Assembly (NCBI RefSeq): GCF_003704095.1
Contig: NW_020847472.1
Location: 248,001 to 312,000 of the forward strand
Direction: 5' to 3'
Length of the DNA stretch: 64,000 bases
DNA from: Pocillopora damicornis
Taxonomy: Eukaryota
The translations under genes were made by a program, and so were the position numbers. Below the pieces are notes generated by a model that saw only the letters and a program-made list of their open reading frames with translations, searched no databases and was not told the origin of the DNA. Positions 1 through 64,000 of this stretch are shown piece after piece (positions within the stretch are counted from its first letter, which is position 1; every line of letters starts with the position of its first letter).

Positions 1-205
1 GACTGATCAGTTGAATGACAGACACTACTAACTGACTGGGTGACTGACTGATCAACGGACTGACTTACTGACTGACTCAATGACAGACAGACTGACCCAT
101 TAACTGACTTTCTGGCCGACGACTGTCTCACTCAATCCTTCATTCGCTGGCTTATCGTCTGACTGACTAACCAACTGGCTGACTAGCTAACCCATCAATT
201 GACTC
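1..205. repeat. Degenerate (GACT)n tetranucleotide repeat, intronic in the Cys-loop receptor gene
   Basis: Repeated gact/gactgact/aact units visible from position 1 to about 205. Confidence 0.8.
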
Positions 206-283
206 CCTAACTTCACTGCTAGGAGCACACAATTGGCAGGTACTCTAACATCAGTTGAAAGGAAGTGAGTACAAGTTACTGAC

Positions 284-3200
284 CTTCAGGCATTAGAAAC
301 ACGAGGAGTGTCAACACTGAAATAAGCGCGCAAGGCACGATGAAATTTATGACATAAAACGGAGATAGCCGTCTGATGTGTAAAACATACGAAACTCCTG
401 ACACCATAGTCTTGCAGCATAAGTGTGACATAAGGCTTCGTTCTGAGCGAGTGCTGATCAGTTGCCATTCTCCATTGGGAAGGTAATGCTGTGTGAATAT
501 GATGTCACTACCCGGGTGAATGTTGAGCTTAGTGATGTCATAGTTCCAAGATCCGAATGTCAATTTACACAACTACGAAAAAAGAAACACGTCAGTTTTG
601 AAACCTGTACAACTCTGTTGTGTAATTAAAAAAGGACGAAACAGCTCCGCTAAATCCAATATTAGTTTGAAATAAGTGATGCCGTCATGGTAATTTATTA
701 TTGTACTCGAGAATGGGATAAATGAAAGATGCCATCACGTCACCTACCTGTTCGTCCAACGGAAAATTTAGCACGTTTATTTTGCAAGAGCTCATTGTTA
801 AAATGGGAACGACCCACGTGACATTACCATCATACGTCACCGTAGCTTTGAAGGAACTTGTCTCCGAGTCGTTAAAGTCCGCACTAGAGAAAACAGGATT
901 ATTTATGTTAAAGATAGTATCTGTAGGCAAATTGACTACCTAATAACCCTCGCACATTCGTACTGAAAGCCAGAGTTTATGCAACGGTTGTAAGACGGAG
1001 TATGAATTCTGTTCTATGGAATTACTTGTAGGGTCAATAGAGCTGTTTTTTCATAGGGTTTTGTAGCTTGATCCTCAAATTCCCTATGTCAGACCAACAT
1101 ATGTTATACCATTTTCCCCTTTCATGTGCAGACCCTGGCCTCTAAAATCTCTGGAAAATTCAACTCAAATTTTCTGTTTTTGGTTACTTTTCGTTCTCTG
1201 TTATTACTTGAAGTTAAAAAGGCAAATACATTTATTACGCTCTCTCGGTTCCTTTGGAAACCAAACAAAATTTAAGGCCATAATGACCTTCAAACTATTA
1301 CCTTTGAGGCGACACATATCGTCATAGCTTATACCTTATATGAGGGAGTACCCTTTCCCTACCCCAACGGAGCTTGATCTCAAAGTTTCTTAGCTCAAAA
1401 TTGCAAATGCTTTAAGGCGCACTAATGAGCGATCAAACAACGCTTACTTTATTTCTATTCTTGAAACTGCTGCAAGCAATGTTTTTGTCTTTCAATTTTT
1501 TTAGCATTTATTTTTGAAAGTTGATTTTAATACTCGGCAGCCAACCCTGGGGATTTTCAACGTATCTTATGACATTCTGCCTTTTTTAACGATAGGGGAT
1601 ATTCAGTAAAATGTGTTAGTTACGATACTTTTTTTTAGAAGAAATAGCGTTTTGTGTTGTGAACAGTTTATTACCTTTGATCAGTGGAAGTTTTCACAGT
1701 TGATAGCCCTTTTTCATCGTTGATGATATTTGGAGGGAATGTGGTTATGAAAATTGTCAAGTTTCAGTTGCTATGATCAACGATTAAACACTTGAAGGAA
1801 ACTTTAACACTAGCCTCTTTCCGATTCATGAGTTAATTGTCGCCTACATCATTTTAATGATGCACAAATCCTCAATCGGAAGAGTAGAGTGGAGGAGTGT
1901 TTCACGCCTATAAGATGGCGTGATCGCTAAGGAAGCCTCCTTGATTTGTTCGGTGCTTGTTTAAAGAAACACGTGAAATTAATTTAAACATAAGTCGATA
2001 AATAAAGAACACAGTGTACAGCCAAAAGCTTAAGCTGCTCATGATTGAGTGCTCTTCAAGTAATTGGCGATTGATTGATCATGGGGATTCACTATATTCA
2101 AGCCTCCGTTTAGGTCATAACTTCATCAGTCTAATTTCGACCAGTTTTAAAGCAAATAAAATGGAATCATACCATACATCCCATAAGGAACGGTATGCCG
2201 TCTATTTTTTTACCCTTCGTAGGCTATGATCAATAATTAAACACTTGAGGGAAACTTTGACACTAGCCTCTTTCCGATTCATGAGTTAATTGTCGCCTAC
2301 ATTATTTTAATGATGCACTAATCCTCAGTCGGAAGAGTAGAGTGAAGGAGTGTTTCACGCCTATAAGATGGCTCTCCCCAAAACACGTGCTTGTTTTTAC
2401 GTTAGTGTTAGACGGCGTGATCGCTAAGGAAACCTCCTTAATTTGTTCGGTGTTTGTTTAAAGAAACACGTGAAATTAATTTAAAACATAAATCGATAAA
2501 TAAAGAACACAGTGTACAGCCAAAAGCTTAAGCTGCTAACGATTAAGTGCTCTTCAGGTAATTGGTGATTGATTGATCATGGGGATTCACTATGTTCAAG
2601 CCTCCGTTTAGGTCATAACTTCATCAGTCTGATTTCGACCAGTTTTAAAGCCAAAAAAATGGGATCATACCATACGTCTTATAAGGAACGGTATGCCGTC
2701 TATTTTTTTACCCTTCGTAGAGTTCTAAACTTTCTATGTAGGGCCGTTTTAAAACGATAACGATCGTACTCGAACTAAGCCGTGTATAACTGTCGCTTAG
2801 TACTTCGTTTTCAACGTGACTGAGATTCTCGGACACGTGGAGGTTGTATAAAAGCAATAAGCAATTTTTTCTGGTTCACGTGTAACTTTGTTTTGACACG
2901 GGTCCTGACTTTCGTGTACATATTGTGGCGATAATCAACTTGAGTTATTACAACTCGTGCGCGTTTTAATCTCTTTAGAACAAAAACTTTCCCTTTTTAG
3001 GCAGTTTTAGAGGAATTCTCAACGGAAGCAAACAAAGAGGTATCGAACCGAGTGCGTTTTCATGTCCAAATTTCAGTTAATGACACTTTAATTTCTAAAA
3101 CTGTTTTGGAGAAAAAAACAACGTGACTCATTTACTTCTTGCATGTCAGCCTATTTACGAACGCCTTATTCTACTTTTCGATTGAAACAAGGACAACATT

Positions 3201-6200
3201 TTAGAATTCATTTACCTTTTTTTTCAGTTGTTTACCATACACCTGCTTTGAAAGAAGTTAGAATTGCGTTGTTAATGGAAAACGTGACTTGAACAATAAA
3301 ACTTTTAGATTTTAAAGGGAATTCAATTAGTTATTTGTCTAATTTTTGAAAAAATTGTATTTTCTCGTATGTTGCCTTTTAAAAGATTTAGATCGTCCAT
3401 CTGAAGTGCACTGAAAGGTTCTCTTTAACCGTTACGCGAAATTTAAGCAAACTCATCGTTTAACATCATGGTCGTCTCTCCATGGTTGCTTCTCCAATAC
3501 GCTGAATGTTTTGCCGGCGGATTTTTAATTTCGTTTTGCTTGTGTTATCCGCGATCGCCAAAGAATCGCGAAGAATTAGAAAAGGAAGAAGGTTTCGTAT
3601 TTAATTCTGATGAAGAGTCCGTGATCATAGACGAATTTCCAACTACGACGACAGAGGTGCCTGAAACGAAAAGGACGTCCTTGGAGGGTAACCCGAGCGT
3701 GAGTGAAAAAGAAGAAGACGACGAAAAAGCAAAATGCATCGAGTCTGAAAATTTAAGTTGTGTGTGCCAGCCAACGATGAAGGAGGAAAAGAGTAAAGCA
3801 AAGGAGCAATTAATTGACTAGAAAAACGGCCAGAATCTTGTTCAAAACATACGTTTCGAACACTTCAGTTTGATTAATAATGAAGAGGATGTCACGATGT
3901 GAAACAATTTCTTTTTACTCAGTAAAAGTCCCTCTTGCGTATGTCAATTTACAGAATTGTGAAAATCGGATTTTTCATGTTTGTAAATGTAAAAATCAAG
4001 TTCAGTGTATTTCGCTAAGTAAGCTTCGAAATAAATGTTAGACGATGAAGGCTCTTTGTGGTATACTTGTAGGAGAGCTTCGATAGATTTAATTTCAATT
4101 GTTCCTGAAGACAGAAGCACCCATCTCGAACCTTTGAGCGAAATTTTTATCATTATCTCACACAAATTTTACTCACTTGTTGTACAATATTATATGGGGT
4201 GTCCATATTTCATTTCCATCTAAGTTCACTTGCTTTATGTCGCCATAATCTGAAGTATTCCATTTTAAGTTCTGATCTTTCCATTGCTAAAATGAAAAGA
4301 TACAATTTATATTTAATGTCAGAAATCAATATGCTGTATAACTCAAGCGCAAAACTTCAATTTTTCCCTTCTCAAAATAGACTCTAACTATTTGAAAAGT
4401 GTTAAAAATGGACGTGAAAATTTTACATTACTTGGAAAAACACGGCCGTCTTTTATACAGAATAGGTGGCTCAGTTAAAAGATCTATTTCAATCATGACA
4501 TTGCAACATTAACCTTCAGGATATAGTTAACACCTATTTTTTTTTTTAATCCCTTATACTATGTTTTTCAAACATATCACGGTCAAATGTAAACACTTTG
4601 TTCGATGGTTAAATTGACAATTATAACATAGCGCGCGTGCTTGCCCTATAAAAGTCCTATTGAGCCGCTATGAACAAAATCTTTATTTACGCACGCCCGT
4701 ACGTAAGTAGGATGACGTGGGCATTTTTTTTACGTAACTTCAGAGTTTCCGTCCTGTTAAGCTGCAGTGCAGTTTTCTTCTCTTTGAAATATGGAGGAAA
4801 CCAGCGAAGAACTGCCCAGTTTTTCTATCGGCACTGACCTTTTAGGTCCTGATCCAACAAGCAACAAAAATAAAGCCGAAAAAAACTCGCAAGTTGCACG
4901 TCTCGCAAATTTGTCGGAAGCGTAAACATTATTTTTGAACAATCAAAACCCTTGATAACTTCGGGTCTTTGACTTTTAAAACATTTTTTAGTGACACTTG
5001 AGTTCATTTGGCTTTGATTTTCTCCATTTTCCCCGTAAATTTTGAGCTTTTCATTCACAGTTATCGGTTAACTGGATCAAATGTTCTTGCTCAAACCAAA
5101 GTATAAAATGTGGCGTGTTTCTGACTAGCCAATAGGGAAGTTTGTTTATTATTTTTTTTTTTTGTGCGTTGTGAGAATTTTCAACAAAAGGCTTCTTTGT
5201 GCAGATCCTTGTGGTCGCTCTGTTATAAAAGAATTTGCTCATGCTTTTAGCTGTGCGTATATCGAGTTATGGATGCACTTGGGAGTTTGGAGAGCACTCA
5301 AAAAGCTAGAGTTGCTCTTGGCTGCGCCTCGAGCTACTCTTACGCATTTTTCGTGTTCTCCAAACTTTCTGCGTGCATCCATAACTCGATATACGCACGC
5401 TACGTATGAACAAATTCTTAATTATTCACTGAAGGGGAGGTGAATAATGGTGGATATTTTACCGAACCACAAAGCGACGAAGTAAATATCCACCACTTTC
5501 ACTGACATTGAGGTTCTAGTAAGTACCACACTGATACCAAAAAATGACCTGATTTCTCTTAACATATCGAAAAATGGACGAAAATTTAACCATTGCCGCG
5601 TGATTTGTTTCACTGGCTGCTCGAAGGTGAATAGTGCTTGGTATTCACTTCCGAACTAGCCAACCAGCGCTCGCGAAAAGCACTTTACACCTTTTTGGTG
5701 TAAACTAACAAATAATTTGCGCGGATACTTTTCGAGATAGTTTGTATTTTTCCAAGCTCTGTAGGGGCGTGAAAAAATATGAGCAATTATCAAAACGTAC
5801 GCTCGTATTATGGGATAAACCATCGAATAAGGGATTTGTTTTCCCGGGATTATTTCATATTTTATTAGTTTCTGGGGGGGGGGGGGGGGGGGGGGGGGTG
5901 TTGTAACGAAGTATAAATCCTTTCAAATTTAGTTCTTTATATTTTTTCAAAAGTGGTGACGTGAATGTTATGTGTTAACTAATTTTTCCTGGTCTGTAGC
6001 TACCTAGGCCTTGCCGCCAATCTTACCATTTTTATCCGTACATCTAAGTCAATTTTATGATGTTTTTCATCCTGAAATACAAGAAATATTCACGGTAAGG
6101 AACTGTCGTGTTGAATTTCTGAGCAGATCTTGAACTTGATAAATATGGAAATTAACCACAAAATGTAAATTCACTGTCAAGAAGGCTGTTGTAGTCATGA

Positions 6201-8393
6201 GGGAAATTATCGACTAAGAGCTTCTTTACACGGCGATTCCAACTTTCTTATTGATTTAGGTTGAATCATAGCAGTCAACGTTTGGAAACGTTTACATGGA
6301 GAAAATATGGTTGCCACCAATAGTGTAGCTCTGTTTTCTACATATAAACACACATACAACCCAAAATTCTTCCATTCACTCCGACGAGGGGCTAACGCTC
6401 GACGCGTCAGCTTTTAAATTCTTTACGGTGGGCAATTTACACAGATCAACTCAGTTAATAATACCAAATTACCTCATCATACTCCCCCACCGACGCAGCA
6501 ACACAGTCTCTCTAGAATCTTACCCTCTTTCTACATGGAAAAGTAAGTCAAATTGATTCAACCCTCTTTTCCGGGTAACCCTTGTCGGCATTTGGGTTCA
6601 CTCGGCGAGAATATTTGAAGTTTCATTGCGTTTTTCATGTGAACACTGACAAAAAAGCCAATCTGGGCTGGAAATTTCACTCGTGCTAACTGACCTTTGT
6701 TTTGATTTGTCTAGATCGCTTCGGTTTTCGTTTTGTGATACTCGATTTCAAACTGCTCTGATAACTTTCTCTTAACTAGGAACACTTACAACTTTAACAA
6801 TCCGGTAAAGAATCAAACTGTGTCGAATTTTTAGGGTGTGGTTGTCATGGAGAACTGGTCGGAACCTCATGCTGTAACGAGTAGTATTCAGAAGATAGTT
6901 TGTTAGGTTTCCCTCTCGAGAACAGCAACATAGCACTCCTATGAAAACATAAAATACCAAAAGAAAATCAGCGATAAAAGGAAAAGCAATTAATACAAGA
7001 AACTCATTCGCAGAAAATGTTTTCGTCCTGGGCAGAAGTAACAACGAACTTGTTACAAGGCCTGTGAATGAATCGATTACTCTAAATTTTCGCGTTTGTC
7101 TTTATAAAACACCAAAATCTTAGATATAGATGACAGACATCTACTGAAATGTTTGGGACACTTGTATAGAGTGGAGATGTCTCAACCAATTTCTATTGAC
7201 AGACAAATTCACGGATAGTTTTTTCCCATTCTTAGCTCTTGCCTCCCAGCTGCCAAGTCAGCTAAGATACACGGGTAAACTACGGTTTACGCAAAAAAAA
7301 AGTTCCCTGTAATAAAGAAATGCAGGGGGATTCATGTTTGATAACAATTGTGATGCTAATCGTATTCAGTATTTAATATTATTTTCATCATTCATCGTCA
7401 CCTTCATGATCATTCTTAGTATTATCTTTGTTATCATTTTGATTTTGGTATGAAATTGATAGAAGCCATGGAAATTGATTGTGATCGCTTCTGAACGTCG
7501 CAGAGTGTGTAGAGGAAATGTAATTTTAGTGCGTATTAAGTTATTTGGATGGATATGAAATATATTTACAAAAGTTTTATTTTTTGTTATTATTATTATT
7601 GATCATTATTATTTATAAAGTTGTTTTTGATTTTATCTTTATTACTTAATATCTTGATGATGATTATTATCATTATTATTATTCTTATAAGAAAGGTGGT
7701 GAAGTGCGAAAGGTTTTGTCGAAGATGGTTGCATGTGAAAAGGAGTGGGAGGTTTGTATGGAAATTTACCGATCACATCCTGTATTCATTAGAACGCTTT
7801 GCAATCAAACTACTATTGTTTTTTAAACTACCATTTGCTTTTCATTTTTCGTTCAATTATTTGCCAATTTCTTCATGAGGTAGATGTGATGTGACTTCAA
7901 TAGCCTCTAGTGAAAAAAGCAAACAAACAATATGGCCTCTTCATGGCGTCATCAAAGCCTTTTTGCCGAATTATTCTGATATATTTACATAGTTACGAAT
8001 TGAGGTACGTAAAATCGAAATTCATTCGAACAAGCTCACCTCTGATATAGGGATGTTGTAATATTTGGTGTAGATAAGAATTTTCTTCTGTTTAACAACA
8101 TACAAAATGCAAAAGCTTTATTGAAATCAATCTTCCGGGCGCAGACACTCAAAAATTTTTTTCCCGAAGGGAAGTCGTGCTGAAGGTAGATTCGAAGTTT
8201 TAACCATTGTCTTTGTTTTTTCCCGACGGTATTCATCAGTTACAAGTGTTTTAGTGCTAAGAATATTTTGAAAAATGCTGACTTGGAAGGGTGCAAAATA
8301 TTACGAAAACAAAAAGCAAAAACAAAACAAACAACAAATACCTTCCGTGAGGAACACGAGGCAAGCTATAAATAATCTGTAGAGGATCTGCAT
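284..8393 (-). CDS. Cys-loop ligand-gated ion channel, nicotinic acetylcholine receptor alpha-like subunit; 3'-incomplete (continues beyond position 1). Coding exons: 8393-8342, 6938-6790, 6071-6027, 4286-4177, 883-748, 572-284
   Basis: All junctions are GT-AG with compatible phases. Signal peptide MQILYRLFIACLVFLTEGVLC; N-terminal helix plus RPV motif (YLLNTTRYSMRFRPVLHDNHT); 45-nt exon DEKHHKIDLDVRIKM; 110-nt exon QWKDQNLKWNTSDYGDIKQVNLDGNEIWTPHIILYNN (45 and 110 nt are the classic nAChR exon sizes); Cys-loop C-KINVLNFPLDEQL-C with 13-residue spacing; loop B FGSWNYD; vicinal CC in loop C; M1 helix FYVINFIVPCALISVLTLLVFLMP. Confidence 0.93.
1770..2720. repeat. Tandem direct duplication, about 453 bp (1770-2222) plus about 498 bp (2223-2720), intronic
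   Basis: Both copies start gctatgatcaa and end tacccttcgtag and are highly similar throughout. Copy 2 has an extra segment of about 44 nt (2373-2416). Confidence 0.95.
2834..2882 (+). promoter_or_regulatory. Candidate promoter of the nested ORF: TATA box (TATAAAA 2847-2853) between two CACGTG E-boxes
   Basis: CACGTG at 2834-2839 and 2877-2882, TATAAAA at 2847, about 600 bp upstream of the 3468 ATG. Confidence 0.4.
3468..3821 (+). CDS. Orphan 117-aa protein with an N-terminal hydrophobic anchor and an acidic Glu-rich tail; nested antisense in the receptor intron
   Basis: Uninterrupted ATG-to-stop ORF. Start context aacatcATGG is identical to that of the SAARP gene. Composition is protein-like (hydrophobic N-terminus ending CLCYPR, then E/K/S-rich). 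No family recognised. Confidence 0.55.
   Translation: MVVSPWLLLQYAECFAGGFLISFCLCYPRSPKNREELEKEEGFVFNSDEESVIIDEFPTTTTEVPETKRTSLEGNPSVSEKEEDDEKAKCIESENLSCVCQPTMKEEKSKAKEQLID
5229..5419. mobile_element. Palindromic (fold-back) MITE-like element of about 190 bp
   Basis: Long inverted arms, e.g. gtgcgtatatcgagttatggatgcac vs gtgcatccataactcgatatacgcac and aagaatttgctcat vs atgaacaaattctt. Confidence 0.8.
5874..5898. repeat. Poly-G homopolymer (about 25 nt)
   Basis: Directly visible. Confidence 0.95.
6375..6528 (+). mobile_element. Interspersed repeat with a degenerate minimal hammerhead-like core (Penelope-like element remnant), copy 1
   Basis: ccgacga-ggggctaacgctc-gacgcgtc followed by sequence shared with the copies at 22074-22217 (minus) and 51395-51600. 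Confidence 0.6.
7585..7690. repeat. Imperfect (ATT)n microsatellite
   Basis: Runs of attattatt. Confidence 0.8.
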
Positions 8394-11300
8394 TTTTCTT
8401 TTGAGACTTCCTCCAGTAACCCAAGTCGTAAATGAACCATATTTTCACTGCTGTTGAAGAAAAGTTGTTGAACCGGAGAAAAATATTTCATTTACGCTGC
8501 ATACTAATTCACCGACGAAATTATATACAAGAAAGAAATTACAGGTGGCAGGCCTGCTGCCAGAATATCAAATTGACAATCGGAAAAATACGAGCAATTA
8601 TCGATCATTTTAAGTCGGCCTAAACCGAACATCGTCATCGTTTCAATTCTCGTCAAGGTCTTTTACAGGTGGCAAGCACCCGCTGTTTTAGTACCCAAAC
8701 GTTTCAGGACTGACAACGGTAAAAAAAGAGTCTAGAAACTGATATTTATCTTCCTTGAAAACAAACTTCGTCGTCGTAGAAAGCGAAGTTTGAATTTCCT
8801 ACCACGAGGGTCCATTTTTAAACTTGCTACACGTTTGGATTGAAAGAGAGAAGTTTAATAACAAAATGTAGCTCCCAGAAAGGACGGAAGTGTATGAACT
8901 CTTCGTGTTTTCCAGTGTTAATAGGGAATGATTAAGACTATATTTATTTACCAGTCCTCACTGATTTTTAGGTGTTCTTAAAATAGTCTTTGCAAAAAAA
9001 AATCGTTATATGGTCGAGGAAGCAGTAATGCGATTTTCAGGGAGATCTCTTCTTGTTTCTTGCTTCTTCGTTCGTTTCAGAATAACACGGAAAAAGTGTT
9101 TGAATTTATAGTTGCTTCGAATGAATGCATAGTTTACTATGATTACCTCACTAAGGAATAATAAAGAAAATAACGTACTAGTAGGTGGAAGCAAAGCTTT
9201 AAGTGCAAGTGCTAGGTCAGTGTAGTTACTTGTTAATCGAGACTAACCTCGTTTTGTTAGATGAGCAAAGCTTCCTTGAATTGAAGAAACTCAAAGTTTG
9301 AAATTCACGAAATTTCTAAATCGAATAAATTGGTACCCAGGTTCAATCACCGCAAAGATTCCATTCCAACATACTCAGCTTTGAAGCGCGCAAAGCACGC
9401 ACTACTATAGGATGTAAAACCGCGTTCGTGTAAAATATTTATTCTTCGCACTCTTTACGGTGGTACATGTACAAATCAAGCCTTTCCCGTGGAAAGAAGA
9501 ACTTAGTACAAATTCGCTGTCTCTGTAAACATCTTTACACAAACCCGGGTTGATAAATGTCATTCGTAATCTTTAACTACACGACTAAGCGGGTACGAGA
9601 CCTTCCATGATTTTGTTCGGGCATGTTTAATTTTGTAACAACAATTACTAATTTTGTGTGCATGTATCGAAGAAAACTGTATATTTGCTGTTTTAGTTGT
9701 TGTTGTTGTTCTTTTTGTTGTTATTGAGCGATAGTTCTCCGAAAATTCTCACGATATTTCGCACGAAACCTCGTCTTGTTGATGTCGGTGATTGTTTTGT
9801 CTTTACTTAATTTAGCGGACGTCCTGTCTACCAAAAGAATCTATGTAAAATTTGTTTGAAGAATTTCCATTTGTGAAAGCAGCTATATATATGACAATTT
9901 AATAGGGCTACCATCAGAACCCACATAAGTTTTTCCCGTTTCCATTTTTTAGCGAACCGTTATTTATCTCAAGTCAGTATTCCGCCATTTCAATAGCATG
10001 TTTACGGGACAAAAAGATATCAAGTTAGTGCTCCAACAGAAAATATCGCAGATATTTGTTTAGAGGAACTGATTGCCGCTTGAATATAAGAGTTATTTTG
10101 ATTACTAAGTTTTTCAATATCGCAGAAAAATTTAACTTCTCTTCTAAAGATAGAGCAACGCAAAAATTGATTTGGCGTGATTTAACGTGAAATAAAGTGC
10201 TTTCAGCTTTAATCCAATATCATGTAGTTTGGGATACATCTAGAAGTCCTATACCGGACTGTGGGAAAAGAAAGCTAACGAACCTCTTCAGAATTTGTTT
10301 ATAACTCTACGAAAATTTTCGCGATCTTTCGTAATCTTTCTCCGTGTTATAGATATCGGTGAATGTTGTCTTTTGAATCTTTGTTTACTCAATTTAGTGC
10401 ACGTCCTGACTACAATAAGAAGCTGTTAAACATTTACCGAAAACATTTCTCTTGGGTGAAGCAACCACATCTATTTTAGCAGGACTTCTTCAAGGTCCCG
10501 CAAACTCTTCACTTGCCTCTTCTTAAGTATCATTTATCTCGATTATTTCGCTATTTCGCATGTTAGAAAAAGAGAACAGAGACAAAACACAACTTAAACA
10601 AAACATCAAGTTAGTTCCGCTACCAAAAAATCATAGATATTTGTTTAGGGGAAATTACCGCTTGATTAAACGTGAAGTATTTTAATTAGTAAGTGGATAC
10701 AGACACAAAAAAAAAGAACAAAGACAAAAATACAGACACAGAATACAGATACAGACGGTGTAAAAAAAAAATCGTTTCTATGTAGAACACCGACTTGTGG
10801 TTCAGTTTGATCACGCCCTGTGAGGAGAAAAAAAAACGCCTGGCACTTGAGTTCTTCCCTTCAAAAGATTCGTTCATGATAGTTCAGTATTACTGATAAG
10901 AAATAAAAAGAAACTTTGTAAATGAGGGAAATAAATTTACAATCAGTGGATATGCAGTTTTTGCGTTTAGTAAACAAGACAACTGTAATTAAATCAAAAT
11001 AAGAAAATCTCAGAGTTTTTAGAAGGTTTTACTAAAATTCTACAAAAAAACATCCTGCAAGAACCGATGTAAGAATTTGCTTATCAATTGTCGAGAGCAT
11101 AGAATTGTTTGCTCAGTTGAAACCAATATCATGAAGCCTAAAGTATTGCTGAATATCATCTGTAGATAAAGTCTCAGACCTCTTTTTTTTCCTAAAAAGG
11201 GTTTTCTGGAAGACGAGGCCATAAGTCAAATAATTTCGGACCTATGTCACATCAATGAGATTTTTATGCTAATAAAATAATCAAAATGAGTTTCAACTGT

Positions 11301-12144
11301 GTCATTAAGCTAGTAATGACAACTAGGAACATTTTCTCTGAATAACCTCTCAGTTTGATACTCACACAGTTGTAAGATGTAGAATAAATAACACGCCGTG
11401 GAAATTTTGAGTGTTGCACTATGTGCGTGTTTTGATTTGCGTCTCAGAGCTTGGTGTGGTGCAATATTTTATCTGTCTCGCAACGGGAGACATTTTTATT
11501 CTAGAATTAGCATTCCTCGTCCTTTTCTTGGCTGTGGATTTATCCTGTAACATTGTCACAACAAACTTTAGCCCTTCAGTTTCCATATCGCCATTATTAA
11601 TGCCATATTCTCGCAGGTAGTAAACAGTTTCTAAACGAAGAAATGATCTTAGTAACGAATGCTTAGCAACCTTGAGTGTTTACCCCAAATCATTTTGTAG
11701 CCAAGTACACACTTGAACTTTCATAAGATCCGAAGGATCTGAACAAACTGAGATAATCTCTAATATTGTTAGTTTCGAAGAGAGCTTAGATCCGTTGAAG
11801 ATCACATTGCAAAGTTGTAAAAATTGGTTTGGATCAATTTTATTCATTTCTTTCCATAAGCAACTGACAAAACCTAAAAAATTTAAAGGAAACAACTAAT
11901 AAAGATCATCAACTTATAAAAGCTTATTTCCAAGCTAATAATCTTGAAGTGCAGCTAAAGATAAACTAGTCGCATTTAAAAATAACTGGCGCCAAAACTC
12001 GGTCCTTTATTTTCGTGTTGACGAATCATTGTTAACAAAACGGAAAATTATCTCAAGAAGCCTAAAAAAAGTTTTTGTCTAATATTAGTTGCCACAACAC
12101 CTACGCGTCGGAAAAAACGAATTTAATTACCTTTCTCCGAGTGC

Positions 12145-12151
12145 TATATAA
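12145..12151 (+). promoter_or_regulatory. TATA box of the SAARP/CARP gene
   Basis: TATATAA about 60 nt upstream of the ATG at 12209. Confidence 0.55.
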
Positions 12152-12208
12152 GCTGCTGAGCTAAGACACTGTAGAATTACTTTTTCTTAAGGTTATTATT
12201 GAAACATC

Positions 12209-23942: not shown

Positions 23943-26900
23943 CGACTGAATGGAGATAAACGTTGTGGTTTATTGCTCCTGGTTATAAAAAGTATGCATC
24001 TTTTGGTCCAGTTTTAAAGAGACAGCTGTAAGTTAATATATAAAGTCGGATTCGAGGACCGAGTTGGTTGAATCTATCGCTAGGTAATTTACTATGTATC
24101 AGGGTAATTTCCCAGAACAGTTGAAAACTCTCGAATCGTTTTTTCTGAGATTGAAATATTGCTTTAATACTTTAATACTTTCTGGTGTCTATATTGCTGT
24201 TATTTCTGGATGCATTGTTTACTGTTGAACTGTCAATGAGGCTTTCATGGTTAAATTACCCTTTTATTGTTTCTGTTGTAGAACCAAGTTCTGCAACAAC
24301 AGCCGCAAAACCCATCGCACAAATTTCATGTTAGCTGTGAATTTACAGCAGGTAAACTTCACAAAAATGGATTACCCAGAGCAGGTGGCAAACATTGCAA
24401 AACGTGTTTCAAAGATCGCGGGCGAACGCACTTTATTAGACTACCTCTATAAAGAATGACCACAACTAGAATTGCTAAACGAAAGCTTTTTTTACAATTT
24501 GTTGAGTAACGCCAATTTACAGCTCCACCTTTTTTGTATGATAAGTTGCTGACTGTTATGTATCACTTTTACATTTAATTCTTAAGGTTATTTACAACCA
24601 AATGCAAACAGAATAACATTTATGTGTACGAGAACACGAACTGTCGGTTTCTCTGATGATCGCTATTGTTAAGTCAGTTGATACCTAAGCTGCATATTCC
24701 CTTGAGTGTGCTAAAGTAATTAAGCCAGCCTCTATATCACAGCAGATTTTGGGTAAATGAGACACAGTGTGTTGACCATGTACCGTTGTATGTAAATACA
24801 TTAATGAAAGTGGCACGTTTCTTCCGCACTGTGTATACTAATTAAGAAGTAAGCGATAATGACTCAAGTTCTTTTCCACCAATAAACACATTAAGTTAGC
24901 AACGTAGCAGCTTTGAACAAGCTGTTTCGTTAGCGCGTTTAAAGAAACAAGCATGCCACGGTATCAAGTAAATAATGTTCTTAATTTACGATGCTTTATT
25001 CGTAAAAGGAAAGACCTTTTTAAAGTTAGCCTGGATTTCAACCTTAGAGCTCCACTCAAACTTTGAGAACGGCCCTGCAAGCAAGCAGGATAAATTAAAA
25101 GGATACTTGGGTTTTGATTGTCTACTCAAAGGGGCACGCAATGGTTTACCTTTCTAGCCGGGATTGTAAGCGCGGGACTACCTGCTAAGGATTGCACGCT
25201 CGGGATTGCCATCTTTCTTGTCCACTCTTGTGCTTTCTTATGTAGTCTCTTGGCCTTTAAAAATCCTTTATTCTCAAAGCTTATTCTAACAAGAATTTTG
25301 GATATCGGCTTTGGTCCAATAGTTCATTTTTTGAACCTTGACCCTGCCTCGGTCCAAAATTATCCTTGAACGCAAACAAAGCCTTTTGACTAGTATTCAA
25401 CCATTTAACGGAATATGTTTGGTCAATATTGAATGGGTGGTTGATCAAACAAACGAAATTCGTGGATGAGAATGAGTGAAGAGGAGGAAAAAAGCACGAT
25501 ATCACAGAATTTTTAAAATGCATGCAGAACTAAAGACGCGGCTTTATTGTTTTCACCGGTTGTGGCTAGGCAAAATACATAACATATGATAGCTGATAAA
25601 TATTTGATTAATTTCGTTATCTACTTCGTCTTCTAAGAAAGCGACTTCAAGATAGAACTTGACATTTTTAGCTCTAAGATATACGAGACTGCTTTAACAC
25701 AGCTTAATTATTTTCGATCCAGGCACTCAAGATACGTGATAGTGCGCATGACCAAATCAAAGCAGTTCAGTCCCATCAAATTGTATCGGACTCGAATTAG
25801 TAATGGTGTCCCAATATGTCTGATAAGAAGGTCTCTCGACGAAGTCACAACATCCTCTGGAGTGTCTTCCACTTAAAAATGTTTTAAAAGTAAAATATTC
25901 GTGAATAAAAAGGCCAAAATAAATTAACGGATCACAAAGCTGGAAGGATAAGAAGTGCAAAGTTAAGTTCGTTCTCACGGATTCGTTTCTCGTGGAATGT
26001 TTCTTCGCCGCATGTCAAACAAAATAAGATCACCAACAGGATAACCAAAAGCTTTTTCACCTACTTTATCGATGAGTCCACAAGTTGCCTGGAAACTCCA
26101 AACTTGTTTGTGCCAACCTGATATCGGTCTGATTGGGTCACTCAATGGTTGGCGATAACTCCTAGTGATGTATTGCTCATTGTGTATCATCATCCGTTGT
26201 TTACATATTTGATTTAAACTATCACGCCCATGTTAGCGTTTCATAAAATTTTCAGCCCTTTTAGTCCAATCAACCCAAATCTCAACAAGAATTCTAATTC
26301 CGGTCCGGAAAGAGTGGGCGATCCGTAGCTTTTCTGCCGAACTCTTTCATCTAATCGGTGAACAATATTCAAATGCAGAACGGGGACCTTTTGCGATAAT
26401 TCATCCTAGGTCAGATTCCAACCACGAGTCGTGAAAAGATGCCACAAAGATTTAAAAGAAGAATGAAAAAAAAGTTGAAAAAAAACGATACTTTCAATAT
26501 ACGATTAAGAATATGGAAGCCAAGCACTGAAGAATTAGAATGTGTTTATCTGGTTTTTGCTCACGAAAGAAGCTAACGACGAAGCAAACGAAAGATAAAA
26601 GAAAAGATTCCATCCTTTGACACGGTATACAATTCTCAGAGATAATATCAGAATGTTTTTCAAAAATAAACCACCTCCGGTTTGTGCATTATCGCATTGC
26701 AGACGATAATATCAGGGAGAGAGGTTAATACAGAACCTGGGCTACATTTGAGCAAATTTTCCATCTCCTTCTTAGACAGAGCTAGTTTGCTTTCACAAGG
26801 ATAATCTTGCAGGCTCCCATCCTTCTTTGGTGAGTTAAGATAATTAGTGTGGGGGGTCTATTAAGTCCTTGAGTATCTCAAGTGAACGCTTATTCTTGGC

Positions 26901-26981
26901 AGTGGGAAATATAGACTTTGTGACGGGACAACTGAGATGAAACTTTGGAGAGGAGTATTTCTTTGATTTTACAATAGAGGG

Positions 26982-29900
26982 ATGAATCTTACAGTGTTGA
27001 AATTGGTTGTTTCTGCCGGTTCCTTCTTTACGTGTCTTTCTTTAATTTTCACCGATGTGTGCCTTTTGGGTCGACAAGATTGTTTACCAAGCGCAAGGAG
27101 CTTCCAGAAGAAACTGGTTGGCTCTTTGGAGCGACTGTTTTTTCTGAGGTCCGGCGGAGACCTCGATCTTGACGAAGAGATCTTTGACATGTCAAAAGGA
27201 CTAAACCACCATGTTTGGGAATACAACTGTTTGAAGAGCATTGAAGCCCTTTGCAATTTCCCAATCTTTCCTAAAGCACCGGATAAAAGAGAAATAATAT
27301 CACGAACAGAAATCACTACGCGGAGCCGTCGCCGCGTGGATGCCCATCGTTTACTTGGTTTTTTGGTTCCAAATTTATCAGGTGAACATCTCTTCGCGGT
27401 AACATCGAATGGTTTTGCTGAAGTCTGGCTAAGTCCTGATAAAAGTTGGAGGTCGGCAAACCAGATTGCTTACATCAGGCAAACTGATTTGAAATCTACA
27501 ACAAAAAAATGGGACTTTGAGGCTGTAAAATCACAGATTTCCGCCGGAGTTTATTTAGAGGCGAGAAAACGATATTTCATTGAGATCGTGTACTCCCTTG
27601 GAGGTCGCAAAAGAGGCGAGAACTTTCTGCAAGTCGCCTGGAAACGACCAGGAAAATCCACGTTTGAGATTATTGAGAGCGAATCACTCTCACTGTATAC
27701 AAATGACAGTGAGAAGGACAAGTACAAAACCTATGACGATCGTTTACCCAAAGCTCACTACTGTGCAAAATATCAGAAAAGCTACGCAAACAAATATATG
27801 AGATCAGAGCCATATCCTAGCTTGGATAATTCCGCCATTAGTGGTGCTTTACCATTTTGTGACTACAGTCCTAGCTATATTCTCAATCCTGCTAAATTAG
27901 ATGGGTTTGAAAAATACCATGGCGTAAAAAAACATGTGCATAAAACGTACGGTTACCCATATCCAAATATTGATGGCATTATCAGAAGTCACACGGCGCA
28001 TAACGTGTTTTTGGCTGAGGATCCCTTAGAAGAGGAAGAAGCGTGGTCCGTGGTTGAGGCGTATATGGAAACTGTGGAAAAAAGCTATCCAGGGTAAGAA
28101 TTTGAGATTTTTTAAATTTGAAACTAGCCTTTCTTTGTGAGCAGTCGTTGACCATTCGTGTATTGCCATTTGTCAATCCTTGATCTTTCCTGACTGTCGT
28201 TGCTTGTTAGTTCTTTTATTTATTTGCTCGTTCGTTCGTCACTTCCGTAACTCGTTCGTTCTTTAGTTTTGCCGGTCGTCGCCGTTGTCGTTCGTTCGGT
28301 CGTTCGTGTAGTCGTTCGTTCGATGCGACGTTCGAAGATTCAGTCGGAAGCTTAGAATACCTCCTCGAATTCTGGGAAATCGTGCCAAAAGAGGATAATG
28401 ATAATGCAAGAAAAACCAAGCAATAAGTGTAATAAATTTGATGTTGTATAATGGTTACTAATAGGCTAAGTCAGGTCTGGCTGATCTACACAATGTGAAG
28501 TGGAGATCAATCTATGATCCACACTTATGATTGAGTAAAACATTATTTCAACAGGAAATATGAACTTGAGGATATCATTCGCGTTGAAAAAAAGAAAGAT
28601 CCCGAGAAAGGAAATAGATATCTTCTGGAGCTTGCTGTAAAAGATCTCACAAACTTTGATGGCTATATTTTATCGGAATATATTTTTAAACCGAAAGATA
28701 GAAGTGAGTCGTTGTGCTATCCCAGAGGCCTACAATGGAACAGGACAGCAGATGTCTATCTGATTCTCACGGTCAAGAACTTGGGTCGGTGGGTTCATCA
28801 CTTTATCAAGAACGTGGAAGAAATTGTACGAGAAACGAAAGATGAACACTTACATGTGGTTATATTTGACTTTAACAGCCCAGATATTGACTTAGAGCAC
28901 GTTTTGAGAAGAAGCAATCTGAGGAACCATCATTATATCTCAAAGCCTGGTAATTATTCGCGCACAGTTTCCTTAATGGAAGCTATAAAGTCAATAGATG
29001 ATCCTGAAGCCATTGTAGTAACCATTGATTTGCATCTGGATATCGGAAGTCAGATGATTAACGACATACGTAAGGTAGGGACGAGGAACTCCTTGAAATG
29101 GACTGTTGCAAATCACTTACCTCAAAAGTAATCGCAAAAGCCAATTAGAACAAAGTTCACATGACCCAAAGGGCTAGATAGAACTCTAAATGAATGAAAG
29201 TCACTCTTTATCACCGAGAAGGNNNNNNNNNNNNNNNNNNNNNNNNNNNNNNNNNNNNNNNNNNNNNNNNNNNNNNNNNNNNNNNNNNNNNNNNNNNNNN
29301 NNNNNNNNNNNNNNNNNNNNNNNNNNNNNNNNNNNNNNNNNNNNNNNNNNNNNNNNNNNNNNNNNNNNNNNNNNNNNNNNNNNNNNNNNNNNNNNNNNNN
29401 NNNNNNNNNNNNNNNNNNNNNNNNNNNNNNATTATATGGTTGTCAGGGGGAACAAAGGTGGGATCAGTCGTGGCCAACAGAGTATAAATGGGAGACTAAA
29501 GAAAATTGACTGCCAATTAATTGCCAATAAGGAGTGTTATGGTAGTTTTACAGAGCCTTATGAAGAATGGCCAAATTTTTCATTTTTATCATGACACAAC
29601 CAGCCCCCACCCCACCCCTACTACAGCGATTAATTATGACCGGTTCCAAAGCTGTGTTGGGAAGAAATCATAGCCGTATCAATGTTGGCTTCTGAGTAAC
29701 CAATTAAATTTTTCACCTTGTTAGCATTTTTGAGTTTTTTTCAGCCTCCTCGAAATATAAACCAAAAGGGAACAGTCCCTTGAGTACGATTCAAGTTTTT
29801 GATGGCATTTCCAGGCTTGACTCCTACGTTACACAGACTTTTATTGAAGTTTTAACAGTTTTTCACGTTCTTTTCAGCACTGTATCAAAGGAAGGACCGT

Positions 29901-30171
29901 CTATGCTCCCCAAATCATCTTTCTAAATTGTGGTGGAAGCAGTGCCCTTCCCAGAGGCTCATGGTACCACTACAGCTATGGAACAGTTGCTATGTATAAA
30001 GAAGACTGGGAAAAATTTGGAGGCTTTTCACAGGGTTTTGTTAACAAAACCACGTGGGGAGGAGAGGACTGGGACATCATTGACGGCGCAGTCAAGGGTG
30101 GCCTGGAAATAGAAAGGAAACGATCACCATGGGTCTATCATTATTACCACACCAAATATGGAATGTGGTAA
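26982..30171 (+). CDS. Beta-1,4-N-acetylgalactosaminyltransferase 3/4-like paralog A (type II membrane, PA14 plus GT7), about 641 aa. Exons 26982-28093, 28555-29074, 29878-30171
   Basis: N-terminal TM segment. LCNFPIFPKAPD and RLLGFLVP..G.H.F..TSNGFAEVWLS..QVAWKRP (PA14). GNRYLLEL, LCYP.GL.W and VKNLGRWVHHFI. Metal-binding DLH and WGGED, both characteristic of B4GALNT3/4. GT-AG junctions with phases 2 and 0. Intron 2 contains an assembly gap. Confidence 0.92.
29223..29430. other. Assembly gap (N run)
   Basis: Run of N. Confidence 1.
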
Positions 30172-31316
30172 TCGTAGGAATGAGTTATTGGCCAAATTTG
30201 ACGCCAAGGAGACTAGGAACGAGGTTTAATATCCAGCTAGGCTGAAACCAATCTGCCGTCACCTTAACTAACAGGAGGAGGCGGGTGGAAGGGGTTGGGG
30301 AAACGAACTCGAACGTGAAGTACGACTGTCGTTAAACCCAACAATTGCTCCTCGAGTTTCGAAGAAAAAGTATTTGTAAATCTGCACAGTACTCCTCGAT
30401 GAGCTGGACTTTAAGTAAACGAGAACTGAATACTTGTCACAGAAGAGTTTTAATTTGTACAGTTGGTCTGATGAAAATAGTTGAGCATATTACAAAGAGA
30501 CGCCCTTGATCGCCACTTTCGCTTGGCTTTACGCCGTAAACTTCATATTTGTGCTGCTTATATAGTAAACAAAAACACCCAGATATTGATCATTAATATG
30601 TTATAATTTTATTTTTCAGTACAATATGACGAATGTGAAAATGACGCATGACTAATACTTAGAATTTCAAATTAAAACAGCCTATAAAGGTACCGATGGG
30701 ATGAGATTTTATATAATACTTACATATAATTCTATACAATTTTTTTTTTATCATCTCTTGCATATCAGTTACGTTGACTATCCCTCCGAAATACCAAGAG
30801 TGAGTAAGCAACCCATTGCCTACGTCTTCAGTACTTGGGAACAGCTAATAAAAATAAAAAATGTTTGCAGCCTAGAAGATACTTTACAACCTTTAAAATT
30901 CAACATTTGCTTATGCTGGTCACCATCCTGGTTGTGCTGATTGATCCTGATTGTGGTCGGTGGCTAAGAAGGAACAGGGGATCCGTTAGGGTGGAGTTTG
31001 GGTTGGGTGTGCTGTAAAAGACTCTGACTCTCTTTGGAACGAATTTCTTTCATTTTGCTATGTTGTTAAGACTAAGAATTATTAAGAATTGTGTTATATC
31101 GCCATCATGTATCCAGTTCTGGGATGGAGAGACAATATGTTTACAATTAGATTAAAAATGTGTTGGTGCTGCGCTGGTAGATCTACTTCCCCCCCCCCCC
31201 CACTCCTCCTCACTCCTCCCCCCTTCCACGGCCCAACCGAAACATGCTAGCCATAAACAAGATCTTTAAACTTGATCTACAGATTTTGGCTGGATGGTTT
31301 CTCCGTCATTGGTATT

Positions 31317-34300
31317 TTATAGCCACATTCCTGCTTTAGTGTGGTAATAATGGTAAATATATGGGCTTGGCTTGCGCTCTATTTCCAGGCCACTCTTGAC
31401 TGCGCCGTCAATTAGATCCCAGTCCTCGCCTCCCCATGTAACTTTTGTCTCGAAATACTTAGAGAATCCTCCAAATTTGTCCCAGTCCTCCTTGTGCACT
31501 GCCACAGTTCCATAGCTGTAGCGGTTCCATTCCCCTATGGGAACAGCACTAGTTCCGTCACAGTCAAGAAAAGCTATCTGTGGAGCGTACAATGTTTTGC
31601 CTCTGATGCAATGCTGAAATGACAATATGACAGCAAAGAGACCTTCAACTTTTAACCCCTAGAAGTGATTAACATGTAATTTCTCCCTATAGATATCTAT
31701 ACATCATCCCGCATATAGGTAAAGGGAATACTGAAACTTATGGGGTGGAAGATGTTATCTTGATCTGACACGAAATTCTTGCAAATATTTTAGAGGGGAG
31801 AATTTTAAAACACAAGCAGATGTTGGGAGTTAAAAGGTTAACAGACGATCAAGTTTGTTGACTTAGGCGCACTTGCCTCAACTATCCATTACGTAGTTAG
31901 ATAATGACTAACACCTAAATGATAATGTTAATAGTCTAACCCAACCCCTGAGAAAATCCCACCCACACCCCAGTACCCTCTCTCCAATTACCTTGCGTAT
32001 ATCGTTTATTGCTCGGCTCCCAATATCCAGGTGTAGATCAATAGTAACAATAATGGCATCTAAGTCCTTTATTGATGCCACTGCTTCACTTATGGCAATA
32101 CTGCGAGAATAATTACCAGGTTTTCTGATAAAATGATAATTTTTCAGAGTGCTTCGTTTCAAGGCCTGCTCTAGATCAATATCAGGGCTATCGAAGTCGA
32201 AAATAACCACATGTAAATGTTCGTCTTCCGTCTCTAGCATGATTTCTTCTACGTTTCTGATAAAATGGTGAACCCATCGACCCAGGTTCTTGGCGGTCAG
32301 AATCAGGTAGACATCCACATTCCTGTTCCACAGCAGGCCACTAGGGTAACACAATGGCTCACTTTCATCTTTCGGTTCAAAAACATTTTCTGCCAGGACA
32401 TAACTGACGTCTCTTGGGATATCTTTGACGACAAGTTCGAGGAAATATTTATTACCTTTTCCGGGGTCTTCTCTTCTTTCAACGCTAATAACAGATTGGA
32501 GTTCGTATTTCCTGGATGGAGAGGGTTAGTACTTAGTGTTGATTGAAAAATTTCTGCATTTGGGGACCAGTGATCATTTACTGTCTGGGAGGAGGGGGTG
32601 AGAGATTTTGCAAGGATCACATGGTTTTCAGGGGGGGAACTGAGTATAAAGGGGGGAACCATAGATAATTTTTTACCAATTTACTGCAATGAGGGGGGCC
32701 ATAAGAACATTACAGAGCCTTATGGGGAGGGGGGGTGTGGAATCAGATAAAATTTATCGTGACGCAAACAAAACTCTCCAATATCCCCTCCCCCGAAGAC
32801 AAATAATGACTGCTCCCTGAGCCTTAATGAACGTTAAATATTTACCATCTCTGGTGGAAGTGCCCGTTGTTACTTTCACGAGTAATTTGGAACAAAGAAG
32901 ACAAAAAAATGCAAACAAAGGAGCCGAGGAAAGTAATAATTGTAAAGCAAAGAAGAACTGCATAGGAGTTTTACACCAAGGTAAACCCTGAATTCATAAC
33001 AATAACCTCAACTTCAGCTTTCTACGAAAAGCAGGTAAATTCAACGCAGAAAAGTTTGAATATATGTCTGCTATACTTAATTAAAATAAAAAGGAAAGAG
33101 GTCGCTTGAACTTTTTTTAAATTAAGTATAATTGTATGCAAAATTTCACTCTCAACGTTGCCTTACAGCTTCGCGTAGAGCATGCGCAGTGCTAATTGCT
33201 TTACAATTTTTTATTTTTGAGTGAGATTACTTAAGACTTCAAGCCGGATGCAAAATGTTTGATTTTCCTTTCAAAATTTTTTATATCCTGTTTCTTTAAT
33301 TTTCCGAGTGAGAATTTATATTTTACATTATTATTTCTGGGGTGACTTATTAAAATGTCTAGAAGTGTGGGCGTTTTCATGACAAGTTGCTAAGTAAAAC
33401 AAACATTTCGGAGACAATTAACTAGATTGGATTATTCGTTTTGAAGGTAAATCTGCTCAAGAATAGAACAACCATAATCCAAGTTATACGCTGTTTATTT
33501 TTTTTTTAAGCTGGCTGACGGCTACAGTATGGAGATTAGTTATATTCTAGTATCCAGAGACGTATTCCAAACTGCTTATTATTCCAAAACTCAAAAGGTA
33601 CATTTTTATGAAAAATCTGGTTTGTTCTGTTTTGATTTGTTTTCATAATCATAGCATAAGGCGCAAAACGTATAAAACAAAGAACTTAATACTGTAACAA
33701 AAAGAAAAACAAGTGTCCGTTAAAGACACTCAAAAGAGCTCTTACGGGTGGAAGGCCTCACATGAATAAATCTCAATTTGTCATGAGTTTGCACTCCCAT
33801 TCACCTAAAAATAAAAATGCATCGGTGTGTTTGATTAAACTTACCCGGGGAAAGCTCCACTCAACTCCTCGAAGTATTTGTTTATAACTGAAAACGCTGT
33901 CTCTTCCTCGAGGAAAAATATCATCTCCTCGAAAGCCATTCTCGTTCCATTCAAAGGCGGGTAAACATTCGTTCGTTGTACATATAGTGAAACACCATAA
34001 TACATTTGAAAGTCAGATGGCAGATTTTCCGGATCGATGAGGTAACTGGGGCTATAGTCACATACCTCTAAAACTTGGTCCACAGCAGCTCGTTGGAGGT
34101 ATGGAAGCTTCTCTGGCCTCAAGAACTTGTTGGTAGACCTTCTGTCGAATTGAGCACAATAAAGTGCACCTGGCAATTTGTCATCGTATACTTCAAATTC
34201 ATATTTTTCGTCATCGTTCGTGTATGGTGAGAAGAAAGCTCCATCAATCACATCGAATCCGTCAGCGCTATTGAGTCGTTTCCAAGAGATTTGTATCAAC

Positions 34301-34890
34301 TGTTGGCTGTTTTTAAGTTCAGCTTGAACATAGATTGCCTCAGTGTAATATTTCTTTCCCCCAACCAAACTGATGGGGTTTGAAAGATTTTGTGTACCAC
34401 TGGCCGAAGCTATTCTTCTTGCATCTTTCCAGTCAGAACTCGAACTAAGCCACATTTCAGCTGATCCAATCGAGGTCAACAAAAATTGATAGACATCAGT
34501 AACATTTGGTCGAATGTAGCCCAGCAATCGAATAGCCACGAAATTGTTCTTAGCTGTAAAATTAAGGTCAGCATTTGAAATAGTTTTTCTAATGTCCGGA
34601 GATTTTGGAAACATTGGATGATTGCATAATTGTTGAAGTGAAATCTGACAACTTTCGAATATCCAAGTATGTTTGTTAAAACCCGTTGAGGTTTCTTCAA
34701 TATTGGTGTAATGAGCTCTTGTTATAAGCCAGTCATGAGTTCCGTTAATTTTTGCAAGGATTTTCTGGCGTGTATCAACGATAAGCGGTGAGCGATGAAT
34801 GACGATAAATAGTACCCAAAGATCTAATATGAGAACAAAAACGAAAACCATTCGTCTAAAATTAACGCGAGCCATGATTGTCGCCAGCAT
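31317..34890 (-). CDS. B4GALNT3/4-like paralog B, about 620 aa. Exons 34890 (or 34875)-33845, 32511-31992, 31613-31317
   Basis: Same three-exon structure with a 520-nt middle exon. TM segment MVFVFVLILDLWVLFIVI, PA14 region, DLH and WGGED motifs. The ORF-track start at 34926 is a TTG; the first ATGs are at 34890 and 34875. Confidence 0.92.
31645..31841. mobile_element. MITE-like repeat in intron 2 of paralog B (TTAA/CCC..GG family)
   Basis: tttaacccct start and aaaggttaa end; similar to 17155-17362. Confidence 0.5.
32561..32820. mobile_element. G/C-armed MITE copy in intron 1 of paralog B
   Basis: Inverted termini ggggaccagtgatcattta and aaataatgactgctccct; related to 21112-21290. Confidence 0.65.
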
Positions 34891-35227
34891 TCGTTCCTGA
34901 ATAATATAAGTTGTCCAACTCGCCAAGGAGTATGAATCAGATAACGGAAGATGTGGGCAGCTCGGACTGTCCCATGTTCGATATTTTCAATGAAATGCAA
35001 ATAAAGCGTTTGATACATTTACGCTGCTGGGGTCGTTCCCACGGAGATTTTCTTCTCAGTTAAGATGTATTGTTAAAGGTGTTAAAGAAAAAACTCACAC
35101 GAAAGACTGTAATAACGACTTCTCTAAGGTTGTCAAAACGACAACAACTACCGACAACAACTACCCTAGCCTGGACGATAAGACATGCGATTAAATAACT
35201 CCCCAGGGTTCGAACTATCGTATAAAG

Positions 35228-35356
35228 GTCGGATAACGTTATCCAAGAGATGAAAGGCTATCCAGAGGATAAGTGATATCAACTTACTACACCATTTACC
35301 GGATAGGGATTTATCCAGTGGATGGCATTAACCAACCTTCAAAAAACCGGGGCCTG
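35228..35356. mobile_element. Short repeat with iterated GGATA/TATCC motifs, Harbinger-type MITE fragment
   Basis: ggataacgttatcca..ggataag..ggatagggatttatccagtggat, ending ccggggcc. Confidence 0.45.
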
Positions 35357-36517
35357 CTGGTGAAAATTACGCCATTCATCGCGAAATGAAGGAGACGTGA
35401 TGGTGGAAATGCACCCAGTAACAATTGTTTTTGAATTTTTATTTCGATGTCTTTCAAACGAGAAAAGTAATATATCTCAGAAATGGCAAGCCTCTCGGAA
35501 GTTTCTCTTGAACAATATAAATGAAAAAATTACAACAACTTGAAACAACAATAGATTGAAGTACTTGCCTACAAACAATTGGCAATGACTTGCAAGTGCT
35601 GGTGGTAACAATTTTCCACAACCGATCAAAATATTTTACTGTATTAAATAGTTTCGGATTAACAATACAATTCCAAGCAGACAATTGATAAGAATAAAGA
35701 AAAATATAAATAGGAGATTGTTAATTATTTGATCCATTACCAAATTCTCTGAAATAAGATCACAAGAATTGTAAGGCAGATAGTCAGGTGAATTACTAGT
35801 GAATTCAGTCCATAATAGCTACCATAGCGCGGCTCCATGCCGTAAATAAAACATTTGCTTCACAATTCATTAAATAAAAGTTAATTTATGCATTTAACGT
35901 TTGCATGTTTAAACATTGCTTCATAGTATAACGGGACGAAAACGAATATGACGGGTATAGGAGTAAGTAACGTAACTCATATTATTGTGGCAGGAAGTAT
36001 AATAAGACCTCTTCTCATAAAAGAACATATGGGATGACATTTGATCATGATTTTACCATAATGTTGAACGTTTTGGACAGGAGAGAGAAAATCTCTCAAG
36101 GGTCGCGCGCCCATTCGCTTATTTGCTCCTAAGTAGTAGAAGAAAGTTGTGTGCAATCTAGGTAAATCTTTACAATCATTAAGTATTCAACTTCTCTATC
36201 ACTACGCCTATGATATGGCGATTAAAATTCTGAAAGGAGGGTAGAAATGAGTTGAGAGAAGGGAGGGGTGCCGCTAAAGCTTACAAGCTTTGATCTTCTT
36301 CAAAACAAAATTATTTCTCTTGCTTCATTGTTCACGACGAAGAGCCATTAAGGATTGTCGCATATCGCCCTCATGAAGCCACGTTGAAATATTCAGAACG
36401 AATGTTTTAAATGCGATTTAAAAACTTGTTAGTACCACACTCGTAGACCACGTCTTCGTGTCCCAAAATAGTAAATTGAATACCTCGCTGGCCTTAAATA
36501 TGACCTTTAAACATGGA

Positions 36518-39500
36518 CTATGCCCTTTTCCTGGTTAGTTTTGCTGTCATTGGTATCGATTTTGCCATTTTTGGCTCAGGTTTTGCCGCTTTTGGCATCG
36601 GATTTGCCGCTTTTCGCATTAGTTTTACCGCTTTTGGCATCGGTTTTGCTGCTTTTGGCATCGGTTTTGCCGTTTTTGGCATAGCTTTTGCCGCTTTTGG
36701 CATCTGTTTTGCTACTTTTGGCACCGGTTTTGCCGCTTTTGGCATTGGTTTTGCCGCTTTTGGCGTTATTTGTGCCGTCTTTGGAGTTGGTTTTGCCCCC
36801 TTTGCTAATTTAGGCTTTTCAGTTTTTACCCACATTCCTGTCTTACTGTGGTAATAATGGTAAATCTTTGGACAGCGTGTGCGCTCTATTTCCAAGCCAC
36901 TCTTGACTGCGCCGTCAATTAGATCCCAGTCCTCGCCTCCCCATGTGACCTTTGTCTCAAAATCCTTGGAGAATCCTCCAAATTTGTCCCAGTCTTCCTT
37001 GTACACTGCCACAGTTCCATAGCTGTAGTGGTACCATCGCCCTCTGGGAACAGCACTGGTTCCGTCACAGTAAAGATAGACTATCTGAGGAGCGTGCAAC
37101 ATTTTCCCTTTGATACAATGCTGAAATGACAAAGTAACAGGATAACTAAACTTTTAACAGACGATTTATGTTACAGTTTATCGACTTTGGCGCACGCACG
37201 TTAATTTCCGATGACTAGTATTTTCAACAGGCAATAGTCCTGACATAAATGCATAGGAAAAACGCAAGAACCGACTGATTTCGCCGGGGCCAGGATGCTA
37301 CTGAAGTGCAAAGCACTATTGTTGACTCCTGTGCATGTTTTAGAAATGACACATACTTTGAAATTAATAAACGAATCTCCGAGCGAGTAGTTAATTGCAA
37401 ATAAACCTGCACGCAGGCTTTCATTGGTGGAGCGACAAAAGTTGCGAAGCCCGCGCTTCTCAAGCGAGCGGGGGTTTTGTAAGGGGGCACCGATGGTTCT
37501 AGTTCGAAAATGATCCCTCAAAGACATCCCTAGGGAGTTTCCTNNNNNNNNNNNNNNNNNNNNNNNNNNNNNNNNNNNNNNNNNNNNNNNNNNNNNNNNN
37601 NNNNNNNNNNNNNNNNNNNNNNNNNNNNNNNNNNNNNNNNNNNNNNNNNNNNNNNNNNNNNNNNNNNNNNNNNNNNNNNNNNNNNNNNNNNNNNNNNNNN
37701 NNNNNNNNNNNNNNNNNNNNNNNNNNNNNNNNNNNNNNNNNNNNNNNNNNNNNNNNNNNNNNNNNNNNNNNNTTACCTTGCGAATTTCATTGATAAGTTG
37801 ACTCCCAAGATCCAGATGCATGTCAATGGTTACAATAATGGCGTTTGGGTCCTTTATCGATTGCACAGCTCTACCAAAAGAAAGAGTCCGCGAATAGTTC
37901 CCAGGTTGCACAATTAAGTGATAGTTTATCAGAGAACTTTTTCTCAAAGCCTGTTCTAAATCAATATCTGGGCTACCGAAGTCAAATATAACCACGTGTA
38001 AATGTTCATCTTTTGTTTCCTTTACGATTTGCTCCACGTTCTTGATGAAATGGTGAACCCATCGACCCAGGTTCTTTGCAGTGAGAATTAAGTAAACATC
38101 CGCTGTCCTGTCCCACTGCAGGCCGCTTGGATAACACAAAGGTCCCGATAGAACCTTTGGCTGGAATACATATTCTGCCAAGATGTAGTTGGCGCCATTT
38201 GGAAGATATTTGACCACAAGCTCAAGGAGATATCTGTCTCCTTTTAGCGGATCTCCTTTCTTTTCGACGCGCCTGACTGACAAGAGTTCGTATGTTCTGA
38301 GGAAACACAAAAGAAGTTCAGATCTTTTGACATGCTTGTAGACTGCGAGCAGCCCCTCCTTTTTTAGGCGAATCCCGTCGCGCAAGTACTTTTTCCCGCA
38401 CGTCACTCTCAGAGTTCCGCGCGGCACGCTATTATCATTTTGTCTTCTAGGGGGTGATTTCTTTTACTCGCCTTAACGGACTTCGCCGAGAAGAAGGGAC
38501 TACTCCTTGTCTAACGCGCTGGAGGTCTGAAGAAAGCAACACTAACTGCTTCACAGGGTGACCAGGCCATTTCCAGACCAAAGTCCCGAAATTTACTCCT
38601 GCTGTGATTTCCATTTCTAATAAGCAGTCACCTCCGTTTAGCGGTTGTAATCACCCTTAACTTAGTCCGAACAGCCTGTTTGTATCGTTCTCCACCTGTA
38701 TAGAACGGTCACTTGCAGCGAAACCACTTAAATAAAGCTAAGAGTAACATTTCAAACAAAACTTAATCCGGCCATCTTTATCTCTCAAAACCAATATTAG
38801 GAGTATTTTTCAGTATTTTAGAGCGAGGTTTTGTAAATCAACTGGTCAATAATGGAAAAACATCGCGTCTTTACCGCTTTTATAATACTCTTATTCTTTA
38901 GAACCTGTATCAAGCGGTCAACCTGTGTTGAGCGGTTACCCCGTCATTCCCCACGGATAACCGCTTAAAACAGGTTCGACCGTGAAGCGGAAAAGATGCA
39001 ACCTTTGACCTTCGCTTGGCGTTGACTGGAAAATTATAGAGAGGATTCTCTTCAGGGTCACAGTTTCAGTAGTTCTAACAACATCACTCCTTTCGAGACC
39101 AAAGATAGTGTCCTTCTAATAATATAGTGCCCCGCATAGAAAAGTCCCAAATAAAGGATTTTACACTGTTTGACATTCCTTACCTAGGGTACATCCTCTT
39201 CAAAGCGTTGAAGTAATTTGTCACCACAGTCAATGCCTCCTTTTCATTCAAAGGGTATCCAGCTATGAAAGCTTTATTCGCAGTTTTCGATTTGATCACT
39301 CCGTTCAAGCTTTGAAATGGATACGTGTAAGTTTTTTGAACATACCTGCGCACACCGCGATAATGTTTAAAGTCGCGGGGTAAATTAGCCGGATCAAGAA
39401 GATAACTGGGTTTATAATCACAGATAGGAAGCGCCTCGTCCACGGCAGTTTTCTCTAAGTAAGGCAGTGCTTCAGGCCTCAAGTGCATGTTCGCAAATGT

Positions 39501-40295
39501 CGTCCGAGACTGCGCACAAGTGGGAGCTTTTGGTAACTCATCGTCGAGAATTTTCAATTTCGCCTTATCTATGTCCTTTGTATACAGTAAGAAGAACTTG
39601 TTATCGATGATCTCAAATCTACGACTATCTGGTCTTTTCCAAGCGACCTGAATTAAATGTTTGCTTCTCGTTGCATTACTCTGCGACTGAATGTAAATGA
39701 GTTCAAAATAGTATCTTCGTTTGGCGGCTAATTTCACGCTATCCGAAATCTGAGACTTTATACCCTCAAAGGACATCTTCTTCAATGGCGAACTTTGGGA
39801 CCGGATGTAAGCAATTCTTTGAGCGCCTGTCCAGTTGGCATTAGGACTTAGCCAAACCTCTGCCAAGCCATTTGAAGTTAATAAAAATTGATGTTCTCCA
39901 GAGGCATTCGGTCGAATGTAACCCAGCAATCTAATGACTCGATCGAGTCTTCCACGCTCTGAGATAATGTTGACATTTGGAATGTACTCTCTTGCATCCG
40001 GAGCCTTTGGAAAAATTGGGTAATTGCAGATTTGTTCGAGGCTGCTCTGGCAAAACTTTTCCCAAGAGTGTCTATTCAACCCGTGAAGAGTAACCTCGGA
40101 CTTGATGTCTACATCCAGTTCTATGTTGTAGATGTCTGGATTAGATATCAACAACTTGTCGCTTGTCCCAAGGATAAGCGTTGCGTTCGAGGAGATTTCC
40201 TGACGATTCAACAGATAAATCACAACTAATATGACCCAAAGACCGACTGTAGAAACGCCAAAATAAAATGCTTTCACTAAAATGACACGATTCAT
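36518..40295 (-). CDS. B4GALNT3/4-like paralog C, about 744 aa, with a 103-aa Lys/Ala/Pro/Met repeat tail. Exons 40295-39184, 38296-37777, 37120-36518
   Basis: Exon 1 is 1112 nt as in paralog A, and exon 2 is 520 nt. TM segment, PA14 region, DMH and WGGED motifs. The last exon reads past the position where A and B stop. Intron 2 contains an assembly gap. Confidence 0.9.
36530..36802 (-). repeat. Coding minisatellite, 13 imperfect 21-bp units (consensus peptide KAAKPMP)
   Basis: Plus-strand unit ttttgccgcttttggcatcgg repeated without frameshift. Confidence 0.93.
37544..37772. other. Assembly gap (N run)
   Basis: Run of N. Confidence 1.
38618..38985. mobile_element. Tc1/mariner-type MITE remnant in intron 1 of paralog C
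   Basis: Iterated aagcggtca(c)c motifs, with the inverted end accgcttaaaacaggttcgaccgt matching aacctgtatcaagcggt. Confidence 0.5.
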
Positions 40296-41821
40296 GGTCA
40301 GAGTAGAAAAATAGTGGTTTTTCCTCCAAAAAAGCGCGTTCCAATCTAACCTAGTTCTCGAAGCGACATAATGTATTCACCGGCAGTCTTATCTGGTGTA
40401 GGGTTGCATATACGGCGAATAATTTCCGGAACGACAACAATGTTTCACACATTTATTAACTCGGAACAGCCTAACCCCACAGAGATGCCCTCCCTATAGC
40501 CGAAGATTCACGACGAAATCTCGAAGGCCGAATATTGTCGCGTTACTGTTTATGTATCGGCAGTCCATCAGACTGTTAGCCGAAGGGCATGATAACATAC
40601 CCAGCGTCTCCAGTGCGTCATTTGGTTCCCAAAACACGACGTCGGATTGGGGACCAGACCTAAAGTGGGTGCGTTTTTAACACCATCACTCGATTGGCAT
40701 CAGTAAAATAGCACTATCTGTTTTTGGTTAAGCTCATTTCCGCTGCTCTATCTGAACTCCGATCTTGATAAGTATGGTCTCAAAAAGTCTGCTTTAGACG
40801 ATAATTTTGCTGCAAGAAGTTGCTCTCACAAGAATGTTCTACATTAAATAATTTGGATTTTTTCTCAAGTTGTTTGATTGCTCTTGTGGTATGCACTTAA
40901 GTTCTATAAGATTAAAAAAAGGCAAACATATTACAGAATATTCGAACTATTGTGTAAACCAAGTGACAACTTGGAGAGGAGCATCTATTCTGTCTGTTGA
41001 TGCCTTTGTTATTAAAGCGATTACGAACCAATCAATTTTCCTATATGACAGATCCATCATCCTGAAGAAGCTTTAAGTAGATTTCACAAATCATACACTT
41101 AATGGAAACGTTATGAACCCGAAAAGGTTACTTAATCTTTAATTAAAGGTAATAAAAGAGTAATATCTTGTTATGAAACGTTCATGACGTTTAGAATTGT
41201 TTCGATGACAGACACGAACGAATAAACAACCATGCAAAACATGCGGATTGAAAGATTCATCCATTCAGAGTGGAAACGTCCGGTTGTTTTGTTCTATTGA
41301 GTCCCTTTCTTTAAGAGCACTGGGGAGGCAGAGGTAAACAAATAAAAGGGCCATTTTGAAAGCGCCTCTCTACCGTAAAAAATTTATCCAAGAGGTTTAA
41401 AAATATCTCATGTAACGTACAGTTGTACATTAATTTGCACGTTAACAAACCAGAGTAGAGCTCCTTAACAAAAGTCACTGATCGTCAACTCATTAGCACT
41501 TGTAACTTATTGGACGGACTAATTAGCCAATTGCGGACACCGCATATTTTGTAGGTGAGGTAGCGGAAGGCATAATGCTCACTGACGGGTAGATTTGTAC
41601 ATTGTCGTGAAGTCGTACCCATTGTCGGTAACATTTAAGCCGTATTGGCCTCTGGAATTAGCTGCTTATTGATGCCAAGGAGTATTTTTAGCCGCGCCAA
41701 GTCTGATCGGATTTAATTCCCCCGGCTTGTGCAGCCGATGTGATTAGAGCGATATACTTGTTTACATAGGATAACGCAAAGCATACACAGTAGGGTTTAT
41801 TAATATCGGAACTCACTCAAC

Positions 41822-42259
41822 ATGCAGCGTAAATTAAGTTTGCCTTATGAAAGGTTGACAATGTTTCGCCAACGGGCTCTCACGGACATTGTTGAACACT
41901 CTGACGAGGAAGGAAAAGATTCTGCCAGCGAAGAAGACACGCAGAAAACTGTTAATAGAGGTGACGCCAACAAAGGCGAACAGAAAACACAAGCAAACTT
42001 TCCGTTGATGCACCAAGTGGTAATGGAGGGAAACTCAGAACTGCTAAAAGAACTAATTAAAAATGGCGCAGATATAAATGTTTTGGACGAGAATGGCTGG
42101 CCTCCTATGCACACAGCGATTCGATCTGGCAATACTGAATGTGCAGCCATTCTTATCAAGGAAGGAGCTGGCGAGTTTTATTACAATAAACAGAAACAGG
42201 ACTATCTTAGAAGACTAGAACGTTGTCAAAAGGGGCGCAAGATTTCGTACTGGAGGTGA
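41822..42259 (+). CDS. Small ankyrin-repeat protein, 145 aa, paralog of 23484-23942
   Basis: FPLMHQVVMEGNSELLKELIKNGADINVLDENGWPPMHTAIRSGNTECAAILIKEGA. Shares N-terminal RKLS and C-terminal FY..KQ...Y..RL with the 23484 protein. Start context caacATG. Confidence 0.88.
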   Translation: MQRKLSLPYERLTMFRQRALTDIVEHSDEEGKDSASEEDTQKTVNRGDANKGEQKTQANFPLMHQVVMEGNSELLKELIKNGADINVLDENGWPPMHTAIRSGNTECAAILIKEGAGEFYYNKQKQDYLRRLERCQKGRKISYWR

Positions 42260-43627
42260 GGTTAACTGCATCGTACATCCGGCTTAAAATTTCTCAGATG
42301 AAAACATTGCAATGTAATCGATCGATGCCATTTTATTGTCGATCACAGAAATGTTTATAAGTTCTACTGTATGTACGTGACCTGGAGAGTTCTGTAATCT
42401 TTTAAATAACTATTCAACCAACGCGTGTGGCAAATTGTGCCTTTGTGTACGAAGCTACAGACCATTTTAAACAGCCAAAAGGATTCATTTATAAACAGGC
42501 AGCAATATGCCTGCCACTCGCTCCATAGCAAGACGTCTCGAGAACTGTTAAAAAAATAATTCAGACACGTTTTCTCGTGGCACGTGGCGTCATTCTCTAA
42601 TTTGGGTGCCAGAGATGACGATCAAAGTCGGTTTCGTTCTGCTCAAAAGTTACTTCAACTTGTTAAACCCTTCCCTGTGACACTGAAACATGTTTTGTTG
42701 CTTCAAAAACCTTTTTAATTGAGTGTCCTCGAGCTGATCTCTGCTTAGCAGTACTTTTCCAAAATGCCATAATATTTCTGGAACAATCAGGACTGTGCTG
42801 TTCCATAAAATTCTCTAAACTAATAAGAAAAACAATAGAAAACAGTTTGTTTTTGCCTCAAGGCCTTAACGACGATGTACACAGGTCCTGAAAACGGACT
42901 GATGAATATCTATGCCGATTCCTATAAATAGTAAAGTAAAACTGTCATATTAGATTGTACAGAGCTGCGTTGTATAAAGCTAAAGGCGTTGACAGGGATT
43001 TTGTGTGAATATTTAATCTCTAATTCTGCGATGAACTCCTTAATCCCGCTATGATTTTGGCCCTAATCCTTCGTGATTAAAATATTTTGCATGACAAAGA
43101 CATAAATGTACAAAGGCAGTTTTGATTGTCTTGTCAAGTTGTTTGTTGACCGAGCTAAATTCATCACGTGTTTTGCTTCAGAAACACAATCCATTGGGAA
43201 TTAACCAAAAATACACTTGTTGTTCCAGTATCAAACTATTGCTCTCGGCAGATGGATCCTACCTCGCCGTCTGTTCTGACATCAACGGCGCGTAATATCC
43301 TCGTAACATCTCAGTCGTTTGGCCAATATTATTCAAATTTCCTGAGGTAATATTGATTCAGAGTTACATCCGGTCGATTGTTAACTCAGCCCTTGTTATT
43401 GCTCTCTGTTTTATGTCCTTAAATAAAACAGGATTTCATGAATCACAACTGAACTTAAACTTCATATTGCCACCCTTTCAACCCCTTAAATCTACACCTT
43501 CATCGAGCATGATCGACATCGAAATGTTTCCAAAATTTCTCGCGTGTTGCGAGTTACGATGTGTGACGGCCACGCGAGGATCGAGATGTGTAGTACAGAA
43601 GAAACCCGCTAACTCGTACCAGGTTAA

Positions 43628-45069
43628 GGTTACTTCCCACCTTCGCGGGTGTCCCTAAGGGAAAAATTCGAACGCGCACTAGTTTCACTAAAATCTTACA
43701 TCAGAAGAAAGGTTAATAACTGTAATTTACAATAAAAATATAATTAAAGCGACTTTTCTTTAACGAAGTATGAGGAGCCGGCAAGGCAGGAAACGACCGA
43801 AGGTTATTCTTTTGAATTTATTGGGTATTGGATGCCGCAGCACGAGCAAAATGGCTGCACAGTCTTACTCCCAAGGCATCAATCGCAAAAATGATGTCAG
43901 GCTTTTTTGATATTCTGATAGCTTGTCTAGATATCGGCATCTAAAGTTGGAGTAGCTAAAGATATGCGAGGCGCGTTGCGTAAATGAACACCGCGGGACA
44001 AATATTTCAAATATCAAAATTTCCCGACATAATTTCGTTTGTCATTATTCCTGGAATGTTTGGCGAAGTTTAAAGAAAATCGGTCAAATCTATAAATCCT
44101 ATAAATTTGCTCAAAGTGGTTGTATTCCTCCCAAAATCAATCGAGATTTTAGCTCATAAAGGTTCGCAAACAACTCGCGCCACGCCTCGAGATAATCTCG
44201 CCTCCTGAAACCGCAAACCAACGGGACAACGGGACCTCCTGGCGTCAATGACGATGGATCAAAAATTTCCCGGGAAAGAAACCCATTGCAGAAACGTTTT
44301 TATATCGCGGTCGCTCAGAGGAGCGTTGAGGAGGACGACACAATATTGAGCAAGGTTGCCAAAGCCGAAGGCAAAACCCGCGGGAAAAAAATGGAAAAAC
44401 CGCAAAATGTGCTGAGGAGCAAGACAACGAATCGACAGACAGCTTTCAAAATTACGACTCGAGGCGATTGTCAATGTTTATGTATCAAGGCTGGTACTTG
44501 TATGAAGAAAAGAAAACCTCATTTTTAACATTATTTATGGCAAATTTTGGCCAGCGACTTCTTCGGTCGAAATCTTGACGCCAGCGTGGAGCTCCGCCAG
44601 TACCAGTCGCTTTCACAAAGGAATTTTTTTCATTTCTTGACAGAATGGTACTCTTTCTTTCTTCTTTAGGCCTGTTTTTTTTTCTCTTTATATCATTTTT
44701 TTATTCATACAAAGGACTTTCTCCCGCTCTTTATTTTTCCACGAGCAACGATTTATCCATAAGCAAACAGCTTCCACGTGTTTGTATATTGCGCGATGTA
44801 AACAAAATATGGAAATAACATGACAATCGAGCCTCAACATGAGCGGTTGCAGCGAAAATTCCCTCAGGGGATTCGCCCGGGTCTGAGATTATGACGCCTT
44901 CCTGATTTATTAACTTTTATTTGAAAATATTTATTTCTAAATAACTCAGTTGCTTTTAAAGATTTCAGAAAATTTTTCCTTTATGGAAACGTTAGGTTGA
45001 ATGTTTGAAATCAGTGTAGTCAAATAAAACAAAAATCGTTTTTTCGGCCTCTGAAGGTGGGAAGGAACC
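43628..45069. mobile_element. Non-autonomous DNA transposon of about 1.44 kb with TTAA target duplication and GG..CC termini (Kolobok-like)
   Basis: Left TIR ggttacttcccaccttc (43628-43644) matches right TIR gaaggtgggaaggaacc (45053-45069) at 16/17 positions. TTAA at 43624-43627 and 45070-45073. No transposase ORF. Confidence 0.8.
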
Positions 45070-46627
45070 TTAACTCGAACTTTCGAACTCCCCGCTAACT
45101 CGAACAAGATCGGATTTGTCTTGGATTTGTCCGTATCATTTTTCCACTCATTTACTATCAGCTCACTCGAACACAGTCAACTGGACCTAATTTTACTTTC
45201 TCTTCAGTCACGTTTACCCTGATAACTCGAGCTTTAATGAAGTAAAAACATCGGTCGATAAACGTCAATGCCAAAATGAGACTTTAAGTCTCCGGAACTG
45301 AGATTGAACCGCGCAAAGAAAACGTGCGTGTTAAAAACAAATTATTGTTATTAAAATGATCAAATTTTACTTTTGTAAATTTTTTGAGTTATATACTCCT
45401 AATTACTATTTTATTTAGTAATCCATTTTTCAAGTTAAAAGATTGATTAGATTTTTGACAGCAGCGGGCACAAATGAATGGTTTCACTGCGTTATTTTAA
45501 CTGATTAAGATATTGTTTTGCGATAGTTATTAAATGATTCAGTGATAAAGTGTTCATCTTTCTCGTCCATTTTCCATTTGTCTCCGACGCAAAGCAAGGC
45601 TAAAAATTCATACGAGACGAAAAAAGTACTGCGCTAATAAAATACTTCCCTGCAACTTGACACAAATAATTCTCAGATTCGCAGACGTAGTTCAATTCAA
45701 CGAACTCTCGTTTCGACTTAGCTTCCGTCGTAATGTTTATTGAGGCACGGTGTCTTTACCACGCATGACAAACGAATGACACTGACTACGTCCCTCAAAA
45801 CTAGTCTTATCTATGGACATCTCTTACATGCAAGACTGTGTTGACTCTAATAACCACGGAAGGAACATATTAATTTAATGTAGTACTTTTTATTTTCAGC
45901 TTACACTTTCATCAGCAATATTATTGGTAGCAACTTCTAACATTCATGGCACAATCAAGCATGGTCTTATCTCAGTTAAAATCAAATAACTTCAAGCGGG
46001 GGAAGAACACCGCCATATTTACCTACAGGAAAGTATAAGTAAAGAATTGATCATGAAAGATACTTATTCTGACTACTTATCGACCTTGGAACACAAACAT
46101 AGTTGACCAGCACTTCGAAAGAAAAAAAGAAAAGGTAAGTACCCATAAGAAACTTGTTAACTTAAAATAGCAAGGATAATACTAAGTGTACCTTGAATTT
46201 AGCTACGGTCTGCTGACTGTACCTTGTAAGACGTTGTCTTTCGGTTTCGTTGTTCATACCTTTTCTCGAATAAAATCGAAAATCCGAAAGAGTTGTCAGC
46301 AAGGTACTAACAGAAAGCTGAGTATCAAATAAACGTTTAGTCAATGAATCTAAACATTCCCTTATTCAGTTAAAAGTGTTAAAACTTACATTCTTTGATA
46401 GTTCTCTTATTTTACGCTTATTCTTATTTTTAAAACTGATAGATATAAAATCAAGTGAAAGACTCAAATGTTACAAAGTAACACAGAAAATGTTTTCTTT
46501 GGTAGTTCTTCCATTGAACAAGCCGAATAAATTGTAGTTTTAAAAGATTGGCACGATAAATTATTAAGTTGTTTCATGGTTGAATATTGTAACGTTTCCT
46601 ACATTTGTCATTTCCTTCGCTATTAAG

Positions 46628-49600
46628 ATGGTTCAACATCCTCTGATTGTTGTGATGCTTCTCTTTACCCTGAGTGCATGTCATTCAGGTAAGAAAGTGA
46701 AAATTTTCTTTCTAACCTTGTTTATAACTATTTGCTTCTCAATCAACTTGCAATTGGTATTTGTCCCTTTCTTGAACTTAACCAGTTGGCAACAGTTATG
46801 GATACAACTTTCTAATGAAGCATTTTTCGACAGAGTGTCTTAAAACCAAAACAAAAGTTACCCTGACGGCCAATCAGAACAAACGGAATATCACAAGAAG
46901 CCACTAAGAACTCAAAGCAAAAACACGAAAACGACCTGAATAGCGAGAAAACGCAAATAATCGAGTCACGATTGGTTCACGATCAGTTACCCTTGAATAT
47001 GAACAGCTGATAGAGTGGCCCGAGTTTCCTGCGCCAATCTGGTGTATGATTAGCGTGCAAAAGTACTAAGCAAAATCAATGCACTTCAGGATTACTTTCA
47101 ACGCTCAATTGAGAATTGCTCTTACAGCTTTCTTCAATCATGATTATGTATTTCACTTTACCTTTTTCTCCGGGCGCGGCAATGTGTAGCGTCTGATCTT
47201 TGCCAGGACTCAAAAGACTGTCAGGCTTCCTTTAAACCACTGGGATGCTTCAAAGACAAAAGCCACGAACGAGCTCTACCTCATTACATCTATAATGAAC
47301 GCGACGACTCCATAGCCAATTATGGCGGGCAAATGATCGACTGGAATGACTGGGAAAACTATCTGCCAGGGTTCGTCTGCCGCTGTGCCAAGAAAGCAAA
47401 AGATCTGGGTTATGACTTGTTTGGAGTGCAGTTCTTTGGTAAGTGTTATTCATATAGACATCCATCTCGAGTAACCCGTTTGAAGTTACCAACAAATTGG
47501 AATAGCAAAGAGAACTGGACAGAGGTGATGTCGAAACCAATCTTTGATATTTGATTGAAGGGTGAAGAAGTTGCAGGATCGTAAACTGTTCCGAACGTGT
47601 GTGCATTTTTCAGCCATAACCTTGATTAGAGTGACATTTTGTCATAACATACTCGAACCTCTTAAGCTTAAGAAAAGTTTTCAAGCGATCAGCCGGAAAC
47701 AGGAAGCATATGTGGACACGCGCGACGTTGTCCAACGTAATCACCTGAGGGAGCAGTCATTTTTTTGGGGGGGGAGGGGAGGGGGAGGTCAATTGGTTCT
47801 AAGGGGGAACGGAAGGGAATTAACTGTCAATGAGGGGGGGAGGAGGGGTATATGTATTTTACAGAATTTTATCGTGACACAACCAAAATTCTCCCAACCC
47901 CCTCCCCCAAGCGATAAAAGTTGCCCGGTCCCGAAGCTCAAAATGATTACGCCGTATTAGACATAAAAAAAAGCCAGGTACTATTGCATGAGAGATAACT
48001 ATGCATCAGCGATCAAGGCAACGATCGACAGTAGACTAAATCTGTAGCTAATACTTGGAACTATAACGATGTGAGTGCACGATTCCCTGGCAGAAATCGT
48101 TAAAGAGTCATTGCATCAGTTTATTCAGCTGGGTAGGTTGATGGGCTCCGTCTCGATATCAATATCTAACTGAGGTATGGTACATTCTCTGCTAATAGGT
48201 GAATGTTACGCTGGAAGCAGCTCGTCGGATAAATATGACAGTTATGGCCCAGGACGGTGCAAAGATTGCGTTGGGACGGACATGAACGACTGCAATGGGA
48301 GAAAGTTTTGTGCAGGGAAGGAATGGCGTAACATGGTGTACAAGATTGTCGGTAGGCATCAATCATACAGGGTACAGTAGAATAGTGTGAGACTATTAAG
48401 AGACGAAGCACGTCTGAAAGTTTAGTTGTACCGGATACAGTTTAATGAAGTTGACTGAGCGCTGATTGGTGGAGAATAGTTAGAGGAGTGGAATGCCGGA
48501 TTGGGATGTACTGGAATGGGGATTGGGGACCAGTGCAAATAAGTCCATTCATACGCCATAGAGCACTCTGAGTGTAGTTTCTAAAATGGAGTAGATTTGA
48601 CAGTCAGTAGTGTCACGTGCGCGTAAATCAATACAGAGGAAGAATAAGGCATTGAAGGATATAATAGGAAAAGTAAATTTAGGTGTAGTAGACTGTTAGA
48701 GTGGAATTGAATCGACTGCAGTGGGTTAGATTGCATCGAAGTGAATTGGGTAAGTGCGAGTAAAGGGGAATGAGTTGTTGCGTTCAGAGCGAAAAGTGAA
48801 AAGGAATCAATCAGTCGCAGAGTATTGCTTTGTTGTACAGTGCAGTAGGTATGGTAAGAGTGGAGAGTTCGTGTTGAGTAGAGTAAAGAGGAGTAGAACG
48901 GAACAGAAGGGAAAGGAATCCAAGGATTTTTTTTCTGTGAGGTGCTTTACAATGAGAAGGACTCCAACTTGAGGCATTGCAATGCAGAGCAGTAAACGAG
49001 GAAAGTAGATTCTGGTAAAATTGATGACTTGGGTCTAAGTGTGATGCAGCCCAGTATGGGGAATTGCAACATGTGGCATTGCAATACAGCGCAGCGAACG
49101 AGGTAGATTTTATTTCGGATATAATGGATTCAGTTTTTTGAGCGGTGAATCCGCTTTACGCTCAAAATGGCGTGAGATTCAGGCGACGCGGCTTTCATTT
49201 CAAAGGTGTATAGTTTTAGGTACTCTTGTACATTGTTGCACGGGTACTTAACAAACCAATTGTTAAACCATTTATTCAGATTTATGCAGTGTCCGCTTTG
49301 AGCGAATCGGCTGCTTTCATGATAACAAAGAAGCTCCACGCCTCCTGCCATCGTACTTGTTAAATGACAGAGATGAGAATTTGCCCAACTTCAGCGGTCA
49401 GCTGATTGACTGGGAAAACTGGTACGAGTATCTTCCTGATCTTGTTTGCCGCTGCGCAGAGAAGGCGAAGGAAAAAGGCTGGAAACTGTTTGGAATTCAG
49501 TTTTGGGGTGAGATAATTATTCAACCTGTTTATCCAGTTGTCGAGGGCATTGGGACTAAGGCCCTTGTGTAACTCAGCTACAAAGAAAATACTGGTAAAG

Positions 49601-50717
49601 CAATGCAACAAATTTAAATGTTACCTTAGTACCTTCATTTGCGCTTGCGTCCTTCATAAAAACGAAGAACAACACTTCGGAAAGCGCATGATTTTCTTGG
49701 GAAAAGAAGATAGACGACTGTAGCACCTAAAAGACACAAGTTCACTTCCTCATGATGCTATTTCTTAGCAATCACAGATTACAAATTTGAAATCATGACA
49801 ACCACAGTTTACTTATTCGTTCGCGCCAACAATTCATAATCAATCTTTAAGCAGTTCATTCGAATTAAATTTGCCATATCATGATATCACTGAAGGTGTT
49901 CACGTAGATCAAAAGAAGGCTTTAAAGCCAGAAAATAATTTCGTGGTGTATACCATCACGAAGCTGTGAAAATGCTGTGGTCTTAATGAAGAATTGTGCA
50001 AATACGTGAAGCGCCCCCTTTCTATGAATTCGATTGACAGCTGTTCTTGGTCAGTGATGCTTTGATCAGTTTTGTTATTTTATTACCTTTACCCAGGTGA
50101 ATGCTGGGGTGGTCCTGATGATTCAGCGTTCTATGTTGAAGGGCATGCTCAACCTAGTGGATGTGCAGACCAGTGCTCTAATGACTGCGCCTGCTCGAAA
50201 AGATTTTGTGCAGGAAAGACATTTACCAATGCTGTATATGCCATCAGTGAGTATAACAAGGCTGACAGTTTCTGATGCCACTCAGGGTGTCCGATCACTT
50301 TTGACCTGCTTGGTTAAAAACCTTGTTTCCTCACTTCATAACCTCAATTACTCAATTACCAATTCAAAAGTGTGTAGCACTTCTTTTGTTACTCTTATAT
50401 ATCGGGAGTCAGGATTGTTTCTGTTGCACGAAACTGCCTCGTAAAACTTGTCAATGGTTCCCGAGAATTTTACCACTGAACATTTGATACTATGTTAAAA
50501 CAACATTATGTAGTTGATAGTTTACGTTGTTGTTCTCGTCACGTGGCTTACTGCTTAACATTTGCTTGGTAATGATCTGGGCTGGGGGAAACTCTCGTAC
50601 TAATGCATGGCATCCTGTCTTATCATTCATATACTTTGGTAATTTATCGTTTGTCTCATAGCGGAACACATTGCTGAAGGAAGCGCTACGGCTTTGGGTG
50701 GCTACATTTGGGGGTAG
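46628..50717 (+). CDS. Secreted Cys-rich protein with two tandem WSC-like modules, gene D, about 298 aa. Exons 46628-46688, 47190-47438, 48199-48351, 49280-49507, 50097-50246, 50662-50717
   Basis: Signal peptide MVQHPLIVVMLLFTLSACHS. Two copies of GCF.D...R.LP.Y..N.RD.....G..IDW..W..YLP..VCRCA.KAK..G...FG.QF.GEC..G...C.....C...FC.GK...N.VY.I. All introns are phase 1 GT-AG. Confidence 0.88.
46830..47122. mobile_element. Interspersed repeat rich in ccaatc/gattgg motifs (MITE-like); related fragments near 16905-17040 and 29120-29220
   Basis: aaccaaaacaaaagtta..gccaatcagaacaa..attactttcaacgctcaattgagaattgctct; partial matches elsewhere in the window. Confidence 0.45.
48375..48930. repeat. Degenerate purine-rich 5-bp-period satellite (GAGTG/GAATG/TAGAG) in intron 3 of gene D
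   Basis: Strong purine skew and pentamer periodicity; homologous tract in gene E at 53735-54350. Confidence 0.6.
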
Positions 50718-51394
50718 CTTATCGCAGAGACCAAAGAACCCAACCAACTCAGAAGGATTGAACAAGAATTGTAGATTAAATGAAACTCAGTGAACACGAA
50801 ACGTAGGATAAATAAGAACACTCAGTGAAAAATAAAATCTAAGAAACATTAACTGGTAGTCTGCGTTCTACCCGTGTTATGTATGCCAATATGAAGCAAT
50901 CTGGGCGAAATGTTCTGTAAAACCAGCACAAGTTGATTCATATAATTAAACCAATATTTCAGTCCCGTATTACCGAAGGCGACTCTGCTTCAAGTGTAGT
51001 TACGTACTGTTTTTTAGGTAGGAAAACAGAACGACTGAGAAAGGGGTGGCATCCAGATAATATCCAGTAACAATGGCTTGATAATAAAACTAGAAGGCAC
51101 CAGAAATTTCTATTGTGTCTTTTCTAACCTTTTATGATCACTTCCTTCAAAAGAATATTATTCTACTTCATTCACTAGTATGGATAAAAAGTGTGAGACA
51201 AATCATAAGATACACGAATCGTGATTGAATACCAGACATTTAGCAAGCTTCACCATGTAAAGGATTTACTGCCAGCAGTTTACCTCGATCTCGATAAAGT
51301 CTGCTTCTAAGCATGAAAAGCTAACAACAATGGCTCGAGGAATAGAAGTAGAAAGCAGTCAGAGGTTTCATGATCAGATAATTTGGTCTCCACA

Positions 51395-51600
51395 ATTATC
51401 AACTGAGTCGATGATGTGAATCGACCACCTAAAAGAGTTTCATAAGCTGTAGTTACGAGCGTTAGTCGTTTGTTCGCCCATCGTGATGACGAAAGGCTAA
51501 CGCTCGAAACGTCACACTATAAATTCGGATGATAAACAAAATTATCTTGTAACAGTCTCACACACGCAACACTAGTTTCTTCGGAAACTTACTCTATTTA
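51395..51600 (+). mobile_element. Interspersed repeat with a hammerhead-like core, copy 3, arranged as an inverted pair
   Basis: atgacga-aaggctaacgctc-gaaacgtc at 51486-51513, preceded by an inverted degenerate copy (aagctgtagttacgagcgttag). Confidence 0.6.
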
Positions 51601-52479
51601 TTCATAAATATTTCATGATTAGTTCATTTACCATAATGACGAAAGAGAATGCTATCAAAGGTGCAAACAAATGTTGGAAGAAAGGAAAGAAAGGCAAGAA
51701 ACGATTAAATCCGACTCACTTAACCGAAAAAAGTATAATTTCTGTTTTACCGATTTGAAGCTAAGACGAGTACAGTTTATGCAAGCGGCGCGATTTTATT
51801 CCACATGAAAATTTTAGGGTTAAACAAGGGCGAACAAGCTCATTTAAATAAACGATTGACTGGTTTGAATGGGAAAGTGTTGGATAAGTTTGATGCTTGT
51901 CAATGATTCGCCAAACAAAGATTCCTTGGCTTTGTTTTCTTTTTTTTTCGAAAATAAAATAATTTGTTCCATCTGTCCTTTAAATGTTAAGTTATAATTT
52001 ATACTGTAACTTAAGATTAAATTCATTTTCATCAATGCCATCTGACAAACATTTGCTAATTAACCAAGTTTTCCTTATTGCTCCACTTACACGAATATTC
52101 ACTTGATTAAATTTTACATTTACCAGTGAGGTCAGAAACAATAAAACATGGGAAAGTTTACCAAAAAAACATATTGCTCTAGCTGTGTTTAAATTCATTA
52201 CACCCTAGGTGTTCCCTCAAAAACTGTTCTAAGTATCAATATTCTTCAGAGTACAAACAGACGGAGATTTCTGCGGAGTGAGAAGGGTCAAGGTAAGGAT
52301 CCGAAGCTCTCCGCTTGCTTCTCAGTTGTCAGACACAAATGACACAAGGAAAAAGTATATAGCACACAATTAAATTGTTTTAGAGTCAGTTTGTTATAAA
52401 GCGGTTGGTACATGTTCTACGAATATATGTATTCATTCGGCTACAATCTTTGACTTTTTTCTAGTGTTACGAGAGGAAA

Positions 52480-55400
52480 ATGGTAAATTCTGCGTTAGTC
52501 TTCATACTGGCGATTTCTCTAACGCTGATAAAAGGTGAGAAAAACTTGCCCCCTTTTGAAACCAGTCTCGCGAAAAATGGGAAACTTATTTAGGGAAACA
52601 AAATTGTTACAGGATTTTCAAAGTGCATTTCTAGTCGAAAAATAATGTCGGGAACTTAAGCAAAGAGAAATTATAATGCGAGAACGTATTTCAGAGACAT
52701 ATCATGAACTAATTAATATAAATGATTTTCCTTTGCTTTACAGTCAACTAAGCGGCCGCAAGACTCTTTCGAGCCTGTTCCATTCCTCTGCTTCCTTTAC
52801 AAAGAGGGGAGGGAGGGGGGGGGTGGGGTAAGCAGGAAGGAGGGAAGGTTATGGTATTGAGAACGCTCGCCTCTCACCAATATCTCGGGAAGTGGGTTCT
52901 ACGCCACTCCAGAGGTGGCATTATCGGGCAATTCTGAATTAACTGCCGAAAGAATTCCGCAATAGTTTCACTTTGGTATCGCAGCCTCGACCGGTATTTG
53001 ATTGATCGAGGGAGTGGTGCAGGCTTCCTACACTAATAAGATAGCTAAGGTAAATAAAACCAACGCATTCTAGTATTACTTTCTGCATTCTTTAATCTTA
53101 AAAATGTGCTTCATCCCATCTTTTACTCGTGACGCGGCAATGTGCAGCGTCTAATCTTTGCCAGGATCCAAAAGACTGCCAAGTGTCTTTTAAACCATTG
53201 GGATGCTTCAAAGACAAAAGCCACGCACGTGCTCTTCCTCATTATATCTATAATGAGCGCGACGACTCCATAGCCAATTATGGCGGGCAAAAGATCGACT
53301 GGAATGACTGGGAAAACTATCTACCAGGGTTCATCTGCCGCTGTGCCAAGAAAGCAAAAGATCTGGGTTATGACCTGTTTGGAATGCAGCACTTTGGTAA
53401 GTATTAGGGGTAGTTAGTCGAAGCGGCTTCACCATACTACTGAGACCAGGATGAGCTCTGATATGATTTACATACTGGCTCTTAGCATGCATTGAATTTG
53501 TATAGATAGTATCCCTCGGTATTGATATCTTATTAGGTAATGTTACATGACCTACCTATAGGTGAATGTTACGCTGGAAGCAGCTCGTCGGATCAATATA
53601 ACAGGTATGGCCCGGGACAGTGCAAAGATTGCGTCGGGACGGACATGAACGACTGCAATGGGAGAAAGTTTTGTGTAGGGAAGGAATGGCGTAACATGGT
53701 GTACAAGATTGTCGGTAGGCATCAATCATAAATCATATTGGGTACAGTAGAATATTGTGAGAGTACTAAGAGTAGGAATAGTGGTAATAGTAACGGTAGT
53801 GAAGGTTTAAGTTCAATGGAATTAAGTCAAAGATGTAAAGTGAATGCAACACATCTGAAAGTTTTCAGTAGTTGACTCGGATACAAGTGAATGAGGGCGA
53901 GCAGTGATTAGTGAAGAACAGTGAAAGGAGTGGAAAGAAATGAAGAAAAAAATGGAATGGGAGAAAATGAAATGGGTGTGGGAACAAGTGCAAAACATTG
54001 CATCCATATGCAGTAAAGTATACCTGGTGTGGTTTGTGTGACGTAGCGGATATAAGGGAATAGGAACAGAGTCAGCAGAGTATGGAATGGAAGGAACTAA
54101 ACACAGAGAGAGAGGATGGAATTGTAGAAGAAGATTTAGTAATGATAGAGTAAAATTGAGTCGACTACAATGGGTGAAAATGGGTTTCATTGCATCGAAG
54201 TAAATGGGGTAGTTGTAGGCGTAGGGTAGCAAATTTCTGTGGCATCAGAGGTGCTAGCGTAAAGGAACTGATTCCTGATAGTAATATTTGTGAATTCGTG
54301 TAGAGAGGAGTGAATTGGAGTAGTATGAAATGGAAAGGAAAAGAATTCAAGGATTTCAGTGTGATGCCTTTGAGTGGGGGGAATTGCAATTTGTCAGCAT
54401 GGCGTCACAACTCAGTAGATAAGGTAGTTTTGTAAAATAATATAATGTTTCAATGAAGTGAACCATTAAAAGCTCAGAAAAGTGAGGTGGCTTCATTTCT
54501 ACGGCGTGAAGTTTTTCTGGTGTTCTTCTGTAGTTTTGTATAAGCCTATTAACACACATTGTGAAACGGATTGATTTAGATTTATGCAGTGTTCGTTTTG
54601 AGCGAATCGGCTGCTTTCATGATAACAAAGAAGCTCCACGCCTCTTGCCATCATACCTGTTAAATGACAGAGATGAGAACTTGCCCAACTTCAGCGGTCA
54701 CCTGATTGACTGGAAAAACTGGTACGAGTATCTCCCTGATCTTGTTTGCCGCTGCGCAAAGAAAACGAAGGGAAAAGGCTGGAAACTGTTTGGAATTCAG
54801 TTTTGGGGTGAGATATTTATTCAATATGTTTCCTCACTCGTAGAGGGTCGCCGGACGCAGAGAATTGAGGTCCTGTTGTACTCTTATAAATCAACTGAAT
54901 GATCCCATTATAAACTTAGCCACAAGAAAAATCTTGCTGAATTAGTCCAACAACTTTACAAATTGCGTAGGTACCTTATTTTGAGCATGTGGCCTTCATA
55001 CAGTAGTTTAAGGAACACCAATTTCCACAGCTTATGTTTCATTAAAACAGAAGAAAGAAAAGCGCGGCTTCTGTATTAAGCAAATACAATTCCCCTAAAT
55101 GCAAATCTTCAAAAATCACACATTGCAACAGCCATAATATCATCAGCTTGTACTTATTCGAATGCACTCACGATTCTTGATCACTCTTCGTGCATTTACT
55201 TAACTTTAATAGGCAGTATGTCATCTTAAGAGTGCTCACGTCAACTGAGGGGAGGCTGCAGAACTAACGAAAAAGAGAGTTCGTTCCACACACTTTCATG
55301 AATGCAGTGATGAGCAAAATAAATAAAGTTCTGCCTTTTTTCATTTAAATAACTGCTCATGAGTCACTTCTATCATATATTTTGTGCCCTTAACTCAGGT

Positions 55401-55961
55401 GAATGCTGGAGTGGCCCTGATGACTCAGCGTTCTATATTGAAGGGCATGCTCAGCCTGGTAGATGCGAAGACCAGTGCTTTAATGACTGCGCCTGCTCGA
55501 CCAGATTTTGTACAGGAAAGAACTTTACCAATGCTGTATATGTTATCAGTAAGTAAAACATGAGTTGACGAGTAACCTAACTGTGAGAATTCGTTTTTGC
55601 TTAAAAACTAGGATTTTCTTTTCGTCACATTGCGGCCTGCATAAAAACTTTCACGTATTGATATGAAAAGGGAAAAAACTCTTGTATGAGAGAGACAGGT
55701 ATGTTGATCGGACATTTTGAACTAAAACCCTACTTAAGGGTCAAATCAACATTATTTATGGGTAGAGGGTATCTAAAATGTCTCAACTTATCGTCTCGGA
55801 CCAAAAAAAATGTATCTTTTAACTAAAGACACTTTGCATACTAAAGCTGTGCATCTTCTCTTAACATTCATAAACTTTGATACTGTATCGTTTGTCCCGT
55901 AGCGGAACAACGTATCGATGAAGGAAGCGCTATGCCGGACAAGGTCAACATTCTGGGGTAG
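52480..55961 (+). CDS. Secreted double WSC-like-module protein, gene E, about 297 aa. Exons 52480-52534, 53148-53396, 53562-53714, 54580-54807, 55399-55548, 55903-55961
   Basis: Exons 2-5 have the same lengths as in gene D (249, 153, 228, 150 nt) and near-identical sequence. Signal peptide MVNSALVFILAISLTLIK. Confidence 0.88.
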
Positions 55962-56107
55962 TTATTCGCAGGGATCAAGGAACCCAACAAACTAAGAGGG
56001 ATTGAACGACAACGAAAACATATTTAATTCAGTGAAAAAGAAACTAGATGACAAAAAAATAAATCCAAAAAACAAATATTCTCTGGTGGTCTCTATTTTG
56101 CTTGTGT

Positions 56108-56110
<3 letters not shown>

Positions 56111-56148
<38 letters not shown>
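56111..56148. repeat. (AT)n microsatellite
   Basis: Directly visible. Confidence 0.97.
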
Positions 56149-56151
<3 letters not shown>

Positions 56152-56542
56152 AACATAAAACAATCCGTACGAAATTTTTTGTCAAAACCGGCACAACTTG
56201 TTACCCAGAATTAATCCAACTTACGTTTAGAAGTCTCTGCTCCAAGGGAAGTCACGTTTTGCTTTTAGGTAGGAAAACTAAATGAATTGGAAGCCCCTTT
56301 GACTGCATGGGATAACATAACAACGGCTTGGGAAGTAAAACAAGGTTTCATTCTACTTCATTTACTTGTATAGATAAAAAAAAAAAGAGACAAATAAACG
56401 CGCTCAACGCATCTTAACATGAGAAAGATTTTGCTACTAGGAGTAGTATACGTCCCATGGGACTCTAAGAGTTGTGCACATGCACAAGAACACATTTCTG
56501 ATTAAATAAATCATTGATGTGATTAGAAGAGAGGTGAACAAT

Positions 56543-56717
56543 TTAACCCTTAACACCCTAACATCAGCATTCATATTCTCCATACTGTTCTCTGGACACA
56601 ATCAAGAGTTTCTTTAGTTGATCATTTCCTTTATTCTCATAACATTAAAGTGTGATTCAGGGATGATATTGTAAGGAGAAATTAGATACTAGTCATTCTT
56701 AGGGGTTACAGGGTTAA
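56543..56717. mobile_element. TTAA-flanked piggyBac-type MITE
   Basis: ttaa-CCCTTAAC...GTTACAGGG-ttaa; reverse-complement relative of 20303-20504. Confidence 0.75.
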
Positions 56718-58008
56718 TGGACAATGATTTAACAAGGTCAATCACTCACAAAACAAAGAGGTTTTCGTTTTCGCACTTGTGCTCTTTTTTTCCTGACAAA
56801 AAATTGATGAGTTATTTCTTGATATTTATAAATCTATTTTGTAAGAAGTTCAATGTGAATTGCAACCCTATTCAGTCACAATTACACTGAACGGTTTACA
56901 TTCGCGACGACGTGGGGTCGAGTATAAAAATTTCCTGAAATTGTTTCCTATATGCATGTCCTCTAAGTTCATAGCTGATATTGTAAATTCATTTTGAATT
57001 TATTTCCATCAATTCCATCTGACAAACATATGTTAATCAAATTAACCGACTCTTTCTTATTGCTCAACTTGCACGAGTGTTCCCTTGATTAAATTTTGCA
57101 TTTACCAGTGAGGTCAGAAACAATCAGACATGGGAAATTCTATAAAGAAACATATTGCTCTAGCTGTGCTTGAATCTATTCAGCCCTCAGTTTTCCTTTC
57201 AAAACTGTTAGAAATAATTGTAATTGACAAGTCAAGTCATACTAAAGAATAAAGTTGTCACTATAGAGTACAAACAGAGATCAAACTTGAACAGCTAGTA
57301 GCGAATTTCCCAAAGCGGTTGGGTTTTTTACCAACAGTGTCTTTGAGACCTTGCTTGGTGAGTAGAAATTAACTCTCTGCTTTCTGTTGTATTATAATTT
57401 ACATTTTAATTACATTTACAATCTCTGCACTTATTCTGAAATTTTCCCATATACAATTGTAAACGAATTATATTCTTTCAGACTGAGATAGATCACGGAA
57501 ACGTTAGCAGTCCAGAGTGATCACGGAAAAGTATACGTACGTCAAATCTATTTGAGGCATTGGTGCATTTCAAAACTTTTTGTTTTTGTTTTGAGGGACA
57601 GAGGAAATGGATGAAACTCTTCCCTAGATCACGATAATGATCAGCCAACGTCTTTCCTAAACAGATAGAATTATTTCCTTACGTAAAAGAACGTTTCTTT
57701 TACAATCCATGTCCATGTTTGATCTTATGAAAATAATGCGGATTTGGTCTCTGTACCTCATTCACTCTCAGGAATGACGTTAAAGTAATATTTTTTACAT
57801 TTACTAAGTGCTAAAATAGCGAGGTACTCCACGAAAGGCGAACCAAAAGAAATGAAAAAGCCGGAGTATTTTTTTCTTGTGTATTAAGCTTCATGATTCC
57901 TATAAATATCAAGATGGTATGGGAGCATTTTGAATTCCACGCAAATATTCCTTGGACTAAAGTTTTACCTTTTCTAACATAGAGACTTTCTGGCACTACG
58001 AGACGAAA

Positions 58009-60576
58009 ATGGAAAATTTCGTGTTAGTCTTGGTATTGGCAGTTTCCCTCACGTTGGTAAGAGGTAAGAAAAACTTTCCATCGCTCGTTGTCCGGCATTG
58101 TGGAAAAGAGAAATTATGATACAGTTTGTAATGAAACAAATTTTATTTCGGACCTGCGGAATAAAATAAAGAAAAGCAATGAACCTCGCCGGTGAGCTGG
58201 AAGCAATTGCACAAAACAAATCTGAAGAAAAATTCAGCCTTCGAAGGGATTCGAACCCAGGCCTTCCAAGTTGGGCGCTATTACTAACTGAGCTACTATG
58301 CAACGCATTGCAATCAACTTATTGACCTATCAATGATCAATTTATTCCTAGCTAATGTCGACCCGTGTCACTGTGACACCACATTCGAACCGGCGAGATG
58401 TTACAAAGATCGCACTGATCAACGCCTGCTTCAAAATTATATCTTAAACGAGAGAGACCCAACATTAAGCAACTATCGAGGAAAATCAATCGAGTGGACA
58501 AATTGGCAAAACTACTTACCAGAATTCATCTGCCGCTGCGCGAATGAAGCCAAACTTCTTGGATTCGACGTTTTCGGTATCCAATTTTATGGTAAGGAAT
58601 TCTTTGCTTCCATACCTTCGCATCAACAGCATTTGTGCTGCATTCTATACGAAAGCTTTACACCCGTATATGCAAATTTCACACACTTAGAGATTATGAT
58701 TATGATATTAGGAAGTCACCTTAATTAGTATGAAAACTAATAGAGTTCAATTAGTGACATGGATCAAGTTCATTGCATTGATACACAAAGATAGTATATC
58801 TTACTATTAAAGGTGAGTGTTGGGCGGATAAACTGTCAGTCCTGAGACAGAAAGGATGGATCTCCAGGGAACTAGCAGAGCCAAGCGACTGCGTGGATGG
58901 TCAGTTTCAACCTTGTAGCAACACGAGGTACTGCAGTGGAATTCGCCACAGAATGATGGTCTACCATATTGTTGGTGAGAACAACCCCGTATCTTGTGGT
59001 CATTCTCTACTGTTGTTTTATTCATAGTTACCACACACGACTTGTGTGTAGGTGAAGCGCGCCCGCATAAAAACAGACGATTTTCTTTCTAATCTTTAGA
59101 AAGGAAAACTGTTACTTCATGCAAGGGAGCACGTGTACCAATTTGTTCTTTTTCCTAATTAATAACTCAGAACAACACTTGGTACAGAGTAATAAAAGGC
59201 AATCGGCCAAAAGGTGAATGTGGTCAGCAGTAGCTATAGTGAATAAAATCATACCTTAGCGAGTATGGGGACCCTTCCCCCATTCCCCCCCCCCTCCCCT
59301 CCCCTCCGTTCCCGCTTGATTTAAAATAACATAGGGTCGGCACGTTTCGACAAAACTCAGTCAGGTTCAAGAAAGTTTGATTACAATATTAGCACATGTT
59401 CTATTTCAAAGAAATAGTCTTAACTGAAAATACAATTCTTCCATTAGCAATAGCCAAATTTGAAATCTGGTATACCGCAAAGCCCTCTATGGGCTAAATG
59501 GCATGCTAATGCGACCAAATTCAAACAAAAACCCCGTTAACGACCCACATTTTGTAATTTACTTATCAGTGATCTCTTTCAACAGACATGTGCGACATTC
59601 ATATCGAGAAACTCGGTTGTTACAGAATGAGATTCCAAAGTCAACCCTTCCTACCTGAGTACGTCCTCAGTGACAGAGACCCCAAGGCGCAAAAGACCTG
59701 GAGCGGGATACGCATAGACTGGCCTAACTGGTATAAGCATTTGCCGGACTTTGTTTGCCGCTGTGCACAAAGAATCAAGCAAAAAGGATACGGATGGAAG
59801 ATCTTTGGCATCAGAAACTGGGGTTGGAATTGAGTATTGGCGTTTCTATAGTTTCCCTTTTGGGTACTTAGGGAAGCGAAATTCCTCATAAACTCATGAA
59901 ACTGCACCGATGTCCTTCTAATTACCACCAAGGTGGCCTCCAGGCTATCTGGAATTGTGGAATTAGCACATCTGACCGTAGTTAAACAATCCACAGCAAC
60001 ACCTAAGGTTATCATTTATGATTAAAATTGAAAGCTTGATTCTTATGCTGGATTTTAATTTTCTTTCATGCAGGGGAATGCTGGAGCGGTAATACCACAT
60101 CTGACACCTTTCTTCTTCAGATGGTGGCCAACGTAGGCGAATGCAAGAACCAATGTTTCAAAGATTGCAAACACGATGATCCATTTTGCACAGGAACAGA
60201 TAACTCCAATGCCGTTTATGTAATTGGTAATGGCTAATGTTATGTAGATCTTCAGTTTAGCGGCTGTACAAGCGTTTAGATAAAAGCATTCAGATGAAAG
60301 ACATGTGGGAAACGATAGCTTCTTATAGTTACATACTTTTATTTTTTTTCGTTCTCATCAATGCCAAAACTGTTTACCACCTAAAGAAGGTGTATGTAGT
60401 TGTCCAAAATCAATTTAATTTGCATAAATAAAAACCCATGACATAAAAATCGATAAAAAAAATGCTAAACATTATCCTTGCACAGCGAGTGTGTGACTTT
60501 ATTCCCGCCATACTTAGTTCTTGACATAAAATTTTTTTTTATAGTTGACAACTCAAATGAGGCGGGAAGTGGATGA
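58009..60576 (+). CDS. Secreted double WSC-like-module protein, gene F (more divergent), about 292 aa. Exons 58009-58063, 58352-58591, 58813-58974, 59586-59822, 60074-60226, probable last exon 60545-60576
   Basis: Signal peptide MENFVLVLVLAVSLTLVR; same module motifs (ICRCA..A...G...FGIQFYGECW) and phase-1 introns. The terminal exon is less certain; the alternative is read-through to TAA at 60235-60237. Confidence 0.85.
58125..58304 (-). mobile_element. tRNA-derived SINE in intron 1 of gene F
   Basis: The minus strand has a Pol III A box TAGCTCAGTTAG and B box GGTTCGAATCC, followed by a non-tRNA body (ctgaatttttcttcag...) and an AT-rich tail. No complete cloverleaf. Confidence 0.75.
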
Positions 60577-63048
60577 TGTGATGAAATTATGGCCTACGAC
60601 TGAACTTTTAGCTCACTCAAGCGTAATGATTATTGATCGTCATGTTGGATATGAGAAGTCTTCAGTTATCCCAATAGACCTCTAGACTGATCATATAACG
60701 TATACTGAATTAAAAGAGGTGAATAGTAGAATCTAACAGGTTTGACTCGTTGACTCTAAAGGCTGGCAATCTGCGCACTCGAAAAGCCTTGATTCCACCA
60801 TCGTGTATCCTTCACTTGAGCAAGTCTAAATAAGCCCCTTCGATGTTGGATAGGTATTCATAAATTTTTCTGACTCTTTTCATTCCCGACTTAATGCGAG
60901 TGCTGCTTTTATAACCGTTTCTAAATTGATCCTTGCACCATTTCCCATTCTTCCCTTACCTGGCTACTGTCCCCTATGACCAGCACTTGTTAAGTTTCAT
61001 CGTGCTAATTTCATTCAACCACCCCTTCCATCCTTATCGCCCACATTTCCAAAACCTTATATCCACCATCACCGCCACAAACACACACACACCACATAAA
61101 CACCACAAACTGCAGCTGCAATTGGGGAAGTCATTCCTCTTTCTGCCGAAAAAAATTCCTCTTTACCTAAGAGCAACAATCCATTCCAAAAACTCAGCCA
61201 ATTAATTTTTTCCCATCTTCTAGGGAGGAGAGGGTAGAATGTTAAAATGTTTTCATCGAATAAATGTGCGAAGCAGATTGAGATCTTGAGTTTTTTCACG
61301 ATAGGCATGAAAGTTAGGCGAAACTAAGAGACGATGGAGACAAGGCGATGTTGTTATGACAGCAGGATCGGCATTCAAACGCAGACGAATTACACCCATG
61401 AAATTTCTTTACGTTTTAAATAATATTTAATTTGCGTGGTTTTCAGATAAGAATCTCAACTTCAATCTGCATAATTTTGCTCTCGATGTCTAGTTTTAGA
61501 AAGGCAACACGGAAGAAGTTTGCTGACTGTTTTTGTATACTTTGTACCTACCCTCCGATCTAAATTTCAGCTAGGTACATTATTATATTAAAATTTCCTT
61601 TCCACAAATCACGACTTCCACTATTCCATCTACTACCAAAGTCAAAGTACTCCCATTGGGACGTTTCTTTCTAAGAGCTGATTTACAGCAGAAGACTCAT
61701 AACGGCTCTTTGTCTTGAAGTCTCGAATTAATATTTAAATCTTGTATTGGTTTGTCTAAGGTCCATTAATATTCCCATAAAGAGTGCTTTCGTCACGAGA
61801 TGACTATCGCTCTGATCTTGGAGGTATTTAATCAGCCCATTTAAATGTCTCATAAAATAAAAGACGTAGATAGAATTACCTGTTCTGTAATTATCACAAG
61901 ATAACCTGAAATGTGTCTGGTTAAAATAAATTACGGACCCAAAGGACGACCTCCGAACTCAAAAGTATGAACCATTGCCCTCTTACAAAGGAAAATTAAT
62001 ACGGGCAAAATTTTGGATCGTGCTACGAGAAAAACACCGTAATTGACAGTATTATAGCATACAGCAGGTGTTCGACATTGTCAGTTGTCAAAAAAACAAT
62101 GATTCTATGCTAACGCGAGAAAGGAGCACTTACTAGTTTACTTGGCATAAACCAGGATGGATGCACCCAAGAGTTGGACAACTCTCAAAGATCACACTAT
62201 TAAATTTTAAAAACTTTCATTACAAATGACTTCTACGACCTTTCTGTTTAAGTTTCCATCTTTCTTTTCACTTTCTTTATCCCCACAGTCCATTGATTCA
62301 GTGTCGCCGAAAAGGCGCCACCTACAGGGTAACACAACAGCCTCTTCAACATCTCCCTTAAGAACAGTTCGCATGAAAGGACAGCCTAATACTTTATCAC
62401 CTTTATGTTTTCCTTCGTCGTCCAGCCACAGTTTTGTTTGATAACAAAGTTATCATTTTAAATTTTAGGGTGCAAAGAGGACCATAATCCGGGGCACCAA
62501 TGTTTGACAAAGTTCAGCTGTTTCAAGAGTTCAAAAACAGATCAGAAAAGCCCAAAAAAATGGCAAATTTGAAAAAAAAAACTTCAAAAAGGCAACCCTA
62601 AAATTGGTTTGACAAGCCATACAGTACATGATTCATGCCTAACGTAAACTACTACGTAGCTACTACAAAGGAGGATTATCAATTTCTTTATCTCTATGAT
62701 AAGCTGCAGGCTGCATCTCTTACAGTTACACGTGTGTAGGAAAAAACAGAGGGATATAATTAGAATGATACTATACGCACAGCTTTTTAGCTGTCTTCAA
62801 CTGTTTTTATTTTTGTTAATTTTAATCACTTTATGCCCATGATTTAACAAAAGCGTGATAACATGGATCACTAAAATCTCCTTTGCAAGACAAAGAAACG
62901 TGACCTCATATAGCTCTAATACCTTTGAAAACAAACCTTCTACACTATACTCAACAGATACAACACAACGAGAGTGCTTTTGACCAAAAAAAGATAAAAA
63001 TGTTTTTTTTTCATCGACTATGAGTTATTAATTTACAGGGGTCGTCTC

Positions 63049-64000
63049 TTAGAAGACATCGCCTCTCTCTTCGTGTAACTTCATATGTTTCCTTAACGAA
63101 TTAACCTCACTGAAGCGCTTCTTACACTCCTTCAATCGACACAAGAAAGGTCTGTCTGAGGTATGCACATGCGAGTGCTTCTTCCTGTCACTTGAGTTGC
63201 CAAAACGGCGTCCACAGTCGGGAAAAGTGCATAGAAATGGCTTCTCTCCAGTATGTGTCCTCTTGTGTATTTTCAGATTCTCCGCACGTGAAAATCGCCT
63301 ACCACATCCAAGGTACATGCACATAAAAGGCTTCTCCCCAGTATGAACTCGCAGATGGTTCACTAGCCTGTAGCGTTCCTTGAATGGAAGCCCATTCCTG
63401 GAACAGTCCTTCCAACGGCATACGTATCGCAGTGAGGTGCTGTTGTAAATATGAAGCTCAGTGACATGGCCTACCAAATGGTCTACGGTGCCAAACACTT
63501 GATCGCACACAGAACTAAGCTCTTTATCATGATGCTGAACTACCCAGCAGCACTTTAGTGGGTTATGAGGCGCAGGCAGAGCCAGGCTATAGGTGATGGG
63601 TGGATCCACAGCAATTCCCAACCCTGGCGGTGCATTGTAACTCGCAGCAAAACTCTGAAAATTCAAGTTGCTTCCATCGTATTCTTTTCTGGGAAAGGTT
63701 AGCTGGGCACTTTGAAAGTCTTGATGGGAGTTATCCCAGGCTTGAGGAGGCATTCCATGCTGGACTGTGGACGATAATGTACTGCCCGTGAAGAAAGCTC
63801 CTTCGTAGCAAGATATTGGTATAATATTGGTTTCCAACTCGCCAGAATCTCTTTGAGGCATGGTGTGAACGATTTGGTCACTATCTCTCATAGCTGAAGC
63901 GCAAGGGGAACCTTTGAAAAAGCTGTGGGGCGGCGCCCCACGGAAGCCTAAGGTGCACGAGCTCGACGGCATAGTTGGTCCGACCACGTACGAGTCTGAG
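63049..64000 (-). CDS. zic: Zic-family C2H2 zinc-finger transcription factor with five fingers, intronless and divergent; probably 5'-incomplete (frame open to the window edge)
   Basis: Tandem CWCH2 fingers 1-2 (CCW, CRWKDC.R.G.PFK..Y.LVNH.RVHTGEKPF), ENLKIHKRTHTGEKPF, NSSDRKKHSHVHTSD and SLRKHMK.H are Zic hallmarks rather than Gli/Glis. Confidence 0.9.
   Translation of the reverse strand, partial: SDSYVVGPTMPSSSCTLGFRGAPPHSFFKGSPCASAMRDSDQIVHTMPQRDSGELETNIIPISCYEGAFFTGSTLSSTVQHGMPPQAWDNSHQDFQSAQLTFPRKEYDGSNLNFQSFAASYNAPPGLGIAVDPPITYSLALPAPHNPLKCCWVVQHHDKELSSVCDQVFGTVDHLVGHVTELHIYNSTSLRYVCRWKDCSRNGLPFKERYRLVNHLRVHTGEKPFMCMYLGCGRRFSRAENLKIHKRTHTGEKPFLCTFPDCGRRFGNSSDRKKHSHVHTSDRPFLCRLKECKKRFSEVNSLRKHMKLHEERGDVF

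What the first reader, a model, noticed from the sequence alone, without database searches (positions are those of the whole stretch)
36521..36829. Glycosyltransferase paralog C gained a 103-aa polycationic (KAAKPMP)13 tail, apparently by stop-codon loss
Seen: paralogs A and B end at GMW* and GMWL*. C continues through 13 in-frame heptads with 27 Lys and 3 Arg against 2 Glu. At the junction B reads TGG CTA TAA and C reads TGG GTA AAA, suggesting a TAA-to-AAA read-through. The units have diverged by substitution yet keep the frame and the Lys/Pro register, which argues for selection on the peptide. In a type II enzyme this histone-H1-like tail is luminal. Inference: it could electrostatically capture polyanionic acceptors such as the poly-Asp SAARP encoded about 21 kb away or sulfated glycans, or drive condensation with them.
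Basis: partly seen in the sequence, partly recalled or inferred. Interest (0 to 1): 0.8.

Follow-up and report, generated by a model that had tools for sequence, protein, structure and literature searches.

The report
Lysine-rich repeat tail on coral glycosyltransferase
One of three neighbouring coral sugar-transferase genes really does end in a transcribed, about 100-residue lysine/proline/alanine repeat tail encoded by a 21-base minisatellite; the tail is shared with the coral Stylophora and is an expanded old feature of this gene lineage, not a recent stop-codon accident, and what it does is untested.

Summary
On the minus strand, exon 3 of paralog C runs past the family's GMW end for 103 more codons (36829-36521, stop TAG 36520-36518). 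The tail has 27 K, 3 R, 2 E and 0 D, and is built on a 21-bp tandem array.

It is real coding sequence:
- RNA contigs from four studies splice exon 2 to exon 3 across the N gap (GT..AG) and run unbroken through the repeat.
- The Stylophora pistillata ortholog (NCBI, 730 aa) carries the same tail. It has the same start, end and [M/I]-P-K-x-A-K-P register, and is two heptads shorter.
- Tara Pacific Pocillopora scaffolds carry 96- and 110-residue versions that differ by whole 21-nt units.

The proposed origin, TAA to AAA, is not supported. Related coral genes carry basic tails of 16-225 residues after GMW. Paralog B's TAA follows a 23-nt deletion, and its 3' flank still holds the decayed tail. 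So the tail is ancestral, B lost it and C expanded it.

Residue-level constraint on the tail is weak: pN/pS is about 0.6-1.2, against 0-0.39 for the enzyme body.

The tail is predicted disordered and luminal. The enzyme is B4GALNT3/4-like (PA14 + CHGN/GT7). Binding of polyanions is a plausible function but is untested. A link to the poly-Asp gene 22 kb away is speculation.

The parts
39183..40295 (-). Exon 1 coding part of paralog C (371 codons). ATG at 40295, N-terminal signal anchor, PA14 domain.
   Evidence: ORF and first Met. PA14 E = 8.6e-9. Splice junction 39183^38295 in RNA contigs.
37777..38295 (-). Exon 2 (173 codons), the N-terminal half of the CHGN/GT7 catalytic region.
   Evidence: Junctions in four RNA runs. 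92% identical to Stylophora P0045.
37544..37772 (.). N run inside intron 2. It was not filled. The donor GTAA at 37776-37773 abuts it.
36830..37120 (-). Exon 3, catalytic part (97 codons), ending HYYHSKTGMW.
   Evidence: Pfam Glyco_transf_7C 4.6e-12 and CHGN 1.5e-11. Acceptor AG at 37122-37121.
36521..36829 (-). 103-codon polybasic tail, in frame with the catalytic part of exon 3.
   Evidence: RNA contigs span it without indels. Orthologous tail in Stylophora.
36550..36804 (-). 21-bp coding minisatellite. Consensus ATGCCAAAAGCGGCAAAACCG, which reads MPKAAKP.
   Evidence: TRF. Consensus. Copy number varies by whole units.
36518..36520 (-). Stop codon TAG of paralog C. Its position after ...LTRK(R/K)A is shared with Stylophora.
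35438..36517 (-). 3' UTR of about 1.08 kb, running to an AATAAA at 35443-35438 on the minus strand.
   Evidence: RNA contigs are continuous from exon 3 to beyond 35700. Signal found. The 3' end itself is not mapped.
31317..31322 (-). Paralog B end: CTA TAA directly after TGG.
31265..31316 (-). Decayed remnant of the ancestral tail-coding sequence in B's 3' flank. The ancestral TAG at 31279-31277 is now out of frame.
   Evidence: Alignment to L007 gene 2 and to L010.
30169..30171 (+). Paralog A stop TAA directly after GMW.
   Evidence: The transcript-derived protein P0010 (99% identical to A) also ends at GMW.

Best explanation
Paralog C is a three-exon gene for a type II, B4GALNT3/4-like glycosyltransferase. 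It has a signal anchor, a PA14 domain and a CHGN/GT7 catalytic domain. By exon-wise count it has 744 codons.

Shown:
- The last 103 codons are a real, transcribed, in-frame C-terminal extension encoded by a 21-bp minisatellite.
- The tail is shared with Stylophora pistillata, so it predates the split of these two genera.
- Its length is polymorphic by whole units. Observed lengths are 89, 96, 103 and 110 residues, with an allele of one unit fewer in one RNA run.

Shown or strongly inferred:
- The extension did not arise by a TAA-to-AAA change relative to B. Basic tails after GMW are ancestral in the B/C clade of coral enzymes.
- B lost its tail through a 23-nt deletion.
- C lengthened its tail by tandem amplification of a K/P-rich 21-nt unit.

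Inferred:
- The tail is an intrinsically disordered polycation with net charge about +28. It projects from the end of the catalytic domain into the Golgi lumen or, if the enzyme is shed, the extracellular space.
- Selection acts on bulk properties (open frame, charge, proline spacing) and not on individual residues.
- The most likely role is a low-specificity tether to polyanions of the secretory pathway, such as sulfated glycans, acidic mucins or acidic matrix proteins. Such a tether would raise the local concentration of acceptor or hold the enzyme in an anionic matrix.
For: Transcription and splicing:
- Junctions 37120^37777 and 38295^39183 have GT..AG on the minus strand.
- One 1397-nt poly(A) RNA contig is identical to the window from the 3' UTR through the whole repeat to 37047.
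- One contig joins exons 1, 2 and 3 and runs into the tail.
- Depth in intron 2 is zero in all four runs laid; the intron 1 bin 38437-38597 is zero in three and 0.26 in X14, which also has low depth (0.9-3.8) further into intron 1. No indels lie in the repeat.

Conservation:
- Stylophora P0045 has an 89-residue tail with the same first three and last two heptads and the same stop position. P2, K3, A5, K6 and P7 of the heptad are shared.
- The Tara scaffolds differ only by 21-nt units and a few substitutions.

Ancestry:
- The trees place C with Stylophora, with B as sister. Tail-bearing proteins lie on both sides of them.
- Relatives carry tails of 16-225 residues with 21-38% K+R, against a 13.7% background.
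- B's flank is homologous to another coral's tail-coding DNA.

Disorder and topology:
- AlphaFold2 on the Stylophora ortholog gives pLDDT 31-36 and no secondary structure for residues 646-730, against more than 90 for the catalytic core. It predicts a helix at residues 2-35.
- A hydrophobic anchor is also found by hydropathy.

Precedent: the PA14 domain of mammalian B4GALNT3 binds sulfated glycans and regulates activity (PMC13018970, abstract).
Against: - No functional data exist.
- Residue-level constraint on the tail is weak. pN/pS is 0.61 and 1.22 on only 5-6 differences. The within-array nonsynonymous/synonymous ratio is 0.60, with CpG sites taking 13 of 28 changes. A tolerated, nearly neutral appendage would look much the same over short times.
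- Frame retention across unit indels is automatic for a 21-nt period.
- I could not obtain Stylophora DNA, so no dN/dS across genera was computed.
- DNA homology between C's tail and the short tails of outgroups is not significant. 'Expansion from the ancestral tail' therefore rests on phylogenetic position and composition.
- The RNA evidence is from assembled contigs. It shows neither strand nor rare isoforms, and nothing here shows the tail in the protein.
Confidence: 0.5

Rival explanations
1. The tail is translated but functionally inert. It is a fast-evolving low-complexity appendage that the enzyme tolerates. It is created and resized by replication slippage or unequal exchange in a coding minisatellite, and is kept open only because frame-breaking variants are mildly harmful or simply have not yet arisen.
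For: - Tail pN/pS is 0.6-1.2, against 0-0.39 for exons 1-3.
- Lys codons are no better conserved than other A/T positions (p = 0.43).
- Copy number is freely polymorphic.
- The sequence is 75% identical between genera, against 92% for the catalytic part.
- Paralogs A and B do without a tail.
Against: - The same heptad register, start, end and stop are kept in two genera.
- Long open, basic tails recur in several coral lineages with unrelated sequences and at least one other repeat period. This is hard to get by drift in a genome where 5.7% of random codons are stops.
Confidence: 0.32
2. C gained the tail recently by loss of the stop seen in B (TAA to AAA). The tail specifically captures the poly-Asp acidic protein encoded 21-22 kb away, or sulfated glycans, or condenses with them.
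For: - The junction codons read as described.
- A poly-Asp ORF with 29 consecutive Asp exists at 14025-14621.
- The tail is strongly cationic.
- B4GALNT3-like proteins were reported in a coral skeletal matrix proteome (bioRxiv 10.64898/2026.03.24.713908).
Against: - The tail predates the Pocillopora-Stylophora split.
- K at +2 is ancestral, and B's TAA follows a 23-nt deletion with a recognisable tail remnant downstream.
- Only genomic proximity links the two genes. The two Desmophyllum family members recovered here (P0039, P0040) fall in a different clade with 4-residue tails; whether they are the proteome's two proteins was not checked.
Confidence: 0.07
3. The tail anchors a shed enzyme in extracellular or skeletal organic matrix, either electrostatically or through covalent Lys cross-links. 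KAAK and KP motifs recall the elastin cross-linking domains that lysyl oxidase uses.
For: - The composition is K/A/P with regularly spaced Lys pairs.
- Family members were detected in a skeletal matrix proteome.
- The resemblance to elastin cross-linking domains is from my own knowledge, not from a test.
Against: There is no evidence that this paralog is secreted or cross-linked. The motif resemblance is compositional only.
Confidence: 0.07
4. The repeat is not translated as a tail. It would then be a 3'-UTR minisatellite, the antisense FG-like ORF (36513-36854, +) would be the real product, or the junction would be an assembly error at the N gap.
For: - All six frames of the array are open.
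- A gene caller picked the antisense ORF in one Tara scaffold.
- Contigs give no strand.
Against: - There is no stop between GMW and 36520, and RNA contigs are continuous with the spliced catalytic exon.
- The GT..AG orientation fixes the minus strand.
- NCBI's Stylophora model includes the tail.
- The non-repetitive tail ends are conserved in frame.
- The repeat is present in five independent assemblies.
Confidence: 0.03

Closest known systems
Vertebrate B4GALNT3 / B4GALNT4 (LacdiNAc synthases, CAZy GT7, PA14 + CHGN)
   Same: - The same domain order: signal anchor, PA14, then a CHGN/Glyco_transf_7C catalytic domain ending HxxHSKxGMW.
- The best named hits are 'beta-1,4-N-acetylgalactosaminyltransferase 3-like'.
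- A non-catalytic module in this family (PA14) is known to bind anionic, sulfated glycans (PMC13018970).
   Different: - The vertebrate enzymes sampled end 5-15 residues after GMW. The coral B/C clade has basic tails of 16-225 residues, and C has a 103-residue heptad array.
- The coral proteins are shorter, about 640 residues without the tail.
- The activity of the coral enzymes is untested.
Stylophora pistillata 'beta-1,4-N-acetylgalactosaminyltransferase 3-like' (P0045, NCBI, 730 aa)
   Same: It is the ortholog: 92% identical in exon 2 and in the catalytic part of exon 3, with the same tail start, end and heptad register.
   Different: - It is two heptads shorter.
- Position 4 of the heptad is T/F/I/M instead of A, with a 14-residue super-period. 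This indicates separate homogenisation of the two arrays.
- It is a predicted protein only. I found no paper describing the tail.
Histone H1 C-terminal domain
   Same: A K/A/P-rich, highly basic, disordered polycation. The composition of H1 is from my own knowledge.
   Different: The tail has no globular linker-histone domain, no S/TPKK motifs and no Pfam match. It sits in the lumen, not the nucleus. The resemblance is in composition only.
Polybasic region / PSTD of polysialyltransferases ST8SIA2 and ST8SIA4
   Same: A functional analogy. These are luminal polybasic segments of a Golgi glycosyltransferase that engage an acidic patch on the substrate and a polyanionic glycan. The source is my own knowledge plus the titles and abstracts of PMC12682141 and PMC7084582.
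   Different: Those segments are short, non-repetitive and lie inside the folded GT29 enzyme. Here the segment is a terminal repeat array on a GT7 enzyme. There is no sequence relationship.
Coding minisatellites (VNTRs) in secreted or luminal proteins, for example mucin tandem repeats
   Same: Head-to-tail units whose length is a multiple of three, copy-number polymorphism, degenerate edge units with homogenised central units, and a disordered product.
   Different: The array is attached to the C-terminus of an enzyme. It is basic and poor in Ser/Thr, not an O-glycosylation scaffold.

Membership tests
B4GALNT3/4-like glycosyltransferase (GT7, CHGN) | CHGN / Glyco_transf_7C catalytic domain above Pfam's cut-off | tested here: met
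   Exon 3 of C scores 45.8 bits for PF02709 and 44.3 bits for PF05679, against a cut-off of 23. The ortholog P0045 scores 60.3 bits for CHGN over residues 435-637.
B4GALNT3/4-like glycosyltransferase (GT7, CHGN) | PA14 domain N-terminal to the catalytic domain | tested here: met
   Exon 1 of C scores 35.8 bits for PF07691 (cut-off 24) over residues 118-232.
B4GALNT3/4-like glycosyltransferase (GT7, CHGN) | Type II topology (N-terminal signal anchor, luminal catalytic domain) | tested here: inconclusive
   A hydrophobic stretch lies at residues ~9-29 after a short basic N-terminus, and AF2 predicts a helix at 2-35 in the ortholog. I could not distinguish an anchor from a cleaved signal peptide. 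Either way the C-terminus is luminal or extracellular.
B4GALNT3/4-like glycosyltransferase (GT7, CHGN) | Residues invariant across the family are retained | tested here: met
   52 columns are invariant in the 23-sequence alignment that includes vertebrate B4GALNT3/4, and all are present in P0045. C's exons 2 and 3 are 92% identical to P0045. I did not check each column in C.
B4GALNT3/4-like glycosyltransferase (GT7, CHGN) | Transfers GalNAc in beta-1,4 linkage to GlcNAc (LacdiNAc synthesis) | not testable with these tools
   This needs an enzyme assay. The coral clade is a lineage-specific expansion at 29-33% identity to the vertebrate enzymes.
Coding minisatellite (VNTR) | Tandem head-to-tail units with a period that is a multiple of three, inside a transcribed ORF | tested here: met
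   Period 21 with 10-12 copies. The array lies in frame in exon 3 and is covered by RNA contigs.
Coding minisatellite (VNTR) | Copy-number variation between individuals or lineages by whole units | tested here: met
   Tails of 96, 103 and 110 residues in Pocillopora-like assemblies. An allele lacking 36744-36764 in RNA run X14. 89 residues in Stylophora.
Histone H1 C-terminal-domain-like | Attached to a linker-histone globular domain; S/TPKK motifs; nuclear | tested here: not met
   No Pfam hit in the tail. There are no SPKK motifs, only a few TPK. The protein has a signal anchor. Only the composition is alike.

The most novel reading that the evidence does not exclude
Reef-coral LacdiNAc-synthase-like enzymes of one clade have repeatedly evolved long, disordered polycationic C-terminal tails: heptad arrays in Pocilloporidae, hexad-periodic and non-periodic K/Q/P tails elsewhere. 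These tails would work as electrostatic capture or condensation modules for polyanionic cargo of the secretory pathway, such as sulfated glycans or acid-rich skeletal matrix proteins. Copy-number polymorphism of the coding minisatellite would then tune glycosylation of mucus or biomineral matrix between coral lineages.
Probability: 0.2. Interest if true: 0.7.

Novelty: new variant of a known kind. Interest (0 to 1): 0.45.

Why it matters
Golgi glycosyltransferases are usually thought to pick substrates through their folded domains. A long disordered polycation fused to the catalytic C-terminus would be a different, charge-based way to target or retain an enzyme. Here it recurs across coral lineages and its length is polymorphic within Pocillopora. 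It sits in organisms whose mucus and skeletal matrix are rich in sulfated and Asp-rich polyanions.

Members of this enzyme family have been found in a coral skeletal proteome, so the hypothesis can be tested by proteomics, binding assays and cell-type expression data.

Even if the tail proves inert, the locus is a clean example of three things in one tandem gene cluster: birth and resizing of a coding minisatellite, loss of a tail by deletion in paralog B, and misleading codon-level 'read-through' look-alikes.

Tried and rejected
- Stylophora DNA for a cross-genus dN/dS. The exact-protein look-up of P0045 found no record, so I could only compare at protein level.
- A full-length transcript-derived protein for C. 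The first search's length filter (224-714 aa) would have hidden a 744-residue protein. A second search with a longer query found none for this species, only the Stylophora ortholog.
- Homology of C's tail to the short tails of outgroup genes at DNA level. It is not significant (scores 9, 7 and 18, all within the range of shuffles). I therefore dropped my idea that the heptad's last Lys codon descends from the ancestral stop codon.
- Lys-specific selection within the array. It is significant against all other nucleotides (p = 0.026) but vanishes against other A/T nucleotides (p = 0.43). CpG decay explains the contrast.
- ESM Atlas look-alikes of the tail. The best score was 0.78, below any useful level. 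Pfam found nothing on the tail.
- Earlier findings of this scan. Only this same stretch and two unrelated notes came up, and the word search was blank.
- Synteny around a long-tailed relative (L008). It was uninformative because LINE insertions fill the flank.
- Dispersed copies of the repeat in the genome. There are none, so the tail is not a transposon-borne minisatellite.
- A solved structure of a close relative. Only chondroitin sulfate synthase 3 matched, at E about 1e-5.
Full report
**What is in the sequence**

The finding lies on the minus strand. Translating 37120-36518 gives the conserved end of a glycosyltransferase...HYYHSKTGMW, followed without a stop by 103 further residues and TAG at 36520-36518. 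The tail has 27 K, 3 R, 2 E, 0 D, 19 P and 22 A, for a net charge of +28.

Tandem Repeats Finder finds a period-21 array at 36550-36804, with 10-12 copies, 80-82% matches and 0-2% indels. The consensus unit ATGCCAAAAGCGGCAAAACCG reads MPKAAKP. Edge units are degenerate and central units are near-identical.

Two paralogous last exons lie nearby: B at 31613-31323 (-) and A at 29878-30168 (+).

One caution applies. The array is open in all six frames, and a 21-nt period keeps the frame through any whole-unit change. Openness inside the repeat is therefore weak evidence by itself.

**Gene model and transcripts**

All three paralogs are three-exon genes. For C:
- Exon 1 is 40295-39183. It starts with an ATG, a hydrophobic signal anchor and a PA14 domain.
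- Exon 2 is 38295-37777.
- Exon 3 is 37120-36518.
- Counted exon by exon this is 371 + 173 + 200 = 744 codons.

I laid Logan contigs of four RNA-seq runs from four studies on 35700-40500. They show the following:
- The junction 37120^37777 in all four runs, and 38295^39183 in all four runs (in X1 read as 38296^39184, with only 25 letters on the shorter side). On the minus strand both have GT..AG ends.
- Zero depth in intron 2 in all four runs; in the intron 1 bin 38437-38597, zero in three runs and 0.26 in X14, which also has low depth (0.9-3.8) further into intron 1.
- A 1397-nt poly(A)-library contig identical to the window from beyond 35700 through the whole repeat to 37047.
- A 1035-nt contig that joins exons 1, 2 and 3 and runs 95 nt into the tail.
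- No insertion or deletion in the repeat.
- In one run, a loose end that skips exactly 36744-36764, which is one unit.

The exon 2 donor GTAA at 37776-37773 abuts the N run at 37544-37772 but lies outside it. The gap therefore does not affect the exon or the tail. An AATAAA at 35443-35438 suggests a 3' UTR of about 1.1 kb.

Contigs cannot show strand, exact ends or rare isoforms. The strand follows from the splice-site orientation.

**Family**

Exon 3 matches Glyco_transf_7C and CHGN, and exon 1 matches PA14. Named relatives are 'beta-1,4-N-acetylgalactosaminyltransferase 3-like'. Vertebrate B4GALNT3/4 root the coral expansion. The closest solved structure by sequence is chondroitin sulfate synthase 3, and only distantly.

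**Orthologs and polymorphism**

The Stylophora pistillata protein P0045 (NCBI, 730 aa) is 92% identical to C in exon 2 and in the catalytic part of exon 3. It carries an 89-residue tail. The first three heptads, the last two heptads and the stop position correspond one to one with C. The arrays differ by a 14-residue gap. Heptad positions P2, K3, A5, K6 and P7 are shared, while position 4 is A in the window and T/F/I/M in Stylophora.

Tara Pacific metagenome scaffolds 98-99% identical to the window carry tails of 96 and 110 residues. These differ by whole 21-nt units plus 5-6 substitutions. Three further scaffolds break or have gaps inside the array.

The repeat is single-copy in the 234.35-Mb, 4393-contig assembly. 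That size and contig count match my recollection of a Pocillopora damicornis assembly, but I did not verify the species.

**Origin**

- In a tree of full-length relatives, C plus Stylophora, B, and three tail-bearing transcript-derived proteins form one clade (support 93/97). A is separate.
- An exon-3 tree places genes with 16-30-residue basic tails as the nearest outgroups of B plus C.
- ORF- and transcript-derived relatives from other corals have tails of 16-225 residues. They start xK and hold 21-38% K+R, against 13.7% in random frames of this window.
- Two of those tails have their own period of 6 or 18 residues.
- AAA at codon +2 is therefore the ancestral state.

B's 3' flank aligns to the tail-coding DNA of a B-type gene from another coral (L007 gene 2) with a score of 61, against 8.7 +/- 4.0 for shuffles (0 of 500). 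The alignment needs a 23-nt deletion right after TGG CTA. The ancestral stop, in the shared motif GTAGATC, is present in B, L007 and L010 but is out of frame in B. B therefore lost its tail, and its TAA is not positionally homologous to C's AAA.

The DNA of C's own tail shows no significant similarity to these short tails. That C expanded an ancestral short basic tail is inferred from phylogenetic position and composition. It is not shown base by base.

**Selection**

Against four Tara lineages, pN/pS is 0.18-0.39 for exon 1, 0.08-0.19 for exon 2 and 0 for the catalytic part of exon 3. For the tail it is 0.61 and 1.22, on only 5-6 differences.

Within the array, 19 nonsynonymous and 9 synonymous departures from consensus give a ratio of 0.60, and four CpG nucleotides take 13 of the 28 changes. 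Lys codons change less than the rest (p = 0.026) but not less than other A/T positions (p = 0.43).

Individual residues are thus barely constrained. What is kept between genera and across lineages is an open, basic, proline-punctuated tail. I could not compute a cross-genus dN/dS because Stylophora DNA was not retrievable.

**Physical nature**

AlphaFold2 on the Stylophora ortholog, run with a 23-sequence alignment, gives:
- pLDDT above 90 for most of the catalytic core;
- a helix at residues 2-35;
- pLDDT 31-36 and no secondary structure for residues 646-730.

The luminal body is itself basic, with net charge +14 to +19, so electrostatic fold-back of the tail onto its own enzyme is unlikely. 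The tail has no Pfam family and no useful Atlas neighbour.

**Mechanism**

- Shown: a transcribed, in-frame, length-polymorphic polybasic tail at the luminal end of a B4GALNT3/4-like enzyme, conserved in register between two pocilloporid genera.
- Inferred, at about one in three: it acts as a low-specificity tether to polyanions of the secretory pathway or matrix. A non-catalytic module of mammalian B4GALNT3, the PA14 domain, is already known to bind sulfated glycans and regulate activity (PMC13018970). The polybasic segments of polysialyltransferases are a functional analogy (titles and abstracts only, plus my own knowledge).
- Almost as likely: the tail is a tolerated, nearly neutral appendage.
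- A specific link to the poly-Asp ORF at 14025-14621 has no support beyond proximity.
- Two B4GALNT3-like proteins were reported in the Desmophyllum skeletal matrix (bioRxiv 10.64898/2026.03.24.713908). The two Desmophyllum family members recovered here (P0039, P0040) fall in another clade with 4-residue tails; whether they are the proteins in that proteome was not checked.

**Novelty**

The tailed protein exists as a database prediction for Stylophora. I found no paper that describes it. I rate it a new variant of a known enzyme kind.

**Limits and house rules**

- I did not fill the N runs. Some database hits (P0001-P0006) are ORF calls from other assemblies that run from exon 2 into the homologous intron. 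They were printed. I did not use them to infer the gap, and in the fetched scaffolds I used only exons, intron 1, the tail and the 3' UTR.
Searches, trees and charge counts were done exon by exon by reference. The Stylophora protein P0045 stood in for the full-length enzyme in the alignment and the structure prediction.

Noticed in passing
window 14025-14621 (+), also 15139-15162: A 198-aa ORF with 29 consecutive Asp (14169-14255), a hydrophobic N-terminus and 32% D+E. It looks like a CARP4/SAARP-type secreted acidic protein exon. A second run of eight Asp lies 1 kb downstream.
   Followed up: partly
window 29223-29430 and 37544-37772: Both N runs sit in intron 2 of a paralog (A and C), at comparable distances upstream of exon 3. 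This suggests the same hard-to-assemble intronic sequence in both copies. I did not fill or examine them.
   Followed up: no
window 31265-31322 (-): Paralog B's 3' flank is a decayed tail. There is a 23-nt deletion after TGG CTA, and the ancestral stop TAG at 31279-31277 is now out of frame. B's exon 1 is also much more diverged than exons 2-3. I did not check whether B is still functional or expressed.
   Followed up: partly
L007:1-20339 (another coral, long-read contig): The same three-gene arrangement is present: a C-like gene, then a B-like gene, then a convergent A-like gene. Here the C-like gene has exons 1-2 but no exon 3 within the 2.2 kb before the next gene. That interval holds a reverse-transcriptase-like ORF. 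Either the gene is broken there or it uses the downstream exon 3.
   Followed up: partly
window 36513-36854 (+); L003:4081-4443: The antisense strand of the array reads as a 113-aa Phe/Gly/Ala repeat ORF (GFAAFGI units). An automatic gene caller annotated that ORF instead of the tail in one Tara scaffold. It is a shadow ORF of the minisatellite.
   Followed up: yes
P0097 (136 aa, ENA): An unrelated small protein has an N-terminal (KPEPKAA)n heptad array followed by a DUF2188 domain. It matched only through the repeat, so it is a convergent K/P/A heptad, probably bacterial.
   Followed up: no
P0082 and P0090 tails (162 and 141 aa): Long basic tails of relatives from other corals have their own periodicity of 6 or 18 residues, with xQKE/xKEAP-like units. 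This indicates independent repeat expansions at the same C-terminus.
   Followed up: partly
window 36010 (3' UTR): A 3-nt deletion is shared by three of the four RNA runs. The 3' UTR is the most divergent part of the gene between Pocillopora lineages, at 2.5-3.6%.
   Followed up: no

What the first reader, a model, noticed from the sequence alone, without database searches (positions are those of the whole stretch)
47172..58082. Gene E is a chimera: promoter and signal-peptide exon of gene F fused to the body of gene D
Exons 2-6 of E match D (exons 2-5 identical in length and near-identical in sequence). Exon 1 of E (55 nt, MVNSALVFILAISLTLIK) instead matches F (55 nt, MENFVLVLVLAVSLTLVR), not D (61 nt, MVQHPLIVVMLLFTLSACHS). 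The D-E and E-F intergenic regions are homologous (50620-51190 vs 55860-56390; 52020-52265 vs 56990-57280). This is the footprint of an unequal crossover that duplicated the segment from D intron 1 to F intron 1 (about 47172-52550 vs 53130-58082), placing a D-type protein under F-type regulation.
Basis: partly seen in the sequence, partly recalled or inferred. Interest (0 to 1): 0.7.

Follow-up and report, generated by a model that had tools for sequence, protein, structure and literature searches.

The report
Hybrid coral gene with borrowed promoter
In a reef coral, an extra, spliced gene carries the protein-coding body of its left neighbour behind the upstream region and predicted export-signal exon of its right neighbour, likely the product of one off-register duplication that would change where the protein is made; this is a known way of making genes, and a similar hybrid is annotated, likely of separate origin, in a distant coral.

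Summary
Confirmed. E is a hybrid. Coding exons 2-5 match D (89-95%). Coding exon 1 (41/55 nt), the upstream block (about 80%) and the start of intron 1 match F. The similarity runs in order from D intron 1 to F intron 1, so one duplication of about 5.5 kb explains it. One RNA-type contig joins E exon 1 to exon 2; another joins exons 2-6. E is present in Stylophora, and Desmophyllum's annotation shows only D then F.

Corrections: D and F share no convincing intron homology, so a homologous unequal crossover is not shown. The swapped piece also includes a 5'-UTR exon. The predicted mature protein (two WSC-fold domains) is unaffected by the swap.

New: exons 2-4 look gene-converted between D and E after the Pocillopora-Stylophora split (6 sites vs 0, reversed in exons 5-6). 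Oculina's annotation shows the same D-E-F layout, with D and E bodies 253/260 identical. That suggests a second origin, though an old origin with homogenisation is not excluded.

Whether E is expressed like F is untested. This is an anti-Lepore-type architecture, a known kind.

The parts
41822..42256 (+). Ankyrin-repeat gene upstream of D; synteny anchor, not part of the duplication
   Evidence: tblastn with Stylophora P0023 (89%) and Oculina P0034 (70%). Stylophora, Oculina and Desmophyllum gene models fuse this gene to the D-type gene (P0025, P0033, P0007).
46628..50717 (+). Gene D, 298 aa: predicted signal peptide plus two WSC-fold domains; six coding exons; 61-nt coding exon 1. A 5'-UTR exon ending at 46134 is weakly indicated.
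   Evidence: Same sequence as RefSeq XP_027057897.1. Joints exon 1-2 and 3-4 in run X2; the UTR exon rests on a 10-letter loose end only. Pfam WSC E=5e-8.
46936..52660 (+). Copy 1 of the duplicated unit: 3' part of D intron 1, D body, 3' flank, F-type promoter block, E exon 1, start of intron 1 (ends approximate)
50719..51286 (+). D 3' flank, similar to the E 3' flank at 55962-56454
   Evidence: 340/435 aligned columns; 0 of 200 background stretches as high
51948..52261 (+). E upstream block, copy of the F upstream block; inferred proximal promoter
   Evidence: 252/311 identical to 56918-57278; two hits in the genome. The F copy lies just before F's spliced 5'-UTR exon.
52250..52292 (+). Inferred 5'-UTR exon of E (donor at 52293, acceptor before 52465); start approximate
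   Evidence: By position and similarity to the start of F's UTR exon, and good splice signals; no RNA joint seen
52480..52534 (+). E coding exon 1, 55 nt, F-type predicted signal peptide
   Evidence: 41/55 to F exon 1. In run X3 one contig carries 20 letters of it (1 mismatch, single match in the window) joined to exon 2.
52535..53147 (+). E intron 1: F-like 5' part, D-like 3' part, unassigned middle (about 52655-52933) holding the junction
53148..55961 (+). E body, coding exons 2-6, D-type; 297-aa product with exon 1
   Evidence: 232/260 aa identical to D, 118/256 to F. Ka 0.05 and Ks 0.21 vs D. All four joints of exons 2-6 in one contig of run X10.
52934..58200 (+). Copy 2 of the duplicated unit: E body, 3' flank, F promoter block, F exon 1, start of F intron 1 (ends approximate)
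56918..57357 (+). F upstream block and 5'-UTR exon (donor after 57357; a second donor after 57530)
   Evidence: Joints to the exon starting at 57983 in runs X10 and X14; read as GT-AG with one polymorphic base in X10
58009..60576 (+). Gene F, old paralogue of D (115/256 aa), same six-exon plan, 55-nt coding exon 1
   Evidence: Joints exon 1-2 (X10, X14), 3-4 (X10, X4), 4-5 (X3, X14), 5-6 (X3, X10); exon 2-3 joint not seen. Desmophyllum orthologue P0059 is 65% identical.

Best explanation
E joins F's upstream region and predicted signal-peptide exon to D's coding body and is spliced as one gene; it most likely arose by one off-register tandem duplication of about 5.5 kb with breakpoints in coding intron 1 of D and of F, and would make a D-type secreted two-WSC-domain protein under F-type control. 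Shown: the mosaic similarity, the open frame, the splice joints, E in Stylophora, and purifying selection against D (Ka/Ks about 0.24). Inferred: a single event, before the Pocillopora-Stylophora split and well after the split from the Orbicella lineage. The join was probably made with little or no homology (about 60%; about 30% crossover in residual homology or a shared repeat since lost). It is in frame because both introns are phase 1. The join sits at the predicted cleavage site, so the swap changes regulation and the export signal, not the mature protein. Later, exons 2-4 were likely homogenised between D and E by gene conversion while exons 5-6 diverged. The protein is likely an extracellular glycan- or protein-binding molecule, inferred from the WSC fold only.
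For: Collinear similarity of introns 3-5, 3' flank, upstream block, exon 1 and the start of intron 1. RNA joints. Ankyrin-D-F with consecutive accessions on one contig in Desmophyllum, whose D and F carry D-type and F-type first exons. Stylophora has D (P0024; exon 1 15/20 to D) and E (P0012; 14/18 to E, 11/18 to F) on a scaffold of the same length. The exon-1 peptide tree puts 3 E + 2 F on one side and 7 D on the other (62/89, not starred); pocilloporid E with D is marginally rejected, p-AU 0.047. Age: Ks D/E is 0.21-0.29, against 0.8-2.3 by segment to the Orbicella-like transcript L046. All five D/E or E/F non-coding segments tested align (0 of 200 background), and none of 10 comparisons with genomic contigs L055 and L060 does convincingly (best 8 of 200). 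Conversion: among Pocillopora and Stylophora D and E, exons 2-4 have 6 sites grouping by species, 0 by gene and 1 crosswise; exons 5-6 have 0 by species and 6 by gene (Fisher p 0.002-0.005; AU 0.037 and 0.022).
Against: The E exon 1-2 joint rests on one contig of depth 2.5, with 20 letters on the exon-1 side and intron 2 retained, in 1 of 4 runs laid; that run's RNA status is a guess by the tool. RefSeq models of P. verrucosa E use another first exon, at window 51636 (P0001, P0016). The exon-1 tree has 21 columns and no starred branch, and holding the two F rows apart from all E is not rejected (p-AU 0.18). D upstream vs E upstream scored above 249 of 250 background stretches under the loosest gap setting, but not under two stricter ones (78 and 236 of 250). 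About 280 nt of E intron 1 match neither parent. Other species were seen as proteins and accession order only, not DNA. Conversion evidence is protein-level, with 13 sites. No expression-pattern data.
Confidence: 0.8

Rival explanations
1. True unequal crossover: D and F mispaired through residual intron-1 homology or a shared repeat and recombined homologously.
For: Breakpoints fall in the equivalent intron of two paralogues. Weak D/F intron-1 similarity (46745-46888 vs 58072-58226) lies roughly in register with the junction (9 of 600). The same layout in Oculina would be easier to explain by a homology-guided event.
Against: Borderline under stricter scoring (32 and 28 of 600). Absent between D intron 1 and E's F-derived part (155-325 of 600) and in anchored tests. 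D/F synonymous sites are saturated and introns 2-4 of E and F do not align.
Confidence: 0.3
2. One ancient origin in the common ancestor of pocilloporids and Oculina. The whole repeat unit was later homogenised in each lineage by expansion-contraction or conversion, and collapsed back to D-F in Desmophyllum.
For: The same ankyrin-D-E-F order and an F-type exon 1 on Oculina E. Conversion does occur here. A clade of all three E exon-1 peptides is not rejected (p-AU 0.10). Two exon-1 columns (2 and 18) loosely separate E from F.
Against: It needs homogenisation of introns, 3' flank, promoter and exon 1 in the pocilloporid stem, since all are far younger than the Orbicella split. It also needs losses or missed annotation elsewhere: only one D-type gene name each for Orbicella and four Porites species in clusters read in full (15 of 15, 8 of 8). 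Body trees reject an all-E clade (p-AU 5e-41 and 0.03; expected under conversion too). Exon-1 columns 7, 9 and 11 group pocilloporid E with pocilloporid F.
Confidence: 0.3
3. Two steps: duplication of the whole D-F pair, then a deletion from intron 1 of the first F to intron 1 of the second D.
For: It gives the same end state. Secondary deletion of tandem duplicates is described as common in Drosophila (PMC4069613, passages).
Against: One more event. No remnant of a second F body or D promoter was found between D and E.
Confidence: 0.12
4. E is a decaying or barely expressed by-product, or an assembly artefact.
For: RefSeq models lack the F-type exon 1, and RNA contig depths are low.
Against: Open frame in the window and in models from P. 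verrucosa, P. meandrina (body) and Stylophora. Ka 0.05 vs Ks 0.21. Full spliced body in X10. Four other runs of one study hold 0.90-0.93 of E's words. Introns differ from D by 24-30% plus indels.
Confidence: 0.05

Closest known systems
Anti-Lepore HBB/HBD fusion genes of mammals (PMC4041002, abstract and outline; PMC6526914, passages)
   Same: The hybrid sits between both parents, with the downstream parent's promoter and 5' part on the upstream parent's coding part. It arose repeatedly in separate lineages and is accompanied by gene conversion.
   Different: Globin parents are close enough for homologous crossover, and one or both are usually lost afterwards. Here the parents are about 45% identical in protein, no crossover homology is shown, all three genes are open and spliced, and the join is in the intron after the signal-type exon, so the mature protein is not a hybrid.
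Chimeric genes from tandem duplications with both ends inside genes, Drosophila yakuba and D. simulans (PMC4069613, passages)
   Same: Same geometry, with no need for parental homology; about 10% of gene-capturing tandem duplications there give such chimeras.
   Different: Those are young and segregating. This one is shared by two coral genera and joins two old paralogues.
HERC5/6 chimera in rodents and bats (PMC7775381, abstract and outline)
   Same: A chimeric duplicate of two adjacent paralogues, reported as arising independently in two lineages.
   Different: HERC5/6 mixes protein domains; here only the upstream region and signal-type exon are swapped.
lpl tandem cluster of Staphylococcus aureus (PMC2568036, abstract and outline)
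   Same: The unit of evolution is the 3' part of one gene plus the intergenic region plus the 5' part of the next.
   Different: Bacterial, many copies, driven by a conserved central recombination site; no such site is seen here.
WSC-domain proteins (Pfam PF01822; Kremen1, yeast Wsc1 and fungal glyoxal oxidase WSC domains)
   Same: Pfam score above cut-off for D (33.4 vs 27.8) and Stylophora E (32.1). The model of D aligns to 9n3u_A (Z 9.7, rmsd 3.3, 103 aligned), 5fws_A (Z 9.3, 2.4, 88) and 7pz2_B (Z 8.8, 3.4, 96), against 4.9 for the next fold.
   Different: About 125-residue domains, larger than the 82-position profile, matched only over profile positions 29-82. No membrane anchor or catalytic domain is evident; the ligand is unknown.

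Membership tests
Anti-Lepore-type hybrid gene | Hybrid lies between both parental genes in tandem | tested here: met
   D-E-F, same strand
Anti-Lepore-type hybrid gene | 5' part from the downstream parent, 3' part from the upstream parent | tested here: met
Anti-Lepore-type hybrid gene | Intergenic region duplicated with the hybrid | tested here: met
   3' flank and upstream block align; 0 of 200 background stretches as high
Anti-Lepore-type hybrid gene | Made by crossover between mispaired homologous sequence | tested here: inconclusive
   D/F intron-1 similarity borderline, 9-32 of 600; none via E's F-derived part; the middle of E intron 1 is unassigned
Anti-Lepore-type hybrid gene | Hybrid takes the expression pattern of the promoter donor | not testable with these tools
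   Only assembled contigs were served, which cannot give levels; single-cell supplements could not be read
Chimeric gene from tandem duplication with both breakpoints in genes | Both ends of the duplicated segment fall inside two parallel genes | tested here: met
   Ends inside D intron 1 and F intron 1
Chimeric gene from tandem duplication with both breakpoints in genes | The chimeric join is transcribed and in frame | tested here: met
   Open 297-aa frame; one contig joins exon 1 to exon 2: thin support, 1 of 4 runs
WSC-domain protein (PF01822) | Pfam score above the curated cut-off | tested here: met
   4 of 6 whole proteins pass (D, Stylophora E, Oculina E, Porites D). The two F proteins fall below (27.1; 17.1 for a model lacking exon 3). 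None of 9 single exons matched.
WSC-domain protein (PF01822) | WSC fold | tested here: met
   VIA-align Z 8.8-9.7 to four WSC-bearing chains, next 4.9. Foldseek gave no E below 0.001 but ranked Kremen and Wsc1 first. Model of D, pLDDT 80.
WSC-domain protein (PF01822) | Carbohydrate or protein ligand binding (function recalled, not from a call) | not testable with these tools
   No binding data

The most novel reading that the evidence does not exclude
The same promoter swap was fixed twice, once in the Pocillopora-Stylophora ancestor and again, more recently, in Oculina. The parents were too diverged to mispair, so selection repeatedly favoured making the D-type secreted WSC protein in F's cells or conditions. 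This would be a coral counterpart of the repeated anti-Lepore globins, in which the swap leaves the mature protein untouched and gene conversion keeps its first three body exons matched to the parent.
Probability: 0.35. Interest if true: 0.55.

Novelty: new member of a known kind. Interest (0 to 1): 0.38.

Why it matters
The mechanism is well known, so the finding by itself is a clean example, not a surprise. Three things add value. First, it is a natural promoter swap with both parents still present and spliced, so existing coral single-cell atlases could test directly whether a duplicated 5' region carries cell-type expression with it. Second, a like hybrid is annotated in Oculina, so either the same rewiring was fixed twice or an old two-unit array has been homogenised for a very long time. 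Third, exons 2-4 show signs of gene conversion, which a coral genome study calls very rare (PMC10236652, passages). Public gene models hide the structure: they fuse D, E and F (P0014, P0011) or give E a different first exon (P0001, P0016).

Tried and rejected
1. Dispersed-repeat origin of the shared promoter block: rejected, two hits in the genome. E intron 1 had one weak outside hit of 93 nt.

2. Generic resemblance of signal exons: a scan for 55-nt E/F-type first exons found only E and F in the window, and none in 15 own-genome stretches or 8 metagenome loci.

3. DNA spanning D to the next gene in other corals: 40 metagenome loci; 8 were examined downstream of the D-type gene, none reached a next gene, and none gave a convincing promoter match. 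Four starred scores were marginal; three lay on the reverse strand.

4. Expression pattern: in the two runs laid on all three genes (X3, X10), E and F had spliced contigs and D had no cover, while D joints appeared only in X2. The runs were chosen for holding E and contigs cannot rank genes, so this is not used as evidence. No joint from the RefSeq alternative first exon (51636) was listed in 4 runs; that is not proof of absence.

5. Absolute dating: published coral rates (0.83-1.42e-9 per site per year; PMC13440232, section 7) would put the Orbicella split far beyond the 177 Ma that paper gives for Desmophyllum's divergence within the robust clade, so only relative ages are used.

6. Species tree: PMC12856378 and PMC13440232 (passages) did not place Desmophyllum against Pocilloporidae and Oculina. 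That Oculina is nearer Orbicella than Pocillopora rests on the D-body tree (86/89, not starred) and recall.

7. F first exons of Oculina and Stylophora were not obtained; the Oculina F model lacks exons 1 and 4.

8. Literature: no paper held any of six accession or locus names. Searches on coral WSC proteins and chimeras listed nothing on this locus (listings only). Supplements of the Stylophora cell atlas were not seen and may hold the expression answer. Earlier scan notes had no look-alike stretch.
Full report
Setting. The window is G000:C4107:248001-312000. Gene D has the same sequence as RefSeq XP_027057897.1 of the coral Pocillopora damicornis. D, E and F lie head to tail on the + strand behind an ankyrin-repeat gene. 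Each has six coding exons and phase-1 introns. Each encodes a hydrophobic N-terminus (no signal-peptide predictor was available) and two copies of a domain encoded by exon pairs 2-3 and 4-5. Whole proteins score as WSC in Pfam (4 of 6 above cut-off). A model of D (pLDDT 80) aligns best to the WSC domains of glyoxal oxidase, Kremen1 and Wsc1 (Z 8.8-9.7, next fold 4.9). The family has many more members in this genome (37 exon matches) and in sea anemones. Its ligand is unknown.

Observation. D/E exons 2-5 have equal lengths and 89-95% identity, while E/F bodies share about 55-62%. E exon 1 matches F at 41/55 without gaps and aligns to D only with gaps. Similarity runs in order through the end of intron 1, introns 3-5, the 3' flank, a block of about 310 nt upstream of exon 1, exon 1 and the first 120-160 nt of intron 1. 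The five segments tested beat 200 of 200 background stretches. The upstream block and 3' flank have only these two hits in the genome. The unit is about 46936-52660 against 52934-58200, and about 280 nt in the middle of E intron 1 match neither parent. Later indels account for the remaining differences: intron 2 is 760 vs 165 nt, and a different high-depth repeat sits in each intergenic region.

Is E made? In run X10 one contig holds all four joints of exons 2-6. In run X3 one contig of depth 2.5 carries 20 letters of E exon 1 joined to exon 2; those letters match only E exon 1 in the window, with one mismatch. That is 1 of 4 runs, and the contig retains intron 2, so support for the hybrid joint is real but thin. 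F is spliced too (exon 1-2 in X10 and X14) and has a 5'-UTR exon just behind the conserved block. This marks the block as the likely proximal promoter and implies a matching UTR exon in E, which is inferred from splice signals only. Ka 0.05 against Ks 0.21 relative to D and an open frame in Stylophora argue that E is maintained.

Relatives (proteins and accession order only). Desmophyllum: KAJ7390935 (ankyrin fused to a D-type gene) and KAJ7390936 (F) are consecutive on one contig, with D-type and F-type first exons; this fits the ancestral D-F pair. Stylophora has D and an E whose exon 1 is 14/18 identical to Pocillopora E and 11/18 to F. Oculina patagonica has G036343 (ankyrin plus D), G036342 (D-type body with an E/F-type exon 1) and G036341 (F). 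Its D and E bodies are 253/260 identical to each other and about 201/260 to Pocillopora. RefSeq gives Oculina E a different N-terminus (P0029), so its F-type exon rests on one annotation. Orbicella and four Porites species show one D-type gene each in clusters read in full; absence of annotation is not absence. The exon-1 peptide tree separates 3 E + 2 F from 7 D at 62/89, with no starred branch.

Mechanism. One duplication from D intron 1 to F intron 1 explains the whole order. D/F synonymous sites are saturated. D vs F intron 1 is matched or beaten by 9, 32 and 28 of 600 background stretches, and E's F-derived intron part shows no similarity to D. I favour a join with little or no homology (about 60%), kept because phase-1 introns make it in frame and the break falls at the predicted end of the signal peptide. 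The product would be a D-type mature protein under F's upstream region. That E is actually expressed like F is untested.

Age and later history. D/E Ks is 0.21-0.29, against 0.8-2.3 by segment between Pocillopora and the Orbicella-like transcript L046, and Pocillopora introns do not align convincingly to genomic contigs L055 and L060. The present unit therefore coalesces long after that split and, since Stylophora has E, before the Pocillopora-Stylophora split. Among the four D and E proteins of these two genera, exons 2-4 have 6 sites grouping by species, 0 by gene and 1 crosswise, while exons 5-6 have 0 by species and 6 by gene (Fisher p 0.002-0.005; AU tests 0.037 and 0.022). This points to gene conversion in exons 2-4. 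PMC10236652 (passages) describes conversion as very rare in corals. Because conversion occurs, the Oculina case is ambiguous. Body trees reject an all-E clade, and three exon-1 columns group pocilloporid E with pocilloporid F. But an all-E exon-1 clade is not rejected (p-AU 0.10), and whole-unit homogenisation could mimic two origins. I put two origins at about 55%, one old origin at 30%, and an Oculina annotation error or another route at 15%.

Comparison with what is known. The architecture is that of anti-Lepore HBB/HBD genes, which also arose repeatedly and put one gene's coding sequence under the neighbour's promoter (PMC4041002, abstract; PMC6526914, passages). It also matches chimeras from tandem duplications in Drosophila (PMC4069613, passages), HERC5/6 (PMC7775381, abstract) and the offset unit of the S. 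aureus lpl cluster (PMC2568036, abstract). It meets the architectural features of that kind; the crossover feature is inconclusive and the expression feature untestable here. No paper in the searched library held the six accession names tried, and supplements that may hold cell-type data were not seen. Earlier unchecked notes of this scan report similar hybrids in other animals, which suggests such cases are not rare.

Verdict. Real, correctly seen, and a new member of a known kind. Interest 0.38. The possible recurrence in Oculina and the directly testable promoter swap are what lift it above routine.

Noticed in passing
window 27100-40290: Three paralogous genes that look like beta-1,4-N-acetylgalactosaminyltransferase 3/4 (name recalled from reading the exons, not from a call): two on the minus strand and one on the plus strand, 73-86% alike in exons. 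The copy ending near 36520 has a lysine/proline-rich repeat tail.
   Followed up: no
window 46628-60576: Public models are wrong here: GenBank P0014 (779 aa) and P. meandrina P0011 (697 aa) fuse D, E and F; RefSeq F (P0087) lacks exons 1 and 3, though exon 1-2 and 3-4 joints are seen in RNA.
   Followed up: yes
window 57357-57982 and 57531-57982: F uses two different donors for its 5'-UTR intron in two runs (X10, X14).
   Followed up: partly
window 1770-2720: Head-to-tail duplicate of about 450-500 nt at 86% identity.
   Followed up: no
window 58235-58300: tRNA-like fragment in F intron 1, possibly a SINE remnant; read by eye, not scanned.
   Followed up: no
window 63000-64000, minus strand: C2H2 zinc-finger coding stretch resembling Zic (recalled from the motif, not tested).
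   Followed up: no
G000:C2983:72407-95375 (L038-L040): A recent tandem duplication of roughly 10-15 kb at about 75-81% identity that includes a one-domain member of the same WSC-like family; whether its ends cut genes was not checked.
   Followed up: partly
G000:C4107:334215-337150, C4125, C1899, C4219: Further family members, most with three domains, including a three-gene cluster on C4219.
   Followed up: partly
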